Below are positions 1 to 64,000 of a DNA stretch of 64,000 bases, one piece after another. Made by a program: the position numbers and the translations under genes. Below the pieces are notes generated by a model, which did not search any database, was not told the DNA's origin, and saw only the letters and a list, made by a program, of their open reading frames with translations. The stretch lies in NCBI GenBank assembly GCA_022710645.1, contig JAKLGL010000002.1, positions 14,337-78,336 on the forward strand, written 5' to 3'. The stretch comes from Patescibacteria group bacterium (GTDB lineage: Bacteria > Patescibacteriota > Patescibacteriia > Magasanikbacterales > GWA2-37-8). Numbering within the stretch: the stretch's first letter is position 1; the number at the start of each line of letters is the position of its first letter.

Positions 1-1753
1 TTTGACATTTTGTTTCTCCGGGTTTTAATTCTTCGCTGACTTTTTCTATCGGATCACCGGATGGAATCCAACGCGAGACGATAGGATGAGTGTAAAAACC
101 CTGTCGACCATCCGACTTACCCCAAAGTAAAAATTCCAATTTCTGTTTTTTAAAATCTATTTTTGTTTGCAACAAAAGATAACTGCCGGTGTCATTTTTA
201 AATCTAAAATCTAAAATAGGCTCGTAAAGCGCGGCATCGGTTCCGGGATTTTTATTTACCGGATCGGCATAATAACTGACGACCAAACTGTGGTTATGGC
301 GTTCTGTAATATCCATACCTGAATTCATCGCCATACGAAAAAGAGTTGTTCCGATTTGACACATTCCTCCGCCGATTTCTTTTTCTATTTTATCGCCTTT
401 TATCACTTCTTCCGGCAAATAACCGTTTTCTGCTGTAAAAGGTCCGGCATATTTAACAGCGGAAAATTCTTCATCCGGAGCTATCAGAGTTCCATTGAGA
501 CGCTCCACGGCATGCGCAATATTTTTTATACGATTACTATGACTGTCCAAGAAAGTAGAAATACCCGTACCCAAGAGGTCTTTGATCCCTAGATCGTTTA
601 TCTGGCCCAATTTCAACTCCGATTCTGTTTTTTCCACAATCAAACTTACCGCCGGAGTCGTTGTTCTTTGTTCGCAAGTTCGCTGTTTAAAATTATTTGT
701 TATTTCAGTTATAGATTTTTCTATATCCAAATTCAAACCTTTTTCTCCGCTTTTGAATTCTCGCACTTTTCCGTCAACAATAGAAAATTTCGGATTTTCA
801 ACCGGCACATCCACGATGCTTTTGACGCTTTGCAAATAAGCGACAATTTTTTCACGATTGAGATCAAAATACAAATTACCACCATCGTCTTTGTCGGCTG
901 ATAACCATTTACTTATCTCTCCGACGCGAATAGTAAAATCTTCCTCGTTTCCTTCCAGGTTTTTATAGCTCAGAGTCAAATCACCGCAATTGATCAATTT
1001 TTGTATTTGTTCTTGTCGATTCTGTAAATCTCCGGAAAGAACTTTTGGCAAGAATTGATGACGTTCTATTTTAACGGTTTCCAAATTTAGATTTTTCAAA
1101 TTTTTCGCCGTATCTTCGGTAATTTTGTCATAATCGAAAACTTGACCGATTTTTTCCGAAACAATTTCGTATTTAAGTGGCATCAGTGAAGTTATTTGTA
1201 TATCGGCATTATGAGCTTTATCTTCGCTTTTATCCAAAGATAAGCGTAAATTTTCCTTAAAATTAAAAGTATCAAATTTTAAATCAAATTCTGTTTTTTT
1301 GTTTTTTATCAAAAGCCATAATGGATCGACATATTGTCGCCAACCGGAACTCTCTCTACCGTAAGACATAACTTTATTTACAAATTCTTCGCTGTAAAAA
1401 TTGATAAGCGGCAAGCTATCTTCCCCTCTTATTAACACTGTCTCCACTTTGAAATCGCGACGATCGCCGTTTTCCAAAAGAAAATAATTCAAATCTTCGG
1501 CCATCAAACGATCATTGAGGTTGTCCACGAAATTTTTCAATTCCTCTTTTTTCATACCGCCCAAATCATAAGCGCCCAAAAATATTCCCGGATAAACGCG
1601 ATCAGTATAATATTTTTTATAAACAAAAACACTTGCGATAAAACAAGCGCCTAATACCAAAACAACGGCTAAAATTTTGAGAATTGTTTTTAGTCGTTTT
1701 CGAGGTTGTTCTTGCTGGAGAACTGGGATTTGCACACCCGGAATATTTTCCAT
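1..1753 (-). CDS. VanW-domain protein. N-terminal TM anchor. The start codon is at 1751-1753; the C-terminal end runs off the window start (partial).
   Basis: Minus-strand reading frame open from the ATG at 1751-1753 to position 1. Begins MENIPGVQIPV, followed by a hydrophobic segment. Contains GGGMCQIGTTLFRMAMNSGMDITERHNHS, which matches the VanW-family core. Absent from the ORF track because no stop falls in the window. Confidence 0.7.
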   Translation of the reverse strand, partial: MENIPGVQIPVLQQEQPRKRLKTILKILAVVLVLGACFIASVFVYKKYYTDRVYPGIFLGAYDLGGMKKEELKNFVDNLNDRLMAEDLNYFLLENGDRRDFKVETVLIRGEDSLPLINFYSEEFVNKVMSYGRESSGWRQYVDPLWLLIKNKKTEFDLKFDTFNFKENLRLSLDKSEDKAHNADIQITSLMPLKYEIVSEKIGQVFDYDKITEDTAKNLKNLNLETVKIERHQFLPKVLSGDLQNRQEQIQKLINCGDLTLSYKNLEGNEEDFTIRVGEISKWLSADKDDGGNLYFDLNREKIVAYLQSVKSIVDVPVENPKFSIVDGKVREFKSGEKGLNLDIEKSITEITNNFKQRTCEQRTTTPAVSLIVEKTESELKLGQINDLGIKDLLGTGISTFLDSHSNRIKNIAHAVERLNGTLIAPDEEFSAVKYAGPFTAENGYLPEEVIKGDKIEKEIGGGMCQIGTTLFRMAMNSGMDITERHNHSLVVSYYADPVNKNPGTDAALYEPILDFRFKNDTGSYLLLQTKIDFKKQKLEFLLWGKSDGRQGFYTHPIVSRWIPSGDPIEKVSEELKPGETKCQ

Positions 1754-1754
1754 A

Positions 1755-2192
1755 TTATTCTTCAACTATATATACGGGAATATTCACATCGCTTTTGGCT
1801 TTGGGGATACGAATAGTCAATAATCCGTTTCTATATTCCGCATTGGCATTTTCCACTTTTACATCCGTCGGCATGACTATACTGCGAGAAAATTTACCAA
1901 AATAACACTCTTTGTGATGATAATATGCGCCACTTGGGATATTACTATAGCGCTCTCCTTTGATAGTTAGTAGATCATTATGCAAATGTAATTCCAAATT
2001 TTTGGCCAATGTGCCAGCCATCGGACATAACACAATAATTTCAGTTTCCGTTTCCGCCACATCTGCGCTTAACTGCCCTATTTCATTATTATCTTCCGAT
2101 GTCAGAGGTTTAAAAAAATCCTCGGAAAAATAATTTTCTGGTTGCAAATCCAAATTCAAATTGATTTTAGTAAATTTATCCGACATATTCAT
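1755..2192 (-). CDS. Hsp20/alpha-crystallin small heat-shock protein
   Basis: AEYRNGLLTIRIPK C-terminal signature of the alpha-crystallin domain. Likely start is MNMSDKF (ATG at 2190-2192) rather than the upstream M of the ORF. Confidence 0.85.
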   Translation of the reverse strand: MNMSDKFTKINLNLDLQPENYFSEDFFKPLTSEDNNEIGQLSADVAETETEIIVLCPMAGTLAKNLELHLHNDLLTIKGERYSNIPSGAYYHHKECYFGKFSRSIVMPTDVKVENANAEYRNGLLTIRIPKAKSDVNIPVYIVEE

Positions 2193-2197
2193 ATTTA

Positions 2198-2223
2198 AAA
2201 ACCGCCTGTTTCCAAGCGGTTTT
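2198..2223 (-). terminator. Hairpin AAACCGCCTGTTTCCAAGCGGTTT between the small upstream ORF and the Hsp20 start; terminator or attenuator
   Basis: Near-perfect inverted repeat with a short T-run on the minus strand. Confidence 0.35.
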
Positions 2224-2255
2224 ATTATACAATAAATAAGAAAAAGAGGCAAAAC

Positions 2256-2525
2256 TTAGGCATTGGCAATAGTGCCTTTTTCACGAGCGCTTTTAAACAT
2301 AGATATTTGGTCTTCCACTCTTGTTAATCTGTCTATTTCAGCCGCAGACGGATTTACCTTGCTTAACAAATTACCTCTTTCTCGCAACAAATCTCCCAAG
2401 GCTTCCCTTGCTTCATTGTCAAAATCCGTAGATGATAAATCGATAACCGGAACATCCTCGGACATTCTGGCGTTTTTAAATTTGAAATTTTCCGCTCCGG
2501 TCGGAGCACCGTTAGAATCACGCAT
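2256..2525 (-). CDS. Small acidic hypothetical protein (89 aa ORF; the start may be the internal MSEDVPV)
   Basis: ORF only; no recognisable motif. Confidence 0.35.
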   Translation of the reverse strand: MRDSNGAPTGAENFKFKNARMSEDVPVIDLSSTDFDNEAREALGDLLRERGNLLSKVNPSAAEIDRLTRVEDQISMFKSAREKGTIANA

Positions 2526-2608
2526 AATTTACAATTTTAAATTTTATTTAAAAATAATAACATGTTTTACTTGAATTGACAAAATTTATGTCACAATAAC
2601 CGCTAATT

Positions 2609-4096
2609 TTATAATTTTATTTCTTTGGTTATCCCGATATTTTCCAGAAATTTTTTATCATGCGAAATTACCAACAAAACTCCTTCATAATTATTCAAAG
2701 CGCTTTCCAATTTCTCTATCCCTTCCATATCAAGGTTATTTGTCGGTTCGTCCAAAATCAAAAGTTGTGGAGGTTTATTTCCCGACAACAGACAAGCGAG
2801 AGCTGCGCGAATTCTTTCTCCCCCGCTCAAAATTTCGATTTTTTTATTTACATCAATACCGCGAAAAAGAAACCGCACCAACATTTCTTTGGAAATTCCT
2901 TCGGTCAAACCGGAAAGACGCACCATATTTGTCAATAAAGTTTCTTCTCCTTTTAGTACAGTCGTGTCTTGATCCAAATAAACGACATTTTCTACTCCGA
3001 TTTTAATTTCACCTTTTTGCGGAACCAATTGTCCGATTAATAATTTCGCCAACGTGGTTTTTCCCGAACCGTTTTTCCCGCTCAAACAAAGTCGTTCCGG
3101 TCCGTAAATTTCCAAATTAAAATCATTTAAAATCTTTTTTTCTCCGTAAGCAAAATCAATTCCGATTGCTTTTATTACCATCTTATTCTTCGGCACGTAA
3201 GTTTTTGGCAATTTGATAACAATTTCGTTTTCCGGAGATATTTGTTTTTTGATTTCTTCAACTTTTTTCGCAATTGAAGCCACTGTTTTTTGATGTGTTT
3301 TTGTCAAACGAGAAGCAGTGGCTTGCGCCGTGTCTTTCATCAAATTAAGCATGGACTTCGGCATACCTATTTTTTGTCTATCTGTAATCCCCTTTTTCAT
3401 CCTTTTTTGTTGTTTTTCTTCGGTTTTTTTCGCTTGTTTTTCCGCTTTTTCTTTTTTCTGTTTAGCGGATACGAATTGCCTTTTCAAAGCTTCTTTTTCA
3501 ACTTCTTTTTGATATTGGTAACTTTCGAAATTTCCACCATAAATTTTCAAACCTTGCGGAGTCAATTCCATAATTCTATCCATTAAGTTCAGGAGTTCGC
3601 GATCGTGACTCACTATCAACAAACCTTTTTTCCAATCTTTTATCATTTGATAAATCACTTCTTTAGACTCGGCATCCAAATTATTTGTCGGTTCATCCAA
3701 AATAATAAATTCGGGATTTGAAGATAAAATTTTCACCAAAGCGATTTTCATTTTTTCGCCTCCGCTAAGTTCGGAAATATTGCGATTAAAATCTACGTCT
3801 TCCAATTGAAATTTTTTTAATATTTTAAAATCCGGTTCATCCAAAAATTCACTAACGGTTTTATTCGTATTTAAACTGAAATCCTGAGGTAAATAAGCGA
3901 TATTTTCTCCGATTTTCAAAGAACCGTTACTCAAACTAATTTCTTTGACTAAAATTTTTAACAATGTCGTTTTTCCAACCCCATTTTCACCAACTAAGCC
4001 GGTTCTTTCTTTATCTAAACTAAAAGACAACTCAGAAAATATCCGCGTTGAATCGTCTAAACTATAGCTTAAATTGTTGACATCTATATAACCCAT
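2609..4096 (-). CDS. ABC-F family ATPase: tandem ABC domains with a K/E-rich linker (ribosome-associated translation factor or resistance type)
   Basis: Two Walker A motifs (GENGVGKTT, GKNGSGKTT), two ABC signatures (LSGGEKMKIA, LSGGERIRAA), no TM domain, charged inter-domain linker. Confidence 0.85.
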   Translation of the reverse strand: MGYIDVNNLSYSLDDSTRIFSELSFSLDKERTGLVGENGVGKTTLLKILVKEISLSNGSLKIGENIAYLPQDFSLNTNKTVSEFLDEPDFKILKKFQLEDVDFNRNISELSGGEKMKIALVKILSSNPEFIILDEPTNNLDAESKEVIYQMIKDWKKGLLIVSHDRELLNLMDRIMELTPQGLKIYGGNFESYQYQKEVEKEALKRQFVSAKQKKEKAEKQAKKTEEKQQKRMKKGITDRQKIGMPKSMLNLMKDTAQATASRLTKTHQKTVASIAKKVEEIKKQISPENEIVIKLPKTYVPKNKMVIKAIGIDFAYGEKKILNDFNLEIYGPERLCLSGKNGSGKTTLAKLLIGQLVPQKGEIKIGVENVVYLDQDTTVLKGEETLLTNMVRLSGLTEGISKEMLVRFLFRGIDVNKKIEILSGGERIRAALACLLSGNKPPQLLILDEPTNNLDMEGIEKLESALNNYEGVLLVISHDKKFLENIGITKEIKL

Positions 4097-4140
4097 AAAA
4101 AATCATCAAAAATATCACCTTGAATTATAGAATCTTTTCC

Positions 4141-4169
4141 TTGACTTAGCAAATATTTTTTGCTAAAAT
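4141..4169 (+). promoter_or_regulatory. Sigma70-like promoter upstream of tRNA-Ser: TTGACT, 17 nt spacer, TAAAAT, with a TGc extended -10
   Basis: Hexamers at 4141-4146 and 4164-4169 with 17-nt spacing. The tRNA starts 15 nt downstream. Confidence 0.5.
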
Positions 4170-4183
4170 TTCCCTACGCCTTT

Positions 4184-4276
4184 GGAGAGGTGGCTGAGTT
4201 GGTCGAAAGCGGCACACTGCTAATGTGTTGTCTCGTTCTCAAGACGGGACCCAGGGTTCGAATCCCTGCCTCTCCG
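4184..4276 (+). tRNA. tRNA-Ser (anticodon GCU), long variable arm, no encoded CCA
   Basis: Acceptor GGAGAGG/CCTCTCC, D-arm, anticodon loop CUGCUAA, long variable arm, T-loop GGTTCGAATCC. Confidence 0.9.
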
Positions 4277-4466
4277 CATAAAAAATCACCGTAAGGTGAT
4301 TTTTTTATACGGGGAGGAGAAAGCAAAAAGTTTTTCTTTCGTCGGGGTGAGAACGCCGGAGCGATATTTTATGAGCTTGTGAGCGAATAAAATCGCGAGG
4401 CGGTGGCTAGCCCGAGGAGTTGGAAAACGACGAGAGGCGAAGCCGAATCCCTGCCTGCCTCTCCGC
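4271..4466. repeat. Left copy of a roughly 195 bp imperfect direct repeat. It starts in the last bases of tRNA-Ser, includes a terminator hairpin (ATCACCGTAAGGTGAT plus T-run) and a structured segment, and ends in a second, degenerate copy of the tRNA 3' end (CGAATCCCTGCCTGCCTCTCCGC).
   Basis: Near-identical to 9232-9424 (a few substitutions/indels). Confidence 0.85.
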
Positions 4467-4513
4467 CAGATGTCCAAGTTCGAACCGAAGCAGAATAAGT
4501 GTTTTTGGACAAT

Positions 4514-4548
4514 AAAAAACCAATTTCTTAAAGAAGTTGGTTTTTTTA
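4514..4548. terminator. Bidirectional rho-independent terminator (ACCAATTTCTTAAAGAAGTTGGT flanked by A/T runs)
   Basis: Perfect 10-bp stem with U-runs on both strands; lies just downstream of the minus-strand REase gene. Confidence 0.5.
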
Positions 4549-4556
4549 TTACTATT

Positions 4557-5342
4557 TTATTGTTTCTTATTGAATCGTTTAAAATAATTATCTATCTCAT
4601 CCCTAAGTTCAATTCCTACTCGTTCAAAACAATCTAGTAAATCTTTATATGTACCCTTACCATCAAGAAAATCCCAAAATTCATCGGCTACTTTAAGCTC
4701 ATTATCTAAATCAAGCATTCCTCGCATTGTCCATCGAGTATAAGGTTCTGGTTCGTAGGGATTATATGGAATTGCGATAAATGTGTTTATGTCAGCTTTT
4801 GGATTATTTGCTAAAATCACAGCAACCCACTCAAGTAATGTTCTTTTAAACTCCTTGAATCCTCCGGCGTTAGGTTTTGCAGTTTTAATATCAAATAAAT
4901 AATAACCTCCGTCTTTTGACTCAAACATCAAATCCACTTTGGTAGGCTTTGCTTTTATCATCTCGCCAGATTGGCAAACTTTTCTTATTCGTTCTATTTC
5001 TTCTTTTTTGTTTGGTGATGTTGTCGCTGTCGTTAATCCGTCAATAATTTTCTGTATTTCTGCTTGTGCGCCAGTGCTTATCCGATCTCCGGCAGTAGCC
5101 TGACATGTAGCCATTTTGAAATTCTTTTGTGCTAGAGCCAAGCCAACTGGTTCAAAAATACTTGTTCCAAAATTAGTATTTAGAGAGTGGATAAATGAAT
5201 AAAGTGCAAGTCTATCTTTACCCAAAAGACGAGTATGGAAAGGCATCGAAGCCGGTTCCGGTTTGTAATTTTGGAATTTATTTCTGAGACTTGCTTTTAG
5301 TACATCCTCAACATTTTTAACTTGTTCTTTTGATAGTGCCAT
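4557..5342 (-). CDS. Type II restriction endonuclease, TdeIII-like family
   Basis: 261 aa. The N-terminal region (MPFHTRLLGKDRLALYSFIHSLNTNFGTSIFEPV) resembles the RE_TdeIII family from memory. Immediately downstream of, and co-oriented with, a DNA methyltransferase. Confidence 0.55.
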   Translation of the reverse strand: MALSKEQVKNVEDVLKASLRNKFQNYKPEPASMPFHTRLLGKDRLALYSFIHSLNTNFGTSIFEPVGLALAQKNFKMATCQATAGDRISTGAQAEIQKIIDGLTTATTSPNKKEEIERIRKVCQSGEMIKAKPTKVDLMFESKDGGYYLFDIKTAKPNAGGFKEFKRTLLEWVAVILANNPKADINTFIAIPYNPYEPEPYTRWTMRGMLDLDNELKVADEFWDFLDGKGTYKDLLDCFERVGIELRDEIDNYFKRFNKKQ

Positions 5343-5346
5343 AAAA

Positions 5347-6921
5347 TTATTTTGATTTAAAATGAAAAATTATTTCGGAATATGGATTCCTATCCCGTTC
5401 TGTTCGATTCAAAACAGGTCTTTTAAATTGATTTACAATCTTCATTCCAGATTTTTCAGCAATTTCTGGATAAAGATTATATTTATCGTTTGCAACAAGG
5501 AAAATATCGTAATTTTCCTTTAAATATTTCTTGCAATTATTTAGAACATCAGCTATTCCCTGAGCATATGATCTGCGAGCCTCCTGTCCTTGCCCTTTAT
5601 AAAGCGGACCGATTTCTAGATCATCCTTTCGTTTAAATCCGAGCAAATCGTAAGCATAAGCGTGTTGCTCGTGATAATCTATTTGTCCAACATAAGGAGG
5701 CGAGCAAAATATACCTGAGATTTTTTGTTTTTTAAGAATCTTTGCAAATTCCGGATTCTGCTTTTCAACTTTTTCAAAAATATCCACAGCTCTTGAATCA
5801 CCAGCAATAGCTGAGTAATGGACTGGTTTTCGCAATCTTTCAAATTCTTTTATTCTTGAAACAGTGTCGTAAGCATAGCGATTAAGCATTGTTTTGATTG
5901 AAAACAACGGCTTGCAAATCTTTTTATGCTTGTAGCAATAATATGTAGTTAATTGTGGTTCTTTTAGGGTAGCAAGATCACTATGTGTTGTAGCTCTGCA
6001 TGACCTAATTGTTCGACTTAAAATTAAAGCCAGAATCTTTTTTGTTTTTAAATCTTTCTCTTGTTTTATGGTATTGAAAACATGATCAATTTCTTTTCTC
6101 ACACTATCCATAAACCAAGTATCCAAAAATGACTCTGCTTTATCCTGTTTCAATTTTATTGAATATTTTTTAAGTAATTTTTGATAGGTAGGCAAAAACT
6201 CTTTTTCTTTCTCTGATGAAAACTTTTTTTCATCAAAATTTCCTTGGTTTATTTTGTATTTAAAATCTGAACCGGGAAAATGCTTGTTATTAAACTTTGC
6301 CAATTCTGCCAACAATTCAGTTTCAAACTCCTGGATTTTATTATCATGTTCAAAAGTATCAATAGCCGAAAGCATTTTCTTTATCGCCTTCTGTAAATAT
6401 TCATGATCGTAATTTGTTGCTTTACAACTTGCAATCATGCAATTAAATTCGGACACATCAATACCAACAGAATGAATACCCATTTCCAATGATTGGATAA
6501 TTGTTGTGCCAGAACCAAGAAAAGGGTCGAGAACTATATCACCATTTTTAAAATAAACTTCTTTTTTAAAATCATCTGTATGGGAATCAATAAAATATTC
6601 AACAAGTTGTGGAATATATTTCCCTTTATATGGATGTAATCGATGAACATGCTTTGTTGTATCTTTTTCTCTAAGATTATCGAAAGATAATGCCCAGTTT
6701 AAATCATCACCGAGTTGCTTCTTCCAATCAATCTCTCGTTTACCTTTCCATGATTCGTAATACTTTTTCAAATCATTCAAATCAATAAGGGTTGACCCAT
6801 TTTCTCCAAGTTTCTTAACCTTTCCATACTGAACAAGGTAAGAAATATTTGTTGGTGATACTTCTTTTTCAAGGTAATCCGTCGCCCATTTTGATGCTTC
6901 GTGTATTGTTACTAATGACAT
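5347..6921 (-). CDS. Type II DNA methyltransferase, amino-MTase (N4-cytosine or N6-adenine). Motif I is DPFLGSGTT and motif IV is SPPY.
   Basis: DPFLGSGTT (AdoMet binding) near residue 133 and FCSPPY near residue 400. The SPPY form favours N4C. Four-nt gap to the REase gene. Confidence 0.85.
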   Translation of the reverse strand: MSLVTIHEASKWATDYLEKEVSPTNISYLVQYGKVKKLGENGSTLIDLNDLKKYYESWKGKREIDWKKQLGDDLNWALSFDNLREKDTTKHVHRLHPYKGKYIPQLVEYFIDSHTDDFKKEVYFKNGDIVLDPFLGSGTTIIQSLEMGIHSVGIDVSEFNCMIASCKATNYDHEYLQKAIKKMLSAIDTFEHDNKIQEFETELLAELAKFNNKHFPGSDFKYKINQGNFDEKKFSSEKEKEFLPTYQKLLKKYSIKLKQDKAESFLDTWFMDSVRKEIDHVFNTIKQEKDLKTKKILALILSRTIRSCRATTHSDLATLKEPQLTTYYCYKHKKICKPLFSIKTMLNRYAYDTVSRIKEFERLRKPVHYSAIAGDSRAVDIFEKVEKQNPEFAKILKKQKISGIFCSPPYVGQIDYHEQHAYAYDLLGFKRKDDLEIGPLYKGQGQEARRSYAQGIADVLNNCKKYLKENYDIFLVANDKYNLYPEIAEKSGMKIVNQFKRPVLNRTERDRNPYSEIIFHFKSK

Positions 6922-6930
6922 AAGTTTATT

Positions 6931-7554
6931 TTAAAATTCTTTTCTTAATACTCCTACGACCTTTCCTTGAATGACAACATTTGATTCGTAAAATGGCTTC
7001 ATTGTTTGGTTTGCCGGAACAAGTTTTATCCTATCCTTTTCTCTGTATATTTTTTTGAGTGTTACTTCGTTTCTATCCGGCATATACGCTACCGCCTTTT
7101 CTCCATCATCTACTGATTGCTGATCTCTCACAACGACGATGTCTCCGTCCGATATTCCTTCTTCAATCATACTCAGACCAGAAACTTTGAGTGCGTAGTA
7201 ATCATGTCCCAGGGAAAGCATACTTCGCGGTACTTCTATTGGTTTTGGGTCGCGGATGGCTTCAATTGGACCACCAGCAGAAATAATTCCCATTAGAGGT
7301 ATCATTACTTCTGGAACCCTGTGGTTGTGCAAAGCGTTGATTGATCGTTTTTTTCCTTTATCCACCAAAAGAAGATTTTTACTTCGCAAAGAATAAACAT
7401 GCTGATGAATTGTTGGCACTGAACGCTTAAAAAACTTGGCTATTTCTACCAGTGAAGGTGAGAAACCATTTTCTTGGCGATATTCCCGTGCAAATTGTAG
7501 GATTTCGGCTTCCCGTTTTGTAGGTTTACCTATTCCAATACTTGACTTCTTCAT
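6931..7554 (-). CDS. lexA: LexA-type repressor (N-terminal winged HTH plus S24 peptidase domain)
   Basis: Ala-Gly autocleavage site in IISAGGPIEA, catalytic Ser in GLSM, Lys in VTLKKI, N-terminal HTH. Confidence 0.8.
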   Translation of the reverse strand: MKKSSIGIGKPTKREAEILQFAREYRQENGFSPSLVEIAKFFKRSVPTIHQHVYSLRSKNLLLVDKGKKRSINALHNHRVPEVMIPLMGIISAGGPIEAIRDPKPIEVPRSMLSLGHDYYALKVSGLSMIEEGISDGDIVVVRDQQSVDDGEKAVAYMPDRNEVTLKKIYREKDRIKLVPANQTMKPFYESNVVIQGKVVGVLRKEF

Positions 7555-7578
7555 ATACCTAGAATTATAATACCTAAA

Positions 7579-7604
7579 GATAACCTAAACAAGAGCGGGT
7601 TATC
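7579..7604. promoter_or_regulatory. Candidate operator: perfect 7-bp inverted repeat GATAACC-N12-GGTTATC in the divergent lexA / 7633-gene intergenic region. A TTATCCACA DnaA-box-like 9-mer overlaps its right arm.
   Basis: Inverted repeat seen directly, centred between divergently transcribed genes. Confidence 0.4.
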
Positions 7605-7632
7605 CACACTATTAATAAATTAACAAAACACT

Positions 7633-8202
7633 ATGGAACAAGACAAAGAAATTTCGGCAATGAATGAAATTATTGCCTCATTAAACAATTTGGATGATGG
7701 ACAAAGACAGAGGGTTATGAAATATGTACTTGAACGATTTGGTGCTACAACCAATTCCCTAACAAACCCCTCAACATTTTCTCCGGTGTCTCAACCCGCT
7801 CCTCAATTCGATGAACTTGGAAGCAGTCAAGCCACAAGAGTAATTGACATCAGAGCTTTTAAAGAAGAAAAATCCCCCCGTTCTGCTATTCAAATGGCGG
7901 TTCTGGTCGCGTTCTATCTCCAAGAACTAGCTCCTTCTGATGAAAGAAAAGCAACTGTAGATTCTGGAGATATAGAAAAATATTTTAAGCAAGCAAGCTA
8001 TAAATTGCCTTCTGGTAAAAATGGAGCTGCAGATACTCTCACAAACGCTAAAAAGGCGGGGTATTTAGAGATAGCTGACCGTGGTACATATAAACTAAAC
8101 CCTGTCGGATATAATCTCATCGCCCACAGTTTGCCCAATGGCGATAGCGAGCTAAGAAAAACCAGGACCAAGGTAAAAAAGGTAAAGAAAGCTAAAAAAT
8201 AG
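7633..8202 (+). CDS. Hypothetical protein, 189 aa. Possible winged-helix-like C-terminal region and a basic lysine-rich tail.
   Basis: ORF with a 2-nt gap to the downstream gene (operon). Ends KTRTKVKKVKKAKK. Confidence 0.6.
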   Translation: MEQDKEISAMNEIIASLNNLDDGQRQRVMKYVLERFGATTNSLTNPSTFSPVSQPAPQFDELGSSQATRVIDIRAFKEEKSPRSAIQMAVLVAFYLQELAPSDERKATVDSGDIEKYFKQASYKLPSGKNGAADTLTNAKKAGYLEIADRGTYKLNPVGYNLIAHSLPNGDSELRKTRTKVKKVKKAKK

Positions 8203-8204
8203 TT

Positions 8205-9017
8205 ATGGATTCTGCTAATGACAACCTAGCAGAAAAACTGAAAGCCACCGAAAAGCTACTAAAAAGAGTTAATTCAATAAAATCTAAGCAGCTCGGTTCG
8301 ACTTCGGTTAAAGATGAGATAAAGGCTTTTGTAAAAGCCTATTTTGAAATTTTACAGTCCGATTTAAAGAATCGAAATATTTCAACAGGTGATCTTGATA
8401 TTGCAATGCAAAATTTAATAACTCTTGCAAATACCAAAGCTCTCACCTCGAAGTACAAAACTCTACTCAAGAAAGTTAAAATGGAATTGGTAATAGTAGA
8501 ATCATCGGGAACATACACTAGTCGTAATAGAGACGCGGGAGTACTAAGTAATGGATATGAACAAGCTATATTGAAAATCCTAAATCAAATCGTTCCTGCT
8601 ATTGGTAATTCATATCAACAAGTTTTGAATGATCTGAATTCTCCAAGAATTTCATATAGAGGCACTGTTGCCGAAATAAGAGAGGTTTTAAGAGAAACTC
8701 TTGATTACCTCGCTCCAGATGAGGATGTCAAAAACATGAAAGATTTTAAACTTGAAAAAGATATGACAAAGCCAACAATGAAACAAAAGGTTCGTTATGT
8801 CTTGAGTAACCGAGGAAAGTCAGAAACTGCTACAAAATCTCCCGAGGATGCTGCTCATATTGTTGATGATGGTGTAGAGAGGTTGGTTAGATCAACTTAT
8901 AATCGTGGGTCGTTATCCACCCACACAACTACTTCTGACAGAGCGGAAGCATGCCAAATAAAAATGTATCTTGATACAGTTCTTTGTGAATTATTAGAGA
9001 TACATAGCAAAAACTAA
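8205..9017 (+). CDS. Hypothetical protein, 270 aa. N-terminal helical/coiled region. A C-terminal R-x5-H (RGSLSTH) may be a HEPN-like motif; this is tentative.
   Basis: ORF only; the motif was noted by eye. Confidence 0.6.
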   Translation: MDSANDNLAEKLKATEKLLKRVNSIKSKQLGSTSVKDEIKAFVKAYFEILQSDLKNRNISTGDLDIAMQNLITLANTKALTSKYKTLLKKVKMELVIVESSGTYTSRNRDAGVLSNGYEQAILKILNQIVPAIGNSYQQVLNDLNSPRISYRGTVAEIREVLRETLDYLAPDEDVKNMKDFKLEKDMTKPTMKQKVRYVLSNRGKSETATKSPEDAAHIVDDGVERLVRSTYNRGSLSTHTTTSDRAEACQIKMYLDTVLCELLEIHSKN

Positions 9018-9231
9018 GGAGCCACTCATAGTAGACGGGGTATATGCGTGACGAAAGTAAATTTACATAAAATAATCTATCTCATTCTTTCCCTTTGTTG
9101 ATTTCGGTTGAGGAACTTCAAACCATTCAGGATGTTGTTTAAACATATCTCGTAATTCTTTTATAATTGGATCAAGAGTCCAGATTGTGAACCGTCTAAA
9201 TTGCCGTTTTGGTTCTAATTTCGGGACATCA

Positions 9232-9424
9232 TCTCCGCATATAAAATCACCGTAAGGTGATTTTTTTATACGGGGAGGAGAAAGCAAAAAGTTTTGCTTT
9301 CGTCGGGATGAGAACGCCGGAGCGATATTTTATGAGCTTGTGAGCGAATAAAATCGCGAGGCGGTGGCTAGCCCGAGGAGTTGAAAAACGACGAGAAACG
9401 AAGCCGAATCCCTGCCTCTCCGCA
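9232..9424. repeat. Right copy of the roughly 195 bp direct repeat; ends in an exact copy of the tRNA-Ser 3' end (CGAATCCCTGCCTCTCCGCA)
   Basis: Alignment to 4271-4466. Confidence 0.85.
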
Positions 9425-9513
9425 TAAAAAACCTGCCTATAAAGGCAGATTTTATATTAATCTAAATAAACATTGAAACAGTCTTTTATTTAAAGTATAC
9501 TTAAAAATGCCTT

Positions 9514-10464
9514 ATGCTTTTAAATTACGAAAAAATCTTATCATTTTGGAATTTGGATTTTTCCGCCGTCAACGAAAATATTTCTTTTTATGGCAGTCCG
9601 GAAAGATCAAACTGGCGCGTCGCAATCACGAGTAAGACCGGTCAAATTTATATTTTGGAAAAAATAAACCCCTCTATTGCTCCACGTAAAGAAGAAATTG
9701 CGCAAAATATTCTTTTTCTCCAACAAAAGAACGCTTCTTTACCTCTTGTTGTTTATTTGAAAAATAAAGATGGCTCTTTTGTCAGTGAGATAGAAAACGA
9801 ATACTGGATTTTATCCCCTTTTATTGTCGGCATACCGCTTGATAGAATTTCCTATCTTGAAGATGGTTGGCGTGGTGAAATAATGGCGGATTTTATTTTA
9901 AATTTCAAAAACACGGCCGATAAAATTTTTATTGAACCAAAAAATATTTTTTCTCTACCCGAATATGTTGAAAAAATTTACGCGGATATGGAAAAATTCA
10001 ATCCGAATGAAAAAAAAGATTTGGAGCCGGTAATAAAACATTTACAAAAAAACTTCTTTCAAATTTACGATCAAATTCCGGTCGCTTTTTGTCATGGCGA
10101 TTATCATCCTATAAATATTATTTGGGGTGAAAATCGAATAAACGGCGTGATAGATTGGGAATTTTGCGGTTTCAAACCGGAAATGTACGACGCTGCCAAC
10201 ATGGTCGGATGTCTCGGGATGGAACATCCGGATACCTTGAATAAAAAAATAGTTTTAAATTTCTTACAAAAATTCAAACAAGCAAAATTTTTTTCTCCTT
10301 TGAGCTGGCAATATTTCATCGATACGATTATTGCGTTGCGTTTCGCTTGGTTGGCGGAATGGCTACGTAAAAAAGATATTGAGATGACAGAACTAGAGAT
10401 AGTCTATATTTTATCGCTTTTGGAAAACAAAGAAACCCTGAAAAAAAATTGGAAACTATTTTAA
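9514..10464 (+). CDS. Phosphotransferase family protein (APH/CotS/homoserine-kinase-type kinase fold)
   Basis: HGDYHPINIIW catalytic-loop-like motif followed by VIDWEFCG (Brenner motif and DxE). Confidence 0.7.
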   Translation: MLLNYEKILSFWNLDFSAVNENISFYGSPERSNWRVAITSKTGQIYILEKINPSIAPRKEEIAQNILFLQQKNASLPLVVYLKNKDGSFVSEIENEYWILSPFIVGIPLDRISYLEDGWRGEIMADFILNFKNTADKIFIEPKNIFSLPEYVEKIYADMEKFNPNEKKDLEPVIKHLQKNFFQIYDQIPVAFCHGDYHPINIIWGENRINGVIDWEFCGFKPEMYDAANMVGCLGMEHPDTLNKKIVLNFLQKFKQAKFFSPLSWQYFIDTIIALRFAWLAEWLRKKDIEMTELEIVYILSLLENKETLKKNWKLF

Positions 10465-10499
10465 AAAATACTCGTATCAAACGAGTATTTTTTAGTTCT

Positions 10500-11618
10500 T
10501 TAATTTATTTTGATTTTATCTCTCAGGTTCATTATCGGTTTTTCAAACAACCTATAAATTAAAAACGATAAACAAATTGTCAAAATCCAAAAAATAAAAA
10601 ATTTCAAATAAGCCAAGCCGTCAGTCGCAGATCCGATCAGGGTGTTCGGACCGAAAATCTGCGGCAATAACCATTGCCTGACTATGGTCAAATTCACCAA
10701 ATACATGGAATATGAAATAACACTGATAAAAGTAACAACTTTCACCAACCAACGATATTTGCAAATTTTCCATTCCGACAAAAAAGGTAAGAAAAGCAAG
10801 ACGGTCAAAGATTCAAAACCGTATTGCCAGACGGCGTTAAAACCAACAGAAGTAAACACGTGCGAATAAACGGATAAAACAACAAGAGAAATCGAGCCTA
10901 CTGTTAAACAAGTCTTTTTGTATTTATTCCACAATTCATTATAAAAAAAATACAGATAGGCTCCGATAACTCCGTACATCAAACCATCCAACCGATAAAC
11001 TACCACTTTACGATAATTGGCATCCCAATCCTCCGCCCCTATTCCCAGACTGAAACTGGCCCATCTCATCAATAAAGGTCCTATCAAAAAAACCAAAGCC
11101 GAATAAAGAACGGCTGTTTTTTTATCTTTGACCAATTTAAAAATAACAAAACATAAAACCGGGAATAACAAATAAAACCATTCTTCCACACACAAACTCC
11201 AGGCCTCGGGAAAAAAGATCGGATGAGGGCTCACCCAGTTTTGCAAGAAAAAAAGATACTGTCCAAATTTTTCCGGAAAACTTTCATTGACTGAATGGTG
11301 CTTTATTGCCAGAAAGAAAAGCACGAGAAAATAATTCGGCAAAGTGCGAAACCATCTCCTGATCCAAAAATTAAATAAATTTTTAAAATTCCATTCCTGA
11401 CGAACTATCAATTTCAAAAGAATACCGCCAATAAGGAAACCGCTCAAAACAAAAAAAATAGAAACACCATCAACCCCCGGCCAATTGGAAGAAAAAAACG
11501 TAAAAACTTTTCGCGGTAAAAGTATGATACCGTGGCTCAACACCACCAAAATTATCGCCACGGCGCGCATAATATCCAAACCAAAAACTCTTTGATTTTT
11601 TTCTTGATTATTTTCCAT
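10500..11618 (-). CDS. Acyltransferase family 3 (OafA-like) polytopic membrane protein
   Basis: VFGLDIMRAVAIILVVLSHG start of the acyltransferase_3 signature; about 10 TM segments. Start taken at MENNQEK. Confidence 0.8.
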   Translation of the reverse strand: MENNQEKNQRVFGLDIMRAVAIILVVLSHGIILLPRKVFTFFSSNWPGVDGVSIFFVLSGFLIGGILLKLIVRQEWNFKNLFNFWIRRWFRTLPNYFLVLFFLAIKHHSVNESFPEKFGQYLFFLQNWVSPHPIFFPEAWSLCVEEWFYLLFPVLCFVIFKLVKDKKTAVLYSALVFLIGPLLMRWASFSLGIGAEDWDANYRKVVVYRLDGLMYGVIGAYLYFFYNELWNKYKKTCLTVGSISLVVLSVYSHVFTSVGFNAVWQYGFESLTVLLFLPFLSEWKICKYRWLVKVVTFISVISYSMYLVNLTIVRQWLLPQIFGPNTLIGSATDGLAYLKFFIFWILTICLSFLIYRLFEKPIMNLRDKIKIN

Positions 11619-11716
11619 AAAAAATGACGAGTTTAGTATACCACAATATTTCCAATTTCCGCCAAAAAATTTGATTGTCAAATACATATTTCCCTATACT
11701 AAGCCAAATAAAACCA

Positions 11717-11745
11717 TTGACAAAATCAAGAAAATGTGCTATACT
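11717..11745 (+). promoter_or_regulatory. Consensus sigma70 promoter: TTGACA, 17 nt spacer, TATACT, with a TGc extended -10
   Basis: Hexamers at 11717-11722 and 11740-11745. A GGAG RBS and an ATG at 11795 lie downstream. Confidence 0.55.
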
Positions 11746-11794
11746 ACTCTGTTGTTTTAGTACCTTAAAATCTTTGGAAAATAGGAGAAAAACC

Positions 11795-12187
11795 ATGAAC
11801 AAAAAAGTCATCGTTGCTTTTGGCCTCTTTATCACCGTATTACTGCTTACCTACATCATCGGGGGATTTTACTGCGGCCACAAAACCGTTTACCGCGATC
11901 ACAACCTGATGGTGGCAAAAAACCAGCTTGAGAACATCAACTGGAAAAACTACTGTGAATTGAGAGAAAAAGACATCAAAGGAATAACCTCTTACAGTTT
12001 CGACTGTGGAGGTAAATTCGATGTCGAATCGGAAAAGTTCAAAACGGCGGTTGAAGACTTTGCCGCCAGAACTCACGGAATAGTTATTCTGAAACTCTAT
12101 ACCAGGTTATCCAACCAGGTATGGAACGAGGCCAGGATGGAGCCTATTTCCATCTGGGCGTTTGACGCCCTATGGCTGTTTCAGTAA
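11795..12187 (+). CDS. Hypothetical membrane-anchored protein, about 130 aa, start MNKKVIVAFGLF
   Basis: GGAG RBS 8 nt upstream of the ATG; N-terminal TM segment; terminator downstream. Confidence 0.55.
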   Translation: MNKKVIVAFGLFITVLLLTYIIGGFYCGHKTVYRDHNLMVAKNQLENINWKNYCELREKDIKGITSYSFDCGGKFDVESEKFKTAVEDFAARTHGIVILKLYTRLSNQVWNEARMEPISIWAFDALWLFQ

Positions 12188-12206
12188 CCTTTTCTCCATT
12201 CTTTAT

Positions 12207-12240
12207 AAGCCGCGCGTTTTGTCGCGGCTTTTTTTATTTT
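12207..12240 (+). terminator. Rho-independent terminator (GCCGCGCGTTTTGTCGCGGC plus T-run)
   Basis: GC-rich stem followed by 7 Ts. Confidence 0.6.
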
Positions 12241-12243
12241 TAA

Positions 12244-12274
12244 TTACAAAAAACCGGCAAGCACTGCTTGCCGG
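12244..12274 (-). terminator. Rho-independent terminator for the minus-strand gene (CCGGCAAGCACTGCTTGCCGG)
   Basis: Stem plus a T-run on the minus strand. Confidence 0.55.
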
Positions 12275-12293
12275 ATGAAGACAAAAAAAAGTC

Positions 12294-12731
12294 TCAAAAC
12301 TCAAAGGTTTTAGCTTCTCCGTTTTTGATAAGTTCTTCTTTTATCTTATCAATCATGGAGAAATCCAAAACTTTCAAAGTCTTGGTTTTTTCTTTTTTAA
12401 CCCCTACATAGGGATAGAAAATGATACTCGGCTTGAGAAATTCTTTAATCAGAATTCCCCAAATCCATTTGAGAAGCTTTTCTGTAAATTCAGCAGCCTC
12501 TACCTCTGTTTCAAAAGCGGCCAGATAAGAAAACAAAGTTTCATACTTACCAGTAGGTCCATAGGAAATGATTAATGAGAATCTCGAACTATCCCCTCTG
12601 CAGATACGAAACTCCAGGTTTTTAGGGGATGTAAAGATTGCGATCATCTGAACCAGGGAAATATCCCAGGATCTTTTCGGAGATTTTTTCATTTTTTCCT
12701 CCCAAAATGAAATGGTAAAAAGAACTAACAC
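12294..12731 (-). CDS. Hypothetical protein (start probably the internal MKKSPKRS)
   Basis: ORF only. Confidence 0.45.
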   Translation of the reverse strand: MLVLFTISFWEEKMKKSPKRSWDISLVQMIAIFTSPKNLEFRICRGDSSRFSLIISYGPTGKYETLFSYLAAFETEVEAAEFTEKLLKWIWGILIKEFLKPSIIFYPYVGVKKEKTKTLKVLDFSMIDKIKEELIKNGEAKTFEF

Positions 12732-12818
12732 GGGATTATAGCATACTTTTTTATTTTTGACAAGGGTGTTGAAAGATAACCTATTTTCGGTTATACTGGA
12801 AATACAAAAAAGAAAAAT

Positions 12819-14420
12819 ATGACTAAATTTATCAAAATTTTTCTCTTGATTTATAATATAATTTTTATCTTATTTTTTGTTTCCAACATCTTTGATTTTG
12901 ATTTTGGTTGGCATTTGCGATTCGGTAAAGAATGGTTGGAAAACGGATTTTTTCCTTATACTGACGGTTATACTTACCCTCATTTGGGTCAAATTTGGGT
13001 TAATCACGAATGGGGCGGAGACCTGCTGTATTGGATAATTTATAAAAACATCGGTTATTATCCGTTGGTTTTGGTAATTCCTCTTTTGGTTTTAGCCGCT
13101 TTTTGGATAGCTCAAAAAACTTACGGCAAATACGGTTTGGAAGCGACACTGGTAACGACTTTTCTGGTTTGGGCGGATTATCATATTTTTGCTCCTCGCT
13201 TAGCGATGTTTTCTCTGATTTTTTTCGCTATTTTTCTTTATACTTTGCAAAACATAGAAAAAACCAAACTTTATCGCTTTTGGCCGCTTCTTTTTTGGTT
13301 GTGGTCTTTTTTGCACGGAAGTTTCACGCTCGGTTTCATAGTTATCGGAATTTATTTCACCGGAAATTTATTAAATTGTTTCTTCCAAAAATATTATCCA
13401 AGATTGGTATTGGGACAATCTTGGAAAAAAGAAACTTTTTATAAAGTTTCGCTTTGGGGGTTGATTTCTTTGGTAGCTATTTTCATAAACCCTTACGGTT
13501 GGCTTTTGCCGAAAGAAACCGTTTCTTATTTTTTCTATGATTTTTACAAAACTCACGTGACTGAGTGGTTGGCGAGTAATACTTTTCCTATTTTTTGGAA
13601 GACCGGCTTGTTCATCGCGCCGGCTTTGGTGGCTGTGTTTTGGCAAGTGAAGAAAAAAGTTTTTTCCTGGGCGGAATTATTGCTTTTTTTGGGACTGCTT
13701 TACATATCTTTCAAATATAAACGTCAAGTGATTTATCTGGCTTTATTTTGTCAGCCACTTTTCAGTTCTTTTTTGGCGCAAATCAAAGAATCTTTCTTGG
13801 CAATTCCGAAATGGAAACTATTTTTGGAAAATAAAAACACAAAAATCACCGCTTTTGTCATCGGAATATTTCTAATACTTTATTCCTGTCAGCTCTATTT
13901 CCCTTATATCAAAATATACAAAGATGTCTGGCCCCATATAAAAGAAATCGGCCAATATATGCCCGTGGATGCCGTAGAATTTCTAAATCGGGAAATAAAT
14001 TCCGAATATAAAGTCAAAATCTTTAACGAATTCGGCTGGGGAGCCTATATGAATTGGACATTGCCGCAAGGTTTGGTTTTTCTAGACGGGAGAGGAACCG
14101 CCACTTGGAAAATACCAGGTTCAGATATCACAACTTTGGAGACTTACTATAACTGGCGTTATTATCAAAACAACGGTTTGAAAGAAATTGAAAAACAAAA
14201 CATCCAATATGTGATTTTGGAAAATATGAACTCCTTCACTCCACGAGTCAATCGCGTCAACAAATGGCTTTTCACTTCCGCAGCTTTGAAACACGCCACG
14301 ACTTTGGCCGATGACAAATTGGAAAAAGATTTGAAGATAAGCGAAGATTGGAAATTGATTTATACCGACGATCGCGCCAATATTTGGAAATATCAACCTA
14401 TTCAGCCCGAAACAAAGTAA
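12819..14420 (+). CDS. Large polytopic membrane protein, possibly a GT-C-type glycosyltransferase (ArnT/PMT-like)
   Basis: 533 aa, more than 12 predicted TM helices, a large C-terminal extracytoplasmic domain. The family assignment is weak. Confidence 0.6.
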   Translation: MTKFIKIFLLIYNIIFILFFVSNIFDFDFGWHLRFGKEWLENGFFPYTDGYTYPHLGQIWVNHEWGGDLLYWIIYKNIGYYPLVLVIPLLVLAAFWIAQKTYGKYGLEATLVTTFLVWADYHIFAPRLAMFSLIFFAIFLYTLQNIEKTKLYRFWPLLFWLWSFLHGSFTLGFIVIGIYFTGNLLNCFFQKYYPRLVLGQSWKKETFYKVSLWGLISLVAIFINPYGWLLPKETVSYFFYDFYKTHVTEWLASNTFPIFWKTGLFIAPALVAVFWQVKKKVFSWAELLLFLGLLYISFKYKRQVIYLALFCQPLFSSFLAQIKESFLAIPKWKLFLENKNTKITAFVIGIFLILYSCQLYFPYIKIYKDVWPHIKEIGQYMPVDAVEFLNREINSEYKVKIFNEFGWGAYMNWTLPQGLVFLDGRGTATWKIPGSDITTLETYYNWRYYQNNGLKEIEKQNIQYVILENMNSFTPRVNRVNKWLFTSAALKHATTLADDKLEKDLKISEDWKLIYTDDRANIWKYQPIQPETK

Positions 14421-15135
14421 GCGCCCACACTTCTATCGCACCGGCTTCCTTGCAAACTCTGGCCGCTTCTTGCAAAGTGGCACCGGTAGTAAAAACATCA
14501 TCAATCAAGACCACTCGTTTTTGCGGGAGGTTTTTTATTTTGAAAGCGTTTTTTATATTCTCCATTCTCTCCTCTCTTTTCAACTTGGCTTGTTGTTTGG
14601 TTTTTTTAACCCTTTCCAATAAATCCGTAACAACAAAATCTCGTTCGGGATAATATTCCCGGGCTTTAGCCAAAAATATTTCCGTCAATTCTTTCGCCTG
14701 ATTAAAACCGCGCCAGCGTTCGCGAACGGAAAATAAAGGAATAAAAGAAAAAGTCGTATTTTCCTCAAGCCAAAAATCATTTCGCCTAAAAACTTTATTT
14801 TTAGAAATCATTTCATACCACAAATTTTCCAAATCTTTCATAAAACCATATTTATAATCATGCAGTAGATCGGAAAGCGGAGAAGGTTCATAAAAAGGAA
14901 AGAACGAAATTACTCCATCAAGAAAAGACTCTTTTTGGCAACAACTACAAACAGAACCTTTTTTATTTTCTATTTTACAAATCGGACAACGCCAAATCCC
15001 TTCATTATCCAAAAAATGACGATGCTCAAGGCACCACCATTGCCCTTCCGCCCCGCAATCCACACATTTTTTGGGAAACAAAAAATCTTTTACCATTGGT
15101 AATTTTTCCAAAATAAATTTTATCATATTAAACAA
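14398..15135 (-). CDS. comF: ComF-family protein (phosphoribosyltransferase-type competence protein with an N-terminal Zn finger)
   Basis: CxxC pairs at the N-terminus; PRTase motif VVLIDDVFTTGATL. Confidence 0.8.
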   Translation of the reverse strand: MFNMIKFILEKLPMVKDFLFPKKCVDCGAEGQWWCLEHRHFLDNEGIWRCPICKIENKKGSVCSCCQKESFLDGVISFFPFYEPSPLSDLLHDYKYGFMKDLENLWYEMISKNKVFRRNDFWLEENTTFSFIPLFSVRERWRGFNQAKELTEIFLAKAREYYPERDFVVTDLLERVKKTKQQAKLKREERMENIKNAFKIKNLPQKRVVLIDDVFTTGATLQEAARVCKEAGAIEVWALTLFRAE

Positions 15136-15179
15136 AAATCCGTCCCGATTTTATATCGAGGCGGATTTTTTAAAAAATA

Positions 15180-15782
15180 TTATTTCCATTTTACATTATC
15201 CACCAACCAGCCTTCGCCGTTTCTAACCAAAGAAATCTCAGCTTCTTGATTGTAATTTTTTACAACTCCGCCATTATTTTCCTCGCGAGAAGTAATGGCG
15301 CGAATAGTCGCTTTTTCCGCCGTAATTTCTGTCACAGTAACACTGAAAGCCTCGGTTGTAACTCCGATAAACTCCTTGCCGGTATTCATACCTTCTATTC
15401 TTTTTGCAAAAACATTCCAAAGATCTTTCGTACTCAAAGACTCTAACTCTTTCAAATTTTGTCCGGGGTTATCCGTAGAATAAGATCCGTATCTTTCAAT
15501 AAAAATTTTAGCGATACTTTGCGCAGCCGATTTGATTTTTTCTTCTTCACTTAAAGGAGATACGGCAGGATTGATTCCTATTGCCGTCGGTACCGTACCA
15601 TTGGCAACAATGGCGGTATCGGTTTGACCGCCGACAGTTTGTTCTTGGTTATTCTGTGTATTCTCCCCGCTATCTGTATTTCTTTGTTTGGAAAAAACTA
15701 TCAAACCGACACTTATCGCCAAAATCAACAGAACCACTATGCTAATGATAATAAAAATTCTCGCTCTTAAAGTCAAATTCAT
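15180..15782 (-). CDS. Hypothetical TM-anchored secreted protein, candidate VirB8-like component
   Basis: N-terminal TM, roughly 170 aa extracytoplasmic domain, adjacent to VirB4. The VirB8 call is speculative. Confidence 0.5.
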   Translation of the reverse strand: MNLTLRARIFIIISIVVLLILAISVGLIVFSKQRNTDSGENTQNNQEQTVGGQTDTAIVANGTVPTAIGINPAVSPLSEEEKIKSAAQSIAKIFIERYGSYSTDNPGQNLKELESLSTKDLWNVFAKRIEGMNTGKEFIGVTTEAFSVTVTEITAEKATIRAITSREENNGGVVKNYNQEAEISLVRNGEGWLVDNVKWK

Positions 15783-15786
15783 ATTT

Positions 15787-17667
15787 TTATTCTTTATTTA
15801 ATAATTGTTCTTCAAATTCCTTTTTGGCTTTTTCAATGGCTAGTAATTGTTCCGGATTGGTGGTAACTATCTGATCTTCGAAATTAGAAGCCAAAACTTG
15901 AATACCGGCATGTTTACTCCCAGCAAAGAAAATACCTTGACCGACGGAAGAATTTAATAAAAACATCCTCTCACTATCGGTTAAAGCAAAAGACTTTTGC
16001 ACTAAATCTATGGCTGTCGGAGACTGTTTGAGCAATAATTGCAAAGCGGAATTGGTAACAATCGGCTGTCCGTATTGAGAACGTAAAAAGTCGTTAACAT
16101 CTTGAGTAATAGTGGTTATACCGAGATAATATTTACGACAACGTTTCACTAAAGCGAAGATAAAACTCGCGCTATCCTCTTGTTGCATCAACCACCAGGC
16201 TTCGTCTATCACCAAAATCCTTTTCTTGCGTTCCGAGCGAACTATATTCCAAATAAAATTAACAATAGTATAAATGGCCATTGGACGAAGTTCGGCTTCC
16301 AAATCACGAACACCAAAAACCATCAATTGATTATTCAAATCAACATTGGTCGGAGAGTTGAAAAGCCCGCTAAATGTGCCTTCGGTAAATTTATTTAATT
16401 TCAAAACCAGCTCTTCGGAATTGGTCATCCCCTCCAAAACTTCCTGTAAATCTTGCATGATAGGAGCTTGTACAGTATTCAAATCCGCATCTCGAGTAAT
16501 ATCTTTTTTGGCGTAAGTTTCCAAAAGAGCTTTATCAATAACGGAATCTTGTTGAGTGGTTAAACCGCCAAGCATAATTTTCAATAAACCTTTCACGGTA
16601 ATAATGGCGCTACGTATAACATCTTCAGTGCTCATTTCCAAATTTCCCGTTTGTTTTGGTAGATCAAACGGATTAATTTTCGCTTCCGAAGACAAAGAAA
16701 TATTCACGTAAGTTCCGCCGACAGCGTCACACAGATGTTTGTATTCCATTTCCGGATCTATAACTATAATATCTACCCCCATCATGAGCGAGCGTAATAT
16801 TTCCAATTTTATCGCATAACTTTTACCCGCGCCCGAACTGGCAAAAACCACCATATTGGCGTTTTGCAAAGAAAATCTGTCAAAAACTATCAAGCTGTTA
16901 TTGTGTAAATTGATACCGTAAAAAATCCCATTGTCGGAAGTAAGTTCGGCGGAAACAAACGGAAAAGATGCGGCTATAGGCGAAGAATTCAAGTTAAAAG
17001 GAATATACAACTCATCGTTACAAATCGGTAAAGTGGAATTAAAACCTTGCTCAGCTTGATAAAAAACCTTATGAGTGATGATGAGTTTTGAACCAAAAAT
17101 ACCTTCCACATCTTCTGAAAGTTGATCTAATTCTTTTTTATCTTTGGCATAGAGAGTAACATAAAAACAAAATTGAAAAAAATGTTCGGTACCTTGCGTC
17201 AGATTGTCGCGTAATTGTTCAATATCCCTCAAAGCGGTCTCGCGTAATGGGTCGCGCGGAGCGCCTTTTTCTCTATCAGCGCTCAATTGAGCTTCCAAAG
17301 CTCCAACTTTATTTTTCAACTGTTTCAAAATAACCGCTGATTTAACCGGATAAAAAAACATACCGATATCCATGGTTGAAGCCAGATTAATAACCGGCGA
17401 ACTCCAACCGATACTGATATAACGAGGATAAGCGGAAATAAAAATCGTTCGGCAATAAATGTCTCCCAATTGCAAAAAACTACTTTCAACTCTGAAAGCT
17501 GCCGGAGATATCAAATCACGAATGGAAACTTCGCTTTCCCGATAAACTCTTTCTTCCTGCAAAGTCAACAATTCCTCCTCTACTTTTTTCTTGAGTTGAC
17601 CCTGCTCTCTTTCGTAAATGGTAGTTTGATTTTTTTCTATTTTTCCGCTTATTGGTTTGAAAGCCAT
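15787..17667 (-). CDS. virB4: VirB4/TraE-family type IV secretion ATPase (Gram-positive PrgJ/TcpF-like)
   Basis: Walker A SSGAGKS, Walker B ILVIDEAWW, N-terminal LQLGDIYCRTIFISAYPRYISIGW motif typical of VirB4/TraE. Confidence 0.85.
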   Translation of the reverse strand: MAFKPISGKIEKNQTTIYEREQGQLKKKVEEELLTLQEERVYRESEVSIRDLISPAAFRVESSFLQLGDIYCRTIFISAYPRYISIGWSSPVINLASTMDIGMFFYPVKSAVILKQLKNKVGALEAQLSADREKGAPRDPLRETALRDIEQLRDNLTQGTEHFFQFCFYVTLYAKDKKELDQLSEDVEGIFGSKLIITHKVFYQAEQGFNSTLPICNDELYIPFNLNSSPIAASFPFVSAELTSDNGIFYGINLHNNSLIVFDRFSLQNANMVVFASSGAGKSYAIKLEILRSLMMGVDIIVIDPEMEYKHLCDAVGGTYVNISLSSEAKINPFDLPKQTGNLEMSTEDVIRSAIITVKGLLKIMLGGLTTQQDSVIDKALLETYAKKDITRDADLNTVQAPIMQDLQEVLEGMTNSEELVLKLNKFTEGTFSGLFNSPTNVDLNNQLMVFGVRDLEAELRPMAIYTIVNFIWNIVRSERKKRILVIDEAWWLMQQEDSASFIFALVKRCRKYYLGITTITQDVNDFLRSQYGQPIVTNSALQLLLKQSPTAIDLVQKSFALTDSERMFLLNSSVGQGIFFAGSKHAGIQVLASNFEDQIVTTNPEQLLAIEKAKKEFEEQLLNKE

Positions 17668-17676
17668 ATTTTTTGA

Positions 17677-18360
17677 TTAAGATTCAACCCTCATATAATC
17701 CACTGGCGCCAAAGGCTGATTTTGCGCAATATCCGGATTATAAGTAGAATAATATAATTCAATCAATGCTTGAGTATCCAAGCGTATAACATCAAGATTC
17801 ATCCCGGACAAACCGGCTTCTATCAATCTAACTCTGGCATCCAATTCTCCTTTTCTTTTTTTGAAAGTTTCTTCTTTCAAACGAATCAAATTTATCGGAT
17901 TCAAAGCATCGCCCAAACGAGACCAAAAACTTTTTTTCTTGTTAGTCATAGGATCGTAAGGCACCACAACATAAAATTGTTTTGAAGTGATATTACGCAA
18001 AGTCACCGTCTCATTGATAAAAGATATATAATCGGATATCTGGGCTTTCAGCAATTCGTTTTCTATCTGCTCCCGACGAGCTTGCAATGTCTCCATATAG
18101 GGCCTGATATTGAGTTGTCGAGATTGAATACAAATCTGCAAAGGGTGATCCAGAGAATTCAAAAACGAAACATAGGAAGAAATTATAGCCTGCTGTTCTT
18201 CTTCGTTGAGCAAACCGAAATTAACGCTACTAACCATCAATACCGCTCTTAAAGTACCGTCTTTCATCACCACAGTGTCATTCTTGACTTCCGAAATCGG
18301 CACATGAGCCTGAGAATTCGGTATACTTTTTTTCTTTTTTATCGATTGTTCGTTTTTCAT
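17677..18360 (-). CDS. Hypothetical T4SS-associated protein (227 aa)
   Basis: ORF between the PrgI-like and VirB4 genes with tight spacing. Confidence 0.55.
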   Translation of the reverse strand: MKNEQSIKKKKSIPNSQAHVPISEVKNDTVVMKDGTLRAVLMVSSVNFGLLNEEEQQAIISSYVSFLNSLDHPLQICIQSRQLNIRPYMETLQARREQIENELLKAQISDYISFINETVTLRNITSKQFYVVVPYDPMTNKKKSFWSRLGDALNPINLIRLKEETFKKRKGELDARVRLIEAGLSGMNLDVIRLDTQALIELYYSTYNPDIAQNQPLAPVDYMRVES

Positions 18361-18365
18361 AATTT

Positions 18366-18803
18366 TTAAATATTTTTTTCCTCCGGACCGTAATAACCTC
18401 CGGTATTAACTGCCAAAGATAGTTGCCTGATTCTGCTTCGGCTTATTTGAGGCGCGATTTGTTTTTTGGCCATAACCGGCAATTTGTGCAACTCTTGAAT
18501 AGATTTCAATTCCGCATCAGTATAACGTCTATCCCAAATACGTAAACTCGGCCGACGTAAAGTTTGAAAAATATTCAACAAAAAATAATGAAATGGCTGC
18601 CCGTTTATTTTCACAAATGCCAAAATTAAAGCCGAACCGCCAATAAGACAAAGTAAAAAAATAAACAAAGCCGTATCGGCCAATTTGTAAGCCACAAAAA
18701 TAACCAGAGAAGCGGTCAATAAAATCACAAACTGTCTGGTGGTAACCGGACCGATAATTTTATCTTCTACATCTATAAATTGCGGCACGACAAATTGATC
18801 CAT
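18366..18803 (-). CDS. PrgI/VirB3-like small membrane protein
   Basis: N-terminal VPQFIDVEDKIIGPVTTRQF followed by two TM helices, a pattern typical of PrgI-family proteins adjacent to VirB4. Confidence 0.6.
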   Translation of the reverse strand: MDQFVVPQFIDVEDKIIGPVTTRQFVILLTASLVIFVAYKLADTALFIFLLCLIGGSALILAFVKINGQPFHYFLLNIFQTLRRPSLRIWDRRYTDAELKSIQELHKLPVMAKKQIAPQISRSRIRQLSLAVNTGGYYGPEEKNI

Positions 18804-18807
18804 ATTT

Positions 18808-19836
18808 TTATATTTCCTTTTCCATTTTTATCAAAGATTTTATTTCTTGAAAACTTAGGTTGTCTTCTTTCTTGGGTAAACCGGACAACGGGATGCCTTT
18901 ATTCAAACTTTCGCAAACCGCTTCCAGATATTTTTTGTAAAGCGGACTTTGTTGCCAAGCTTCCAGTGCTTCCAAATACAAAAGAAAAGATTCTTCTTTG
19001 AGATTGATAAATTTTTGTTGCAAACGAGATGTCGCTTGTTCCAAATCCGAGGATAATCTTCGAAAGTCAATAACGGTAAAATTCTTTATTTCTTCTATTG
19101 GTCCGAAAGTGACATTTTTCGGAGGTAAAATATCCCCTATCGGAGAAGAACTGTTTATCTTATTCGCTTTTATCAATTGATTGATATTTTCCATTTTCGG
19201 CTCAGCTTTTTCTATCAAGTCGTCAAGCGATTTAATTTCTTTTATTTCTTTGTTGAACTTCGGTTTATGCACAAAAGAATTAAACGGCGAAGAGGAGCTT
19301 GGCAATATTTCTCCTTCAGGCATCGGCAACTGATTTTTCTTACCCGGAATTTTTTTTAAAGGTCCGTAAAATTCTTGTTTTTCTGAAGAAATACTCAAAA
19401 TTTTATCTTGAGCAATTTTGATAACTTCTTTTATTTGATTATTGTTTAAATCCGCCCCTCCCAAATAAACCGGCTGGCGCAAAACGTCGCTTAACTGCTC
19501 GGAATTTTTGATGTCTTTCAAAAATAAAATTATATTATTTTTCAAATTTGAAGCGGCCTGATCCGTCAATTTGAAAGAAAGTTTTTCCATCACCTCTTTG
19601 GCCTCTTCTTCTCTTTTATTGAAAGAACCGTGTTTTAAATTTTTTATTTCTTCATCTTCCAAAGGACTTTTTATATCTTCTTTTGTCCAAACATTTTGCG
19701 AAGAAACAACTTTTTCTTTTTCAACTTTAACAGTCGGCGAAACGGGTCGTTCATCGTTTTTTTTCAAATCGGAAATTTTCATCCTCGCGAATGTTCCGTC
19801 TTTCTTTTTAACCAAAATTGTTTTATCTTGATTCAT
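18808..19836 (-). CDS. Hypothetical charged protein (342 aa), in the same operon as the T4SS genes
   Basis: ORF with a 4-nt gap to the downstream gene. Confidence 0.55.
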   Translation of the reverse strand: MNQDKTILVKKKDGTFARMKISDLKKNDERPVSPTVKVEKEKVVSSQNVWTKEDIKSPLEDEEIKNLKHGSFNKREEEAKEVMEKLSFKLTDQAASNLKNNIILFLKDIKNSEQLSDVLRQPVYLGGADLNNNQIKEVIKIAQDKILSISSEKQEFYGPLKKIPGKKNQLPMPEGEILPSSSSPFNSFVHKPKFNKEIKEIKSLDDLIEKAEPKMENINQLIKANKINSSSPIGDILPPKNVTFGPIEEIKNFTVIDFRRLSSDLEQATSRLQQKFINLKEESFLLYLEALEAWQQSPLYKKYLEAVCESLNKGIPLSGLPKKEDNLSFQEIKSLIKMEKEI

Positions 19837-19842
19837 AATTTC

Positions 19843-20622
19843 TTATTGCGAAAAATCAAACATTTGTTCGGCAACTTTTTTCACTTCTTCGTCACTCAAT
19901 TTCTCTAAAGCTGTTTTTTCTATATATCCGGTATTCAATAACATTTCTCTCAACAAGGTCGGATTGGCAAATAATTCTTCTTTACTCATAGTAGTGCTTG
20001 TTCCCTGTCCAGATCCGGATAATTGCGTATTAAGCGCATTTTTAAATTCTACAGAATTAAAGACTTCCTGTCCGATCTGTTTCAATTCTTCGTCGGTTAC
20101 ACCAACCAATAAATCCTCGCTAATACCCGAAGAAATAAGAATCTTTTTAATTTGTACCGGATCGTTAAAATAATCGGCGGGATTTAGTATATAACCTTCG
20201 GACTGAGAATCTTTGATCCATGATTCCAAAATTTGTTCGGTTTTGGTTTCTCCGCTTTCTTGATTACAAGAAGATCCTTCGGCGCAAATAGGATTTTTCC
20301 CTTGCAATATTTCTTCTTTATCTTTTATACCGTCGCTGTCGGTATCTTCCAGATAGGCGCTGGTATCATATATATAAATCTCTTCAAAATCGTTCAAACC
20401 GTCTTTATCCGTATCTCGATAATGCAACGCTTCGGTCGGATCGCTAAATTTTTCTTTTATCAACGTACTCGGAACAGCATTACTCAAAGCATAAGGACGA
20501 TATAGATTATTTCTCAATTGAAAAAAACTCAAAACCAAAAATAGTACGGCAAAAATAAGCAAAAATACAAAACCGAACTTTTGCTCCAAAGTTAAGCCAG
20601 TTTTTTCCTGGTTTTCAGCCAT
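19843..20622 (-). CDS. TM-anchored protein with calcium-binding DxDxDG (thrombospondin-type-3/dockerin-like) repeats
   Basis: N-terminal TM; DTDKDGLNDFEE and DTDSDGIKDKEE motifs. Confidence 0.6.
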   Translation of the reverse strand: MAENQEKTGLTLEQKFGFVFLLIFAVLFLVLSFFQLRNNLYRPYALSNAVPSTLIKEKFSDPTEALHYRDTDKDGLNDFEEIYIYDTSAYLEDTDSDGIKDKEEILQGKNPICAEGSSCNQESGETKTEQILESWIKDSQSEGYILNPADYFNDPVQIKKILISSGISEDLLVGVTDEELKQIGQEVFNSVEFKNALNTQLSGSGQGTSTTMSKEELFANPTLLREMLLNTGYIEKTALEKLSDEEVKKVAEQMFDFSQ

Positions 20623-20720
20623 AATTAGATAAATTTTTTCACTTTTATATTATACCATTTTCTCATTTTTTGAGATAGTGGATAACTGAAACAAGGTAGC
20701 TAAAACAAAAACTCGCCAGA

Positions 20721-21590
20721 TTATGGCGAGTTTATTATTGAAAAAAGTCGCAACCATTCCTCTAGACTTAATTCTTGGGCGCGGATATTTTCGGGAAACT
20801 CCATTTTTGCAAAAGCTTCATCTACCGTTTTTTTGTTTTTATCGCCTAAATAATTTTTTAAATTTTTTATCAATAATTTACGTTTATTGATAAATCCGGC
20901 CCTAACAAAAGCAAAAAACTCTTTTTCATCTATTTTTGGCAATTTTTTTTTCAAAACTATTTTGATAACTGCTGAGTCAACTTTGGGCGCAGGATAAAAA
21001 TCATTCCTAGAAACAAATGCGATAATCTCTGGTTCGCCAAAATATTGAACAGAAATGCCCAAAACTGATAAATCTCCAGGTTTAGCACATATTCTCTCCC
21101 CTACTTCTTTTTGAACCATCACCACCATACTTTCCGGCTTATTTTCTTGTTCCAAAAAAAATCGAATTATTTGTGAAGTTATTTGATAAGGCAAATTCGC
21201 CACAACTTTATACTTTCCCATTTCTTCCGGTGACCTTAAGGACTTTGCAGATTTTATGGATTTTTGACTATTTAACACATTCCCCCAAATAATTTCCAAA
21301 TTTTTATACTCTTTTTGTTTTTCTTCCCAATAAGGTTGAATCTTTTTTTCTATTTCATAAGCCATTACTTTTCCCGCCTTTTCACAAAGCGAAAATGTCA
21401 AAACTCCGAACCCCGGACCAACTTCTATCACTTCGTCTTTTTTACTTACATCTCCGGCTTCAACCATTTTTTGCACTACTTCTTCGTTTAATAAAAAATT
21501 CTGCCCATACTGTTTGCTCGGACGAAGACCATATTTTTGACAGAGATGTTGAAGATAGTCGGGATTAAACAGTTTTTCCATACTTAACAT
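20721..21590 (-). CDS. rsmA: 16S rRNA (adenine1518/1519-N6)-dimethyltransferase
   Basis: YGQNFL motif plus the AdoMet motif VIEVGPGFGVLT. Confidence 0.9.
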   Translation of the reverse strand: MLSMEKLFNPDYLQHLCQKYGLRPSKQYGQNFLLNEEVVQKMVEAGDVSKKDEVIEVGPGFGVLTFSLCEKAGKVMAYEIEKKIQPYWEEKQKEYKNLEIIWGNVLNSQKSIKSAKSLRSPEEMGKYKVVANLPYQITSQIIRFFLEQENKPESMVVMVQKEVGERICAKPGDLSVLGISVQYFGEPEIIAFVSRNDFYPAPKVDSAVIKIVLKKKLPKIDEKEFFAFVRAGFINKRKLLIKNLKNYLGDKNKKTVDEAFAKMEFPENIRAQELSLEEWLRLFSIINSP

Positions 21591-22077
21591 AATAATTGAG
21601 ATAACGACAATCCCAAGTAATCAAATTGATTTTTTCATATTCTATCATACGCGACTTTTTCCAATATTTTCCTTCGGCATCTATATGATTTACTTCTACT
21701 CCCTTGTCAAAAATATTTTTTAACGTACCTAAAATGAAAATATCTTTTCTTTCATTCTCAATAATAACGGCACCGTAATACTTTTTAATCTGTTTAAATA
21801 TTTCCCACATGGTGTCGCCAAGCTTGATTTTATTTTTTATTTTCTTTAGTTGTCCTTCTTTTTTCATCATTTTCAAAACAAAATCCCGGCTTTTACTGGC
21901 ATAAACTCTTTTGACGAACTTTTTATTTATCACGGTATATCCGTCTATTTGCATTTCTCTTTCATTGGCTATTAATAAAAAATTTTTATTTTCTGCCAAT
22001 AAAATACCATCAGTATTATAATTACCGCAGCCACTTTCTCTTTGAACTCTGATCAATTTGTTCAAATATTTTTTCAT
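21565..22077 (-). CDS. Hypothetical protein (170 aa)
   Basis: ORF overlapping the rsmA start by 26 nt. Confidence 0.5.
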   Translation of the reverse strand: MKKYLNKLIRVQRESGCGNYNTDGILLAENKNFLLIANEREMQIDGYTVINKKFVKRVYASKSRDFVLKMMKKEGQLKKIKNKIKLGDTMWEIFKQIKKYYGAVIIENERKDIFILGTLKNIFDKGVEVNHIDAEGKYWKKSRMIEYEKINLITWDCRYLNYYVKYGKTV

Positions 22078-22090
22078 ATTGGATGATTAT

Positions 22091-23830
22091 TTATTTTAAT
22101 CCGGCATCGGTATACCTGTTACTCGCATTCCACATCAACCAACCGGCGTTTGCGTATTTTTCCACTACTTCTATTTGCGCGCGAATTTTTTCCGCATCAT
22201 AAACAGCTCCCATATCAAAAGCCTGGATCCACGGTCGAACTTGCGCTCTTTTACCTTCAAATTTAGGCGCTCCGATTTTCATTCCGTTTTCAAACACAAG
22301 ACCTGGATTTGCCGCAGGATTTATCAAACCCAAATGACCGGATGGGTAATGAGATGGATACATCATAGGACAAACATAGTCCACATTATCAACCGTATCC
22401 GCAATTCTCTGCCCGATAGACATATCATCAACCCCGTTTTTTTCCATTGTAAAACCAAATAAATCCAGAGAAATCCAAACAGGGTCATTTTTAAAATTAT
22501 TGTTTAAAAATCTATAAAACTCTCCCATCACTTCATATTTCTTTTTACTTTCTTCATCATAAAGCGTATCGGCCATATTACCATCAGACGGGAACCTCAC
22601 ATAATCAAAATTTATTTCATCAAAACCGAACTGTATTGCTTCTTTGGCAATCGCCAAATTATATTTCCACACTTCTTTTTTGGTCGGATCAACCCAGCTC
22701 AGACCTTTCTTGTCGCGCCACAATCCTCCACGTTGACTTTTAATAGCCCACTCCGGTTTTTTCTCGGCCAAAACCGGATCTTGAAAAACGGTTTGTCTGG
22801 CAATAACATAAATTTTTTCCGCGTGCAATTTTTCAATCAATTTTTTAACATCACCTAAACGATTATCTTTATTTTTTAACGACACCACCAAAGGAACCTG
22901 GCTATCATACAAAACCAAACCGCTGTAATCTTTGATATCAATCACTACGGCATTGAGCTCGGTTTTTTTGATTAAACTTATCATTTGCTCCATTTTTTTG
23001 GAACTCCCGGCCGAATAAGCGGTTAGATATATTCCTTTTACTTTTATCAAAGGATTTTTTACTCCCGCAAAATGGCGATTTTTTACATTTACCATCAGCA
23101 TGGCGTTATTCATACCTTCAATATACGAAACAGTAGAAGAAGACCAGACTAAAATAAAAAATCCGGAAAAAAAAGAAGCTATCGCCAGCAAACAAAAGTA
23201 AAAATAATCTTTTTTGTTTTCGGAAAGTTTTATCATGGTTTCACCTTGTCTTAATAATTGTATTTTATCAACTTCCACATTAACCAACGTAGTCGGTTTT
23301 CGCAAAGGTAAATCTTGTCCATCAACTAAAATATCGGGTTGTTTTTCTTGGTCGATAAAAGTGTTTGTGATATCTTCAAATTTATAAATTTCACTTTGCC
23401 CTGAAAGATTGGCTGAAGTCGCCACCAAAGGTCCACCGAGTTTAGCTGTAATTTCTCTTAAAAAACCGTTTGCGCTTACTCGCACAGCCAATTTACCCGA
23501 AGAAGAAACCACTCCGTATGGAAAGGCTTGCGGATTTTTACAATATCCTATGATAGTTAAAGGACCGGGCCAATATTTTTTCGCCAAATCGTTTAAATTT
23601 TTATTCCAAACCAAATATTTTTTCGCTTCTTCAATACTATCAACTATCACCAATAACGGCTTACTATAATCTCTTTTTTTTATTTGAAAAATTTTTTCCA
23701 CCGCCTCTTTATTTTTTGCGTCACAACCCAAACCATAGGAAGTTTCGGTCGGAAACACAACCGTTCGCCCAGCTTTTAACTCAACAATAATTTCATCGGT
23801 TTGATTTTTATTAAAAATTTTCACATTCAA
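22091..23830 (-). CDS. Fusion protein: N-terminal YrdC/Sua5 (TsaC) threonylcarbamoyl-AMP synthase domain, a TM helix, and a C-terminal glycoside-hydrolase-like TIM-barrel domain (GHL10/DUF4015-like)
   Basis: TsaC signature VFPTETSYGLGCDA...KPLLVIV at the N-terminus. A hydrophobic segment near residues 205-228. C-terminal FGFDEINFDYVRFP region. Confidence 0.75.
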   Translation of the reverse strand: MNVKIFNKNQTDEIIVELKAGRTVVFPTETSYGLGCDAKNKEAVEKIFQIKKRDYSKPLLVIVDSIEEAKKYLVWNKNLNDLAKKYWPGPLTIIGYCKNPQAFPYGVVSSSGKLAVRVSANGFLREITAKLGGPLVATSANLSGQSEIYKFEDITNTFIDQEKQPDILVDGQDLPLRKPTTLVNVEVDKIQLLRQGETMIKLSENKKDYFYFCLLAIASFFSGFFILVWSSSTVSYIEGMNNAMLMVNVKNRHFAGVKNPLIKVKGIYLTAYSAGSSKKMEQMISLIKKTELNAVVIDIKDYSGLVLYDSQVPLVVSLKNKDNRLGDVKKLIEKLHAEKIYVIARQTVFQDPVLAEKKPEWAIKSQRGGLWRDKKGLSWVDPTKKEVWKYNLAIAKEAIQFGFDEINFDYVRFPSDGNMADTLYDEESKKKYEVMGEFYRFLNNNFKNDPVWISLDLFGFTMEKNGVDDMSIGQRIADTVDNVDYVCPMMYPSHYPSGHLGLINPAANPGLVFENGMKIGAPKFEGKRAQVRPWIQAFDMGAVYDAEKIRAQIEVVEKYANAGWLMWNASNRYTDAGLK

Positions 23831-23873
23831 CTAACTTTATAACCCTGTCTACCGGCAGGCAGGTTTCAACTTT

Positions 23874-24941
23874 TTACTTTTTTATCCACTCCAAATATGC
23901 CCGTGAAAACGGCAACAACTCACCCTCGAGCAAACTTTCCGGGTCGGAAGTTTCAAAATCAGTTCGATGGTCTTTGGCCATATGATATGGATGCAATACA
24001 TAAGAACGTATTTGATTTCCCCACTCAGCACTTTTGTATTCTCCGCGCAATTCGTTTCTTTCTTTGGCCAAACGTTCTTCCTCCAACCGATGTAATTTGG
24101 CTTTGAGAATTTTCATCGCTGTTTCTTTGTTTTGTTGTTGCGAGCGTTCATTTTGACAAGACACGGAAATATTAGTTGGAATATGAACTATTCTAACAGC
24201 GCTATAGGTCGTATTCACACTTTGCCCGCCTTTGCCTCCACTCATAAAAGTATCTATGCGCAAATCTTTAGGGTCTAACTCTATTTTAACTTCTTCATCT
24301 AATTCCGGCATAATTTCTATTAATGCAAAAGAGGTGTGACGCATTTTTTCCGCATCAAAAGGAGAAATACGAACTAACCTATGAACACCGTGCTCGGATT
24401 TCAGATAGCCGTAAGCATAACGGCCTTTGATTTCCAAAGTTACGGATTTATAGCCGGCTTCTTGCCCGCGAGATTCGTCTAAAATCCTAGTTTTCCAACC
24501 CATTTTTTCACTAAAACGCAAAACCATTCGAAGCAACATTTCCGTCCAATCTTGAGCTTCTGTCCCTCCGCTACCGGCGTGCAAAGACACTATGGCGTTA
24601 TTTTTATCATAAGGACCGTTAAGCAATAAATATAGTTCGTATTCGGAAAACTCTTTTTCCAATTCTTCCGTTTGTTTTTCTATCTCTTCTTTCAAAACAG
24701 GGTCATTGGCTTGCGATAAATCCAATAAACCGTTTACTCGATCGGACAAATTTTCCCATTTATCAACTTCCTTTTTAATATCTTGATAATCTTGTGAAAT
24801 AGTTTGAGCGTTTTCAGGATTAGACCAAAAATCCGAAGCGGCCATTTCTTGCGATAATCGCTCCAGTTTATTTTTAAGTTCTTCAATCTTCAACAATTTT
24901 TTTCCTTCTTCAATTTTATTTTTTAATTCTTCTAAATTCAT
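23874..24941 (-). CDS. prfB: Peptide chain release factor 2 (contiguous ORF, no programmed frameshift)
   Basis: GGQ motif, SPF tripeptide (RF2-specific), N-terminal coiled region. Confidence 0.9.
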   Translation of the reverse strand: MNLEELKNKIEEGKKLLKIEELKNKLERLSQEMAASDFWSNPENAQTISQDYQDIKKEVDKWENLSDRVNGLLDLSQANDPVLKEEIEKQTEELEKEFSEYELYLLLNGPYDKNNAIVSLHAGSGGTEAQDWTEMLLRMVLRFSEKMGWKTRILDESRGQEAGYKSVTLEIKGRYAYGYLKSEHGVHRLVRISPFDAEKMRHTSFALIEIMPELDEEVKIELDPKDLRIDTFMSGGKGGQSVNTTYSAVRIVHIPTNISVSCQNERSQQQNKETAMKILKAKLHRLEEERLAKERNELRGEYKSAEWGNQIRSYVLHPYHMAKDHRTDFETSDPESLLEGELLPFSRAYLEWIKK

Positions 24942-24945
24942 AAAA

Positions 24946-25437
24946 TTAAAATATTTTATCCGCGCCAACCGTCACCAAAAGCGTCAAAATACCGGCAATA
25001 ACGATACCGGACAGCACATAAGGCCAAGATTTTTTGAAAGGTATGCCAAATACAAACGCCGCCAAAGCGCCAGTATAAGCTCCGGTTCCCAGGATCGGAA
25101 TTCCTATAAAAATCATCAAGCCTATCAGACCGTATTTTTGGTAATCATGAGCGAATTTTTCCTGAGCACGGTTCAAAGTGTTTACCCATTTGGAAGCCAA
25201 AAAACCTGATTTCTTGGAAATCCAAGCATGAAATTTGTCAGCCAATATTAAGATCAAAAGCACCGGTATAAAATTACCAATAATAGAAATCAACAACACT
25301 TCTACAGGGCGTAAATGATAAGCAAAAACTCCAACCGGTATGGATAAACGTAATTCTCCAAACGGTATCATGGACATAAAAAATGTCGCGATTTCCGGAG
25401 GAAATGAAGCAAAAAAATGAATGAGTTCTTTAAACAT
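24946..25437 (-). CDS. Small polytopic membrane protein (COG2426/small-multidrug-export-like)
   Basis: Four TM helices; weak family resemblance. Confidence 0.55.
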   Translation of the reverse strand: MFKELIHFFASFPPEIATFFMSMIPFGELRLSIPVGVFAYHLRPVEVLLISIIGNFIPVLLILILADKFHAWISKKSGFLASKWVNTLNRAQEKFAHDYQKYGLIGLMIFIGIPILGTGAYTGALAAFVFGIPFKKSWPYVLSGIVIAGILTLLVTVGADKIF

Positions 25438-25495
25438 AATTTAATTATTTTTTTATTTATTCTATCACAAAAATACAAAAAACAAAAATTGTTCT

Positions 25496-26770
25496 TTATA
25501 CCTCTTTTTTAATCAAAGAAGCGGAAGTTAAAAAAGCTAAGATAATCATTCCGCTGTAAGTGGTATAAAAATAATGATCAAAGAAGAAAGCTGTTAAAAC
25601 TATAATCCAAAGCGGTAAAATTGCTTTATTGTTTTTGAACACTTCACGAAAGAAATAAAAAGCCAAGCATAAAATCACTAACGCACCAATAATCCCCCAC
25701 TCCGCCAAAAACAAAAGATAAACATTATGCACTGGCTGATAAATCCAGGGAGTCAAAATAAGTTTCTGGCTGAAAAGCGCATAAACATAATTTCCCGGAC
25801 CAACACCCAATATAGGATGAGCTAAAAATATTTCTGAGAAATCTTTATATTGATCAAAACGTTCACTGATAGCCCTGGTTTCCAATCTGTTTTCCGCCAA
25901 AATCCTGGACTGCCAAAGAGGAAGACAGATTGTAGATAAAATTAAAATTAAAATTAACGGCGGGATTAAAATTTTCCAGTTTTTAGCTTTTTCCATTAAC
26001 AACCAAATAATCAAACCTGATAAAAGGGCGATAAAAGACGCTCGGGAAAAACTAAAAAACAAACCGGTAATAATAAGCAACTGTCCGACGGAAATAAACA
26101 TTTTTTCTTTGATCTTCGGAAAATAACCATAAAGAAACAAACCAACAATAAACGCAAGACTCAAATAAAATCCCAAATCATTGGGCCAGCCAAAACTGCC
26201 ATAAGCCCGCAGCCACCTGCCACCATCAGTTGCTTGCAAAACCGCCGCACCCAAGTCGCTTGGGTAATGCTCTGCTAACCCCAGCCATTTATTCTCCCAA
26301 GTGCGTTGGAAAACAAACTGTTCAATAGCCAAAAAACTTTGAACTATTCCCCCGCCCCAAAGTACCATCAATATCTGCCAAAAAGGAATTTTGTTTATCA
26401 ATAATGTCAAAGAAAAACAAGCAACACCAAGCAATAAAAATATTTTATATTCCGCCAACTCCCGATTTAGCGGAGCAACGAACAAATATAAAACCAAAAA
26501 AAATAAAAATAGCGCGGGACGAATTATTTTCATAATCCTTTCTTTTTTATCGCGCGCTTGATTGATATCTAACCAAAAAGTTTTATTTGAAATCAAACGG
26601 AAAAAAGTGATAATCACTATCAACCAAATCAAAATTTCTATCCCCGACAAACTTTGACTAAACCATTCAAAATAATATCCGCCTAAATATGCGGGTTTGT
26701 AAATCAGCCGAGTTTGAAAAGGAAAAAGAAAAATAACCAAAAAAGATAAAAATTTTACAAATTTATTCAT
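25496..26770 (-). CDS. O-antigen ligase/polymerase (Wzy_C) family membrane protein
   Basis: About 12 TM helices; FSFSRASFIALLSGLIIWLL motif region typical of the Wzy_C domain. Confidence 0.65.
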   Translation of the reverse strand: MNKFVKFLSFLVIFLFPFQTRLIYKPAYLGGYYFEWFSQSLSGIEILIWLIVIITFFRLISNKTFWLDINQARDKKERIMKIIRPALFLFFLVLYLFVAPLNRELAEYKIFLLLGVACFSLTLLINKIPFWQILMVLWGGGIVQSFLAIEQFVFQRTWENKWLGLAEHYPSDLGAAVLQATDGGRWLRAYGSFGWPNDLGFYLSLAFIVGLFLYGYFPKIKEKMFISVGQLLIITGLFFSFSRASFIALLSGLIIWLLMEKAKNWKILIPPLILILILSTICLPLWQSRILAENRLETRAISERFDQYKDFSEIFLAHPILGVGPGNYVYALFSQKLILTPWIYQPVHNVYLLFLAEWGIIGALVILCLAFYFFREVFKNNKAILPLWIIVLTAFFFDHYFYTTYSGMIILAFLTSASLIKKEV

Positions 26771-26806
26771 ACTAACTTTATTAACCTGCCTGTCGGTAGG
26801 CAAGCT

Positions 26807-27727
26807 TTATAAACTTTCAACTCGTTGTCGCCACTTTTCATAATATTCTTTTCTCTTGTCATTTTCATGAAACTTCAACATATTATCGTTTATAACTACA
26901 CCGGGAAAATTGAAATTTTTATCGCGGGTAGACATTTTTATTCTAGCCAATTGAGCTTCTTTGGCTTGTTTTTCCATCAAATCTCCATAAACGCCTTGCC
27001 ACATTTTTTCTAAAACATTTTTTATAAATAATTTAAATCGTCCGTTCTTTATTTCTTTGGCATAGATAGATAGTTCAGAAGAAAATTGAGGTAAATAATC
27101 AAACAGCCAGTCGTTATCGGCGATTATTTTCCGACGATAATCTTCAGGGTCGTAAATCGGAATCAACACAGCTAACCAATAAATCAAATAAACGTCTTCT
27201 TGAATAATTTTTATATTTTGTAAATTTAGAGAATCTTTGGAGATAAAGAACGACAAACAAACTCCGTTTTTGTTTTTATTAACTCTTTGACCAAACAACA
27301 ACAGAATAAGATTGGAAAAAAATCTTGCCAACCACAATCTTTTCGGATCGGTTATGATAAAAAAATCAATGTCGCTTTTTTGAGTTGCCGTGCCAAACGC
27401 CAAAGAATTACAGATAAATACAGTTTTAATAAAAGGTAGCCAACTTATTTTTTTACAAGCTCTTGCCGCTTTTTTTAACTTATTTTCATTTTCCAGAAGT
27501 CTCTGTCTACGAAATTCAACATTGTTTGACTTGTTCGGCAAAAAAAAGTACCCGTCTTGAAGAAAAATTTTTTGTTCTTTGAGTAAACCCTCTATAGTTA
27601 CTTCAAAATCGCACCGGGTCGTTTTTTGTTTCCATAAAAATTCAAACAACTCTTCTCTGGTCAAAGGATAAGAAAAAAGTTCGAAGAAAGACAATGTTTT
27701 TAAGATGGCATTTTTTATTTCATCCAT
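26807..27727 (-). CDS. Hypothetical protein with a minimal nucleotidyltransferase-like motif
   Basis: GTATQKSDIDFFI resembles the Pol-beta NTase GS...D.D core. Confidence 0.5.
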   Translation of the reverse strand: MDEIKNAILKTLSFFELFSYPLTREELFEFLWKQKTTRCDFEVTIEGLLKEQKIFLQDGYFFLPNKSNNVEFRRQRLLENENKLKKAARACKKISWLPFIKTVFICNSLAFGTATQKSDIDFFIITDPKRLWLARFFSNLILLLFGQRVNKNKNGVCLSFFISKDSLNLQNIKIIQEDVYLIYWLAVLIPIYDPEDYRRKIIADNDWLFDYLPQFSSELSIYAKEIKNGRFKLFIKNVLEKMWQGVYGDLMEKQAKEAQLARIKMSTRDKNFNFPGVVINDNMLKFHENDKRKEYYEKWRQRVESL

Positions 27728-27831
27728 AGTTATATTATATAATAATACATTCTGAAAGAAAATGAAAATATTAAAATATTTGAGTATTAATAATTTTAAA
27801 AACCCTCCGACGAGGCGGAAGGTTTTTAAAA

Positions 27832-28557
27832 TTATTTCTTATTTTGTTTTTTATATATCAGCACCTGTTGTCCCCATGTCAAAAGCGTGGAAAATAACCA
27901 ATAAAGAGTCAGTCCTGCCGGAAGTGTCGCACCGATAAATACAGTCATTGCCGGCATAAAATAAAGCATTTGTTTGTTCATCATAGCCATCATCTGTTCG
28001 TCTTTAGCCCCCTCATTTATATTCTTTGGTGGCTGTTTAACTAACATGGCTTTGGTTTGAAAAAATTGAGCCGCCCCCGCCAAAACCGCCAAAACTATAT
28101 TGGATTTAGCCATGTCAAAAATCCAAAAAGAAATATTATTTAATTTCCCCGGATTATACATGAAAGCATAAATGTCTTTACCCAAATTATCGGCTATTAA
28201 TCCGTCACGCATCACCATATACAATGCTATCAAAACCGGCAATTGAATAAGTAAAGGCAAACAAGAGGCAAAAGGGTTTACCTTATTTTCTTTATAGAGT
28301 TGCATCGTGGCCGCAGCTTGCTTTTGTTGATCGTTTTTATATTGCTGTTTAATTTCGGCAATTTTCGGCTGTAAATCTTGAACGGCTTTTTGCGATTTAA
28401 TAGAAGAAGACATCAAAGGATATACCGCTGCTCGAACTAAAACGGTTATCAACAAAATAACCACACCGATATCATGACCGGGAATAATATTGTAAAGCAA
28501 AACAAAAATATTCAAAATCGGCTGATACAAAATAACGTGAAAAAGATAAGAAAACAT
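27832..28557 (-). CDS. yidC: Membrane protein insertase YidC (short Gram-positive/Oxa1 type)
   Basis: 241 aa, 5 TM helices, conserved YidC core, C-terminal basic tail. Confidence 0.85.
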   Translation of the reverse strand: MFSYLFHVILYQPILNIFVLLYNIIPGHDIGVVILLITVLVRAAVYPLMSSSIKSQKAVQDLQPKIAEIKQQYKNDQQKQAAATMQLYKENKVNPFASCLPLLIQLPVLIALYMVMRDGLIADNLGKDIYAFMYNPGKLNNISFWIFDMAKSNIVLAVLAGAAQFFQTKAMLVKQPPKNINEGAKDEQMMAMMNKQMLYFMPAMTVFIGATLPAGLTLYWLFSTLLTWGQQVLIYKKQNKK

Positions 28558-28568
28558 ATGTTTGTTTT

Positions 28569-29768
28569 TTATTCTTCAACTTCTTCGGTTTCTTCAACTA
28601 TCGCTTCTTCATCGTTGATTTGTTGGTTACCGCCTTCATCTTTGACATTTATAGTCCAACCTGTCAAACGTGAAGCCAAGCGAACATTTTGTCCATTCTT
28701 TCCAATAGCCAAAGAAAATTGATCTGAAGGCACTGAAACTTCGGCGGTTTTTTCTTCTTCGTTCAAACTAACGGAATTTATTTTGGCCGGAGCCATAGCA
28801 TTCATAATATATACGGTAGCATCATCATTGTATTTGATAACATCTATTTTTTCTCCGTTTAGTTCTTCGATGATGGTATTGATACGTCCACCGCGTTGAC
28901 CGATACAAGAACCTATCGGGTCAATAGAACTATCATCGGTAGACACCGCGACTTTACTGCGATAACCGGCATCGCGAGCCAAACCTCTGATTTCTACCGA
29001 ACCGTCGGCGATTTCCGGGATTTCTTGACGAAATATTTCACGAACTAAATTTTCATGACTGCGAGAAAGTATTATCTCCGGACCGCGAACATTCATAGCT
29101 ACCGAAACGACATAAAATTTCATTTTGGCTCCCGGACGATAATGTTCATTGCGTACTTGTTCTTCAAGTAATAAAACACCGGTCACTTTTCCCAAATCCA
29201 CCAAAACCTTTCTGGATTCCGCGCGTTGAATCGTGCCAATAATAATCTTGCCTTCTTGATCTTTAAAATCTCCGAAAACCATATTCCTCTCGGCTTCGCG
29301 AATTTTCTGAATGATAACTTGTTTAGCTGTTTGAGCCGCCATACGACCAAATTCATGAGGAATTTCCAACGGAATTTCCAAAACATCGCCAAGTTTGGCT
29401 TTTTTATCATGTTCTTTCGCTTCTTTCAGCATTATTTCGGTTTTAGGATTAAATCGAGGCAAATCCGCAATTTCTTCTTCGGTAAGCTCTCGTCCTTCTT
29501 CACGAGCTTTTTCACGTCGAGCAAAAAGCTCTTCTTGAGCCTTTTCCAAAATTTCTTCTTCAATATCTTCCACTACGGTTTTAACATCCCACATTTCCAC
29601 ACCGGCGGTTTCCGGATCAAATTTTACTTTGATATTTTGTTGTTTATTGCCAAAATCTTTACGATAAGCGGCAGCCAAAGCAGCTTCTATTGTTTCCATA
29701 ACTACTTCAAAGGAAAGGTTTTTTTCCTCACAAAGAGCTTGGATGGCTTTTACGATTTCAGATGACAT
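28569..29768 (-). CDS. nusA: Transcription termination/antitermination factor NusA
   Basis: N-terminal domain, S1 and two KH domains; acidic C-terminus. Confidence 0.9.
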   Translation of the reverse strand: MSSEIVKAIQALCEEKNLSFEVVMETIEAALAAAYRKDFGNKQQNIKVKFDPETAGVEMWDVKTVVEDIEEEILEKAQEELFARREKAREEGRELTEEEIADLPRFNPKTEIMLKEAKEHDKKAKLGDVLEIPLEIPHEFGRMAAQTAKQVIIQKIREAERNMVFGDFKDQEGKIIIGTIQRAESRKVLVDLGKVTGVLLLEEQVRNEHYRPGAKMKFYVVSVAMNVRGPEIILSRSHENLVREIFRQEIPEIADGSVEIRGLARDAGYRSKVAVSTDDSSIDPIGSCIGQRGGRINTIIEELNGEKIDVIKYNDDATVYIMNAMAPAKINSVSLNEEEKTAEVSVPSDQFSLAIGKNGQNVRLASRLTGWTINVKDEGGNQQINDEEAIVEETEEVEE

Positions 29769-29887
29769 AAGATAAATAAATTAAAAAAATTAAAAATTGA
29801 AAGATTTTAAAATTTAGTATAAAAAAAGCAACTTTTTATCAAAGTGCTTATGTTTATATATTATCATAATTTAGCCATACTGTCAAA

Positions 29888-30502
29888 TTACGGCTTATTT
29901 CCGGCCAAAATCACTTTACCTTTGGGTGTATTACCTGAAATAACTACCCTGTCGCCAACGGATAAAAATTTGTAAATTTTCTCTGCGTTTTCATAAGCAA
30001 TATTTACACAACCGTGACTCATCGGTTTAATGCCAAATTGATTATGCCAATAAGCACCATGTAAATAAAAACTTTTTTTAAATTCCAAATTCCACTTGGT
30101 ATTGGGATAATTATAAGTACGCCCTTGATAATTAACTGTCGGTCTTTTGCGTAAAATTTTAAATTCTCCGTTAGGCGTATCCATGCCGACAACACCGGTT
30201 GAAACCGGAGCTTTACCGACTTGTACATTGTTCAAAAACCATTTTAACTGTTGGGTATTTTTATCAACCTCAACATGACGAGGCAAACTCTTATCCGCTT
30301 CGCCTTTGAGCGGGTTATAACCGTTTTCCACCTCCAAACCATCATCATATCCATCATTGTCTGAATCTTTATTTTGAATATCCGTGCCAAGTTGCAATTC
30401 CAATTCATCAGACAGACCATCCATATCAGTATCCAAAACATCCGCCGCAAACAAAGGTAACGGAAATAAAAATAACAAAGAAATAATTAATATACGAAAC
30501 AT
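29888..30502 (-). CDS. L,D-transpeptidase (YkuD domain) with signal peptide and Ca-binding DxDxDG repeats
   Basis: YkuD catalytic motif HGCVNIAYENAEKIY; signal peptide. Confidence 0.8.
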   Translation of the reverse strand: MFRILIISLLFLFPLPLFAADVLDTDMDGLSDELELQLGTDIQNKDSDNDGYDDGLEVENGYNPLKGEADKSLPRHVEVDKNTQQLKWFLNNVQVGKAPVSTGVVGMDTPNGEFKILRKRPTVNYQGRTYNYPNTKWNLEFKKSFYLHGAYWHNQFGIKPMSHGCVNIAYENAEKIYKFLSVGDRVVISGNTPKGKVILAGNKP

Positions 30503-30522
30503 AGTAATCTAAAATCATCAAT

Positions 30523-31356
30523 TCATTCCACTATTATATCACCTTTTTGATCTGTCCTCAAAACTTCCATACCCGCTCTTTGTAACCTTTTGAGAACTCG
30601 CTGGCTGGGATGGCCGTAACTATTTTTTCCAACGGAAATAATCGCTTTTTCCGCATCGACAGCTTTTAAAAAATTTTCCCCACTACTACTGTCACTGCCA
30701 TGATGTCCCACTTTAAGATAATCACTTTCAAAAGCCGAACAAACTTTGGTGGACGTCGGGCAATATTTCAAAAGCAGTTGGTTTTCCAAGTTATTTTCCA
30801 TATCCGCGGCAAAAAATACGGTGGTAGTATTATAAGTAAATTTGAAAACCAATGATGCATCATTATCCCCTTTCACCGGCAACGCGGGGTCGGGATTGAA
30901 AAATTCCAATTCAGCCCCATCCAAAACATATTTTGCATTGTTTTTTATTGTGAATATTTCCGCCCCCTCGGACAATAAAAGTCCTTTCCAAGACAAAAAC
31001 AAAGGTTCGTTTTCTTTTTCCAAAGTATTAACAAAAATATTTTTGACTTCATAACGTTTCAAAACATCCAAACATCCTCCGTAATGATCTTTATCCGGAT
31101 GGGTAACCAAAAGATAATCTATCTGTCTGTCAAAAAAATCAAACCTTTCCCCCAATTTACGTAAGATTTTTTGATCAGGTCCGCAATCAATCAAAATTTT
31201 GGCTCCGCTTTCTAAAAAAATCAAAGAAGCATCGCCTTGTCCGACATTCAAAAAAACCACCTGGAAACTAGGTGGTGGTAAAAATCTGAGGTAAATCAAC
31301 AAACCAACACAACAAAGTATAACCGCTAAAAATAAAATTTTTGATTTGAAAGACAC
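30523..31356 (-). CDS. Metallo-beta-lactamase-fold protein, ComEC C-terminal-domain-like, with N-terminal TM
   Basis: VVFLNVGQGDASLIFL...VTHPDKDHYGG (HxHxDH-like MBL motifs). Confidence 0.75.
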   Translation of the reverse strand: MSFKSKILFLAVILCCVGLLIYLRFLPPPSFQVVFLNVGQGDASLIFLESGAKILIDCGPDQKILRKLGERFDFFDRQIDYLLVTHPDKDHYGGCLDVLKRYEVKNIFVNTLEKENEPLFLSWKGLLLSEGAEIFTIKNNAKYVLDGAELEFFNPDPALPVKGDNDASLVFKFTYNTTTVFFAADMENNLENQLLLKYCPTSTKVCSAFESDYLKVGHHGSDSSSGENFLKAVDAEKAIISVGKNSYGHPSQRVLKRLQRAGMEVLRTDQKGDIIVE

Positions 31357-31367
31357 AGATTAAAAAT

Positions 31368-31979
31368 TTATTTCTTCGCCAATATAATTTGGTTTACCCA
31401 AACTTCGTTTTCATAAATCATTTCCTCTTTTTCAATAACAAAAGCCAATTGCGACAAAATTTCGCGGATTTTATCCGGACGATGGTAATAAGATTTTATC
31501 TGGATATCCCCGACTCCGGTTTTTACCACTGGTGGTTCTTTTTGATTTATATTGGTTACCAAAAATAATCCTCCGGGTTTGAGCACGCGATAAACTTCGT
31601 CAAAAAACCTGGTTGGATCTTTCAAGTGCACCACCAAAAAAGCCGCCGTAACAATATCAAAAATATTTTTTTCAAACGGCAAAGCCTCGGCATCCCCGAC
31701 AACGGTTTTGATTTTAGAATTTTTCTTTTTCAAAACTTCCAAAATTTTTTCCGAAACATCCAATGCCGTTACTTGTCCGCCGGCAAAAAACAAAGGCAAA
31801 CTTACCCTGCCCGTTCCCGCGCCGACATCCAGAATAACCTTGCCTTTCAAATTTTCCGATAAAAGCGACAAAAATTTACCTTTTTCAAAACTATCCAAAT
31901 ATTTTTCTTTTTTATCATAACCCTGCGCGGCCAAGTCATAACCCTCTTTAGAAAACAATACTTTTATTTTTTTAGACAT
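31368..31979 (-). CDS. Class I SAM-dependent methyltransferase
   Basis: VILDVGAGTGRVS motif I. Confidence 0.8.
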   Translation of the reverse strand: MSKKIKVLFSKEGYDLAAQGYDKKEKYLDSFEKGKFLSLLSENLKGKVILDVGAGTGRVSLPLFFAGGQVTALDVSEKILEVLKKKNSKIKTVVGDAEALPFEKNIFDIVTAAFLVVHLKDPTRFFDEVYRVLKPGGLFLVTNINQKEPPVVKTGVGDIQIKSYYHRPDKIREILSQLAFVIEKEEMIYENEVWVNQIILAKK

Positions 31980-32061
31980 AAAAATAAATTTCTAAACCCT
32001 AAGTCCTAAATTCTAAACAATATTCAATATTTGAATTTCTAGATTGTTTAGAACTTAGAAA

Positions 32062-33582
32062 TTAGAGCTTAGAGCTTTTTGTAATTATTAAAAATAATAA
32101 CATATAACACCCCAAACAAACCAAAAGCGGTATTCGCCAATTTATTACTGAAAAACCCAGACCTCCTATTTTCTCCCCAACCATTATAACATAGCTTAGA
32201 CCCAAATTGGTAATCCAAGCCGCGACTTGACCCAACGGATAAAAAACCACTGCCAAAAAAATAGATATAAAACTGAAAAACATTAAAAAAGGAATCAACC
32301 AAATTACCAAAACATTGGCCAAAACGGAAAACAAAGACAAATAGCCAAAGCTGTAAGAAATCAAAGGAAAAGTAAAGATTGTCGCGGCCACGGTCGGTAA
32401 CATAAATTCTTTGATGATAAAATCGAATTTTTTGTGAAATTTTTTGTATTTTATTTTTTCTTCCAAAAGAGGAGTAAAATATATCAAACCTATCGTTGCC
32501 AAAAAAGATAATTGGAATCCGACATCCCAAACCAAAATAAGAGGATTGACTAGAGCTAAAAGCGTCGCCGCATAAACCAAAAGCCGAAAAACATCGCTTT
32601 TACGCCCCATTTGCTGAGCTAACAATAAAAGTCCGCCCATCAAGCCAGCGCGCACGGCCGAAGCGGAAGCTCCGGTAAAAACCACAAACAAAAAAATCAA
32701 AACCAAACAAATCCAGAAAGCTTGTTGGCGGTAAAAACCAGCATAAATCAAAACCCCCATCAAAATCCAAACAATAATGGTGATATTATAACCGGACACT
32801 GCGACAATATGAGTGATACCGGCCCGACTCAGATTATCTTTGAGCTCAGTATCAAATCCACTCCGTTCTCCGTATAAAATACCGGCAGCCAAAGTGCTTT
32901 GCGGTTCAACCCATAACCGTTGCGTCAAACCGTTTAGCTGTTTTTTGAAAGATAAAATAGCTGACATAATTCTATTGCCCCTATTTTTTTCGAGCAAATC
33001 TATTTTTTGTGGATAACACACGGAATAAATATTGCGCAAGGCCAAAAATTTTTGGTAATTGAAATTATCTTTATTTTTGGGAGATTGCAAAACACACTCA
33101 ATCTGCAATTTATCTCCATATTCATACTCCGGATAAGATTGGCCTTTAAACAAAATCTTGCCGTAAGTTTTTTTATTTATTCCTTGTTTATCAATCAATA
33201 AATCGTCAGTTATCTCATATTCACGATAACCGACTTTTTTGTTCGGCTCATCGCTAATTATACCGACTATACCGTATTTATCACCATTGTAATAAGAAAT
33301 AAAATTTTCATTTATCTCCGGCAAATGGTAAAGAACCCGACAAATTCCTAAAATAAAAAACACCCCAATCAACAAAAACAACCTGATTATCTTTTTCTCA
33401 AAAAAAATCACGACAAAGAATAATAAAACAAAAATTGAAACGTAAAAATAAAATAGTGTCGTCCGTGGAATCTCTATGATGGAAAAAAGACCTGTTGCAA
33501 AAACAAAACAAAAACAAAACGCCAATAGCGTCTTGTTTTTTGATTTAATAATAGAAGACAAAAAATCTTTAACCCCTCCCAT
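32062..33582 (-). CDS. comEC: ComEC/Rec2 DNA-internalisation competence protein, lacking the C-terminal MBL domain
   Basis: Competence-domain motif GITHIVAVSGYNITII; about 10 TM helices; N-terminal DUF4131-like region. Confidence 0.8.
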   Translation of the reverse strand: MGGVKDFLSSIIKSKNKTLLAFCFCFVFATGLFSIIEIPRTTLFYFYVSIFVLLFFVVIFFEKKIIRLFLLIGVFFILGICRVLYHLPEINENFISYYNGDKYGIVGIISDEPNKKVGYREYEITDDLLIDKQGINKKTYGKILFKGQSYPEYEYGDKLQIECVLQSPKNKDNFNYQKFLALRNIYSVCYPQKIDLLEKNRGNRIMSAILSFKKQLNGLTQRLWVEPQSTLAAGILYGERSGFDTELKDNLSRAGITHIVAVSGYNITIIVWILMGVLIYAGFYRQQAFWICLVLIFLFVVFTGASASAVRAGLMGGLLLLAQQMGRKSDVFRLLVYAATLLALVNPLILVWDVGFQLSFLATIGLIYFTPLLEEKIKYKKFHKKFDFIIKEFMLPTVAATIFTFPLISYSFGYLSLFSVLANVLVIWLIPFLMFFSFISIFLAVVFYPLGQVAAWITNLGLSYVIMVGEKIGGLGFSVINWRIPLLVCLGCYMLLFLIITKSSKL

Positions 33583-33584
33583 AT

Positions 33585-33682
33585 GACTTTATAGACTTTA
33601 TGGACTTTATGGACTTTATGGACTTTATGGACTTTATGGACTTTATGGACTTTATGGACTTTATAGACTTTATGGACTTATA
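33585..33682. repeat. Tandem repeat of the 9-bp unit GGACTTTAT (about 11 copies). It fills the entire gap between the leuS stop and the comEC start.
   Basis: Directly visible: gactttata gactttatg gactttatg ... The array abuts the comEC ATG (33580-33582) and the leuS stop (33678-33680). Confidence 0.9.
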
Positions 33683-36179
33683 TAACTATATTCACCAACT
33701 TCCCTGGTACATAAATAACTTTCTTCGGCTCTTTTCCGTCTAACCATTTGATAATCTTGAAACTGCTTAAGGCCGCATTTTTTGCGTCTTCCTCCGTTAT
33801 TTCAGCGGTGGAAAAATCTATAGTATCACGAACTTTTCCATTAACCTGAATCACTAAACTTAAATTGTTTTCTTTGGACAATTCTTCATCATATTTCGGC
33901 CAAGCGCATTCCGCTAAAATATTTTTACCGCCGATATTATTCCATATTTCTTCGCACATATGGGGCGCAAAAGGAGAAAGCATCTTCAATAAAATTTCGT
34001 ATGCGTCTTTACAAATTTGGAGTTTTTTATTCATTTCATTGACAAGCTCCATCATTTTGGCGATAGCGGTGTTAAAACGCATATTATCAATATCATCTCC
34101 GACTTTTTTGAGAGTTTGATGAACGGTTTTAGACAAATCGTCTTTAAGCTTCTGATCTTTGGTAAGCGGAGGAATTATTTTTTCTTGTAAATTCCAAACG
34201 CGTTCCAAAAATCTTTTTACCCCTACCAAACCGTTGGTATCCCATACAGCGGCTTGATCAAAAGGACCCATAAACATAATGTAAGTACGGAAAGTATCAG
34301 CACCGTATTCCTTCACTACATCATCGGGATTGATAACATTTCCTTTACTCTTGCTCATTTTTTGTCCGTCAGAAGCCAAGATCATACCGTGGGCCGTGCG
34401 TTTTTTGTAAGGTTCACTGACCGGTACCAATCCCAAATCGTGTAAAAAGATATTCCAAAAACGAGAATACAACAGATGTAACACCACATGTTCCATCCCC
34501 CCATTATACCAATCAACCGGCATCCAATATTTCAATTTATCAGGAGAGGCAAATTGTTTATCGTTTTTAGGATCAATATAACGCAAAAAATACCAGGAAC
34601 TACCGGCCCAGTTAGGCATCGTGTCGGTTTCGCGTCGCGCCTTACTTCCGCAACGGGGACATTTCACTTCCACAAATTTCTTGACTTCGGACAGAGGCGA
34701 TTCTCCGTTGTCGGTCGGCTTGTAGTCTTTGACTTTCGGCAATTCAAGCGGTAATTCTTTCTCGGAAATAGCAATCCAACCAGGATTTAATTTTTCACCT
34801 TCATTGGTAAAATTTTTGGCATTAGCGCAAGCCTGACAATAAACCAACGGAATTGGTTCACCCCAATATCTTTGACGGGAAAAAACCCAATCGCGTAATT
34901 TATAATTTATTTTTTTACCACCGGCTTGAACTTCCGGACCGGACAACCATTCACAAATTTTTTCTTGCGCTTCTTTTGTTTTTAATCCATCCAAAAAATC
35001 GGAATTAATATTTTTCCCTTCTCCCGTAAAACACTCTTTTTCTTCTTCGGTTAAATTTTTATCATCCAAAGGTTCTAAAACTTTTTTTATCGGCAAACTG
35101 TATTTTTTAGCAAACTCAAAATCGCGTTCATCGTGCGCGGGTACGGCCATTACTATCCCGGTGCCGTAATTATTCAAAACATAATCGGCTACATATACCG
35201 GAATTGATTCGCCATTTACGGGATTTACCGCTTCCAACCCAGAAAGTTTGACACCAGTCTTATCTTTGTTTAGTTCGGTGCGTTCCAAGTCGGATTTTTT
35301 CTTACTATCATTGATATATTTTTCAATCTCATTCCAATTTTTGATATATTTTTTCCATGATTGTAATTTATCGTGTTCAGGTGCGATAGAAACATAGGTC
35401 ACACCAAACAAAGTATCGGCTCTGGTGGTAAACACTTCTATTTTTTCTGTAAGTATTCCTTCCTCTTCCGTTTCCACACCAAATAAAATACTAGCTCCAA
35501 TGCTTTTGCCTATCCAATTTTCCTGTTGAGTTTTTATTTGTGGTAAATAATCCACATCTTTGAGACCATCGAGTAATTTATCGGCATATTTGGTAATAGC
35601 CAACATCCATTGTTCTTTATTACGTTTTTCTACATCTCCACCACAACGTTCACATTTACCATTTACAACTTCTTCATTGGCCAAACCAATTTTACAACTT
35701 AAACACCAATTAATAGGCATATTGGTTTTGTAAGCCAAGCCGTGTTCAAAAAATTTCAAAAACAACCACTGAGTCCAACGATAATATTCCGGAGAAGATG
35801 TATCAACTACTCTATCCCAATCAAAAGAAAAACCAATCATCTTGAGTTGTTTGACGAAATTGGCAATATTTTCTTTTGTTACTTCTGCGGGTGGTCGTCC
35901 GGTTTTGATGGCATAATTTTCCGTCGGTAAACCAAAACTATCAAAGCCTATGGGAAATAAAACATTACAGCCGTCCATGCGTTTTTTACGCGACACTACA
36001 TCAAGCGCGGTATATGGTCGCGGATGACCGACATGCAAACCAGCACCGGATGGATATGGAAATTCCACCAAAGCATAATATTTGGGCTTCTCAGAAGTAT
36101 CGGGAGCATGAAAAACACTCTTTTCTTCCCAAACTTTCTGCCATTTTTTCTCAATTTTAGCAAAATTATATGATTTCAT
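33678..36179 (-). CDS. leuS: Leucyl-tRNA synthetase
   Basis: HVGH (HIGH) and KMSKS motifs; 833 aa. Confidence 0.95.
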   Translation of the reverse strand: MKSYNFAKIEKKWQKVWEEKSVFHAPDTSEKPKYYALVEFPYPSGAGLHVGHPRPYTALDVVSRKKRMDGCNVLFPIGFDSFGLPTENYAIKTGRPPAEVTKENIANFVKQLKMIGFSFDWDRVVDTSSPEYYRWTQWLFLKFFEHGLAYKTNMPINWCLSCKIGLANEEVVNGKCERCGGDVEKRNKEQWMLAITKYADKLLDGLKDVDYLPQIKTQQENWIGKSIGASILFGVETEEEGILTEKIEVFTTRADTLFGVTYVSIAPEHDKLQSWKKYIKNWNEIEKYINDSKKKSDLERTELNKDKTGVKLSGLEAVNPVNGESIPVYVADYVLNNYGTGIVMAVPAHDERDFEFAKKYSLPIKKVLEPLDDKNLTEEEKECFTGEGKNINSDFLDGLKTKEAQEKICEWLSGPEVQAGGKKINYKLRDWVFSRQRYWGEPIPLVYCQACANAKNFTNEGEKLNPGWIAISEKELPLELPKVKDYKPTDNGESPLSEVKKFVEVKCPRCGSKARRETDTMPNWAGSSWYFLRYIDPKNDKQFASPDKLKYWMPVDWYNGGMEHVVLHLLYSRFWNIFLHDLGLVPVSEPYKKRTAHGMILASDGQKMSKSKGNVINPDDVVKEYGADTFRTYIMFMGPFDQAAVWDTNGLVGVKRFLERVWNLQEKIIPPLTKDQKLKDDLSKTVHQTLKKVGDDIDNMRFNTAIAKMMELVNEMNKKLQICKDAYEILLKMLSPFAPHMCEEIWNNIGGKNILAECAWPKYDEELSKENNLSLVIQVNGKVRDTIDFSTAEITEEDAKNAALSSFKIIKWLDGKEPKKVIYVPGKLVNIVI

Positions 36180-36265
36180 AGAATAATTATGATTTTTGTT
36201 TACTATTTGATATTTTGCCTTAATTTTAAGAAAAAAGCAAGGTATGGCTAATTTTGGCTAAATTA

Positions 36266-36294
36266 TTGACAAAATCGCTAAAATATGCTATATT
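36266..36294 (+). promoter_or_regulatory. Consensus sigma70 promoter: TTGACA, 17 nt spacer, TATATT, with a TGc extended -10
   Basis: Hexamers at 36266-36271 and 36289-36294. A GGAGG RBS at 36422 precedes the ATG at 36433. Confidence 0.5.
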
Positions 36295-36432
36295 ATATTG
36301 TTATATTCCTTACTTGGGATATAATATAAATAGATAAAATTTGTTCTTTAACAATTGAAAGTTAGAAAATATAAGGAAAATTTATATATAGGGATATACA
36401 GCATTACAAACTTCTCATAATGGAGGAACATC

Positions 36433-38283
36433 ATGAGAAACTTTTTCGCCTTTGTGATCGCAGTTGCGATCACCCTTGCCTTCGTTGCTTGCGACAATGG
36501 TATCAGTCCGGTTGATAACACTAACATCACGGACAATGACAACGCCGTAAACGACGATACTACTGATGATGTCACGGACAATGACACTGTTACCTTGAAA
36601 CCGTTCACTATTAAGGGTGCGGTTGCCAAAGGCCCGCTCGTAAAAGGTTCGGCTCTGTATTTCACGATTCTTTCTGAAATTGGTGAACAGGAAGGGCTTA
36701 TCCTGAATGCTACCACCGATGATGACCTCGGCCGGTTTTCTTACAAAGTGACCGCTGATGTTTCCCCCAAAGTGGTTGGGAAAGTTTGCAAAATCAGTGC
36801 CACCGGTTATTTTTACGATGAGATCGGTGACAGATTGAGCAATGCGCCCGTCACTTTGGAAGCCCTGTTCCGGATTACGGACACAGAAGTGCAGGATGCC
36901 AGAATAAATCTTCTCACTCATATGACAGTCAAGCGTACGCTTGCGTTGATGAGTGATGGGACAATGCTTTTTGAGGATGCTCAGGCGCAAGCCGAAAGTG
37001 AACTCATCGCGGAAATGGGAGTTTTCTATGCTCCCTCGGATGAGGATCCTAAGAAAAAAGCCATTGAGATGGATCTGACCAAAGATCCCTATCCGTTGGC
37101 CATCGCTTGCATCTTCGGACAGAGTGCCTATAACATCGCCAAAGACAGTGCTGAATTTTATGGGAAGTATCAACAGCTTCTCAATGATACTGCTGCTGAT
37201 CTTTCTGATGGCGTGCTGACCGATAAGACAAAAGAAATCATCGTTGCTGGTGAACAGGCCCTAGATGCTGACGCATGCGCCGCTAACCTCAAGAATTATC
37301 TTGAGGAAAAAACCGGTGAAACTCAGACTCTACCCAACCCCAACGAATCCGTTGACACCAACAAAGATGGCGTTCCCAATGTCTCTGATCCGGATGTTGA
37401 TGGAGACGGGGTGCCAAACGAAGATGATTGTGTGATGGGAAAAACGGATTATAAGTTAGTTTTTGTAGCCAAAAGTGTTTTTTGCATATCAAAAAAAGAC
37501 AATACTTGGTCTTGTTACACTCTCTCACTTGGAAATGCTTATGGATGGGGAAATGAAACATGGAAAAATGATTTTTCCATGGTTGCTAGTGGCTCTTCAC
37601 ACTTTTGTGGTATAGATACGGAAAATATTTTATGGTGTTGGGGGCACATTGATGAATCAAGCCCTAATTACCAATCTACACCGATTGAAAATACTGGTAT
37701 ATGGAAAAACTTATGGGCCGGTCAAAATCGTTTATGTTCTATTTCGGATATGGATACTCTCTATTGTTGGCAGGGCTTAATGATTGGAGAAGGTATAAAA
37801 GCTAATGATGACACAAACTGGTCAAATTTATCACTCGGAAATGACAAATTCTATGCCATTAAAAGCGATGGGACACTCTGGGGTTGGAACTTCGAAGAAA
37901 TTCCTGTCCAAATCGGTACAGATCTCTGGAAATTCTTTTCGAACACTTCCCTTTATGCCGTCAAGACAGACGGCACACTCTGGTATGTCTCAGATTTTCT
38001 TTCTCCTGTTCAAGTCGGCACTGACACGGACTGGGAGTCTGTTTACGGCACTTGTGCTGTTAAGACAGATAATTCACTTTGGTGCTGGAATGAATCTGAT
38101 ATGACCCCGGCAACCAAAATTGATTCAATCGGTTGGTCCTGTGGACAATGGCAATTTATCTCTCACTACAAGAAGGTTGATGTAGAAACACAAGAACTTC
38201 TTTGTGGTCTCAAAACAGATGGTTCGCTTTGGTGTCTGAAGGACGGAGATCTTATCTACATTGAAAACCTCCCGCTAGAATAA
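36433..38283 (+). CDS. Lipoprotein with thrombospondin-type Ca-binding repeats and C-terminal RCC1-like beta-propeller repeats
   Basis: Signal peptide plus LAFVAC lipobox. DPDVDGDGVPNEDD motif. Four repeats of the form xAxKTDGTLWxW. Confidence 0.8.
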   Translation: MRNFFAFVIAVAITLAFVACDNGISPVDNTNITDNDNAVNDDTTDDVTDNDTVTLKPFTIKGAVAKGPLVKGSALYFTILSEIGEQEGLILNATTDDDLGRFSYKVTADVSPKVVGKVCKISATGYFYDEIGDRLSNAPVTLEALFRITDTEVQDARINLLTHMTVKRTLALMSDGTMLFEDAQAQAESELIAEMGVFYAPSDEDPKKKAIEMDLTKDPYPLAIACIFGQSAYNIAKDSAEFYGKYQQLLNDTAADLSDGVLTDKTKEIIVAGEQALDADACAANLKNYLEEKTGETQTLPNPNESVDTNKDGVPNVSDPDVDGDGVPNEDDCVMGKTDYKLVFVAKSVFCISKKDNTWSCYTLSLGNAYGWGNETWKNDFSMVASGSSHFCGIDTENILWCWGHIDESSPNYQSTPIENTGIWKNLWAGQNRLCSISDMDTLYCWQGLMIGEGIKANDDTNWSNLSLGNDKFYAIKSDGTLWGWNFEEIPVQIGTDLWKFFSNTSLYAVKTDGTLWYVSDFLSPVQVGTDTDWESVYGTCAVKTDNSLWCWNESDMTPATKIDSIGWSCGQWQFISHYKKVDVETQELLCGLKTDGSLWCLKDGDLIYIENLPLE

Positions 38284-38302
38284 TCTAACTTTCAATTCTC
38301 TC

Positions 38303-38332
38303 GCCCGTTCACTTCTGTGGACGGGCTTTTTT
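38303..38332 (+). terminator. Rho-independent terminator (GCCCGTTCACTTCTGTGGACGGGC plus TTTTTT)
   Basis: Stem-loop and U-run directly after the stop at 38283. Confidence 0.65.
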
Positions 38333-38398
38333 GTAAACATTAATCTTTTGCACGAATATACACAAATGAACTTTGAATATTGAATATTAGCTATTAAA

Positions 38399-38428
38399 AC
38401 ATCCCGATTTTATATCGGGATGTTTTTT
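38399..38428. terminator. Hairpin terminator ATCCCGATTTTATATCGGGAT plus T-run. It shares the 16-mer TCCCGATTTTATATCG with the hairpin at 15148.
   Basis: Perfect 8-bp stem; sits between convergent genes. Confidence 0.5.
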
Positions 38429-38488
38429 GATTTATTTATCTCTTTGTATTTTTATCACTTTATCAACATATAATCTTATCTCTTTCTC

Positions 38489-41400
38489 TTATGGGGTTGG
38501 TTCTTCAGCTGGTGGAGTCTCTTCTTCAGCTGGTGGTGTTGGTTCTTCAACTGGTGGTGTTGGTTCTTCAACTGGTGGGGTTGTGGTGACTATTTCTTCA
38601 GTAGTAGATGGTGTCTCAACCATCCCTTCTTCCCCTCCTTGTAAAGGAGGGGTCATCACCTCACCCTCGCCTCCTTCTTGAGGAGGGGCTGGGGGTGGTG
38701 TTACTACAAACTTTCTCTTTGCAATTACCATCCAATCAAAAGTAGAAGAAGATATACCACCATTTAATTCTTTAACCACAAAACCTGTGGCTAATTTTTC
38801 TTTGACATATATGCCACCACATTCACCTGTCAGAGTAATATTAACTTTGAGCGGCTGAGTTTCGTCAATGAGTTCGCAAGTATCAGTATCAAAATTGATA
38901 ATTGCTTCGCCATTTATGAGTTCTGATGAACTAGAAAATACAAATTCCGAATATGGTGATTGCATAGCAAACATTTCTTTGGTGTTACCATCGCTGGTTT
39001 GGATCCTGGTGATAAATTGACCATTTTCATCAATCGCCCATTTATTATCAACACCTGTAATATTTTTTACATTTAACAGTGCATAATTTTGTAAATCTAG
39101 ATCTCCGCCAGAATAAGTTAGACTTCCACCAGATTGTTGAACACTTAAAGTTGTAGAAACCGCTTCGCGTAAAGCCTCAATTTCCGCTTGTTGAACCTTG
39201 GCTACTTCTATTAAAAATGCCGTTAATTTTGGATAATCAACTGATTTATAGGTAGTACTTACATCAGTATAAACAAGTTCAGGTAAAACTAATTCTAATT
39301 CTTGAGCCACAACACCAATCTGTCTTCTATCATCATTTGTAGGATAAGTAGAAGTGTTCCAATAATAATATATTCCCCTTAAATTAGTTAAAGCTTCTAA
39401 AACATTTTTTTCAGCATTGATAGAAATAATTTCTTTTTTAAAACGAACATCTGATTGTGTACACGACCCAAAACTACTATATAATATGCCTGAATTATCA
39501 ACACAAACTTCATGAGTTCCGTTTCCACTTAAGTTAGTTATTTGAGCTGAGCCATTTATATAAACACCTAATTGACCAGACGCACCCGCATCGACAACTA
39601 ATCTCCAATTGGAAACATTTACAGCTCCGATACCTACTCTGGTAGCTGAGGTACCCGAACCACGGACATGCAAAGCCGGATTACTTGTTTGTCCAGAACC
39701 ACTAAAACCTATTCCTAAACTACTACTTATACTATTTGTATAATATTGACCCAAAGAAAATCCATAATTTATATTATTACTAACTTTTGCATTGTCGCCA
39801 ATTGCATAAGAAGATGTATTGTTCATTCCGATTGTTGCACCAGCTCCAAGAGCATAAGAAAAAACAGATCCTTCATCTACTATAGATTGCCAACCCAAGG
39901 CATAACTTGAACCACCTCTGCTCTTTGCTCCTTTTCCTATAGCAACTGCATGATTAACAAAATTGGGAAAACCTAACACAGTATAATAACCAGCCCAAGC
40001 CTCTTCACCAAAAGCAAATGAAGTAACACCCCCAGCTATTGCTTTATAACCAAAAGCGAAAGAATTATTACTTACTACATTACCAAATAAACCTCCACTT
40101 AAAATCTGGCTTTCTTCACCGCCGGCAAAAGAATAATATGCTAAATTTGTAGTTGTAACATTTTTACCAAAAGCTATTGAGTAGGCTCCACCAGCGTAAC
40201 TTCCTGTGCCAAGAGCAAAAGAACTTGTACCCATAGCAGTATTATTATTACCTATAGAAAAACTGCCTTGTTTTCCAAGAGCCGCAGAACCATAACCCAT
40301 TGCTATACTGCCATCATTATTAATACTAAAAACATTTATACCAGTTGAAGAAGCAAAACTAACTATAGATGAATTTCCATTTTCTGTATCTCCTACCACT
40401 CTAAAAGTTGAATTTAGACTATTCTGGCTACCCACAGCAAAAGAACCTCTTATATAAGAATTATTTGTACCTGGATGACCGACCAAAGAAACTCCAATAT
40501 TGTTTGTCGTGTCATATAGTTCTAACACACCCCACCATTTATTTCCAATATCTTGATTCATAACAAGAGCACCGCCAACACTAGATGTATTGCCAGTTAA
40601 AAGAATGCCGTCATAACTATTCATAGTATGGACATGTAATTTGGTCCAGGCAGTTGTCGTCCCAATCCCCACATTTCCATTATTATCAATTGTCATTTTT
40701 TCCGTTAAACTCCCTTCATTATTAGTATAAAAAGCTAAACGACCGGTGGAAGAGCTGGAACCATTCAAAAGACCGGCAATACTAGCAACTGTACTAGAAC
40801 TATTAGAACTAATATTTCCATAAGGATCGACACTAGAATTTATTATGGAAATAAAATCAATACCTGGTCCCATACCATCGGCAGAGCTGACGTTTCTTCT
40901 AGCCGAAACTTTAAGAGCCGTATATTTAGAATTACCGCTTGCACTTCTTTCAAAAATCGGAGCTTTATCATAAGACGTGGCTACAGTATGCAAAATTCCA
41001 CTTGGACTAGTTGTGCCAATACCAATATTTCCACCATCTTCAATGAATAAACGTGTAACTCCGTGTGTTCTAAAACCAATAGGTAAATAGCTACCCAATA
41101 CAGCATCGTTTGCAATATAATGAGCAAAACCTGTATAACCACTTGAAGATACGTTAGAAGAAATTGATAAAACTCCCGTACTACTAACAATGTCAATTGA
41201 ACCGCCTTCAACGTGTAATTTTGCCAAAGGTGTAGAAGTTCCGATACCCACCCTTCCGTTTTCTAATATATTTAAATTATTTGATCCTTCTCCGTTCGCT
41301 TGAGTATAAAAACCCAATCTTGTTCCGTTTTGTTTTATAGACCAAGTACTTGTGCCGATATTTAAATTATCCACCCAAAGAGCATTCCATCTAGTCGTAG

Positions 41401-42925
41401 AAGCGCCGAGATTATAAACACTCATATTTCCTGTTCCTCCAGTCATATCCGGAATAACGTTGCGTAAAGTAGAAGTGCCGGCTACAGATAATAAAGTTAA
41501 AGGACTAACTGTCCCAATCCCAACATTACCACCCATAATTGCCATTGTGTTTGAATTTGTAATTGTATTATAAGCATCACTTAAAGAAATACCGAAAGAA
41601 TCATTGCCGCTAATTGTCATTCTTCTTCCAAAAATCGTAGAATAATTACCAGAAATTGAACTATCTTCAGCACTTCCAATAAAGGAAAAACCGCCTGAAA
41701 TATTATTTGATCCACCATTTGCAATAAAAGATTTTGAACCAGATACTGTGTTATAAGTTCCACCCCCTATAGAAGAAGCTTCTGATCCAGATTCAATTTT
41801 ATTTTGATAACCACCAGCAATAAATGAAAATGTACCTGTGGTGCTATTTCCATTTCCAAATGCAGCGCTCCAATTACCAGCAACCACATTAGCATTCATC
41901 GCAATACCATATTTATTTGTTATAATTTTAAAAATACTACTCGTCACCCAATTTTCTCCTCCATTATTTACCAAAAGCTGTCCAATATCACCACTGGGCA
42001 ATCCCCCGCCCAAATCACTCCAAGCCGTTCCGTTGTAATATCTAAACTTGTGGGATGTTGTATTGTAATAAAGATGACCGTCTATATTATTAACACTATC
42101 CAATTCCATATTTGAGCCCAATCTCGGGATCAAAATACCACGTTGCGTTGAAGAAACTTCAAACGCCACGGATGTTGTGGAAACATTTATGTTATGGCCG
42201 ATTGCAACCTGTCCGGAATTGAAGACGACGAAAGAAGAAGTGGCTACGCCGTTTTTATTAAAATGTATAAGATCACCAGTACCTAATTGTATTCCTCTCA
42301 ACAATGCACTCGAAGTAAGATAAGTTGAAGTTATGCCAGTAATAAAATTGGAAACATTCGGAACACAAAAACCTACAGAACCGTTACACCCACTATAAGT
42401 TCCCGGTAAACCCTCATCAGTTGTACATGAAGCGCCGTCGTGAATTTCACAGGTCAAACCGTCGGCATTACAATCATAATATCCGGTTTTACAAACACTG
42501 CAATTTGTCGCTCCTGGTTGAGAAGCCCACTTACCGGCCACACATTCGGTTACACGATTCAAGGTATTGCAAGATGATGAAGGACTACACCAAAAACTTC
42601 CGCTATTATCACAATACGGAGCTGCCGCATCCAAATAATCACAATCCACAACATAACCACCATAAGTTCCACCTCCGTTATTATTTGTAGAATTTACCCC
42701 AGGAACCAAACCAAATAACGTTGAAGAATTATACCACTGAGCCACACTGCCACTTAAACCGCACATTACTTCGCCTGGTCCAGCCAATTGACCACTATAC
42801 GTAGTAGGGCATTGTTTAGGATCAGCTTTCCAATTTGCCGCTTTGGAAATATCAACAAAAAATACAAAAGCACCTAACACAAACAAAACAATCATTATTG
42901 TTTTTATCAAAAAGTCTATTCTCAT
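38489..42925 (-). CDS. Giant secreted fibre/adhesin-like protein (about 1480 aa): signal anchor, Cys-rich N-terminal module, GIGT-repeat region, peptidase S74 intramolecular-chaperone autoprocessing domain, Pro/Glu-rich C-terminal tail
   Basis: S74 chaperone signature SDVRFKKEIISINAEKNVLEALTNLRGIYYYWN...QIGVVAQELELVLPELV. Repeated (N/R)VGIGT motifs. C-terminal PPVEEPTPP repeats. Start chosen at MRIDFLIKTIMIV (ATG 42923-42925), which is paralogous to the N-terminus of the neighbouring gene. Confidence 0.8.
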   Translation of the reverse strand: MRIDFLIKTIMIVLFVLGAFVFFVDISKAANWKADPKQCPTTYSGQLAGPGEVMCGLSGSVAQWYNSSTLFGLVPGVNSTNNNGGGTYGGYVVDCDYLDAAAPYCDNSGSFWCSPSSSCNTLNRVTECVAGKWASQPGATNCSVCKTGYYDCNADGLTCEIHDGASCTTDEGLPGTYSGCNGSVGFCVPNVSNFITGITSTYLTSSALLRGIQLGTGDLIHFNKNGVATSSFVVFNSGQVAIGHNINVSTTSVAFEVSSTQRGILIPRLGSNMELDSVNNIDGHLYYNTTSHKFRYYNGTAWSDLGGGLPSGDIGQLLVNNGGENWVTSSIFKIITNKYGIAMNANVVAGNWSAAFGNGNSTTGTFSFIAGGYQNKIESGSEASSIGGGTYNTVSGSKSFIANGGSNNISGGFSFIGSAEDSSISGNYSTIFGRRMTISGNDSFGISLSDAYNTITNSNTMAIMGGNVGIGTVSPLTLLSVAGTSTLRNVIPDMTGGTGNMSVYNLGASTTRWNALWVDNLNIGTSTWSIKQNGTRLGFYTQANGEGSNNLNILENGRVGIGTSTPLAKLHVEGGSIDIVSSTGVLSISSNVSSSGYTGFAHYIANDAVLGSYLPIGFRTHGVTRLFIEDGGNIGIGTTSPSGILHTVATSYDKAPIFERSASGNSKYTALKVSARRNVSSADGMGPGIDFISIINSSVDPYGNISSNSSSTVASIAGLLNGSSSSTGRLAFYTNNEGSLTEKMTIDNNGNVGIGTTTAWTKLHVHTMNSYDGILLTGNTSSVGGALVMNQDIGNKWWGVLELYDTTNNIGVSLVGHPGTNNSYIRGSFAVGSQNSLNSTFRVVGDTENGNSSIVSFASSTGINVFSINNDGSIAMGYGSAALGKQGSFSIGNNNTAMGTSSFALGTGSYAGGAYSIAFGKNVTTTNLAYYSFAGGEESQILSGGLFGNVVSNNSFAFGYKAIAGGVTSFAFGEEAWAGYYTVLGFPNFVNHAVAIGKGAKSRGGSSYALGWQSIVDEGSVFSYALGAGATIGMNNTSSYAIGDNAKVSNNINYGFSLGQYYTNSISSSLGIGFSGSGQTSNPALHVRGSGTSATRVGIGAVNVSNWRLVVDAGASGQLGVYINGSAQITNLSGNGTHEVCVDNSGILYSSFGSCTQSDVRFKKEIISINAEKNVLEALTNLRGIYYYWNTSTYPTNDDRRQIGVVAQELELVLPELVYTDVSTTYKSVDYPKLTAFLIEVAKVQQAEIEALREAVSTTLSVQQSGGSLTYSGGDLDLQNYALLNVKNITGVDNKWAIDENGQFITRIQTSDGNTKEMFAMQSPYSEFVFSSSSELINGEAIINFDTDTCELIDETQPLKVNITLTGECGGIYVKEKLATGFVVKELNGGISSSTFDWMVIAKRKFVVTPPPAPPQEGGEGEVMTPPLQGGEEGMVETPSTTEEIVTTTPPVEEPTPPVEEPTPPAEEETPPAEEPTP

Positions 42926-42954
42926 GGTTGTTTTGGATCGTATTCTCATATATT

Positions 42955-45594
42955 TTATTTGCAACAACTTATAGCTTTGGAGCTCACACATGTGGAAAGC
43001 CAGCCTTGTCCTCCACCGACAGTGCCCGTATATTCCCAAAAAGCTCCTAGATAATTTAAAGATGAAGTGGTATATCCCCCGCAATCATTGGCATAAGCTG
43101 TATAACCAGGCGGGCCTTCGGCAATCCAAGCTTGAGGTAATCCGGAAAATTTACTAAAATTATTTACGCGAATGAAAGAAATTATTTCTCCACTAAAACA
43201 GAAATGATAACCTGGGTAATAATAATTACAAATAGCATTGGCTGCTTGGTATCCTTTTAAAATTCCAGAACTAAAATCTCCATTAGTGGTTATAGGCGTT
43301 GTAGTAACATCGGTTATCGGGACAACCCAACCCAAAGTCGGATCAAAACAATTTGTTCCATTAACATCACAATATAGATTCGATCTTATTCCTGAATTAT
43401 GAGTCGAAGTTGCTTGAAAAGCGACTTGGGCCGTGAATGTAGCGTTGGTCACATTCAAATTTGTAATTGTAGAAGATGTGATTGTAGCATTGGCAATTGT
43501 CGAAGTTCCGATATTTGCAGTAATGATAGTGGAGCTAACGATGGTCGCTTCGTCGGCAAATAGATTTTTAAACCATCCAGTCAACCAACGTAATAATGAA
43601 TTACCCAAACTATACGTTTCCGTAATTTCCGGCATAACATTGTGCATGGTCGATGTTTGAGTTATTAACATCTGACCGTCAACAGTCAAGGTCGCGCCAG
43701 GCGTGGTAGTACCTATACCAACATTTCCATCAAACGAAACTATTTTATTTTGATACCACCTAATAGTAGTACTATTATATGCATAACCTAAGTAGCCATA
43801 ATTGAAAGTATTATCATTTCCACGAGCTCCTATCTGATAAATAGTAGTGGAATCATCTTCTTGAAAATTTAACATAGCCCTAGCCCAACTTCCGATAGAT
43901 GGTGAATCATCTTTTCTAACAATGACACTTCCATTATTTAATAAAACACTGGTAAAATTACCATCAACTTCCAAAGAAGCTCTGGGGTTAACTGTGTTTA
44001 TACCAACATATCCACTAGTAGATGAAACAAAAATCGCCGACGTAGCTGTAAGAACATTTCCGTTTGAAGCATAATAGAGAATTTGTCCTCTCGTGCCGGA
44101 AGGAATCATTCCAAGTGATGAAGTGTTAGTCCATTCCGGATAGCCAGAGGAACTAACCATGAGAATTTGCCTTTGAACTCCGGCATTTCCGTTAAATCTC
44201 AAAACGCCGTTTTCAATATGCATCCCTCCTTCAACCATTAACATCGAATCCCAGCCGTCATCGCCGGTAGTTGAACCGATAGCTAAAGTACTGCTAGCAA
44301 AAAAAGAATGACCACTGGCTGCAAGCATAGTGTGCGGTTGAGAAGGATCAAAATTTTCATAATAAAGACCTACAGCCCCGTTGGACGTAACTCCGGTAAA
44401 ATCCATATTTCCAAAACCGCCTAATAGATTTCCATTGGATCCATAAATTCCAAAACCGCCATAAGTACCAACATCCATTTGCACATTAAGCGCATAATTT
44501 AAAGTCGTGGTATTAATACCCACTTTCCCATCCGCACCCCAAACTCCCAACGGAAAAGTTGTTGTCATATTAAACGTGTGTTGACCAGACCAAGAAAAAT
44601 CTTGCGTTGTACTGACAGTAAATTCATATCCACTCAAATTCAATCCGCTTCCGGCAGTGTACACTCCCCCGCCAGTATTTAATTTCGTCTCACCCCAATA
44701 AAGATCACCGTTGTAATTATAAAATTGATTAGGCGCGGACGAAGTGGCAGAGGTTGAAGTCATAAATACTGTGCCGTCATTTTTCACTATAAAAATATTT
44801 GACGAAGTCGCATTGCCAAAATTTATCAAATCGCCTTCACCATATTGTCTGCCCCAAAGCAGAGGTGAGGTGGTGGCAAATATAGCTTCAATACCAGTCA
44901 CAAAAGTTGAAGTGGCAATAATACACTGACAAGAGCCGTTATAAACACCTTGCAAACCTCCAGCTCCGGTACAAGTTGTCACTCCCACATTAACTTCGCA
45001 ACCATCACCGGCTCCAGGACCGGAGGCATTACAATCAACATAATTCGTATCGCATTGGCAAGTACAAGAAGCACCGATATTATTATTGGCTCCGACAGAA
45101 CAATTGGTAGAATTGGTTTGCACTTCGCAAACACTCGGCGTCGCATCACAATCTTGATAACCGGAAATACAATTATTTCCGCAAGCCGAAGTTCCCCAAA
45201 CATTTTCCGTACACACGGTTTCTTTGTGATTTGTTCCATAACAAGTTTCGTTTCGATCGCACCAAAAGTTTCCGTTATTATCGCAACGCGCTCCAGCTCC
45301 GTCGTCAGTAGCAAAACAATTTATCAAATAACCTCCGGAAAACGAACTTGAATAATTAACGTTGGAAGTAGAAGAAACCGATGGTGGAATCAAGCCGGCA
45401 GTGGTAAAACATTGAGCCGTACCGGACAAATCACCGCAAATATTTTGCGGTGTGCAGTTTTGTCCTGGAAATGACGGACTGGTAGCCGGACATAAAGCGG
45501 GATTAGTAACCCATAATTCCGCAGCTTTGGTAACATCAACAAAAAATATAAACAAACCAAACACAAACAACACGATCATTATCGTTTTCATCAT
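42955..45594 (-). CDS. Secreted Cys-rich fibre/adhesin-like protein (about 880 aa), paralog of the giant protein at the N-terminus and of the 411-aa protein at the C-terminus
   Basis: N-terminal MMKTIMIVLFVFGLFIFFVDVTKA signal anchor. Shared motif TGWFKNLFADEATIVSSTIITANIGTSTI. C-terminal domain ending ...GAFWE...CCK. Confidence 0.8.
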   Translation of the reverse strand: MMKTIMIVLFVFGLFIFFVDVTKAAELWVTNPALCPATSPSFPGQNCTPQNICGDLSGTAQCFTTAGLIPPSVSSTSNVNYSSSFSGGYLINCFATDDGAGARCDNNGNFWCDRNETCYGTNHKETVCTENVWGTSACGNNCISGYQDCDATPSVCEVQTNSTNCSVGANNNIGASCTCQCDTNYVDCNASGPGAGDGCEVNVGVTTCTGAGGLQGVYNGSCQCIIATSTFVTGIEAIFATTSPLLWGRQYGEGDLINFGNATSSNIFIVKNDGTVFMTSTSATSSAPNQFYNYNGDLYWGETKLNTGGGVYTAGSGLNLSGYEFTVSTTQDFSWSGQHTFNMTTTFPLGVWGADGKVGINTTTLNYALNVQMDVGTYGGFGIYGSNGNLLGGFGNMDFTGVTSNGAVGLYYENFDPSQPHTMLAASGHSFFASSTLAIGSTTGDDGWDSMLMVEGGMHIENGVLRFNGNAGVQRQILMVSSSGYPEWTNTSSLGMIPSGTRGQILYYASNGNVLTATSAIFVSSTSGYVGINTVNPRASLEVDGNFTSVLLNNGSVIVRKDDSPSIGSWARAMLNFQEDDSTTIYQIGARGNDNTFNYGYLGYAYNSTTIRWYQNKIVSFDGNVGIGTTTPGATLTVDGQMLITQTSTMHNVMPEITETYSLGNSLLRWLTGWFKNLFADEATIVSSTIITANIGTSTIANATITSSTITNLNVTNATFTAQVAFQATSTHNSGIRSNLYCDVNGTNCFDPTLGWVVPITDVTTTPITTNGDFSSGILKGYQAANAICNYYYPGYHFCFSGEIISFIRVNNFSKFSGLPQAWIAEGPPGYTAYANDCGGYTTSSLNYLGAFWEYTGTVGGGQGWLSTCVSSKAISCCK

Positions 45595-45686
45595 CAAATC
45601 AAATTGTGTTGCTGTCCTACTATACATATTTTCTTTTTTGTAGCTTTACAAACTTTATAACTTTATGAACTTTATAAACTTATTTT

Positions 45687-46922
45687 TTATTTACAACAAG
45701 CTATAGGTTTGGTAACACTACAATTTACTAACCAACCGGCGCCGCCGGTAGTATTTTCAAATTCCCAAAACGCGCCCAAAGCCGACGGACTGCTGGTAGT
45801 CCAACCGATACAATCATTGGCATTTGCCGTATATCCGGGCGGACCGTTGGCAATCCAAGCCGTTCCTGCAAAATTGGAAATATCGTTGTCATCATAAATC
45901 ATTTTGATAATATCCTCGGCAGTGCAAAAATGATATCCAATATATTGACTGCGACAAATATTATCAGCGGCTCTGTAACCGCGAAGTGTCCCGGTGGAAA
46001 AATAACCGTTGGTTACCCCGGTGGTCGTACTCATTTGTAAAGCGGTAGAACCCCAACCACTAACACTGGGATCAAAACAATTATTTCCATCTTTATCACA
46101 AATCTGTCCGGCCATGATAGTGTTTGAAACCGTCAAATTTTCCGTATAAAAATTGGAGGACGTGGCGTTAACGGCGTTTAAATACGTTATTGTCGAACTG
46201 GTAATTGTGGCGTTTTCAATAGTCGAGGTTCCGATATTAGCATTGATCAAAGTAGAACTCACAATAGTCGCTTCGTCGGCAAACAAATTTACAAACCACC
46301 CTGTTAACCATTTAAAAATTGAACTTCCTAAACTAAACAAACCATTGGTTTGAGGAATAATATTTTGAACCGTAGAAGTTTGAGTCACATTTAAATTACC
46401 ATTCACATTCATATCACCAGTGGTAGTTACACTATTAAAACTGATATTTCCCTCATTGTCCGTTACCGGAATATAAGCGGTCGTTGTCGGTGTAGAAGTG
46501 GCTTCCAAACCGTTTAAATATCTAGCATTAAAAGCATATGGCACTGTTGCGATATGTTTACGCGGAGACAAAACTTGTCCTTCAACCGTAACTTGCAAAT
46601 AAATTACATCGTTATTCTTAAATATTTCCGAATCAAGCGGAGTAGTGCCTGGATCTCCGAGTAATATACTAAACAAACCACTACTTGGAGTAACAGCATT
46701 GGTTGTCGCATAAAGCGCACTTCCGCCGGTTGAGGTATTAAACAATTCAAAGGTCATTGTCAAAGAAGTACTGGCGGAAATTCCGTTTTCCAAAATTTTA
46801 CCTTGATAACTGATAATTGAAGGTGGATTGGCAGCATCAGATTTAAGAGACAGTAAAACAAAAACTGTCACTACTGTCAGCAGTCCTATGACTAGTTTAA
46901 GTTTTGTACTGTAATTACCCAT
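45687..46922 (-). CDS. Secreted protein (411 aa), shorter paralog sharing the NLFADEATIVSST motif and the C-terminal Cys-rich ...CCK domain
   Basis: Signal anchor. C-terminal alignment to the 890-aa protein (GPPGYTA.ANDC.G.TTSS...LGAFWE...CCK). Confidence 0.75.
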   Translation of the reverse strand: MGNYSTKLKLVIGLLTVVTVFVLLSLKSDAANPPSIISYQGKILENGISASTSLTMTFELFNTSTGGSALYATTNAVTPSSGLFSILLGDPGTTPLDSEIFKNNDVIYLQVTVEGQVLSPRKHIATVPYAFNARYLNGLEATSTPTTTAYIPVTDNEGNISFNSVTTTGDMNVNGNLNVTQTSTVQNIIPQTNGLFSLGSSIFKWLTGWFVNLFADEATIVSSTLINANIGTSTIENATITSSTITYLNAVNATSSNFYTENLTVSNTIMAGQICDKDGNNCFDPSVSGWGSTALQMSTTTGVTNGYFSTGTLRGYRAADNICRSQYIGYHFCTAEDIIKMIYDDNDISNFAGTAWIANGPPGYTANANDCIGWTTSSPSALGAFWEFENTTGGAGWLVNCSVTKPIACCK

Positions 46923-47046
46923 ATTTAAATTGCAAGATTACAAGATTGCAATATTTAAAGATTAATAGCTTTTGCCGATTATTACTGTTCCCTCCTTGGA
47001 TGCATTTGGAACATCCAAAAGTAATAATCGCTAATAAACTATCAAC

Positions 47047-47259
47047 TTATTGTAAAAGACGATCAATACTCCCCTGAGTCAAAATATGAGCCAGCGATGT
47101 AAGTGTTTGTAATGTCGGATTAACATTAAAACCACCTTCCAATTTTGCCAAATTGGAAAGCCTCAAATCCGCACTGCGCGCCAACATTTCTTGAGATATC
47201 CCCTTGCTCAAACGTAAACGCTTGAGATTGGCGCTAAATTTTTTTGTATCTACTTTCAC
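47047..47259 (-). CDS. XRE-family (Cro/CI-type) HTH transcriptional regulator, 70 aa
   Basis: LKRLRLSKGISQEMLA helix-turn-helix. Located directly upstream of, and co-oriented with, the adhesin-like gene array. Confidence 0.7.
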   Translation of the reverse strand: MKVDTKKFSANLKRLRLSKGISQEMLARSADLRLSNLAKLEGGFNVNPTLQTLTSLAHILTQGSIDRLLQ

Positions 47260-47848
47260 ACGAATAACTTATATATCAATATAATGATAGTTATTAATAG
47301 AAAGCTATTTTTAGATATCAATTAATAAATAGCATTTTATAACTATCAATATATAGAATTATAATATCATAAAAATCGATTTTTCTGAAAATAAGAGGTG
47401 TGGATAACTATAAGTTTATAAAGTTTACCCCGTTAAATCCCCGTAGGGGTCTGCCTTTGGCAGAATTTAACAGGGGTAAATAAAGTCTATAAAGTCCGTA
47501 AAGTCCCAAAAATATCAACTAAACGACCGAAATGATCGGTAGAATTTTCAATTTTTAATTTTACAATTTTTAATGAATTTTCAATTTACATTAATTTGTC
47601 ATTCCCGCCTACGAGCGGGAATCCAGTGGTTTTTTTTATATTTCCTGGATCCCTGCTGCAGTTTATCCGCCTATGGCTGGCAGGGATGACACTGCAATCC
47701 CCCATCGGGGATCCCTCTTTTTTTACTATGATTATATTGATATCAATATAAAGATATATACCAAACAACAAAAAATCCCGTTTTCACGGGACTTTATGGA
47801 CCTTATAAACTTTATGGACCTGCCTACCGGCAGGCAGGCTTTACAGAC
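47260..47848. other. Complex structured intergenic region. It contains AT-rich ATCAATAT-type palindromes, one DnaA-box 9-mer (TGTGGATAA), inverted arrays of the 9-bp ACTTTATRG repeat (47481-47507 and 47789-47819) bracketing a roughly 280 bp segment with AATTTTCAATTT iterons, two strong hairpin terminators, and a copy of the CCTGCCTACCGGCAGGCAGG palindrome at 47827-47846.
   Basis: All elements read directly from the sequence. Confidence 0.6.
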
Positions 47849-48169
47849 TTAAATATTTTTATCAATCATTCCTTGTAATTTTTCTTTTTGCACTCCTCCG
47901 GTAACGGTTTCTACCGGTTGGCCGCCTTTAAAAACAATAAAAGTCGGAATACTCATGACATTATATTGACTGGCCACATCACTGTTTTCATCAACATTAC
48001 ATTTAACTATTTTGATATCCTTATCTTTGTTATCTTCTATCAATTCTCCCAAAACTCCGAGCATCATTTGGCAGGGTCCGCACCACGGAGCCCAAAAATC
48101 CACTAATACAGGAATATTTGAGTCTAAAACTTCCTCCTTAAAATTAGTTGAGCTTACATTATTTTCCAT
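47849..48169 (-). CDS. trxA: Thioredoxin
   Basis: WAPWCGPCQ active site. Confidence 0.9.
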   Translation of the reverse strand: MENNVSSTNFKEEVLDSNIPVLVDFWAPWCGPCQMMLGVLGELIEDNKDKDIKIVKCNVDENSDVASQYNVMSIPTFIVFKGGQPVETVTGGVQKEKLQGMIDKNI

Positions 48170-48176
48170 AAACAAA

Positions 48177-50189
48177 TTAATTAAATTCTAATTTTTTCTT
48201 TTTACTTTCTTCTTTATAAACTTCAAATACATCGCCTTCTTCAACTTTGAGTTTACCTTCATATTGCGCTCCGCATTCATTACCTTCCATTATCTCGCTT
48301 ACGCTCTGACGACCCATCTGTATTTGAGGTAATTTACCGATACCAATATGTTCACCTTTTCTTTTAATTCTAACTTTGGCATCTTTGATAATTTTTCCTT
48401 TTTCCACTCGACCGCCCAAAATTTGTTGATTTTTATCAGAACGAAAAATCTGCATTACTTTGAAAATACCAAGTTCGACAATCGTAACTTCGGGATTTAA
48501 CATTTTTTCAAGTTCTTCTTCGATATAATTGAGCATGTCATAAATAACCTTGTATTCTTTGAATTCTATACCTGTATTTCTGATCATTTCAGCAGCAAGT
48601 GGCATAGGAGTAACATGAAAAGCAAAAAGTTTAGCATTGGCAGTCTGTGCCAAAGTAACATCATCGGCTGTAATATTTCCCAAACCTTTTCCAACCACTC
48701 TGACAGACACTTCTTCGTTTTTCATTTTTTCAAAAGCGCCAATAATAGCTTCAAGCGACCCGAGCATGTCGGCTTTGATAACTACGTTAAAATATTTTTT
48801 ACCTTCTTCTTCGTTGGCGGAGTCATTGGAAATTTTCACTTTTTCCGCACCGGATTGTTGTACTCTTTTGGCTTTGACATCAATCAACTGGGCTTCATTT
48901 ACCGAACCGACATCCAAAACATCTCCGACTTGCGGCGCAACTTTAAAACCCAAAATTCTCACCGGTGTACTAGGACCGGCTTGCAAAATATTTTCTCCGC
49001 GATAATTTTTCATCGCGCGAACTTTGCCATATATTTCTCCGTTTACCACTAGAGGATCGTTGTTGATAAGCATTCCTGTTTGAACCAAAATCGTAGCTAC
49101 CGGACCCTCGCCTTTGTCAACATGAGCCTCAATAACCGTTCCGGCGGCAGACCTGTGCGGATTAGCGCGAATTTGTCCTTCATTAATATCAGCTAAAAGT
49201 AATAGGGTATCCAACAATTTATCTATATTCAAATTTTGTTTGGCGGAAATTTCCACCATTGGCACTTCACCGCCCCATTCTTCCGGAATAATACTGTATT
49301 GAGATAAGTCGGTACGCACTCGTTGAGGGTCGGCTCCTTCTTTATCTATTTTGTTTATCGCTACGATAAAAGGAAGTTTAGCGGCTTTGATAATATTTAT
49401 AGCTTCCACAGTTTGCGGTTTTACACCATCATCGGCTGCAACCACCAAAATGGCGATGTCGGCAACTTTTGCACCTCGGGATCTCATCACAGTAAAAGCT
49501 TCATGACCCGGGGTATCAATAAAAGTAATCGGGCGTTTTTCTTTGGATTTAGGATCGGTCCAAACTACTTGATAAGCACCAATATGTTGAGTAATACCGC
49601 CGGATTCGGTATCAATCACATTGGTATGACGAACCGCATCCAATAATTTGGTCTTTCCATGATCTACATGACCCATCACCACAATAACGGGAGCGCGAGG
49701 AGTTGTGGCTTCTTGCGTCAAAATATTTTCCAATTTGGTCACATGATGGCTATCTTTTTCTTCGTCTTTATTTTCAGCTCTATCAACTTTGAAACCCAAA
49801 TCTTCGGCAATTATCACAGCCGTATCATAATCCAAATTTTCATTTTGCGAAACCAAAATACCATTTTTCATCAATTCCACAATGAGTTTATTCAAAGGCA
49901 AATCCAAAAGTACGGACAATTCTTTAACTGTAATTTTATCCGGAATTTTTACCACCAAATCGCTTTGCTGACGCATTTCTTTTTCCAATTCTTTTTGTTT
50001 TTCTTTTTCTTTTTTTTCTCTTTCTTCCAAAACAAATTTTATGCGACGCCATTCTTTTTGAATTTGGTTGGCGACTCTGTCATCAACTTTTACCGCTCGT
50101 GCACCAATATCAAAACCAAACTCTGGCAAAACTTGCAAAAGCTTCTGAGGATGAATTTTGAGTTGTCTGGCTAAATCGGTTACATTCAT
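48177..50189 (-). CDS. infB: Translation initiation factor IF-2
   Basis: G domain motifs GHVDHGKT, DTPGH, NKID; start at MNVTDLARQ. Confidence 0.9.
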   Translation of the reverse strand: MNVTDLARQLKIHPQKLLQVLPEFGFDIGARAVKVDDRVANQIQKEWRRIKFVLEEREKKEKEKQKELEKEMRQQSDLVVKIPDKITVKELSVLLDLPLNKLIVELMKNGILVSQNENLDYDTAVIIAEDLGFKVDRAENKDEEKDSHHVTKLENILTQEATTPRAPVIVVMGHVDHGKTKLLDAVRHTNVIDTESGGITQHIGAYQVVWTDPKSKEKRPITFIDTPGHEAFTVMRSRGAKVADIAILVVAADDGVKPQTVEAINIIKAAKLPFIVAINKIDKEGADPQRVRTDLSQYSIIPEEWGGEVPMVEISAKQNLNIDKLLDTLLLLADINEGQIRANPHRSAAGTVIEAHVDKGEGPVATILVQTGMLINNDPLVVNGEIYGKVRAMKNYRGENILQAGPSTPVRILGFKVAPQVGDVLDVGSVNEAQLIDVKAKRVQQSGAEKVKISNDSANEEEGKKYFNVVIKADMLGSLEAIIGAFEKMKNEEVSVRVVGKGLGNITADDVTLAQTANAKLFAFHVTPMPLAAEMIRNTGIEFKEYKVIYDMLNYIEEELEKMLNPEVTIVELGIFKVMQIFRSDKNQQILGGRVEKGKIIKDAKVRIKRKGEHIGIGKLPQIQMGRQSVSEIMEGNECGAQYEGKLKVEEGDVFEVYKEESKKKKLEFN

Positions 50190-50289
50190 ATAATAAGGTA
50201 ATGAAATTATAAAGGTAATCATTAGAAAAGTCAAATATTTGGGCTGGCTTTAGAAAAAATCAAACAAAGCGATTATTTTGGCCAAGTTA

Positions 50290-50318
50290 TTGACAAATTT
50301 GCAAAAATATACTAATAT
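50290..50318 (+). promoter_or_regulatory. Consensus sigma70 promoter: TTGACA, 17 nt spacer, TAATAT
   Basis: Hexamers at 50290-50295 and 50313-50318. An AAGGTGA RBS precedes the ATG at 50376. Confidence 0.5.
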
Positions 50319-50375
50319 ATACCGGTTCCAATCGGAACAACGTGTTTTTTAACAACTTCACAAAAAAGGTGAAAC

Positions 50376-50720
50376 ATGGAAGAGATGTTGCTGAACCTTC
50401 AAAAACAGGGTTTTTGCCCTATTACAAGGAAAAAACTTACAGACACAGAAGTTATCCGCTTCGTTGGCAAAGAAAAAACTATTTTTCTCGCAAAAGAAGC
50501 GGTGGAAATGGCGGCGAAAGAACTTCGTCTTGACAGTCCTCCTTATCAAATAACTTCTGTTATGGAACGGAACGCCGGTATTGTCGGCGTGATAAGTTAT
50601 AAGACGGTTAAGAGGAATCTGGCTGCTCAGCTCTATGTAAACACAAAATTGACAGTTCGCGAACTGATTGACAAACCCGATGACATGCGGCCGAGCCGCG
50701 GTGGCTACAACAGGCCATAA
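50376..50720 (+). CDS. Hypothetical protein (114 aa)
   Basis: RBS plus ORF plus downstream terminator. Confidence 0.55.
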   Translation: MEEMLLNLQKQGFCPITRKKLTDTEVIRFVGKEKTIFLAKEAVEMAAKELRLDSPPYQITSVMERNAGIVGVISYKTVKRNLAAQLYVNTKLTVRELIDKPDDMRPSRGGYNRP

Positions 50721-50748
50721 TAAACACAAATAAACACAGTTCTTTATC

Positions 50749-50777
50749 GAGCCCCCAATTTATGGGGGCTTTTTTAT
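50749..50777 (+). terminator. Rho-independent terminator (AGCCCCCAATTTATGGGGGCT plus T-run)
   Basis: Stem-loop and U-run. Confidence 0.65.
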
Positions 50778-50825
50778 TTAAAATGCTATTTACTTATTTT
50801 TTACTCCCGTTTATAGTATTGTCAT

Positions 50826-51593
50826 ATGAAAATAATCACTAAAAATAATTTTGAACTCAAACCAAATACTTTTGTGTTGGTTGATAAGCCGGTAAACTGG
50901 ACTAGTTTTGATGTGGTTGGTTATTTACGAAAACTATTTCGCCAACAATATCCGGATTTAAAAAAAGTCAAAGTTGGTCATGCGGGCACACTTGATCCTT
51001 TTGCTACCGGACTTTTGATTGTTGCTTTGGGACGCGAAGCTACGCGAGAAATTGAAAATTTCAAAAACTTAAATAAAACTTACGAAGCGACTATCAAACT
51101 TGGGGAAATATCTAACACGGGAGATAATACAGGTAATATTCAACCTTACAAATTAAGTGGCTTAAACAAAATAATCTTCAATCTAAAAACCTGCCTGCCG
51201 GCAGGCAGATCTAAAATCTTAAATAAAACTGGACAGACACCCGCCAAAACTGAAGTAGAAAAAGTACTTGCTAAATTTATTGGCCCTCAAAAACAAACTC
51301 CTCCAATGTTTTCCGCCAAAAAAGTCAATGGTCAGAGACTTTACGATTTAGCACGCAAAGGTAAAGAAATAAAAAGAAAAGCAAACAAAATTGAAATTTT
51401 TCATATAAACATTTTAGACTATCAATATCCATTTCTAACAATCAAAGTTATCTGCTCCCCCGGCACCTATATCCGCACCTTAGCCGAAGATATCGGAAAA
51501 AAACTCAAAATCGGAGCATACTGCCAAGAACTGAAACGTACCGACATAGGACATTACAAATTGAATGATGCCATAGAATTACCTTTGAAATAA
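50826..51593 (+). CDS. truB: tRNA pseudouridine(55) synthase TruB, with a roughly 25 aa insertion relative to the canonical TruB spacing that coincides with an embedded palindromic repeat
   Basis: GHAGTLDP catalytic-Asp motif; the length and order of motifs match TruB. Confidence 0.9.
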   Translation: MKIITKNNFELKPNTFVLVDKPVNWTSFDVVGYLRKLFRQQYPDLKKVKVGHAGTLDPFATGLLIVALGREATREIENFKNLNKTYEATIKLGEISNTGDNTGNIQPYKLSGLNKIIFNLKTCLPAGRSKILNKTGQTPAKTEVEKVLAKFIGPQKQTPPMFSAKKVNGQRLYDLARKGKEIKRKANKIEIFHINILDYQYPFLTIKVICSPGTYIRTLAEDIGKKLKIGAYCQELKRTDIGHYKLNDAIELPLK

Positions 51594-51599
51594 ACAAAA

Positions 51600-51628
51600 T
51601 TGACAAAGTAACCTGTTTATGATAAGAT
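51600..51628 (+). promoter_or_regulatory. Sigma70-like promoter: TTGACA, 17 nt spacer, TAAGAT, at the start of a roughly 270 nt leader upstream of rny
   Basis: Hexamer spacing only. Confidence 0.35.
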
Positions 51629-51908
51629 AAGTATACAAAATTAATTCATTAACAATCCAGATTCCGGAGGTTGAAGACCCATATCGCTGTTTATGAATTT
51701 ATCCTTTTGTAACAGAAATCCGATTGATTATGTTAAATTTAAATCTTAATAACAAAACTTCGAATTCAGCTCTGTTGAGCCAAAAAATATTTTTGGCAGT
51801 TTTGTAATTCTTAAGATAAAAGGATAAAAAGCAGCTTTATTTGGCCAATAATAAGCCAATTATTTCTTTAACTTCCCAAAATTTTGGGATTTTTTTATTT
51901 AATCACAT

Positions 51909-53435
51909 ATGAATACTTTATACGCCGTTGGCGGATCTATTTTGTGCCTTATCGCCGGTACCATTATCGGTTATTATTGGCGCAAAAAAACCGCTTTAAA
52001 AGCCGCTAATTCGGCTGAGGCTCGTGCGGAAAAAATGCTTGAAGAAGCAAAAAGCAAACACCAATCTTTAGTTTTGGAGGCCAAAGAAAAAGCTGTCCAA
52101 ATCATCGACGAAGCCAAAAAAGAAGAAAAACAAATAAGACAAGAGCTCTCTGCCACTCAACAACGTTTGGAAAAAAGAGAAAACATGTTTGATCAAAAAC
52201 TTTTAGAGCTTCAAGATAAACAACAAAAAATTCAAGAGAAAGTTGATTTAGTAAATAAAGTAAAAGAAGATATAGAAAAAATCAAAGTTCAACAAGAACA
52301 AAAATTGCAACAAATCGCCAATTTGACTCCGGAACAAGCCAAGGAAGAACTATTTCGCAAAATAGAATCCGACTCTCAAACCGATTTAATGGGTCGGGTA
52401 ATGAAAGTAGAAAAAGAAAGCAGTGAAGTTTACGAAGATAAAGCTCGTGAAATCATAGTCGGGGCTATTCAACGTTGCGCTTCATCCCACGCCGCGGAAA
52501 CAACTTCAACAGCCGTAACTTTACCAAGTGAAGAAATGAAAGGACGTATTATCGGTAAAGAGGGTCGCAATATCAAAGCTATCGAAAAACTCACAGGTTG
52601 TGAATTGATTATTGACGATACTCCCGAAACTATAACCGTATCCGGTTTTTCTCCTATACGCCGTCAGGTAGCCAAACTTGCTTTGGAAAAATTAATGGAA
52701 GATGGACGTATTCAACCTGCACGCATTGAAGAATTTGTAGAAAAGGCAAAACAAGATTTAGCTCTCGATATCAAAAAAGCCGGAGAAGAAGCCCTTTACA
52801 AACTGGGCATAACCGGTTTAGATCCAAAAATGGTAAGTATTGTCGGACGTCTTAAATATCGTACTTCTTACGGTCAAAATATATTAAATCATTCCATGGA
52901 AGTAGCCTACCTTTCAGCTCTTATCGCCGGAGAATTAAAATTAGACGAAGCTAAAGCAAAGAAATGCGGTTTCTTTCACGATATCGGAAAATCAGTTGAT
53001 CAAGAAACTCAAGGTTCTCATCCGGAAATAGGTTATGCCTTACTTAAAAAATTCAATATTGATGAAGAAATCGCACAAGCAGCTTTAACTCATCACATGG
53101 ATAAAACTTATAACATCTTTTCCACCATAGTAAAAGCTGCGGATGCTATCTCTTCTTCACGCGTAGGAGCTCGCAAAGACAGTTATGAACAATTTGTCGC
53201 TCGTTTGGAGGAACTGGAAAAAGTGGCAAGCGGTTTTCCGGGTATTGAAAAAGTTTACGCTATTCAAGCCGGACGCGAAGTTAGAATTTTTGTAAAACCA
53301 AATGAAATTGACGATTATGCTGCTTATCAATTGGCCAAAGATGTTTGTCGTAAAATTGAACAAGAACTACAATATCCTGGAGAAATACGCGTTACTATAA
53401 TTCGTGAAACTCGCGTTGTAGAATACGCTAAGTAA
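51909..53435 (+). CDS. rny: Ribonuclease Y
   Basis: N-terminal TM, coiled coil, KH domain, HD domain (HSMEV...FFHDIGK). Confidence 0.9.
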   Translation: MNTLYAVGGSILCLIAGTIIGYYWRKKTALKAANSAEARAEKMLEEAKSKHQSLVLEAKEKAVQIIDEAKKEEKQIRQELSATQQRLEKRENMFDQKLLELQDKQQKIQEKVDLVNKVKEDIEKIKVQQEQKLQQIANLTPEQAKEELFRKIESDSQTDLMGRVMKVEKESSEVYEDKAREIIVGAIQRCASSHAAETTSTAVTLPSEEMKGRIIGKEGRNIKAIEKLTGCELIIDDTPETITVSGFSPIRRQVAKLALEKLMEDGRIQPARIEEFVEKAKQDLALDIKKAGEEALYKLGITGLDPKMVSIVGRLKYRTSYGQNILNHSMEVAYLSALIAGELKLDEAKAKKCGFFHDIGKSVDQETQGSHPEIGYALLKKFNIDEEIAQAALTHHMDKTYNIFSTIVKAADAISSSRVGARKDSYEQFVARLEELEKVASGFPGIEKVYAIQAGREVRIFVKPNEIDDYAAYQLAKDVCRKIEQELQYPGEIRVTIIRETRVVEYAK

Positions 53436-53589
53436 AGCCATTTTTTGACTGTCTCACAGACTCATAATTTTGACTTTTTAAATCAAAACATAGGCCTGTG
53501 GATAATATTTTGCCTTTCTATAGCCAAAATATTTAATCTGTGATATCATAATAATAGAAATTTAAGTATTTAATTTAATTTATTTTTCT

Positions 53590-53871
53590 ATGAACAAAGC
53601 AGAATTAGCTCAAGTTCTATCTGAAAAATTGAACATTTCCAAGAAGGAGGCCGAGGATTTTGTTAATACAACCGTAGACACCATTATAGACACCATGAAA
53701 AAAGGTGAAGAAGTGGTCTTAACAGGTTTTGGTGCTTTCAGTGTGAAAGTTCGCGCTGGTCGCACTGGTGTTAATCCGCAAAATCCGACTGAAAAAATTC
53801 AAATTCCGGCTGTAAAAGTTCCGAAATTTAAAGCCGGTAAAGCTCTCAAAGACGCTTTGAAAGCTTCATAA
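53590..53871 (+). CDS. hup: DNA-binding protein HU
   Basis: MNKAELAQVL..., GFGAFSV, RAGRTGVNPQN HU signature. Confidence 0.9.
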   Translation: MNKAELAQVLSEKLNISKKEAEDFVNTTVDTIIDTMKKGEEVVLTGFGAFSVKVRAGRTGVNPQNPTEKIQIPAVKVPKFKAGKALKDALKAS

Positions 53872-53884
53872 TCAATTCAAAATA

Positions 53885-53919
53885 AAAAATATCCCGACTT
53901 TTAGTCGGGATATTTTTTA
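53885..53919 (+). terminator. Rho-independent terminator (ATATCCCGACTTTTAGTCGGGATAT plus TTTTTT)
   Basis: Stem-loop and U-run. Confidence 0.65.
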
Positions 53920-53971
53920 TTAAAATCTTGACATTTAATAAAAGACTTGTTATAATAATCTTCGTTAATTT

Positions 53972-54043
53972 GGCCTCATCGTCTAATGGTTAGGACACCA
54001 CGCTTTCAATGTGGTAATAGGGGTTCGATTCCCCTTGGGGCTA
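53972..54043 (+). tRNA. tRNA-Glu (anticodon UUC), no encoded CCA
   Basis: Cloverleaf: acceptor GGCCTCA/TGGGGCT (two G.U pairs), D-arm GTCT..AGGAC, anticodon loop CTTTCAA, T-loop GGGGTTCGATTCCCC. Confidence 0.8.
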
Positions 54044-54194
54044 CGGGCAAAATAAAGAACCAGCGTTTTAGCTGGTTTTTTGTTTTGTCCGTATTTGTCC
54101 GGGGAATCGAAGGGTGCGAATGAGCAAGGAGCGATAGCGACATAGCGAGATGACGAAAATATATCAGTGACATATTTTCGGGCACCCCGGACGC

Positions 54195-54211
54195 GATTCC
54201 CCTTGGGGCTA
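54195..54211 (+). repeat. Exact 17-nt copy of the tRNA-Glu 3' end (GATTCCCCTTGGGGCTA), 168 nt downstream of the original. The intervening 54044-54194 is a GC-richer hairpin-rich segment.
   Basis: Exact match between 54027-54043 and 54195-54211. Confidence 0.85.
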
Positions 54212-54293
54212 CAAATAATAAAAAGATTTGATTTCAAACCAAGTCTTTTTATTATATTAACAAATACTTTATTCTAGAGTATTATATCCCCAT

Positions 54294-54878
54294 ATGATAG
54301 AATCCAACCAGGAATACGAAAAACAAACATTTACCGGCTTGAATTTATCCTCAGCTAAAATAAATTCCAGTATTTTTACCGCCTGTATTTTTAAAAAATG
54401 CAATTTCTTTCAATCCAATTTATCTAATAATTCTTTTATTGATTGTTCTTTTGTCGATTGCGATATTAGTATGACGACACTCAAAGAAACACATTTTAAT
54501 AACACTACTTTTAAAAACTGTAAACTGATGGGAAATAATTTTGAATTTTGCAGGATTGATTTCAGTTTCTCGGCAAATTTTCTTAGTTGTGTTTTGGAAT
54601 TAACAAATTTTGGCGGAGTAAAAATGCATGGAGTTAGTTTCAAAGGTTCAAATTTAAAAAAAGCCGGTTTTATCAGAGCTAAACTGACAAAATGCGATTT
54701 TAGCGAATGTGATTTTGAAGAAGCGGTTTTTGATGTCGCCGATCTTACCGAATCCGATTTTAGACAAGCATTTAATTACGCTATCGACCCGAACAAAAAT
54801 ATTTTGAAAAAAGCGATTTTCTCCATGCCGGACGTCGTCGGTTTACTGAGATATCTAGATATTAAAATCGAAAATTAA
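54294..54878 (+). CDS. Pentapeptide-repeat protein (Qnr/MfpA/McbG-like fold)
   Basis: Tandem A(D/N)LxX-type pentapeptides throughout (CDFSECDFEEAVFDVADLTESDF and similar). Confidence 0.75.
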   Translation: MIESNQEYEKQTFTGLNLSSAKINSSIFTACIFKKCNFFQSNLSNNSFIDCSFVDCDISMTTLKETHFNNTTFKNCKLMGNNFEFCRIDFSFSANFLSCVLELTNFGGVKMHGVSFKGSNLKKAGFIRAKLTKCDFSECDFEEAVFDVADLTESDFRQAFNYAIDPNKNILKKAIFSMPDVVGLLRYLDIKIEN

Positions 54879-54906
54879 AAAACCGCCAATTAATTTTGAC
54901 GGTTTT

Positions 54907-56676
54907 TTATTTCTCCAATTCCGCGCTGACCTCCAACCATTCTTCTTCTCCTTCTTCCAAAAGCTTTACTATCTCCCCCATCCGCTCATAATCTATCAAA
55001 AGAAATTTCTGAGAATTACAGATTTGTCTTTTTAATAATTTTTCTTGTTCTTTTCGAAGTTCTTGTAAATTTTCTTCTATCCTTTTCAGCTTTCTTTTCA
55101 AAATTTTATTTTCCTCAAATTTTTGTCTTTTGTCGTTTTCATTTTGACCGTTCTCTTCTTTTGAATTTGGTTTTACTTCCGCTTCTTCTTTATCTACTTC
55201 TTGCTCCAAACGATAAACATATTCTTCGAAATTATATGGCAAGCGAAGAACTTTGCCGTCTTTTACTTCCACTATCAAAGTAGCGACAGAATTGATAAAC
55301 GTGCGGTTGTGGGAAATAAAAATAACCGAACCGACAAAATCCTGTAATGCTCTGCCCAGCGCTTCCACGGTTTCAAAATCCAAATGGTTGGTAGGTTCGT
55401 CAAGCAACAATACATTGCTTTTGGTCAATAATAAACCGGCCAGACAAAGTCGAGCTTTTTCTCCACCGGATAATACGCCGATTTCTTTTTCCAAATCATC
55501 TTCGTGAAAGAGAAAATTACCGGCCATTTTCAAAACTTCTTCATCGGGAATATCGCCCGAAGCGTTGGATCGTAAATAATGCCAAACTTTTTCTTTAAAA
55601 TTAAGTCCGGCCGGCACGTGCTGAGCGTAATAAGCCATTTTCATACCGTAGGACCATTTGACCGTACCGCCAAGCAGTTTCAATTCCCCTGCCAATGTTT
55701 TGAGCAAAGTTGTCTTACCTTGTCCGTTATCTCCGACAATCGCCACTTTTTCACCTTTATCAATATCCAAATTTATATTTTCCGCTACAATTTTATCTTT
55801 GTAACCGATAGACAAATTTTCCGTTCTCACTAAACTTCCTTTTTTATATTCCACTCCCGGAATCAAAATTCTGACACGTTCAAGTTTGTCATCAATTTCC
55901 ACTTTTTCCAATCTTTCTATCGCTTTTATTTTACTTTGCGCTTGTTTGGCTTTGGAAGCTTTGTAACGAAAACGATCTACAAAAGCCTGGAGATGTTTTT
56001 GTTCGCGATCTATTTTTTTATTATACAATTTTGCAAAAGCCAAACGTTCATCTTTGTATTCCAAAAACTCATCTATCGGTCGCGGATAAAAAAATATTTT
56101 TCCGCGTTCCACTTCCAAAGTTTGTTCGCAGGTTCTCTTCAAAAACTCGCGATCATGCGATACAACCATGTAAGCGCCTTTGTAATTTATCAAAAATCTC
56201 TCCAATAAAAGTTGTGTATGCACATCCAAAAAGTTTGTCGGTTCATCAAGCAAAAAAATATTCGGCTCAGTTAGTAACATCACAGTCAATTTCAAGCGCA
56301 TCAAATAACCGCCGGATAAAGCGGATATCTTTTTATCTAAATATTCTTTGGTCAAACCAAATTTAAAAGCGATTTTTGCGCAACGCCAAGTTTCTTTTTG
56401 TGAACTATTTTCCAAATATTCCAAAACCGTTTGATCGCCATCGATAACTTCGTGTTGTTGTAGATATCCCAAGTGTGCAATAGAATGCAAAAAAATACCA
56501 CCACTATCAGGTTGTTCTTCACCCACGATGATTTTGAACAAAGTAGATTTCCCCGCCCCGTTCCGACCGATTACACCGATTTTTTGTTTTTCATTCACCG
56601 TCAAATCCGTAGCCTCAAAAACAACCTGTCGGCCGTAAGCTTTGGATAATTTTTCAATTGTCAGAAATGTGGACAT
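54907..56676 (-). CDS. ABC-F family ATPase (tandem ABC domains plus C-terminal coiled-coil extension)
   Basis: Walker A GRNGAGKST and GDNGQGKTT; signatures LSGGYLMRL and LSGGEKARL; no TM. Confidence 0.85.
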   Translation of the reverse strand: MSTFLTIEKLSKAYGRQVVFEATDLTVNEKQKIGVIGRNGAGKSTLFKIIVGEEQPDSGGIFLHSIAHLGYLQQHEVIDGDQTVLEYLENSSQKETWRCAKIAFKFGLTKEYLDKKISALSGGYLMRLKLTVMLLTEPNIFLLDEPTNFLDVHTQLLLERFLINYKGAYMVVSHDREFLKRTCEQTLEVERGKIFFYPRPIDEFLEYKDERLAFAKLYNKKIDREQKHLQAFVDRFRYKASKAKQAQSKIKAIERLEKVEIDDKLERVRILIPGVEYKKGSLVRTENLSIGYKDKIVAENINLDIDKGEKVAIVGDNGQGKTTLLKTLAGELKLLGGTVKWSYGMKMAYYAQHVPAGLNFKEKVWHYLRSNASGDIPDEEVLKMAGNFLFHEDDLEKEIGVLSGGEKARLCLAGLLLTKSNVLLLDEPTNHLDFETVEALGRALQDFVGSVIFISHNRTFINSVATLIVEVKDGKVLRLPYNFEEYVYRLEQEVDKEEAEVKPNSKEENGQNENDKRQKFEENKILKRKLKRIEENLQELRKEQEKLLKRQICNSQKFLLIDYERMGEIVKLLEEGEEEWLEVSAELEK

Positions 56677-56791
56677 ATATGTGAAAGAATATCAAATCCG
56701 AAGTTTTATGTAAAGAAAAAACCCTCGTATATCATTTGCTAAAAGCATTTGAAATACGAAGGTGTGAAATTAAGAAACCAAAGATGATTTC

Positions 56792-57196
56792 TTATGACTT
56801 GTTTTTTAAAAATATATTAGCAGTAATTGCCGCACGTAGCTCCTTGGAATTCTTATCCTTTTGACTATATGATGCATCAAATTTATCTTTACTATTTTTG
56901 ATTCCTTCGAGTAATTTTTGCACATCTTCTACCGACCACCCATCAAAACTTTTATTTAGTGTTTCGAGCATACTAGGATTGTCGTAATTAAATTTGTCTT
57001 TATATATTTTGTTAAATTCAGCTTGTTTATCTGTATTTTTAGATGTTAGGGTTGCAATATAAGTTTCTAGTTCTCCTACAAGTTCTTCATATTTATAACT
57101 ATTATCGTAGTAAGGATTATTAACATAAAAATCAACTCTGTCGTCAATTTTACTTCCCTCTTCTTCTTTAATTGAAATTTCTTCTTGTTTAGACAT
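56792..57196 (-). CDS. Hypothetical Lys/Asp/Tyr-rich protein (134 aa)
   Basis: ORF only. Confidence 0.45.
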   Translation of the reverse strand: MSKQEEISIKEEEGSKIDDRVDFYVNNPYYDNSYKYEELVGELETYIATLTSKNTDKQAEFNKIYKDKFNYDNPSMLETLNKSFDGWSVEDVQKLLEGIKNSKDKFDASYSQKDKNSKELRAAITANIFLKNKS

Positions 57197-57316
57197 ATAG
57201 TTATCTTTTAATTAAAAATTAACTTTCTTTATTCATAGTATATACTTTTGTATTACCTTAGTCAACAAATAATGTATTCATGCCACTAATAATTTTATAA
57301 AATAATTTCACAAATT

Positions 57317-58162
57317 CTATGACTTAGCCAATTTTTCTTTAATCACAGCTAACTCTTCACCCGCTTTAAACGGGGAATACATATTGTGTTTGATCTTTTT
57401 TATCCCATTTTCTAAACTTACTTTCAAAACAGAAAGACAATATTGTTTCAAGGCCTGTTTGATTTTTTCCAGATCTTTTTCATTAAACACATCTTCTTTT
57501 AACCCCAAAAAATTATTTTTATAATTTATATAATCAATAACCATTTTCTTTTTCAAATCTTTGTCTATTAGTTGGTAAACTATTTTTGCCAACATATCAT
57601 CTTCCATAGCATCTTTGTACAAACTCGGCAAATTCTTGTTTCCGTGAAAAATAAAATCTTTGGAAGCGGAAAAATTGGGATTGAGTATGAGATTGTAAGC
57701 AAAAAGAAAATAATCTAAAGCATACAACTGCATCTGATTTTCCAAAAGATTCAAATCGTATTTTTTAACCTCATCTTTTCCGTGTTTCTTCAAAAATAAA
57801 TCAGAATTGTTATTGGAAGCCCAAAAAGGGGTTTTTTGGGAAATCAACAAATCTATTTCTTTTATTATATTAAAGGAATCATCTATTTTATTACCAAGAG
57901 AAACTGAAATAACTTTTTTTAATTCTACCAAAAATTCATACTCTTTAAATTTTTCCTTTTCTAATATTTTAATCATTTTTTTAACATCTTTTCCTAATTT
58001 AGTATCGGAAAGTTTTTGTGCATCAAGTGCCTTAAGCATGTCAGAAAAAAGATTAAAAAGTGAATTTTTAAAATCTTTTTGCAAAGTTTCTTCTAATACA
58101 AAAAATGGGCAATTTTTGATTACTTGGAGCTTTTCTATTATCATTTCTAAAGGATTTTCCAT
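57317..58162 (-). CDS. Hypothetical protein (281 aa)
   Basis: ORF only; divergent from the ECF sigma gene. Confidence 0.5.
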   Translation of the reverse strand: MENPLEMIIEKLQVIKNCPFFVLEETLQKDFKNSLFNLFSDMLKALDAQKLSDTKLGKDVKKMIKILEKEKFKEYEFLVELKKVISVSLGNKIDDSFNIIKEIDLLISQKTPFWASNNNSDLFLKKHGKDEVKKYDLNLLENQMQLYALDYFLFAYNLILNPNFSASKDFIFHGNKNLPSLYKDAMEDDMLAKIVYQLIDKDLKKKMVIDYINYKNNFLGLKEDVFNEKDLEKIKQALKQYCLSVLKVSLENGIKKIKHNMYSPFKAGEELAVIKEKLAKS

Positions 58163-58292
58163 AAATAAACGTTATATATAATAAAACTATTATATCAACA
58201 ATATACTACAAAGACAACTTTTTCTTGTAACATTCCCCCTCTCTGCTGTATTATACCTTTGTAGTAAAAAGTAAATTAACCCCTACTAATTT

Positions 58293-58820
58293 ATGACTAT
58301 ACAAGAAGAACTGTCTTTGGTGGAAAACGCCAAAGCCGGCAGTAAAAACGCCGTATCCCTGCTTTGGGACGATATCACCCCGAAGCTTTACGGTTATTTA
58401 ATGAACACTCTGCACGATAAAACTTTGGCCGACGACATTTTGCAAGAGACTTGGCTCAAAGCTATTTCCTCTTTGAATAAATTCCAACCAAAGGGTGTGA
58501 AATTCAGCTCGTGGCTTTTCGCCATCGCTCGCAACGAATGCCGACAATATTGGCGTAAAAACGGAAAAACTGTAATTTTGGAAGAAGATAACAGTATGGA
58601 AAAAACTCCGGATACTTTTATCGTCAAAGAAAATTTAAACGACAAAATATTAGTAGATGAAATTTTGAAAAAACTTCCGGAAATAGATCAAGAAATTTTA
58701 CGTTTACATTATATTTCCGAATTTTCTTTTAAAGAAATCGCGCAAATATTGAACATTTCTCCGCTTAACGCTCGTTTACGTTCTTTTCGCGCTTTATCCA
58801 AAGCCCGCGCAATTCTTTAA
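58293..58820 (+). CDS. ECF-type RNA polymerase sigma-70 family factor
   Basis: Region 2 (DILQETWLKAISSLNKFQ...FSSWLFAIARN) and region 4 HTH (ILRLHYISEFSFKEIAQILNISPLNARLRSFRA). Confidence 0.85.
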   Translation: MTIQEELSLVENAKAGSKNAVSLLWDDITPKLYGYLMNTLHDKTLADDILQETWLKAISSLNKFQPKGVKFSSWLFAIARNECRQYWRKNGKTVILEEDNSMEKTPDTFIVKENLNDKILVDEILKKLPEIDQEILRLHYISEFSFKEIAQILNISPLNARLRSFRALSKARAIL

Positions 58821-58848
58821 TTTAAAAACAAAATAATTTTAAAACCAT

Positions 58849-60093
58849 ATGTTTAATAAAAAAATATCCGCTAACTTCACACGTTGGGGAGAAAAAACAA
58901 AAAAACTTCCCGATAATAACGAAGCGTTAAAACAAAAAATACTAGACTCTTTACAACCTGTTCATGAAATAGCCAAAAAGAAAAAACCTTTCGCTTTCCG
59001 TTGGTTATTCTTAACCGCTGTGCCGGCCTTAGCGCTGTTTTTAACAATTAGTGTTTGGCAAAATTCCAGAATAGAATCTCTTTCATCTGTGGAATCTGTT
59101 GATTTTTATGAAGGAGAACAAGCAGGTCAAACCGCTTCCTATGATGCAAATCTCGGTTTAAGTAAGTCTATACAAGCAACCGGGCTCGCTCAAGAAGAAT
59201 CTTTTGTGGAAAGAATCGCTGACAAAATCAGTATGCCTGAACCCGAGCCGATGATCGGACAACCTTCTATCTATTATTATAACGAAAGTTCGGATATCAC
59301 TGACACGCGCGAATATCTCAAAACAACTTTTGGTTTAAATATCAAAACTCGCAATGTGGAAAAAATGCACACTCGCCTCAAAACTATTATCCGCGGTTAT
59401 GACGGTCGCATAGACAACGCTAATCTGAATGAAAAATATGCCAGCATCGGTTTTGTTTTACCGAAATCCGCTTATGAATCTTTTGTTGAGGAAGTTACTG
59501 AAATGTTTCCGGAAAAATTCATTACCGTTTACAAAAACAGCACCAATTTATTGGGGCAAAAACAAAATATTGAAAAACAAACGGAATATACCAGCTCTAC
59601 TTTGGAAAATTTAAAAACCGAACGGGCCGATAATATCAAAAAATATGATGAAAAAATCGCTTCTTTGAATAAAGAAATTTCTCGTTTGGACAATTCCATG
59701 TATGCTTTGGTAGCTCAAAGAAAAACCGTTTCTTCAACCGATACGGAAACTCTCAAAAAAATAAACGACCAAATAAATTATTTGAGTCGCGTACGTACCG
59801 AACGCACTTCCGAATTAATGAGAGCCATGACTCAGCATGAAAAAGATTTGGATTATTTTGACAACCAGATAAAAAATACGGAAAATAATTTGATTGAACT
59901 TGGCAAACAAGATACAAAATTGATAAATAATGTAGAAACAGTCAACGGAACAATCACAATAAGATGGATAAGTTTGTTTCAAATTGTAAATTTGTATATA
60001 CCGATTTACAAAACATTGATCACTGTTTGTATTTTAATAATAATCGGTTATATTTTCCTTGGACGTAAAACAAAAGAAATAGAATTGCCTTAA
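58849..60093 (+). CDS. Putative anti-sigma factor / DUF4349-like membrane protein with coiled coil
   Basis: Immediately downstream of the ECF sigma gene; N-terminal TM, coiled-coil middle, C-terminal TM. Confidence 0.55.
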   Translation: MFNKKISANFTRWGEKTKKLPDNNEALKQKILDSLQPVHEIAKKKKPFAFRWLFLTAVPALALFLTISVWQNSRIESLSSVESVDFYEGEQAGQTASYDANLGLSKSIQATGLAQEESFVERIADKISMPEPEPMIGQPSIYYYNESSDITDTREYLKTTFGLNIKTRNVEKMHTRLKTIIRGYDGRIDNANLNEKYASIGFVLPKSAYESFVEEVTEMFPEKFITVYKNSTNLLGQKQNIEKQTEYTSSTLENLKTERADNIKKYDEKIASLNKEISRLDNSMYALVAQRKTVSSTDTETLKKINDQINYLSRVRTERTSELMRAMTQHEKDLDYFDNQIKNTENNLIELGKQDTKLINNVETVNGTITIRWISLFQIVNLYIPIYKTLITVCILIIIGYIFLGRKTKEIELP

Positions 60094-60104
60094 ATAAAAT
60101 CAGA

Positions 60105-60137
60105 TAAAAAAATACCCGTCAAAAGCGGGTATTTTTG
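60105..60137 (+). terminator. Rho-independent terminator (AATACCCGTCAAAAGCGGGTATT plus T-run)
   Basis: Stem-loop and U-run. Confidence 0.65.
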
Positions 60138-60206
60138 TTACTTATCCCCAAGCATGATTTTTGCTAAAATGAGACAAAAAAACGCCAAAAATACGTTTTA
60201 AAATCA

Positions 60207-60235
60207 TTTAAAAATAGACAAAAATATGCTATAAT
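60207..60235 (+). promoter_or_regulatory. Promoter with a strong extended -10 (TGcTATAAT) and a weak -35 (TTTAAA)
   Basis: TATAAT at 60230-60235 preceded by TGC; 17-nt spacing to TTTAAA. Confidence 0.45.
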
Positions 60236-60239
60236 ACTT

Positions 60240-60848
60240 CATAGCTAACAAAAGCTTAGAGTCTGATTTTGCCTGGGGGCACTGTCGGACCCACTCGTTC
60301 TTTAACCCCCGAAAAAATGTATCGTTAGTATAAGGTAGAATTGTCTTTTCGTCTTACCAAATCTTTTAATATATTTTCTCTTTCCGGTTTTTTTCTTTTG
60401 TTTTTTGTAACTTTTAATCGATTATCGGATATCGGACAAGTTCCGAAAAACAATTCTTCTTTTTTTCTTTATGTTGAGAACTAACTAAAAAGTTCTCGAC
60501 TGAAGCTCGTCAGGTTTTGGTTGTAAACTAATCAGAAGTTTACGCCCTAAACCCGTAAGGTTTTCAGTTGGTATCGCTGTGGCGATTCCCGATTGAAACT
60601 CGCGAGTTTTCGGGTTATTCCGTAAAGATACAGTTGTATTTCTGCAAAAAATACCGACACCTCAATTGTCGAAAAATTGAGGGTTTGCACCAAGAGCGCG
60701 GTTTGATTGATTTGATTCTTGCGTCTATTTTGACTGCAATGAATCTTTTCTTTTAACCGCCACTCCCAAGTCCAAACCTTAAAGTGTTTTTTCTTTCTTT
60801 ATCATCGATACTTTTTTACCCGGCGCTTTCGCCGGTTTTTTGTTTTTT
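60240..60848 (+). ncRNA. Candidate roughly 600 nt structured non-coding RNA of unknown class
   Basis: No ORF longer than 10 codons on the + strand. Upstream promoter; terminal intrinsic terminator at 60820-60848 (CCGGCGCTTTCGCCGG plus U-run). Multiple strong internal hairpins, including AAACTCGCGAGTTT and CCTCAATTgtcgaaaAATTGAGG. Confidence 0.3.
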
Positions 60849-60852
60849 AAAT

Positions 60853-60892
60853 ATAATAAAAAATCCCGTCTCTTCAGAGAGAAGGACGGGAA
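60853..60892 (-). terminator. Rho-independent terminator for the minus-strand gene 60910-61527 (TCCCGTCTCTTCAGAGAGAAGGACGGGA)
   Basis: Stem-loop with a U-run on the minus strand. Confidence 0.55.
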
Positions 60893-60909
60893 ATTTAAAA
60901 AATAATTAA

Positions 60910-61527
60910 TTAAGGTTTTACTTCGATTTGCGCCGCTCCCCCACCATCACAAGTAATATAACTTTTTCCCAATTTATCGGCAGTGACTATGGTATAACTG
61001 TAAGCTCCTATGTTATACAACCTGCTCATAAAAACTATTTTTCTTGTTTTATTATCTCTATTATCAAGCATAATTTTTGCACCTTTCTTTACCACCAAAG
61101 AACCGGGACTACCATGACAATTTAAAAATTGAAAATAATAACCAGAAGTTTGATAGGAATTTCTGGCTTTCAAATAATCACTAGTGGCCGATAAAGAAGT
61201 AGAGGAAGTTTTAACAGTAGAGGCTTTTTTAATAACAGTCGTCTTTTTAATCGCCGTACCAGTAGTAGTGGTTACACTGTCTATTGTACTGGTAACAACA
61301 TCATCAACAACCTGAGTTGAACTGCTATTATTCCAAAAATCATAAGGGGTATCTTCTATTACTTTATTTTCACTTTTAAAAGTATGGAGGAGCCAATAAA
61401 CCAAAGAAATTGCTACCAAAATAAAAACCAAAACTATGGTAAAATAAGGTCTTTTATCGGGATTTTTAGAGTCGTTTTCCGGATTCGAATTGGAGCCCGA
61501 CAGATTGTTTAAATTGTTTAATTCCAT
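60910..61527 (-). CDS. Hypothetical TM-anchored Ser/Thr-rich secreted protein (205 aa)
   Basis: N-terminal TM; S/T-rich linker. Confidence 0.55.
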   Translation of the reverse strand: MELNNLNNLSGSNSNPENDSKNPDKRPYFTIVLVFILVAISLVYWLLHTFKSENKVIEDTPYDFWNNSSSTQVVDDVVTSTIDSVTTTTGTAIKKTTVIKKASTVKTSSTSLSATSDYLKARNSYQTSGYYFQFLNCHGSPGSLVVKKGAKIMLDNRDNKTRKIVFMSRLYNIGAYSYTIVTADKLGKSYITCDGGGAAQIEVKP

Positions 61528-61638
61528 ATTTTTTGATTAATTATTACTTTTATTTAAATTAGCATAGATATTCGGAAAGGTCAATTGCTTTAACCATCTT
61601 GACTTTTGGGGAAAATAATATATAATATTTACACCTAC

Positions 61639-61712
61639 GTCAGGGTAGCTCAGTTGGTGAGAGCGAAGGATTCATAACCCTTAGGTCGGGAGTTCGACTC
61701 TCCCCCCTGACA
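61639..61712 (+). tRNA. tRNA with anticodon CAU (elongator Met or lysidine-Ile2), no encoded CCA
   Basis: Acceptor GTCAGGG/CCCTGAC, D-arm TAGCTCAGTTGGTGAGAGC, anticodon loop TTCATAA, T-loop GGGAGTTCGACTCTCCC. G1-C72 is paired, so it is not an initiator. Confidence 0.8.
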
Positions 61713-61835
61713 CTTCTGTCCACCCCGTCGCCCCGGTCTCGGACACCTGCGGTTTCCGACGGTCGCTAGCGCTCCCTGCCTTCCACCATCGGGGTGTCCA
61801 GCCGTCCGCCTACGGCGTCCGTATTTTGTAAACTG
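61713..61835 (+). other. GC-rich (about 65-70%) highly self-complementary element between tRNA-CAU and the tsaD start, in an otherwise roughly 35% GC locus
   Basis: Base composition and complementary segments (GGACACC/GGTGTCC, CCCCG/CGGGG, CCGACGG/CCGTC) read directly. Confidence 0.5.
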
Positions 61836-61839
61836 TTTT

Positions 61840-62838
61840 ATGAAAATTTTAGCTATTGAAAGTTCATGTGATGACACTTCAGTCGCCCTGGTAGATTGCT
61901 CTGCAAAGGGTTTTTTTGTAATTGAAGAAAAAACCGCTTCGCAAATAAATCTCCATAAAAAATACGGCGGGGTTATCCCGGAAATCGCCGGCAGACTTCA
62001 TGCGGAAAAAATAGTTCCGTTGATAGAAGAAGTTTTGAAAAAAGGCAAACCCGATGTCATAGCCGTAGCTTCCGGTCCCGGTCTTATCACCGGTCTTATC
62101 GTGGGCGTTGAAACAGCTCGCAATCTTTCTTATTTTTTCAAAAAACCCCTTGTATCTGTGAATCATCTTGAAGGACATATTCATTCTGTTGAAATTAAAT
62201 CTAAAATAGTTTACCCGGCATTAGCTCTTATAGTAAGTGGTGGACACACCGAACTGATTTTGATAAAAAAACCCGGAACTTATAAATTAATCGGAGCTAC
62301 TCTTGATGACGCGGCCGGAGAATGTTTTGACAAGGTCGCCAAAATGTTAAATCTCACTTATCCCGGCGGACCGAAAATTTCCGCTTTCGCGCAAAAAGGA
62401 AATCGCCAAGCTATTGACCTGCCTCGCCCGATGTTAAATCAAAATAATTTTAATTTCAGTTTTTCCGGACTCAAAACCGCGGCTCTTTACCACTTACAAA
62501 AAAATCCGATTAAAAACGAAAAAGAATTAAACGATTTTTGTGCTTCGCTTGAAGAATCTATTATTGAGGTGTTAACCGAAAAAACCATTCGCGCCGGTTT
62601 AAAATACAAAACAAAAAGCATTATTCTTTCCGGCGGTGTTTCCGCAAACAAATATTTGCGTGAAACTTTGAGCAGAAAAACAAAAGAAAAATTGGGATTA
62701 AATTTATTAGTTCCGGAATTTCAATATTGTATGGATAACGCGGTAATGTCGGCTATCGCCGGGTATTACAAAGCCAAAAAAAAGAAATTTACTGATTGGA
62801 AAAAAATCAAAGCCGATCCAACTTGGGAAATAGGTTAG
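61840..62838 (+). CDS. tsaD: tRNA N6-adenosine threonylcarbamoyltransferase TsaD (Kae1/Gcp)
   Basis: MKILAIESSCDDTSVALVD start, HxxGH metal site (HLEGHIHS), overall length. Confidence 0.9.
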   Translation: MKILAIESSCDDTSVALVDCSAKGFFVIEEKTASQINLHKKYGGVIPEIAGRLHAEKIVPLIEEVLKKGKPDVIAVASGPGLITGLIVGVETARNLSYFFKKPLVSVNHLEGHIHSVEIKSKIVYPALALIVSGGHTELILIKKPGTYKLIGATLDDAAGECFDKVAKMLNLTYPGGPKISAFAQKGNRQAIDLPRPMLNQNNFNFSFSGLKTAALYHLQKNPIKNEKELNDFCASLEESIIEVLTEKTIRAGLKYKTKSIILSGGVSANKYLRETLSRKTKEKLGLNLLVPEFQYCMDNAVMSAIAGYYKAKKKKFTDWKKIKADPTWEIG

Positions 62839-62886
62839 ATCTAATTAAAACAAACTCAAAAATAAAAGTCCTGCTACACAGGACTT

Positions 62887-63702
62887 TTATTTTTGACATT
62901 TAGGACAATAAACTGTTCCCCTACCACCCAATCTACTTTCCAATAAAATGCTTTTGCATTTCAAACAAGGCAATCCTTTTCGTCCATAGACTTTCAATTT
63001 ATCAACGTAACTACCTTTTTTGCCGTAACAATCCAGATAATCATCGGCTGTAGTTCCCCCACACTTTATCGAAGTTTGTAAAATCGTACGTAGTCCTTTA
63101 TAAAGTTTTTTGACTTCTTCTTTTTTTAAAGTCTCCATCTTTCTATCCGGTAAAATACCCGCATAAAAGCAAGCTTCTTGCGCATAAATATTACCAATTC
63201 CGGCAATAAATTTTTGATCAAGCAATATTTGTTTAATTTTACTTTTTGGTTTAGACAATAGTAAATTTTCAAATTTTTTCAAAGTAAAATTTTTGTCAAG
63301 CGGTTCCGGACCATAATCTTTTCCCAACAATTTTGACAATTCTTCTGCTTTTATTAATTTTAAATAGCCAAATTTACGAACGTCTTTGAAATTTAATTGG
63401 TTTTCACCACTCAATTTTAAAATCAAGTGAGTGTGTTTATCTTTAGGAATATTCCAAAGATATTTACCAGTCATTTTCAGATGAGTTAACAAAACATAAT
63501 CGTTGTTTAATTCCAAAATCAATAATTTAGCGCGACGATTAACTCGATTTATTTTTGCGCCTGTTAATATTTTCAAAAACTTATTTTTCGGTAAATTTAT
63601 CATTTTCTGCGGACCAAAAAATTCAGCAAAAATAATCTTTTTTCCTGCAACTAATTTATTTAACTGAGATTTAATTGTTTCTACTTCTGGTAATTCCGGC
63701 AT
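62887..63702 (-). CDS. mutM: Formamidopyrimidine-DNA glycosylase (Fpg/Nei family)
   Basis: N-terminal MPELPEVE, C-terminal zinc finger CLKC...CPKC. Start taken at MPELPEVE, not the upstream M. Confidence 0.85.
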   Translation of the reverse strand: MPELPEVETIKSQLNKLVAGKKIIFAEFFGPQKMINLPKNKFLKILTGAKINRVNRRAKLLILELNNDYVLLTHLKMTGKYLWNIPKDKHTHLILKLSGENQLNFKDVRKFGYLKLIKAEELSKLLGKDYGPEPLDKNFTLKKFENLLLSKPKSKIKQILLDQKFIAGIGNIYAQEACFYAGILPDRKMETLKKEEVKKLYKGLRTILQTSIKCGGTTADDYLDCYGKKGSYVDKLKVYGRKGLPCLKCKSILLESRLGGRGTVYCPKCQK

Positions 63703-63722
63703 AACAAATAAAATTTTCAATT

Positions 63723-63998
63723 TTATAACATTATCTTCCCTTCTCCAACTATTTCTTCCAATTCTTTCTGAAGTTCATCTCCAAATTTAATTTTATATTG
63801 TGTCTTAATCGTATTGCTTCCCACTCGCAAATATACTTGGGATTCCCCCGGATATTTAGCTAAAATATTTTTAATAATATCGGACTTTTCTTTTACTTCC
63901 GCCAAAGTTAAATTCAAAGTAATACTGTCTTCGTTTTCCGTTTTTTCTTCATATTCTTCGTATTCTTCACGGTTGCGAGATGACAAAACTTGACCCAT
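63723..63998 (-). CDS. Hypothetical acidic protein (91 aa ORF ending 2 nt from the window end; may be the C-terminal part of a longer gene)
   Basis: ORF only; the N-terminus cannot be resolved. Confidence 0.35.
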   Translation of the reverse strand: MGQVLSSRNREEYEEYEEKTENEDSITLNLTLAEVKEKSDIIKNILAKYPGESQVYLRVGSNTIKTQYKIKFGDELQKELEEIVGEGKIML

Positions 63999-64000
63999 GG

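Follow-up and report, generated by a model that had tools for sequence, protein, structure and literature searches.

Organization of the Locus and of the Surrounding Island

The window analyzed here, i.e., the whole 64-kb stretch of DNA, contains a genomic island anchored on its left side at a tRNA-Ser(GCT) gene (ARAGORN; positions 4184–4277, forward strand). A repeat search revealed that the 3′-end of this tRNA (4259–4285) is found again at 9405–9431 and that the island is flanked by two 186-nt direct repeats with 97% identity to each other. The left copy (4271–4456) is closed by a degenerate version of the tRNA 3′-end (approximately 4446–4468, found by reading the sequence) and the right copy (9232–9417) is followed by the intact one. 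Furthermore, a 4.4-kb block of the island (4573–9016) is present at other genomic sites with 77–79% DNA identity, and this homology stops exactly at the stop codon of the last gene, here called gene B. These observations are in accordance with an earlier reading made from the sequence only, without database searches (hereafter the sequence-only reading), which had placed the locus in a horizontally acquired island.

The reverse strand of the island encodes a type II restriction endonuclease of the TdeIII/HinfI-like type (4557–5342; PF09520 RE_TdeIII, 8.1e-95; PADLOC REase_II), an N6/N4 DNA methyltransferase (5347–6921; PF01555, 1.2e-17; PADLOC MTase_II, 2.9e-233) and, at the head of this restriction-modification (R-M) cassette and co-transcribed with the methyltransferase located 3′ of it, a LexA-family repressor (6931–7554) consisting of a winged helix-turn-helix (wHTH) domain and an S24 autopeptidase. 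Divergently from lexA, the forward strand carries gene A (7633–8202, 189 aa) and, 2 nt downstream, gene B (8205–9017, 270 aa). Limits, spacing and orientation of these genes are the same as described previously, and the profile searches confirmed that an R-M pair, which turned out to be of the TdeIII type, adjoins them.

A LexA Repressor Leading a Mobile Methyltransferase Cassette

The protein encoded by 6931–7554 had been called a bona fide LexA, and this designation is well founded: it reaches 147.9 bits with the equivalog model TIGR00498 (cut-off 110.95), contains both the LexA_DNA_bind (PF01726) and the Peptidase_S24 domain (PF00717; 8.7e-25) and possesses the cleavage site Ala93-Gly94 as well as the catalytic dyad Ser128/Lys167. 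Gly94, Ser128, and Lys167 are invariant in seven relatives. LexA clusters with an identity of at least 72% number more than 120. In all 67 related loci a gene of methyltransferase size directly follows lexA, 49 of which match the N6_N4 methyltransferase of the window. Among the remaining 18, three were examined and proved to be C5 methylases (loci L170 and L173) and a small N6_N4 enzyme (L114), respectively. At 45 related LexA loci the methyltransferase gene is in turn followed by that of the TdeIII/HinfI-like endonuclease, and at two loci (L100 and L021) LexA and methyltransferase are fused into one protein. The LexA of the window heads a mobile LexA-methyltransferase cassette, and it is not obvious that it acts as the master regulator of the SOS response of its host; the window contains one copy of the candidate operator described below, located in the intergenic region of lexA itself, and no second copy was found elsewhere in the 64 kb. 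A LexA-led methyltransferase cassette with a bidirectional promoter and interchangeable cargo is not described in the literature searched.

A Conserved Regulatory Block Between lexA and Its Cargo

The intergenic region between lexA and gene A is, as stated before, 78 nt long and carries the perfect inverted repeat GATAACC-N12-GGTTATC (7579–7604), which is the sole perfect copy in the 64 kb. Taken alone, this repeat is weak evidence, given that shuffling of the intergenic region produced a perfect repeat of at least 7 bp with a spacer of 0–20 nt in 6.7% of cases, or in 0.4% when only 12-nt spacers were allowed. It is nevertheless counted as real, since the block surrounding it (7555–7608) is conserved in 71 related loci. 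This block of about 50 nt, which reads TGTGGATAAcc-N4/5-CTTGTTTAGGTTATnTTTAGGTAnTATAnT in the orientation of lexA, was recovered from 71 out of 71 distinct lexA upstream regions regardless of which cargo was attached, and cargo-specific sequence begins only past position 7608. The comparison of the cassettes also revealed a DnaA-box-like 9-mer, TTATCCACA, at the outer edge of the block (7600–7608, forward strand). It is kept as TGTGGATAA or TGGGGATAA across the cassettes and was found, in addition, 6 nt upstream of the start codon of gene A in L021 and as TTTTCCACA in L012.

A promoter scan predicted an outward, i.e., cargo-directed, sigma-70-like promoter (TTGACT-18-TATAAT, 11/12 matches; 7542–7571, forward strand), whose -35 element lies inside codons 3–5 of lexA and whose -10 element lies inside the palindrome ATTATAAT, which also supplies the -10 element for lexA. 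The AGTCAA sequence is kept in 66 of the 71 cassettes, and the -10 element is palindromic across the loci, being either AGTATACT or ATTATAAT. Directly downstream of this predicted promoter the repeats are located, among them a tandem direct repeat (GTTTAGGTTAT / cTTTAGGT; 7572–7592, reverse strand) with the repeat unit GTTTAGGT. The sequence TTGTTTAGGTT is present in each of the 71 distinct lexA upstream regions and occurs as a single copy in the window.

The inverted repeat had originally been proposed to be the operator of the repressor. Its existence is not in question, but as an operator it is only partly conserved, being perfect (at least 6 bp) in 39 of the 71 cassettes, with a spacer varying between 11 and 13 nt and with mismatches that lack compensation. 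The idea of a fixed dimer operator was therefore downgraded, and the invariant tandem repeat, judged by its conservation, is now preferred as candidate operator of LexA. LexA of Patescibacteria has been reported to recognize a direct repeat (PMC7739468). Relatives whose LexA has another DNA-binding domain also differ in their repeats, namely ACTAGAA x2 (L100) and TAGAA x2 (L021), and a Gram-positive-type LexA box (GAAC-N4-GTTC) was not seen in the intergenic region when inspected by eye. Transcribed into RNA, the inverted repeat gives a 5′ hairpin (-8.1 kcal/mol, z -2.6). A universal operator specific for gene A was considered and rejected, as the regions upstream of A in loci devoid of LexA have no common motif.

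Since the conserved bidirectional block adjoins lexA and the cargo genes start mostly 35–110 nt away, with little space for separate promoters, it is plausible that the cargo promoter is gated by LexA. Binding of LexA to the block and co-repression of both directions would be in line with the position and the conservation of these elements.

The Cargo Slot Contains Known Defense Systems

In 75 of 77 loci the cargo is oriented divergently from lexA, with an intergenic gap of mostly 35–110 nt. The 182 cargo proteins form 96 protein clusters, of which 55 are singletons and few have matches in Pfam. The known families comprise ThsB_TIR (4), SMODS (3), Patatin, SLATT_4, Cap15, and E1/E2, and furthermore PDC-M50A/B, PDC-S16, PDC-S54, HEPN_Swt1, SLFN, and DUF4238, as well as DUF4145 at three loci (L104–L106). 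Known defense systems (Thoeris, PDC, and CBASS, the latter with both cyclases and effectors) occupy the equivalent position in related genomes, and the slot past the conserved block is a hypervariable hotspot of such systems.

Proteins Encoded by Genes A and B

Protein A is composed of a helical hairpin (residues 2–35), a disordered linker (40–66), a winged helix (73–166) and a tail rich in Lys and Arg. The sequence-only reading had suspected a winged-helix-like region and a basic, Lys-rich tail, and both could be verified, the former by its H-S-H-H-S-S topology together with structural similarity to known wHTH domains and the latter by 10 Lys/Arg within the last 24 residues. In combining a winged helix with a Lys-rich tail, A resembles the architecture of histone H1, to which it adds the N-terminal helical hairpin. 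No matches to A were obtained in NCBIfam and PHROGs, and PADLOC-DB v2.0 yielded neither a match nor a model. Searching A and B by sequence against solved structures gave nothing meaningful, with best E-values of 0.1 and 1. Homology between A and the 201-aa partner of a cargo protein at locus L120 was rejected, as the hhalign comparison was not significant; the two are alike in architecture only.

Protein B, for which the AF2 model has a pLDDT of 89.5, starts with a four-helix domain (residues 1–100), in agreement with the helical N-terminus noted earlier, which might serve as an adaptor. Its C-terminal part (approximately 117–263) is a predicted nuclease domain. The previous statement that neither protein belongs to a nameable family does not apply to B, as residues 147–240 match PF18165 (pP_pnuc_1) with 46.6 bits (cut-off 26.3; E 3.4e-12) and all of the 63 B homologues examined match this family as well. 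B homologues form 1030 clusters at 50% identity. According to the alignment, Arg148, Arg152, Arg159, Glu160, Arg163, Lys195, Arg229, Arg234, and His240 show little or no variation. That pP_pnuc_1 acts as a nuclease is itself a prediction; no papers on pP_pnuc_1, PF18165 or the "pPIWI-associating nuclease" were found in the literature searched, and the domain is not described in the passages found of the PIWI paper of Burroughs (2013).

The RGSLSTH sequence that had been pointed out as a possible HEPN-type motif is indeed present (residues 234–240). It forms an R-x5-H motif, thus within the Rx4-6H pattern of HEPN proteins, between the last two helices of the all-alpha C-terminal domain, with Arg234 conserved in at least 90% of the homologues and His240 invariant. 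The motif stands, but the assignment to the HEPN clan does not follow from it: no HEPN profile in Pfam, NCBIfam, PHROGs, or PADLOC was found for B or its 63 homologues, a PDB profile search gave none either, and neither sequence nor structure searches linked B to any HEPN family. NCBIfam and PHROGs contained no matches to B at all. In PADLOC-DB v2.0, B gave a partial Aga_Nuclease match over 50 residues only, and there was no system model matched by both components.

At L120, the cargo protein has only the N-terminal domain in common with B (hhalign probability 82%, E 1e-5), and its C-terminus carries a canonical RNxxxH motif. As the same type of N-terminal domain is combined here with another kind of C-terminus, this protein suggests that the warheads attached to the B-like domain are swappable.

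Conservation and Genomic Context of the A-B Pair

Gene A lies directly upstream of B in 77 out of 80 species loci. Of the three remaining loci, two (L042 and L090) are situated at contig ends and one (L023) has no detectable A; at L088, both genes are fused in frame. In most loci, no more than 12 nt separate the two genes (range -4 to +50), and such a conserved, tightly coupled bicistronic arrangement is also known from type II toxin-antitoxin systems. Across more than 10 phyla they are an obligate, tightly coupled pair, so that the operon proposed from a single genome has proven to be conserved. The distribution is patchy (149 of approximately 185,579 species), and matches to B are absent from PLSDB plasmids, INPHARED phages, and IMG/VR.

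Co-occurrence with defense genes, which had been suggested as a check, was indeed observed, both as the location of A-B within type I R-M operons in other phyla and as the abundance of defense genes in the slot divergent from lexA. At eight loci, subunits of type I R-M systems are found within 3 kb on the same strand, and in several of them the pair is placed between these subunits, e.g., HsdR-A-B-HsdS…HsdM in L028. L057 additionally has RhuM, GmrSD, and AbiEi/Eii, and further neighbors of A-B are a HEPN_RiboL-PSP gene, an Mrr-type endonuclease and a type IIG methyltransferase fused to S24. Beyond these R-M-linked subsets, the immediate neighbors are heterogeneous and include housekeeping genes. 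The LexA-linked A-B genes are combined with four different R-M types, and the linkage to LexA is limited to one subclade of the Patescibacteria; most A-B loci of other phyla do not have any LexA.

Possible Functions of the A-B Pair

Taking together the conserved pair, the R-M context, the block of the cassette and the defense-rich slot, A-B is most likely defense cargo under a bidirectional promoter gated by LexA. We estimate a probability of roughly 0.55 that A-B is a self-contained two-protein antiphage module, probably acting through abortive infection or as a nuclease effector, which is carried as cargo by a mobile LexA-methyltransferase-endonuclease cassette. The module had initially been proposed to be SOS-controlled. 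The defense part of this proposal is strongly supported by the context and gating by LexA is plausible, but a role of this LexA as SOS master regulator is not obvious.

Under this interpretation, LexA bound to the tandem repeat, possibly together with the flanking repeat arms, would repress both lexA-methyltransferase(-endonuclease) and the outward promoter of the cargo. Self-cleavage of LexA at Ala93-Gly94 would then be triggered by DNA damage or by RecA filaments, the latter originating for example from phage DNA cut by the R-M enzyme or from single-stranded DNA formed during phage replication, and would thereby de-repress A-B. Protein A might bind nucleic acid and hold or target B via its N-terminal hairpin and the four-helix adaptor of B, whose Arg/His site would degrade nucleic acid (RNA or DNA), so that the infection would be stopped. 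An imbalance of R-M systems is known to induce the SOS response, and SymE, a toxin repressed by LexA, represents a precedent (PMC3874152); defense genes under regulators responding to DNA damage have also been described before (PMC12392091).

A first alternative is an ordinary toxin-antitoxin or addiction function of A-B, with B as toxin and A as DNA-binding, autorepressing antitoxin. Loss of the mobile R-M island would then be lethal to the cell, so that the module would stabilize the island instead of acting against phages, the adjacency to LexA being incidental or secondary. A tight operon starting with the DNA-binding partner, a patchy, horizontally mobile distribution with housekeeping neighbors at many loci and the vicinity of other such pairs (AbiEi/Eii in L057, Gp49/HTH in L015, ParE-like in L003) are what would be expected in this case, and R-M systems themselves act as addiction modules (PMC3874152). 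However, A (approximately 190 aa with H1-like winged helix and Lys-rich tail) and B (approximately 270 aa, two domains) both exceed the size of typical type II pairs, the fusion of A and B exists, the slot otherwise harbors CBASS, Thoeris, and PDC instead of classic toxin-antitoxin pairs, and the pair is missing from the PLSDB plasmids, where addiction modules abound. We therefore regard this explanation as unlikely, although it deserves consideration.

Even less probable is a two-subunit restriction enzyme acting on DNA in the manner of type IV enzymes, with A recognizing foreign or modified DNA and B cleaving it, which would amount to a direct, non-abortive defense. The sole Pfam match of A is Mrr_N (residues 129–163, E 0.0045), its winged helix and Lys-rich tail are compatible with such a role, the pair occurs near type I, II, IIG, and IV (Mrr_cat, GmrSD) genes as in immigration-control regions, and the A-B fusion would fit a single enzyme. 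Nevertheless, with 17.5 bits the Mrr_N match is below the threshold of 29.5 bits and Mrr_cat was detected in neither A nor B, so that the pair does not qualify as a Mrr-type type IV enzyme. In addition, B contains no PD-(D/E)xK, HNH or other established DNase fold, and repression until DNA damage has occurred would be ill suited for an enzyme acting on incoming DNA.

It is also conceivable, yet improbable, that A-B is a defense or toxin module which is not controlled by LexA, the block serving autoregulation of lexA only and A-B being either constitutive or regulated by A or another factor, e.g., DnaA at TTATCCACA. In favor of this, LexA is missing at most A-B loci of other phyla; moreover, TTATCCACA is kept beside the cargo and is also found in front of A at loci whose intergenic region is otherwise different, the repeat arms are not co-conserved, and A as a wHTH protein encoded first in the operon could be the autoregulator in place of LexA. 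On the other hand, the cargo mostly starts 35–110 nt from the lexA start codon and this gap consists almost wholly of the conserved block, and the outward promoter is predicted to have its -10 and -35 elements within the block and the lexA codons, the -10 element being followed immediately by the invariant repeats. A role of A-B in serving a mobile element, as recombination-directionality, partition or regulatory factor whose SOS-induced expression promotes excision or transfer of the island, is very doubtful: although in L005 B is followed by a gene of the same orientation for a large serine recombinase, recombinases flank L100 and L001/L002, tRNA-derived direct repeats bound the island and a ParA-like gene precedes A in Ralstonia, the homology between islands ends at the B stop codon, the recombinase is missing at the locus described here, most of the 80 loci have none nearby (the seed was matched by three only), the pair is found within type I R-M operons, and B has many invariant residues of catalytic type.

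Going beyond the interpretation of A-B as antiphage cargo, Patescibacteria might possess a mobile "defense carrier," in which the LexA-methyltransferase(-endonuclease) cassette provides a symmetric LexA-gated promoter for any plugged-in immune system. Restriction would be relayed via RecA to LexA cleavage, boosting methylation and arming the abortive-infection cargo, and A-B would be a new system consisting of an adaptor with interchangeable warheads. The plugged-in systems would be CBASS, Thoeris, PDC-M50, or the pair of winged helix and pP_pnuc_1, and RecA filaments arising from restriction of phage DNA or from self-restriction would hard-wire the first line of defense to the second. We consider this extended model possible but put it forward as a tentative one.

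If the antiphage reading is true, A-B is a new candidate two-gene system that spans over 10 phyla and approximately 1,000 clusters (50% identity), with identifiable putative catalytic residues and culturable hosts, including Luteimonas, Ralstonia chuxiongensis, and Arenimonas. In Luteimonas sp. R10, the pair is located around position 1,436,000 of NZ_CP141262. It would further offer a model for immunity in ultra-small CPR bacteria, where a mobile R-M cassette gives a repressor and a promoter to interchangeable second-line systems. Restriction, SOS signal and abortive infection would thus be linked, with the LexA-methyltransferase fusions as a direct sign of this link, and lexA followed by a methyltransferase gene and the 50-nt block would be a landmark for mining defense genes in Patescibacteria.

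Comparison With Known Systems

PF18165 is predicted to be a pPIWI/Argonaute-associated nuclease (PADLOC "Aga_Nuclease"), and the match of B to it (residues 147–240) includes the invariant Arg, Glu, and His. Here as there, the domain is presumed to act as the effector of a defense system. In B, however, it is fused to the four-helix N-terminal domain and paired with a winged-helix protein (77/80 loci), and no PIWI/Argonaute gene was seen in the annotated neighborhoods examined or among 145 immediate neighbors.

With the HEPN RNase effectors of R-M operons (PrrC, RloC, DUF4145, and HEPN toxins), B shares an all-alpha C-terminus with R-x5-H and the location inside type I R-M operons. DUF4145 and HEPN_Swt1 are also found in the equivalent LexA slot, where the protein with the B-like N-terminal domain ends in RNxxxH. 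Unlike in these effectors, the residue after the Arg of the B motif is Gly or Ser instead of the usual Asn, His, or Asp, and B has many extra invariant arginines. It also lacks an ATPase or anticodon-recognition domain as present in PrrC and RloC.

A transcription factor sensing DNA damage beside defense genes, with a proposed function as gate, is likewise found in CapH/CapP, BrxR/CapW, and DdaA, as well as in the case of SymE (PMC12392091; PMC3874152). The regulator described here differs from these in being a canonical LexA (TIGR00498) that leads, or is fused to, a methyltransferase and travels as a cassette with a conserved bidirectional promoter for interchangeable cargo. Similar to type II R-M systems controlled by C-proteins or HTH-methyltransferases, a small DNA-binding regulator heads the operon, is N-terminally fused to the methyltransferase in some relatives and would regulate itself; owing to the LexA wHTH and the self-cleaving S24 domain, control would in this case respond to RecA and DNA damage and not to the concentration of the regulator only. 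Finally, as in the defense hotspots of P2/P4 and the Pseudomonas core, a fixed landmark lies beside a hypervariable set of defense genes, but in Patescibacteria this landmark is itself a mobile R-M cassette, which appears to supply the promoter and the repressor of the cargo.

Locus Anatomy and Genomic Island

The two genes of the operon, A (7633-8202, 189 aa) and B (8205-9017, 270 aa), are located on the plus strand only 2 nt apart, as the sequence-only reading had described them, and are divergent from lexA (6931-7554, minus strand, 207 aa). The product of the latter contains the LexA_DNA_bind and Peptidase_S24 domains and scores above the cut-off of the NCBIfam LexA equivalog (147.9 versus 110.95 bits). 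Ala93-Gly94, Ser128, and Lys167 were all found, which bears out its designation as a bona fide LexA with an Ala-Gly site. Directly after lexA and on the same strand follows a gene for an N6/N4 methyltransferase (5347-6921) and then one for a TdeIII-type endonuclease (4557-5342), together forming the restriction-modification (R-M) pair that had been noticed beside the operon.

To the left of this region lies a tRNA-Ser gene (4184-4277). The five-gene block is bracketed by 186-nt direct repeats (4271-4456 and 9232-9417; start-to-start spacing 4961 nt), and the tRNA-Ser 3′ end occurs in three copies (4259-4285, 4446-4468, and 9405-9431), the middle one being degenerate with a 4-nt insertion. The island is not distinguished from its surroundings by G+C content and, unlike the related loci L005 and L100 with a large serine recombinase alongside, does not contain a recombinase gene; it could have been inserted by tandem or older insertions or by homologous recombination. 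An ORF of 74 aa (9063-9287, minus strand) straddles the border of island-specific sequence and right-hand repeat. The first 15 residues of this ORF duplicate the N-terminus of ORF 4174-4326, only a faint match to Rep3_C was obtained (E 0.054), and most likely it is spurious or the remnant of a gene.

Conservation and Neighborhoods of the A-B Pair

For B, 359 homologs were word-indexed, and an exhaustive profile search yielded 1030 clusters at 50% identity, nearly all of them 260-300 aa long and 424 below 1e-30; homologs of A amounted to 247. A-B loci from 80 species, one per GTDB species, were compared. They span Patescibacteria, Acidobacteriota, Verrucomicrobiota, Planctomycetota, Nitrospirota, several proteobacterial classes, Actinomycetota, Gemmatimonadota, Dehalococcoides, and Omnitrophota, and four of the strains are isolates: Luteimonas sp. 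R10, L. soli, Ralstonia chuxiongensis, and an Arenimonas sp. The gene pair is conserved across these genomes: A directly precedes B at 77 of the 80 loci, with an intergenic gap of mostly ≤12 nt; two of the exceptions (L042 and L090) are at a contig end, and the third (L023) is without a detectable A.

Outside Patescibacteria the immediate neighbors of A-B are mixed, the type I R-M specificity subunit being the commonest family. Homologs were indeed found beside defense genes: at eight loci, same-strand genes for type I R-M subunits lie no more than 3 kb from A-B, several of these loci having A-B between the subunits, as in L028 with the order HsdR-A-B-HsdS...HsdM. Further type I R-M-linked loci are L047, L050, L069, L089, L092, and L096. 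The eighth, a gammaproteobacterial type I R-M operon (L057:3776-17008), is filled with defense genes in a single direction, namely HsdR, RhuM, HsdS fragments, A-B, GmrSD, AbiEi, AbiEii-WYL, and HsdM. Type I R-M operons are the classic setting in which latent effectors such as PrrC are embedded. A HEPN_RiboL-PSP gene neighbors A-B in Arenimonas, and an Mrr_cat endonuclease gene in Ralstonia.

LexA-Methyltransferase Cassette and Its Divergent Cargo Slot

Relatives of the window LexA at ≥72% identity make up more than 120 clusters in several Patescibacteria classes. With the window protein, 80 metagenomic loci were retrieved, 67 of them with sufficient downstream sequence, and since a methyltransferase-sized gene immediately follows lexA in all 67, the window LexA is the leader gene of a mobile R-M cassette. 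The window methyltransferase was matched at 49 of the 67 loci and the TdeIII-like endonuclease of the window at 45 loci. The remaining 18 loci have different genes after lexA, of which three are annotated: L170 and L173 have C5 methylases, in one case accompanied by a convergent HindVP endonuclease, and L114 has a small N6_N4 enzyme.

Among the A-B loci, the divergent LexA is limited to one Patescibacteria subclade, within which the R-M partner differs: TdeIII with an N6_N4 methyltransferase (window, L005, L020, L102), an EcoRI-like enzyme with a D12 methyltransferase (L012-L014), Eco47II with a C5 methyltransferase (L015), or HNH with a LexA-methyltransferase fusion (L100). DNA homology between the window and L005/L020 covers exactly R-M-LexA-A-B (4573-9016) and ends at the B stop codon. 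Fusions of LexA wHTH, S24, and N6_N4 methyltransferase are encoded on the minus strand of L100 (3958-5319, 453 aa) and L021 (558-2078, 506 aa), and in the Acidobacteriota locus L067 (3680-8143, plus strand) a gene beside A-B encodes a type IIG-like methyltransferase of 1488 aa bearing S24 at its C-terminus. Such fusions suggest that self-cleaving SOS sensors and DNA methylation are directly linked in function.

Of 77 loci, 75 have a divergently oriented gene as the first one upstream of lexA, and the 182 cargo proteins of this hypervariable slot fall into 96 clusters (55 singletons). Annotation of the 96 representatives revealed Thoeris ThsB TIR proteins (4 clusters), SMODS/CBASS cyclases (3 clusters) with Patatin, SLATT_4, Cap15, AGS_C, and E1/E2 components, the PADLOC candidates PDC-M50A/B (the commonest, 10 loci), PDC-S54, and PDC-S16, as well as HEPN_Swt1, Schlafen/AlbA_2, DUF4238, GIY-YIG, and ClpP/SDH proteases; for L104-L106, precomputed annotations give a DUF1508-DUF2188-DUF4145 module. 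Pfam matches were sparse (57 families over the 96 representatives), so that many cargo clusters appear to lack a Pfam family and are candidate new defense genes. Given this varied cargo with its recognized antiphage systems, the slot is a defense hotspot in which A-B is one of many cargoes, and this occupancy is the strongest support for the defense role that had been proposed for the pair. We estimate the probability that A-B is a two-protein defense effector, gated by LexA in the window genome, at roughly 55%. A plain addiction or toxin-antitoxin module, which a tightly linked gene pair would also fit, is rather unlikely in view of the antiphage systems occupying the same slot.

Protein B and Its Domains

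No family could be named for B from the sequence alone, a statement now superseded, as residues 147-240 match Pfam PF18165 (pP_pnuc_1, "predicted pPIWI-associating nuclease"; E 3.4e-12). PF18165 was matched by all 63 aligned B homologs, and a HEPN family by none of them. By sequence B is a member of PF18165, but without the Argonaute association that names the family. The match to PADLOC Aga_Nuclease is partial (50 residues), and the A-B system is missing from PADLOC v2. Invariant or near-invariant in the alignment are Y137, Q139, R148, S150, R152, G153, R159, E160, R163, E164, D167, P190, Q194, K195, R203, R229, Y232, R234, S236, and H240. Of the suggestion that RGSLSTH is a HEPN-type motif, the conserved R234-x5-H240 stands, whereas membership in the HEPN family is not established. 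In the AlphaFold model (pLDDT 89.5), B consists of helices only and divides into an N-terminal four-helix bundle (1-100) and a second, C-terminal domain (117-263), with the R...H motif located in the loop that joins the last two helices. That A-B is a split type IV-like DNase seems improbable.

In the lexA-centered locus L120, the cargo consists of two genes (106-921 and 933-1535, minus strand) for proteins of 272 and 201 aa, respectively, neither with a Pfam match. The 272-aa protein resembles B only in the N-terminal four-helix domain (27 bits; hhalign 82%, E 1e-5), and its C-terminal end carries a canonical RNxxxH (HEPN-type) motif, TRNHSAHP. The layout of the 201-aa partner is like that of A (hairpin, S/T-rich linker, globular C-terminal domain), with no significant sequence similarity between the two. 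This common four-helix domain with a different C-terminus suggests that the N-terminal domain of B is an adaptor and its C-terminal domain an exchangeable warhead.

Regulatory Region Between lexA and the Cargo

The 78-nt lexA-A intergenic region contains the reported perfect inverted repeat GATAACC-N12-GGTTATC (7579-7604), the sole perfect copy in the window. When the intergenic sequence was shuffled, a perfect repeat of ≥7 bp arose in 6.7% of the shuffles if any spacer of 0-20 nt was allowed and in 0.4% if only a 12-nt spacer was; taken alone, the repeat is weak evidence. It is perfect (≥6 bp; spacer 11-13 nt) in only 39 of 71 cassettes, and mutations of the inner CC of its cargo-side arm (right on the plus strand, left in lexA orientation) are not matched by compensatory changes in the opposite arm. 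As RNA it corresponds to an 8-bp 5′ hairpin (-8.1 kcal/mol, z -2.6). Owing to this partial conservation, an invariant tandem repeat is favored over the inverted repeat originally proposed as repressor operator.

A block of ~50 nt is common to all 71 distinct lexA upstream regions and reads, in lexA orientation, TGTGGATAAcc-N4/5-CTTGTTTAGGTTAT(g/c)TTTAGGTA(g/t)TATA(c/a)T-N7/8-ATG; TTGTTTAGGTT was found in 71 of 71, and beyond TGTGGATAA the upstream sequences are unrelated from locus to locus. Three elements were recognized in the block, namely a tandem direct repeat, the inverted repeat, and a palindromic -10. The tandem direct repeat, GTTTAGGT-N3-(g/c)TTTAGGT, is favored as candidate LexA operator, since it is invariant, since relatives whose LexA differs in its DNA-binding domain have different tandem repeats in the same place (ACTAGAA twice in L100, TAGAA twice in L021), and since, according to the literature, Patescibacteria LexA recognizes a direct-repeat motif (PMC7739468). 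A second operator copy was not found within the 64 kb.

A perfect palindromic -10 (7563-7571; ATTATAAT in the window, AGTATACT in most of the relatives L104-L188) gives a -10 hexamer on each strand, which makes this a built-in bidirectional promoter. On the cargo (plus) strand, a promoter scan detected TTGACT-18-TATAAT (7542-7571, 11/12 matches), whose -35 lies inside lexA codons 3-5 and is kept in 66 of 71. As cargo start codons are mostly 35-110 nt from the lexA ATG (median ~59), the gap is nearly all conserved block with scant space for a promoter of the cargo itself, and the simplest reading is that the cargo would be transcribed from the outward promoter of the cassette, through the repeats. 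Control of A-B independent of LexA, as A-B loci lacking the divergent LexA might suggest, is very unlikely with this geometry. The outermost element, TTATCCACA (7600-7608, plus strand), is identical to the DnaA-box consensus and delimits the block on its outer side in nearly all cassettes. Gene A is closely preceded by this element in L021 and L012 as well, at a distance of 6 nt from the start codon and in intergenic regions that are otherwise dissimilar; it may act as a DnaA site, mark a cargo junction, or serve as a second operator.

Proposed Mechanism and Mobility

The anatomy, conservation, context, and promoter geometry of the A-B/lexA locus are direct observations; LexA binding, inducibility, an A-B interaction, the cleavage target of B, and the phenotype belong to the inferred part of the model. 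The pP_pnuc_1 domain of B would supply an Arg/His-based nuclease site, A would bind nucleic acid via an H1-like winged helix and its basic tail, and the N-terminal hairpin of A would engage the adaptor domain of B. In the window genome, the cassette LexA would repress A-B expression until RecA filaments trigger its self-cleavage and A-B is released. R-M imbalance and restriction induce SOS, with SymE as precedent for a LexA-repressed toxin (PMC3874152), and defense genes under DNA-damage regulators are known (PMC12392091). A-B varies known kinds, namely defense-hotspot cargo, DNA-damage-gated immunity, and nuclease effectors; neither pP_pnuc_1 systems, nor LexA-methyltransferase cassettes or fusions, nor a LexA-linked defense hotspot in Patescibacteria were found described in the literature searched.

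As a unit, A-B is old and mobile. It is carried by only 149 of ~185,579 species, and searches of PLSDB plasmids, INPHARED phages, and IMG/VR yielded no match. A function of A-B in serving the mobile element itself is very improbable. An Acidobacteriota MAG encodes an in-frame A-B protein (L088:9032-10702, plus strand; A = residues 95-262, B = 290-554), which may be either a genuine fusion or an artifact of assembly. In another Patescibacteria lineage (L001, L002, L025; 4869-8855 in L001 coordinates), genes for a GHKL-type ATPase (HATPase_c_3, 555 aa) and a 289-aa unannotated protein precede A-B on the same strand, and genes for an HTH protein and a large serine recombinase are nearby; the system may thus occur in a four-gene form here.

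Follow-up and report, generated by a model that had tools for sequence, protein, structure and literature searches.

A T4SS of a Patescibacteria clade, with its TrsD and PrgI proteins and its lack of a relaxase, was described in 2025 for the whole phylum and for class ABY1 specifically (Quinonero-Coronel et al. 2025, PMC12102498). In ABY1, comF, recG, radA and ksgA adjoin this system, and VirB8-like proteins are reported almost exclusively there (PMC12102498). The cargo of the patescibacterial T4SS is an active research question. A saccharibacterial homologue was found essential for epibiotic growth in the one species tested (Wang et al. 2023, PMC10633639; PMC11665869), and the T4SS has been named as a candidate route of nucleotide or DNA uptake (PMC11665869). 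In Southlakia, deletion of comEC is viable and the T4SS is essential (PMC12857230), which argues against ComEC-dependent transformation as the role of the T4SS, but not against ComEC-independent import.

How does a locus from Magasanikbacteria compare with this picture? We analysed a stretch of 64,000 nucleotides, hereafter the window, which carries seven tightly packed genes on its minus strand (14398-20622). The locus is a chromosomal, probably non-conjugative T4SS cluster of Magasanikbacteria (class ABY1), of the type carried by nearly all of the ultra-small Patescibacteria (CPR). A first-pass annotation had proposed a T4SS-type core of VirB4 and PrgI with associated neighbours in this interval, and all seven ORFs lie at the coordinates it gave. 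The proposal holds but brings nothing new, because the system was described in 2025 (PMC12102498). From 5' to 3' the order is p259, p342, PrgI/VirB3, TrsD-like, VirB4, p200 and ComF. The features, by ascending coordinate, are:

14398..15135, minus strand: competence protein ComF (ComFC-type), encoded by the 3'-terminal gene of the operon
15180..15782, minus strand: p200, 200 aa, bitopic protein modelled as VirB8/PrgL-like, its N-terminal TM helix joined by a disordered linker to an NTF2-like domain
15787..17667, minus strand: VirB4 ATPase, 626 aa, C-terminal part of a split VirB4, Walker A and B intact
17677..18360, minus strand: TrsD/TraD-like protein, 227 aa, equivalent to the N-terminal domain of a Gram-positive VirB4 but encoded separately
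18366..18803, minus strand: PrgI/VirB3-like membrane protein with two transmembrane helices
18808..19836, minus strand: p342, 342 aa, conserved soluble protein with an N-terminal beta-hairpin and two helical domains
19843..20622, minus strand: p259, 259 aa, membrane-anchored extracytoplasmic protein with two thrombospondin-type-3 (TSP3) Ca-binding motifs
20649..20657, minus strand: putative extended -10 promoter element TGGTATAAT, read from the sequence, 27 nt 5' of the p259 ATG
20709..20733, minus strand: terminator-like hairpin spanning the RsmA stop codon, a consensus match in which a T-run follows a 10-bp stem

The hairpin may function as a terminator and so set the boundary between rsmA and the T4SS operon. 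The TGGTATAAT element is probably the promoter of the operon; it escaped the consensus scan owing to its weak -35. Within the operon, the junctions of PrgI with the TrsD-like gene and of the latter with virB4 measure 5 and 9 nt. The scan places a weak hairpin in the 44-nt gap 5' of comF, so that co-transcription of comF with the other genes is an inference.

The ATPase matches the NCBIfam profile NF045971 ('VirB4-like conjugal transfer ATPase, CD1110 family') at 363.5 bits (E 2e-108), above the curated cut-off of 325 bits, and PDB entry 4ag5 at E 3e-48. An LQLGD motif at residue 65, a Walker A motif (GAGKS) at 279 and a Walker B motif (ILVIDE) at 484 bear out the earlier description of a 626-aa VirB4. 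The alignment covers profile positions 174-730 of 752. The 227-aa protein encoded just ahead of it, previously listed as unknown, can be named: it is TrsD-like (NF041427, E 1e-12) and corresponds to the N-terminal region of undivided VirB4 proteins of Gram-positive type (NF045975 positions 94-243, E 4e-13; NF045971 positions 4-119), and it is 27% identical (E 2e-32) to the ORF that precedes VirB4 in a Pontibacillus plasmid. Since the TrsD-like protein is the VirB4 N-terminus, VirB4 is split here, and the 626-aa protein represents its C-terminal two-thirds.

The claimed PrgI/VirB3-like membrane protein is likewise upheld, by a Pfam PF12666 match above threshold (37.7 bits versus a cut-off of 27, E 3e-9) and by two hydrophobic helices; it is homologous to the small ORF at the same position in the Pontibacillus T4SS cluster. 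Directly 5' of prgI, always so in relatives, lies the gene for p342. This protein was annotated as a charged unknown and is one: it contains 57 K/R and 53 D/E residues and no hydrophobic helix, and neither the fold of its AF2 model (pLDDT 74), in which a PFNSFVH motif falls inside a disordered linker, nor a profile search finds a match in the PDB. The family to which it belongs is large, with 2,482 representatives at E<=1e-3 (clusters at 50% identity), and it is not named in the main text of PMC12102498.

The first-pass annotation listed two TM-anchored extracytoplasmic proteins, one with DxDxDG repeats, and p200 and p259 indeed have one N-terminal hydrophobic helix each. In the AF2 model of p200 (pLDDT 83.9) a helix at residues 5-34 precedes a domain at 78-200 with pLDDT above 90. 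The best 50 Foldseek matches include CagV, Rickettsia VirB8, TcpC, PrgL, TrwG, DotI and IcmL (E 1.5e-4 to 2e-3), and a large share of the list at E<=2e-3 consists of VirB8-family chains. NTF2-like folds are common, and the CaMKII hub, ARC6 and RsgI score as well as the VirB8 family. No VirB8 or PrgL profile in Pfam or NCBIfam matches p200 at E<=0.1, and a profile search of the PDB returned nothing relevant. From its predicted fold and its gene context, p200 models as an NTF2/VirB8-like protein. It has in common with the VirB8/PrgL/TcpC/DotI family a bitopic topology, an extracytoplasmic NTF2-like domain and a gene beside virB4, at Foldseek TM-scores of 0.5-0.67 relative to the target, but it differs in having no detectable sequence similarity (6-17% identity in structural alignments) and in the disordered linker of ~30 residues between TM helix and domain.

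The second of these proteins, p259, carries DxDxDGxxDxxE (TSP3) motifs at residues 70-81 and 93-104, with a TSP3_bac match at E 1e-4 that lies below the cut-off, and is detected by tblastn in the two closest relatives only (L001 and L002). Where the window has p259, most Magasanikbacteria encode a VirB6-like protein together with a ~350-aa soluble one. This divergent VirB6-like membrane protein is encoded a few genes upstream of the cluster in 51 of 80 relatives; its link to TrbL/VirB6 falls short of the threshold (8 of 31 members, best E 2e-4). Neither its profile, run with filters off against the six-frame translation of the window (best E 0.45), nor tblastn recovered a VirB6 homologue in the window. 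The window and its two closest relatives are without a cis VirB6-like gene and have p259 instead; this one clade has lost the cis-encoded gene. As VirB6 was not found in the window, a complete channel is not demonstrated for the source genome.

ComF, which the first-pass annotation placed directly upstream of the cluster, is in fact its final 3' gene. The TIGR00201 match of the protein (E 1e-25) does not reach the curated cut-off, and the sequence combines a phosphoribosyltransferase (PRTase) domain with CxxC motifs at residues 24, 50 and 63. In relatives comF lies 3' of p200 at a median distance of 2 nt, often overlapping it (n=66 loci), and in 61 of the 66 it is the last operon gene, with a junction within -60..+100 nt. 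Across ~60 species comF is translationally packed onto the operon, and this junction is conserved while the flanking genes differ. The earlier call for a synteny check can be answered for the cluster as a whole: the order p342-PrgI-TrsD-VirB4-p200-ComF is kept in ~60 species-level Magasanikbacteria genomes, and 58 of 65 adequately flanked loci retain all six genes with junctions of ~10 nt. The proposal that the neighbours are lineage-specific parts of the machine is thereby borne out in part: the 227-aa protein is TrsD-like, p200 models as VirB8-like, p342 is a conserved orphan, and p259 is confined to the closest clade.

Composition, surroundings and conservation speak for a chromosomal cluster that is inherited vertically. 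GC content is uniform across the window (33-38%), and within the window housekeeping genes flank the cluster over 14 kb and 43 kb on its two sides, continuing for 8-10 kb beyond each window end. An IS200-type transposase lies ~4 kb beyond the right end. Large surface proteins are encoded 18-26 kb from the cluster. In line with the first-pass annotation, no relaxase, VirD4 or VirB6 family matched any ORF of at least 110 aa across the 64 kb; the genes called in the 8-10 kb past either end of the window included no relaxase, coupling protein or VirB6, and no oriT or VirD4/TcpA-type coupling protein accompanies the cluster in the window or these adjoining stretches. VirB2-like pilin genes near virB4 are frequent in the Patescibacteria clade, though not universal; a crude hydrophobicity scan of the operon and of the intergenic gaps of the window revealed no small ORF with two hydrophobic helices, and a profile search of the operon no VirB1-like peptidoglycan hydrolase domain. 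All 80 best genome matches of VirB4 are Patescibacteria-type loci, mostly Magasanikbacteria, at 68-96% identity, and the best matches outside CPR are plasmids of Bacillota and Actinomycetota at no more than 34%, the assignment to the Patescibacteria clade resting on these nearest-neighbour identities. Compared with the closest relative (L002), VirB4 is 92% and RF2 85% identical.

The cluster is thus very probably the Magasanikbacteria (class ABY1) version of the patescibacterial chromosomal T4SS, derived from monoderm MPF_FATA conjugation machinery. VirB3, TrsD and VirB4 would form an ATP-driven inner-membrane platform that the VirB8-like p200 would bridge to the wall; a VirB6-type channel protein may be supplied from elsewhere in the source genome or be dispensable. 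The machine would be non-conjugative and would most likely move macromolecules between epibiont and host; on a more tentative reading it would import host or environmental DNA, which would be handed to ComFC in the cytoplasm. Could the cluster instead be a decayed ICE, reduced to its mating-pair-formation genes, with relaxase, T4CP and VirB6 either gone or encoded immediately beyond the window? The descent of its genes from monoderm conjugation systems, a VirB6 missing here but present in relatives and the nearby transposase would all suit such a remnant. This explanation is nonetheless largely refuted and extremely improbable: there is no compositional island, the housekeeping flanks mean that no contiguous conjugative element, which the first-pass annotation had named as refuting its reading, is found as far as the sequence is visible, and the cluster occurs in ~80 species genomes with intact catalytic motifs in a VirB4 that is better conserved than RF2. 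Only 109 relaxases were detected across 3,035 CPR genomes (PMC12102498). The uniform GC, the flanks, the conserved order and the conservation of VirB4 all support the earlier suggestion that the core probably does not serve conjugation. A genuine minimal conjugation or DNA-export machine, relying on a relaxase that escapes recognition and on a VirD4-like protein from another part of the genome, is very unlikely too, even though VirD4-like T4CP homologues, mostly distant from virB4, are present in 2,918 CPR genomes and 'very different relaxases yet to be found' have been kept possible (PMC12102498). The T4CP homologue of Southlakia is non-essential, whereas other T4SS genes are essential, and the VirB4 phylogeny follows taxonomic class with almost no inter-class transfer, unlike that of a self-transmissible element (PMC12102498).

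What, then, does the machine transport? Nucleic-acid translocation coupled to ComF is the single most likely job, a tentative choice that is favoured since translational packing ties ComFC to the operon throughout the lineage. Its close rival, to be held just as tentatively, is that the same machine carries protein cargo, exporting effectors, toxins or adhesion factors to the surface or interior of the host bacterium, and that ComF is present by conserved synteny only. Protein export or an alternative role is what the authors of the Saccharibacteria studies favour, because T4CP and relaxase are missing (PMC10633639, PMC11665869), and the extracytoplasmic p259 and the distant surface proteins would agree with it. 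Yet the operon encodes no candidate effector or T4CP-type substrate receptor; mere synteny is seldom as stable as the 2-nt comF junction, kept in ~60 species despite differing flanks; and recG and radA also gather at ABY1 loci (PMC12102498). A bolder version of DNA import, which we regard as unlikely, is that in Magasanikbacteria the VirB3/TrsD/VirB4/VirB8 platform, p342 and ComFC form a new kind of importer, in which ComFC replaces VirD4 as the cytoplasmic substrate-handling partner, p342 is an unrecognised cytoplasmic T4SS subunit, and the clade of the window manages with no cis VirB6 channel. If true, this would provide a ComEC-independent route to host nucleic acid and explain the nucleotide supply of these auxotrophs.

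The window does not open the question of cargo, because both the system and its comF neighbourhood in ABY1 have been published. As a compact Magasanikbacteria example it adds four annotations, namely a VirB8-like fold after virB4, a large orphan family (p342) locked to prgI, the packing of comF onto the operon and the loss of a cis VirB6-like gene in one clade, and these are concrete handles on the DNA-uptake idea.

Among known systems, H. pylori ComB and archaeal Ced (CedB) resemble the locus in that their VirB4-family ATPase has neither relaxase nor T4CP in cis and is linked to competence, in the window through ComFC, DNA uptake being a hypothesis here. The CedB model scores far below its cut-off (53.6 bits versus 700; CedD 23 bits), profile searches gave no other Ced or ComB family match, and ComB2-B10-like outer components are absent. 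The pGO1/pSK41/pIP501 subclass of monoderm conjugative T4SS uses the gene names TrsC-TrsD-TrsE and TraC-TraD-TraE. The Bacillota clusters that we examined, on the Pontibacillus megaplasmid NZ_CP062975 and on B. cereus p30102_3, show the order found here, in which a small 2-TM protein is followed by a TrsD-like one (216-274 aa) and then by VirB4 (~620 aa). Monoderm conjugative VirB4 is 28-34% identical to that of the window, which, unlike these systems, is chromosomal rather than carried on a plasmid or ICE, lacks relaxase and T4CP, and has a VirB8-like protein and ComF after VirB4 where the Bacillota have a peptidoglycan hydrolase. The Southlakia epibionticum locus SEML1_0006-0019 encodes a VirB2-like pilin array, a VirB1-like hydrolase and VirB6, all three missing from the window (PMC10633639). 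With the Patescibacteria-clade T4SS (PMC12102498) the window shares an MPF_FATA-type VirB4, adjacent TrsD and PrgI/VirB3, a chromosomal location without relaxase, ksgA (rsmA) as a neighbour and, as is typical of ABY1, comF.

Seven minus-strand ORFs fill window 14398-20622, with gaps of 4-9 nt between them and 44 nt ahead of the last. In order of reading (unnamed proteins are called by their length in amino acids) they are:

19843-20622, minus strand, p259
18808-19836, minus strand, p342
18366-18803, minus strand, PrgI (PrgI/VirB3)
17677-18360, minus strand, p227 (TrsD-like)
15787-17667, minus strand, VirB4
15180-15782, minus strand, p200
14398-15135, minus strand, ComF

A terminator-like hairpin at 20733-20709 coincides with the end of rsmA, upstream of these genes, and an extended -10 element, TGGTATAAT, lies at 20657-20649, 27 nt 5' of the p259 start codon. 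Because of these two signals, the seven genes look like one operon with a predicted promoter of its own. Its ORFs and family matches confirm the VirB4 and PrgI gene cluster of the first-pass annotation. ComF, placed there directly upstream, is instead the last gene.

At 363.5 bits (E 2e-108), VirB4 exceeds the curated threshold of NCBIfam NF045971 ('VirB4-like conjugal transfer ATPase, CD1110 family'), with an alignment confined to profile positions 174-730 of 752. Its motifs are intact (LQLGD at residue 65, Walker A GAGKS at 279, Walker B ILVIDE at 484), and its ATPase domain matches PDB 4ag5 (3e-48). The neighboring p227, previously an unknown, matches the TrsD/TraD family (E 1e-12) as well as N-terminal parts of full-length VirB4 models (Mbov_0397 positions 94-243, E 4e-13; CD1110 positions 4-119). 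Judged from these matches, VirB4 is divided here between two proteins, one TrsD-like and the other the ATPase. PrgI scores above its Pfam threshold and has two hydrophobic helices.

How widely is this arrangement kept? The 80 top-ranking VirB4 loci in species-representative genomes (L001-L080; L001 and L002 are closest to the window) come from Magasanikbacteria or unclassified Patescibacteria, at 68-96% identity. Synteny in relatives, which the first-pass annotation proposed to check, is conserved: when the 80 loci were searched by tblastn with the proteins of the window, the order p342-PrgI-TrsD-VirB4-p200-ComF is kept almost everywhere, and 58 of the 65 loci with sufficient flank carry all six genes. 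Median junctions are about 10-17 nt; that from p200 to ComF has a median of 2 nt and falls within -60 to +100 nt in 61/66. Compared with L002, the closest long relative (906-kb contig DAIOHD010000001), VirB4 is 92% and RF2 85% identical, and VirB4 is therefore more conserved than a core translation factor. The TrsD-like protein and PrgI follow at 82% each, then RsmA (75%), ComF (64%), p200 (56%) and p342 (55%). As read from sequence, this is what vertical inheritance of a strongly selected core function looks like, rather than a mobile element in decay.

Dozens of operon-bearing records at 70-96% VirB4 identity (L001, L007, L010-L013 and many more) are titled 'uncultured Gammaproteobacteria bacterium', and one is titled 'Candidatus Udaeobacter'; these look like mislabelled MAGs. 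In a high-GC (~55%) subclade, the TrsD-like gene and virB4 are separated by 5-8 kb of inserted genes (L072:2200-10000, L078:600-7010, L079:1100-6080, L080:4300-10000), breaking a junction that is invariant elsewhere. The scanned L072 inserts have no Pfam family, and no inserted ORF of the four loci has a counterpart in the window.

Profile searches, likewise proposed earlier, were silent on p200, with no relevant match among PDB sequences and none among family profiles; a VirB8-like fold emerged from its structural model. The AlphaFold2 model (50 homologues; mean pLDDT 83.9, >90 over residues 78-200) has a transmembrane helix (5-34) and, after a disordered linker, four long antiparallel strands onto which three helices pack. 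The folds retrieved from the PDB by Foldseek are NTF2-like. Chains of the VirB8 family are numerous in the top 50 (E 1.5e-4 to 2e-3; target-relative TM-score 0.5-0.67) and include CagV 6iqt, Rickettsia VirB8 4o3v, TcpC 3ub1, PrgL 7aed, R388 TrwG 7o41/8rta, DotI 3wz4 and IcmL 5cnl. Since unrelated NTF2 proteins (CaMKII hub, ARC6, RsgI9) match as well or better and sequence profiles are silent, we base the assignment of p200 as VirB8-like on its modelled fold, its bitopic topology and its place directly 3' of virB4.

The same searches found p342 no family in Pfam or NCBIfam and no relative among PDB sequences or, by Foldseek, PDB structures (best E 2.8). Its own conserved family is large: when 1.84 billion representatives were searched exhaustively with a profile, 2,482 members emerged at E<=1e-3, 914 of them at E<=1e-30. 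By homology p342 is thus classed as a conserved orphan of a large uncharacterised family. It has no transmembrane helix; its model (pLDDT 74) shows an N-terminal beta-hairpin and two confident helical domains (~75-150 and ~245-341), with a conserved PFNSFVH motif in the disordered linker. ComF, which contains CxxC motifs together with a phosphoribosyltransferase domain, matches TIGR00201 at E 1e-25, short of the curated cut-off. p259 combines one transmembrane helix with two DxDxDGxxDxxE thrombospondin-type-3 (TSP3) motifs. A YkuD L,D-transpeptidase at window 29888-30502 (minus strand) carries the same TSP3 pair behind an N-terminal anchor; the module is therefore perhaps not T4SS-specific, and may be a general envelope-anchoring device of the organism.

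Does the machine include a VirB6? In 51 of the 80 relatives, and in nearly all whose upstream sequence is long enough, the same strand encodes an 810-1,870-aa protein one to three genes upstream of p342 (loci ranging over L003-L077; for example L040:2994-6326). Its N-terminal part crosses the membrane with 8-10 helices and is followed by a long charged tail; between this protein and p342, 33 loci have a soluble ~350-aa protein without family. The sole recurrent Pfam family in 31 upstream proteins scanned singly was TrbL/VirB6 (8/31, best E 2e-4, sub-threshold), database homologues match TrbL over profile positions 3-200 of 215 (E 3e-4), and in one relative there is a weak match to the CD3337/EF1877 mobilome membrane protein family. 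On account of the recurrent TrbL/VirB6 matches and the weak CD3337/EF1877 match, we read it as a divergent, extended VirB6. Likeness of its profile to a Pontibacillus 779-aa protein (hhalign probability 17%, shared LxPQT..W motif) is suggestive only. Archaellin, its only match among solved structures, was dismissed as spurious.

No trace of this protein was found in the window, L001 or L002: tblastn gave nothing, and its profile, run with all filters off against the six-frame window, reached a best E of 0.45. In a database search with the same profile from a limited candidate pre-selection, none of the 32 matches listed was from the window's MAG. In the window/L001/L002 clade its place is taken by p259 and rsmA, and tblastn against the 80 loci detects p259 only in that clade. 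A 533-aa polytopic protein (window 12819-14420, plus strand; at least 8 transmembrane helices and a C-terminal soluble domain) faces comF in a convergent arrangement, with a 23-nt overlap at the comF 3' end, and occupies the same place in about one third of relatives. It has no Pfam or NCBIfam family and was rejected as a VirB6 stand-in, as hhalign gave it a probability of 0.2% when compared with the VirB6-like profile. A simple hydrophobicity scan of the operon and of the intergenic gaps in the window showed no small ORF resembling a pilin.

The surroundings are those of an ordinary chromosome (Sua5, RF2, YidC, NusA, LeuRS, IF-2, TruB, RNase Y, TsaD, Fpg), with ComEC at 32062-33582 and GC flat around the T4SS cluster at 33-38%. 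Two NCBI proteins from a 'Candidatus Magasanikbacteria bacterium' MAG, P5230_03310 and P5230_03290, match p200 and p342, respectively, at 100% identity. The organism is also present in JGI metagenomes 3300010429 and 3300025715. Metagenome contigs with the same sequence reach 8-10 kb past each window end; one extension has VanW, ClpP, DHH, SMC and S16, the other DnaE, an IS200-type transposase and PheT. Relaxase, VirD4 and VirB6 families were found neither in the window, as the first-pass annotation had already noted, nor in these extensions.

Three other features of the window deserve mention. About 5 kb (4184-9431) are flanked by a 186-nt direct repeat, 97% identical (4271-4456 and 9232-9417), and by a copy at 9405-9431 of the 27-nt 3' end of tRNA-Ser(gct). 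They encode a TdeIII/HinfI-type restriction enzyme, an N6/N4 DNA methylase, a LexA-like S24 repressor, a 189-aa unknown and a pPIWI-associated-nuclease-like protein; no integrase was seen there. The segment resembles a small defence islet that entered at tRNA-Ser and is bordered by att-like repeats; three metagenome contigs share the layout. One 579-aa ORF (22091-23830, minus strand) shows an unusual domain pairing: N-terminal Sua5/YrdC, a domain of tRNA t6A synthesis, is fused to C-terminal DUF4015, a putative glycosyl hydrolase, and a hydrophobic helix near residue 208 separates the two. A block at 36433-46922 encodes large secreted or anchored proteins, possibly host-adhesion fibres: a 616-aa RCC1-repeat protein, a 1,531-aa protein with a Peptidase_S74 (endosialidase-chaperone) domain, and family-less proteins of 890 and 411 aa.

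What might such a machine do? Parts list, gene order and conservation are observed directly. A TrsD-plus-VirB4 ATPase would be anchored at the membrane by PrgI, p200 would reach toward the wall as VirB8 does, and in the window clade a VirB6-type channel would be supplied in trans or be dispensable. ComFC-type proteins handle incoming single-stranded DNA during transformation, and in ~60 species comF stays closely joined to the operon even though the outer flanks differ; for these reasons we tentatively favour nucleic-acid translocation coupled to ComFC. Effector export through the same parts is an equally serious candidate.

Two mobile-element readings fare worse. Cryptic conjugation is improbable. 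That the cluster is the remnant of an ICE we consider very improbable and reject, as genomic context and conservation speak against it. No complete conjugative element, which by the first-pass annotation would have made it one, adjoins the cluster in the window or the 8-10 kb visible on each side.

The nearest VirB4 proteins outside Patescibacteria, at <=34% identity, belong to Bacillota and Actinomycetota plasmids. In a Pontibacillus megaplasmid and B. cereus p30102_3, a small ORF (116-142 aa) is followed by a 216-274-aa ORF and a ~620-aa VirB4; in Pontibacillus, the first two have homology to PrgI (E 4e-4) and p227 (27% identity, E 2e-32), respectively. Given this homology and the shared gene order, the VirB3-TrsD-VirB4 triad is, by this comparison, inherited from monoderm conjugation machinery. 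In both plasmids a peptidoglycan hydrolase follows VirB4; the window cluster is without hydrolase, relaxase and coupling protein.

The system belongs to a kind already described. Among 3,035 Patescibacteria genomes, Quinonero-Coronel et al. (2025; PMC12102498) found VirB4 in 2,417, nearly all in one clade nested in MPF_FATA, the monoderm conjugation type, with TrsD as commonest partner and PrgI/VirB3 alongside. They counted only 109 relaxases, reported VirB2-like pilin arrays, and found VirB6 and VirB8 scarce, the VirB8 matches almost all in class ABY1, which includes Magasanikbacteria; ksgA is a common T4SS neighbour, and comF, recG and radA adjoin the T4SS in ABY1. Wang et al. (2023; PMC10633639) showed that epibiotic growth requires a Saccharibacterial T4SS homologue without recognisable coupling or relaxase proteins, and in that species comEC deletion ends competence, not viability (2025 review; PMC12857230). 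A 2024 perspective calls the T4SS role 'completely unknown' and names nucleotide or DNA acquisition as a candidate route (PMC11665869). Our results support the earlier interpretation of a stand-alone VirB4 module serving something other than conjugation, in agreement with this published view. To it they add the VirB8-like fold of p200, the family size and linkage of p342, a quantified coupling to comF, and a VirB6-less, p259-bearing variant in the window clade.

Follow-up and report, generated by a model that had tools for sequence, protein, structure and literature searches.

A length-variable 9-bp repeat between leuS and comEC of Candidatus Magasanikbacteria and its plausible place in a dispersed AAAGT-core repeat family

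The spacer between leuS and comEC in a Candidatus Magasanikbacteria genome is best explained, with middling confidence, as a slippage-prone short tandem repeat that represents a local expansion of a dispersed family of gene-boundary repeats with the core AAAGTYY. Among the matches listed, this family is carried by this genome and by many Patescibacteria, Bacteroidota and Ignavibacteria. The single leuS-comEC array is ordinary; it is the family that is apparently new. We refer to the whole 64-kb stretch of DNA that was analysed as the window.

Results and discussion

The top TRF score in the window (176) belongs to positions 33585-33679, with a period of 9, 10.6 copies and 96% matches. The preliminary description had counted eleven copies of the 9-mer, which we resolve into a degenerate first unit and ten full units. 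On the coding (minus) strand the order is TAA (the leuS stop) GTC, one CATAAAGTC, one TATAAAGTC, seven copies of CATAAAGTC, a final TATAAAGTC, AT and the comEC ATG. The repeat takes up the whole 95-bp spacer, as had been claimed from a reading that left the gene strand (minus) implicit, and the leuS stop codon sits inside the degenerate first unit. A protein identical to the ComEC of the window is named in its source as ComEC of Candidatus Magasanikbacteria. The array RNA of the spacer has no predicted structure (MFE 0 kcal/mol), and no complementary partner or inverted arm for the array was found nearby. A coding tripeptide repeat at comEC was ruled out by an in-frame stop codon three codons upstream of the ATG.

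Table 1 Repeat arrays, associated palindromes and flanking genes in the window
Feature	Position	Strand	Remarks
Mini-cluster: AAAAGT AAAAAGTTGAAA, 20-bp hairpin, GTTATAAAGTTAG, TTG start	23831-23881	-	RF-1 to next gene
Mini-cluster: TTGAAAGTTTATAAAG (holds stop of 306-aa gene), 20-bp hairpin, TTAATAAAGTTAGT, ATG of Wzy_C gene	26771-26820	-	
comEC/rec2 (DNA-uptake channel)	32062-33582	-	Pfam Competence (2e-52), DUF4131; ATG 2 nt past last unit
9-bp tandem array, full unit (C/T)ATAAAGTC	33583-33682	-	TRF and direct reading; degenerate first unit, then ten full units
TATAAA, -10-like hexamer	33588-33593	-	Formed by T-variant last unit; 5 nt upstream of comEC ATG
leuS (leucyl-tRNA synthetase)	33678-36179	-	Pfam tRNA-synt_1_2, tRNA-synt_1, Anticodon_1; TAA stop part of first unit
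Array TAAGTTT ATAAAGTTC ATAAAGTT ATAAAGTTT GTAAAGC	45643-45684	-	Stop of 411-aa gene to start of 890-aa gene
Two units ATAAGTTT ATAAAGTTTA	47410-47427	+	Directly left of 48-bp palindromic element
48-bp palindromic element	47428-47475	.	Same-orientation repeat units on both flanks
Array ATAAAGTCT ATAAAGTCC GTAAAGTCC	47480-47506	+	Inverted partner of 47789-47821 array
Array ATAAAGTTT ATAAGGTCC ATAAAGTCC	47789-47821	-	Downstream of trxA stop; then terminator-like hairpin and T run
20-bp hairpin CCTGCCTGCCGGTAGGCAGG	47819-47838	.	Inserted within one repeat unit, GTAAAG/TCC

Eight public contigs encode exactly the ComEC of the window (100% identical). Two JGI contigs with the identical ComEC have the same 11-unit array as the window, and one ENA contig with the identical ComEC has 7 units, an allele that comes from one short-read assembly. 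The copy number had been expected to be variable, and it is not invariant: alleles of 7 and 11 units exist among contigs with an identical ComEC. Between the two alleles, all that changes is the number of identical CATAAAGTC units in the internal run (3 vs 7), the first two units and the last unit being unchanged. Such a change, limited to the homogeneous CATAAAGTC block, is the pattern that slipped-strand mispairing produces. The three shorter arrays of the window are identical in the available strains, the 45643-45684 array being invariant in L514 and L515. A scan of one metagenome collection for a 24-mer at the comEC junction gave no match, although the JGI contigs hold this 24-mer.

Chance or faulty assembly is hardly credible as the source of the array. 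Short-read assemblers can mis-size repeats, and two further assemblies (one Logan contig and one SPAdes contig) do terminate within the array. The 11-unit array is however shared by the window and two independent JGI assemblies, and its 95 bp would fit within a 141-nt k-mer, the size that the contig name (k141) of the 7-unit assembly suggests. The chance reading is countered by motif counts far over shuffled expectation. With up to two mismatches allowed, the two-unit pattern ATAAAGTNNATAAAGT has 19 matches in the window against 2.1 expected and none of 100 shuffles reaches 19; the AAAGT-core repeats in the window are therefore not due to chance.

Relatives with a ComEC of 62-72% identity retain the synteny of leuS and comEC, which allowed the same junction to be compared. 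In L509 the junction reads TAAAGTGGAAAGTCAAAAGTTATAAAGCTAT-ATG (TAAAGTGGAAAGTCAAAAGTTATAAAGCTATATG), 28 bp in which four AAAGY cores follow one another at a spacing of 7-8 bp. L508 has TAAGTTCGTAAAGTGA followed by an inserted hairpin pair, GTCATCCC...GGGGATCCAG. The L511 junction consists of TAAAAGTTGAAAGTTGAAAGC, inserted hairpins and then CTAAAGTCCAAATAT-ATG (TAAAAGTTGAAAGTTGAAAGC ... CTAAAGTCCAAATATATG). L513 carries an inserted DUF559 endonuclease gene with hairpins on either side, and retains no more than GAAAAAGTCTTT-ATG. The four related lineages thus have 1-4 AAAGY units per end of the junction. A second junction, between the 306-aa gene and the Wzy_C gene, is also conserved, the L511 orthologue ending in TTATAAAGTTTATAAAGTGA. 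The presence of AAAGY units at both junctions in relatives implies that a small cluster at these gene boundaries is ancestral and that the long array is a species-level expansion. As judged from these junction sequences, the long leuS-comEC array most likely grew in place. Slipped-strand mispairing acting on the ancestral cluster of AAAGY units would account for this growth, and the array may persist at this site since it is harmless or mildly useful there. Other short A/T-rich repeats abound in the intergenic DNA of the relatives, and repeat formation is therefore general in this lineage.

The insertion in L513 (9531-10000) comprises a 111-aa DUF559/MTES_1575 (Vsr-like) endonuclease gene between two similar hairpins, CCCTCTCCTTTATAAGGAGAGGG and CCTTCTCCTTTGTAAGGAGAAGG, and looks like a small selfish cassette. 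The window itself has REP-like hairpins of the type GTCATYCCNGC...GCNGGRATCCAG as an inverted pair at 47596-47692. Hairpins of this type are also inserted at the leuS-comEC junction of relatives (L508 3240-3325, L511 9745-9800), directly after AAAGTGACACGAAGT, and lie beside arrays in the Roizmanbacteria-like loci L016 and L083.

The only -10-like box upstream of comEC is the TATAAA in the last unit. This box is one hexamer lacking a -35 element, and both alleles, of 7 and of 11 units, have kept it. The same arrangement precedes the gene downstream of RF-1 (23835-23840, TATAAAGTTAG-TTG), and similar ones are present before the Wzy_C gene and in L509; the relatives L508, L511 and L513 have not kept the geometry seen at comEC. 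A coding-strand scan for a sigma-70 promoter inside the array gave nothing over shuffled expectation. Among the genes of the window, 2 of 52 have a Shine-Dalgarno-like pentamer within 15 nt of the start, and the upstream regions are A/T-rich. The 15 nt next to start codons are about twofold richer in hexamers resembling a -10 box than the sequence further upstream, an enrichment which hints at leaderless transcripts. The TATAAA supplied by the T-variant last unit is a possible promoter, and may drive a leaderless comEC transcript. The A-rich, wholly unstructured RNA of the array would keep the comEC start region open; this would be expected to matter for initiation because the genome is almost without Shine-Dalgarno sites. 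Changes in copy number are expected to be nearly neutral, and not to act as a switch, since the identical units leave some 35-60 bp beside the comEC start unchanged.

Immediately following the comEC ATG there is a GGAGG motif (window 33570-33582), also present in the orthologues of L508, L509 and L511. It is kept at the nucleotide level while the codons differ (ATGGGAGGGG vs ATGAGGAGGG, Gly-Gly vs Arg-Arg), and this conservation of nucleotides through a change of codons suggests selection on an RNA or DNA motif rather than on the protein.

The leuS-comEC array is accompanied by related repeats elsewhere in the window (Table 1). The three shorter arrays listed in the preliminary description, at 45643-45684, 47480-47506 (opposite orientation) and 47789-47821, are real, and the two mini-clusters at 23831-23881 and 26771-26820 are further clusters beyond that list. 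The AAAGY units of the window follow the stops of leuS, trxA, RF-1 and the 306-aa gene. The 890-aa gene downstream of the 45643-45684 array is a large gene adjoining a fibre-like protein. The arrays at 47480-47506 and 47789-47821 are predicted to pair across approximately 280 bp (fold of 47400-47850, z = -7.9). A 20-bp perfect hairpin, CCTGCCTRCCGRYAGGCAGG, was observed in four copies, at 23844-23863, 26785-26804, 47819-47838 and 51190-51209. Three of the four lie within or between AAAGT units at gene junctions, the fourth being inside a 255-aa ORF. The earlier suggestion that the repeat is the usual neighbour of palindromes is borne out by these three hairpins and by the 48-bp palindrome, all of which sit inside or between AAAGT units.

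Several other features of the window were noted. At gathering thresholds, Rfam identified tRNAs only in the whole window; a permissive RNA-family scan of 46900-47900 gave sub-threshold matches only, to the rimP leader and RsmY. A replication origin or DnaA-box array was rejected: the GC skew has no switch in the window, nor is the unit a DnaA box. A lone perfect DnaA-box-like TGTGGATAA is located at 47399-47407. A 70-aa HTH_3 (XRE-type) gene (47047-47259, minus strand) has an AT-rich upstream region with TATCAATATA/ATTGATATCAAT palindromes (47260-47410, 47727-47756), which are probable operators. A 21-bp tandem repeat at 38492-38583 (4.4 copies, score 128) encodes a seven-residue repeat close to the 3′ end of a 1531-aa Peptidase_S74/PTL_trimer fibre-like gene.

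A scan for ATAAAGTNN repeated three times, with one genome per species, located at least 120 stretches. The matches listed come from Patescibacteria of many classes, Bacteroidales and other Bacteroidota, Ignavibacteria and a few others, and several of these genomes contributed many loci each. Raw database counts were rejected as proof of a special unit: three repeats of the real 7-mer matched 77 stretches in viral contigs, where composition-matched controls matched 70, at least 120 and at least 120. Since raw counts are uninformative, the argument for a specific family draws on three other properties, namely the YY bias, the intergenic location and the secondary arrays. The variable dinucleotides are YY in 284 of 311 cases and about 90% of the arrays are intergenic, both among the bacterial matches listed. 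Viral matches to the same 7-mer have AA, AG or TG at the variable positions, and 46% of them are inside ORFs. The same bacterial loci also contain period-9 arrays that were unselected by the search; 16 of 36 of these have the AAAGT core, compared to 3.2% of random 9-mers.

The gene context of the arrays was assessed with ORF calls from a simple longest-ORF heuristic, for 120 loci listed from other genomes. The orientation of the arrays relative to the flanking genes was ++ in 34 cases, -- in 23, -+ in 18 and +- in 8, and gene ends and gene starts are abutted equally often. Terminator function was discounted, as arrays are commoner between divergent (18) than convergent (8) genes at these loci. 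Arrays are directed away from the nearest gene, with a median gap of 18 bp at their 5′ side and 81 bp at their 3′ side (49 vs 19 arrays). This holds whether the nearest gene ends or starts at the array. An all-against-all BLAST of 849 ORFs from the 120 listed loci revealed no shared gene family next to the arrays. Related genomes have their arrays at different positions. On the 3′ side of arrays the inverted motif is enriched (7.9 vs 1.4 per kb), and an inverted partner is present within 150 bp in 37 of 96 arrays (39%) vs 6.4% of control windows. In Odoribacter and Butyricimonas two arms of 40-60 bp surround a hairpin-rich core. Literature searches on the repeat strings and on CPR tandem repeats found nothing relevant; the AAAGT-core repeats form a dispersed family that is apparently undescribed in the literature searched.

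We note that the same Bacteroidota genomes (loci L078 1371-1534, L020 1-111 and others) also contain many unrelated heptamer arrays, for example GCTGGAT repeated 23 times beside a nonamer array. TRF located 74 period-7 arrays in approximately 0.9 Mb, an STRR-like landscape outside cyanobacteria. Locus L016, from a MAG labelled Gammaproteobacteria (ERP119705_co15_489), is orthologous to the Roizmanbacteria MAG locus L083, and in both the same promoter-like TTGACA-17-TATAAA overlaps the array. The L016 contig is probably mis-binned CPR DNA.

Two members of the family lie inside rRNA genes. In a Saccharibacteria MAG (L067, 269-395) a 127-nt insertion occupies a hairpin loop of 16S rRNA, at Rfam model positions of about 1158-1162, and is predicted to fold into one long hairpin (ΔG -64 kcal/mol, z = -10). 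In Campbellbacteria CP011215 (L029, about 1020-1135) a 111-nt insertion in the 5′ domain of 23S rRNA is likewise predicted to form one long hairpin. Both insertions sit exactly in rRNA hairpin loops and extend rRNA helices. Like known rRNA intervening sequences and CPR rRNA insertions, they are AT-rich hairpin insertions at the tips of 16S or 23S helices, and the family supplies two such CPR examples. The likeness concerns relatives of the array, not the leuS-comEC array.

The inverted arms raise the question of mobility. The arrays could be arms, or leftover solo arms, of a mobile palindromic element (MITE- or REPIN-like), the leuS-comEC array being a solo arm that later expanded; we regard this as possible but rather unlikely. 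An element of this kind would propagate from one intergenic site to another and also enter the tips of rRNA helices. Many copies per genome, positions that differ between related genomes and insertions of 127 and 111 nt exactly in rRNA hairpin loops all fit such an element. So do the enrichment of the inverted motif 3′ of arrays, the excess of inverted partners over controls and the inverted arms around a hairpin-rich core, seen in Odoribacter and Butyricimonas and also at 47480-47821 of the window. However, no defined termini, target-site duplication or transposase was found, and the 849 nearby ORFs (about 8 kb around each array) include neither a TnsA/B/C-like protein nor a common neighbour family. 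A MITE or REPIN is expected to have two inverted arms and a cognate transposase; the leuS-comEC array has no inverted partner, and no such transposase is encoded within the approximately 8 kb around each array. AAAGY units are present at the leuS-comEC junction in four of four relatives, a better fit to local growth than to insertion.

Homology to Tn7 ends was considered and rejected. The 9-mer ATAAAGTCT does occur twice in Tn7R, inside inward-pointing 22-bp TnsB sites. A Tn7-like end is characterised by a TGT terminus, TnsB sites of about 22 bp and tnsABC; the arrays have no 22-bp site structure and no TGT terminus, and no TnsA/B/C homologue is located near any of them. The shared 9-mer is real and is treated as a coincidence. 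LytTR sites, a CsrA GGA sponge, boxA and an RNase E site were also set aside as parallels, owing to a mismatch in spacing, strand or taxon.

By analogy with the hmw1A adhesin gene, the repeats could be contingency or rheostat loci, array length tuning comEC and the 45.6-kb array tuning the 890-aa gene; we consider this unlikely. In Haemophilus influenzae a 5′ UTR repeat, (ATCTTTC)n, tunes the HMW1A adhesin, and RNase III cuts the long RNA hairpin of which the repeat supplies one arm (PMC12721329). It provides a precedent for an intergenic repeat acting through transcription and RNA structure (PMC12721329). The leuS-comEC array is likewise a tandem repeat upstream of a gene with copy-number polymorphism in nature, as is typical of contingency loci, and the hmw hairpin recalls the inverted-arm hairpins of the family. 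Two arrays are also directly upstream of comEC and of the large gene beside a fibre-like protein, and copy number differs between natural strains. Unlike hmw, however, the comEC array has no complementary arm nearby and its RNA has no predicted hairpin, and the sequence near the start codon is unaltered by copy number. The arrays at 45.6 kb and 47 kb show no variation among the available strains. Housekeeping genes are followed by the same units, which also occur in rRNA, and at the 120 listed loci gene ends are abutted as often as starts; no link of the family to surface, virulence or contingency genes was found.

The preliminary description had proposed that the array serves phase variation or regulation of competence and surface genes. 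This proposal is not supported: the units follow leuS, trxA, RF-1 and the 306-aa gene, there is no common neighbour family, and two arrays are in rRNA genes. Nor do the arrays show the tie to gene starts that had been supposed, given that the 120 listed loci abut gene ends with equal frequency.

Binding of a protein offers another analogy. The units could be sites for a sequence-specific protein (ribbon-helix-helix or nucleoid-associated) that coats the array cooperatively, which we judge improbable. The core AAAGTYY with two free positions resembles a recognition site and is conserved across phyla, and both direct and inverted arrangements occur. Omega-type repressors are known with direct and inverted repeat arrangements. 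The centromere of pCXC100 consists of nine uninterrupted, non-palindromic 9-bp direct repeats bound by the ribbon-helix-helix protein ParB (PMC3074162). The 9-bp period had been held not to match helical phasing; this is no argument against binding, since the pCXC100 repeats are themselves unspaced 9-bp repeats (PMC3074162). The 10-11 units of the leuS-comEC array, ten of them contiguous full 9-bp units, have the geometry of the pCXC100 centromere and resemble the arrays of unspaced 7-9-bp repeats bound by pCXC100 ParB, omega and ParG. Those arrays differ in lying beside the gene for their binding protein on plasmids, whereas here the array is between two chromosomal housekeeping genes, leuS and comEC, and the family is dispersed. 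Beside the arrays there is no gene for a candidate protein, and the 120 listed loci have no common neighbour family. The spacing of the cores varies from 7 to 9 bp in relatives, and arrays inside rRNA genes form RNA helices, neither of which favours a bound protein.

The closest known kind of repeat is, by analogy, the cyanobacterial STRR. These are dispersed intergenic short tandem repeats, found for example between the co-oriented hupS and hupL, and can form hairpins; transcript stability and translational coupling have been proposed as their role (PMC2670836). The AAAGT-core repeats are similar in having a short unit in tandem, dispersed over many intergenic sites, and in their capacity for hairpins. 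The same unit is present at many loci, with four arrays and two mini-clusters in the 64-kb window, and is intergenic also between co-oriented genes (leuS/comEC and the 411-aa/890-aa pair). They differ from STRR in that the unit is 9 bp with an AAAGTYY core, rather than a 7-mer, and that one unit recurs across phyla. The hosts are Patescibacteria (here Candidatus Magasanikbacteria), Bacteroidota and Ignavibacteria, not heterocystous cyanobacteria, the hosts of the heptanucleotide repeats. The arrays moreover point away from the neighbouring gene, often have inverted arms and occur in rRNA helix tips. The leuS-comEC array is STRR-like and is not a member of STRR1-3.

Local growth by slippage, the explanation we favour for the leuS-comEC array, does not on its own explain the recurrence of ATAAAGTYY in very distant phyla. 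Nor does slippage explain why arrays point away from the neighbouring gene, or why 39% of them have inverted partners. A more speculative hypothesis, which we think has a rather low chance of being correct, is that ATAAAGTYY arrays are the signature of one trans-acting system common to Patescibacteria and the Bacteroidota/Ignavibacteria group. This would be a binding protein, nuclease or transposase-like activity that recognises AAAGTYY. It would build inverted-arm hairpins at gene boundaries, attract small palindromes and seed rRNA helix expansions, with the leuS-comEC array as one of its footprints.

Conclusions

The leuS-comEC repeat is a natural length polymorphism at which assemblies break and which could be used to mark strains. 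A -10 box inside the repeat may provide the start for comEC in this Shine-Dalgarno-poor CPR bacterium. Of wider interest is the recurrence of one 9-bp unit with a fixed core as an intergenic family in very distant, mostly uncultivated phyla. A common factor behind the family, if true, would bear on the role of STRR-type repeats and on the origin of CPR rRNA insertions.
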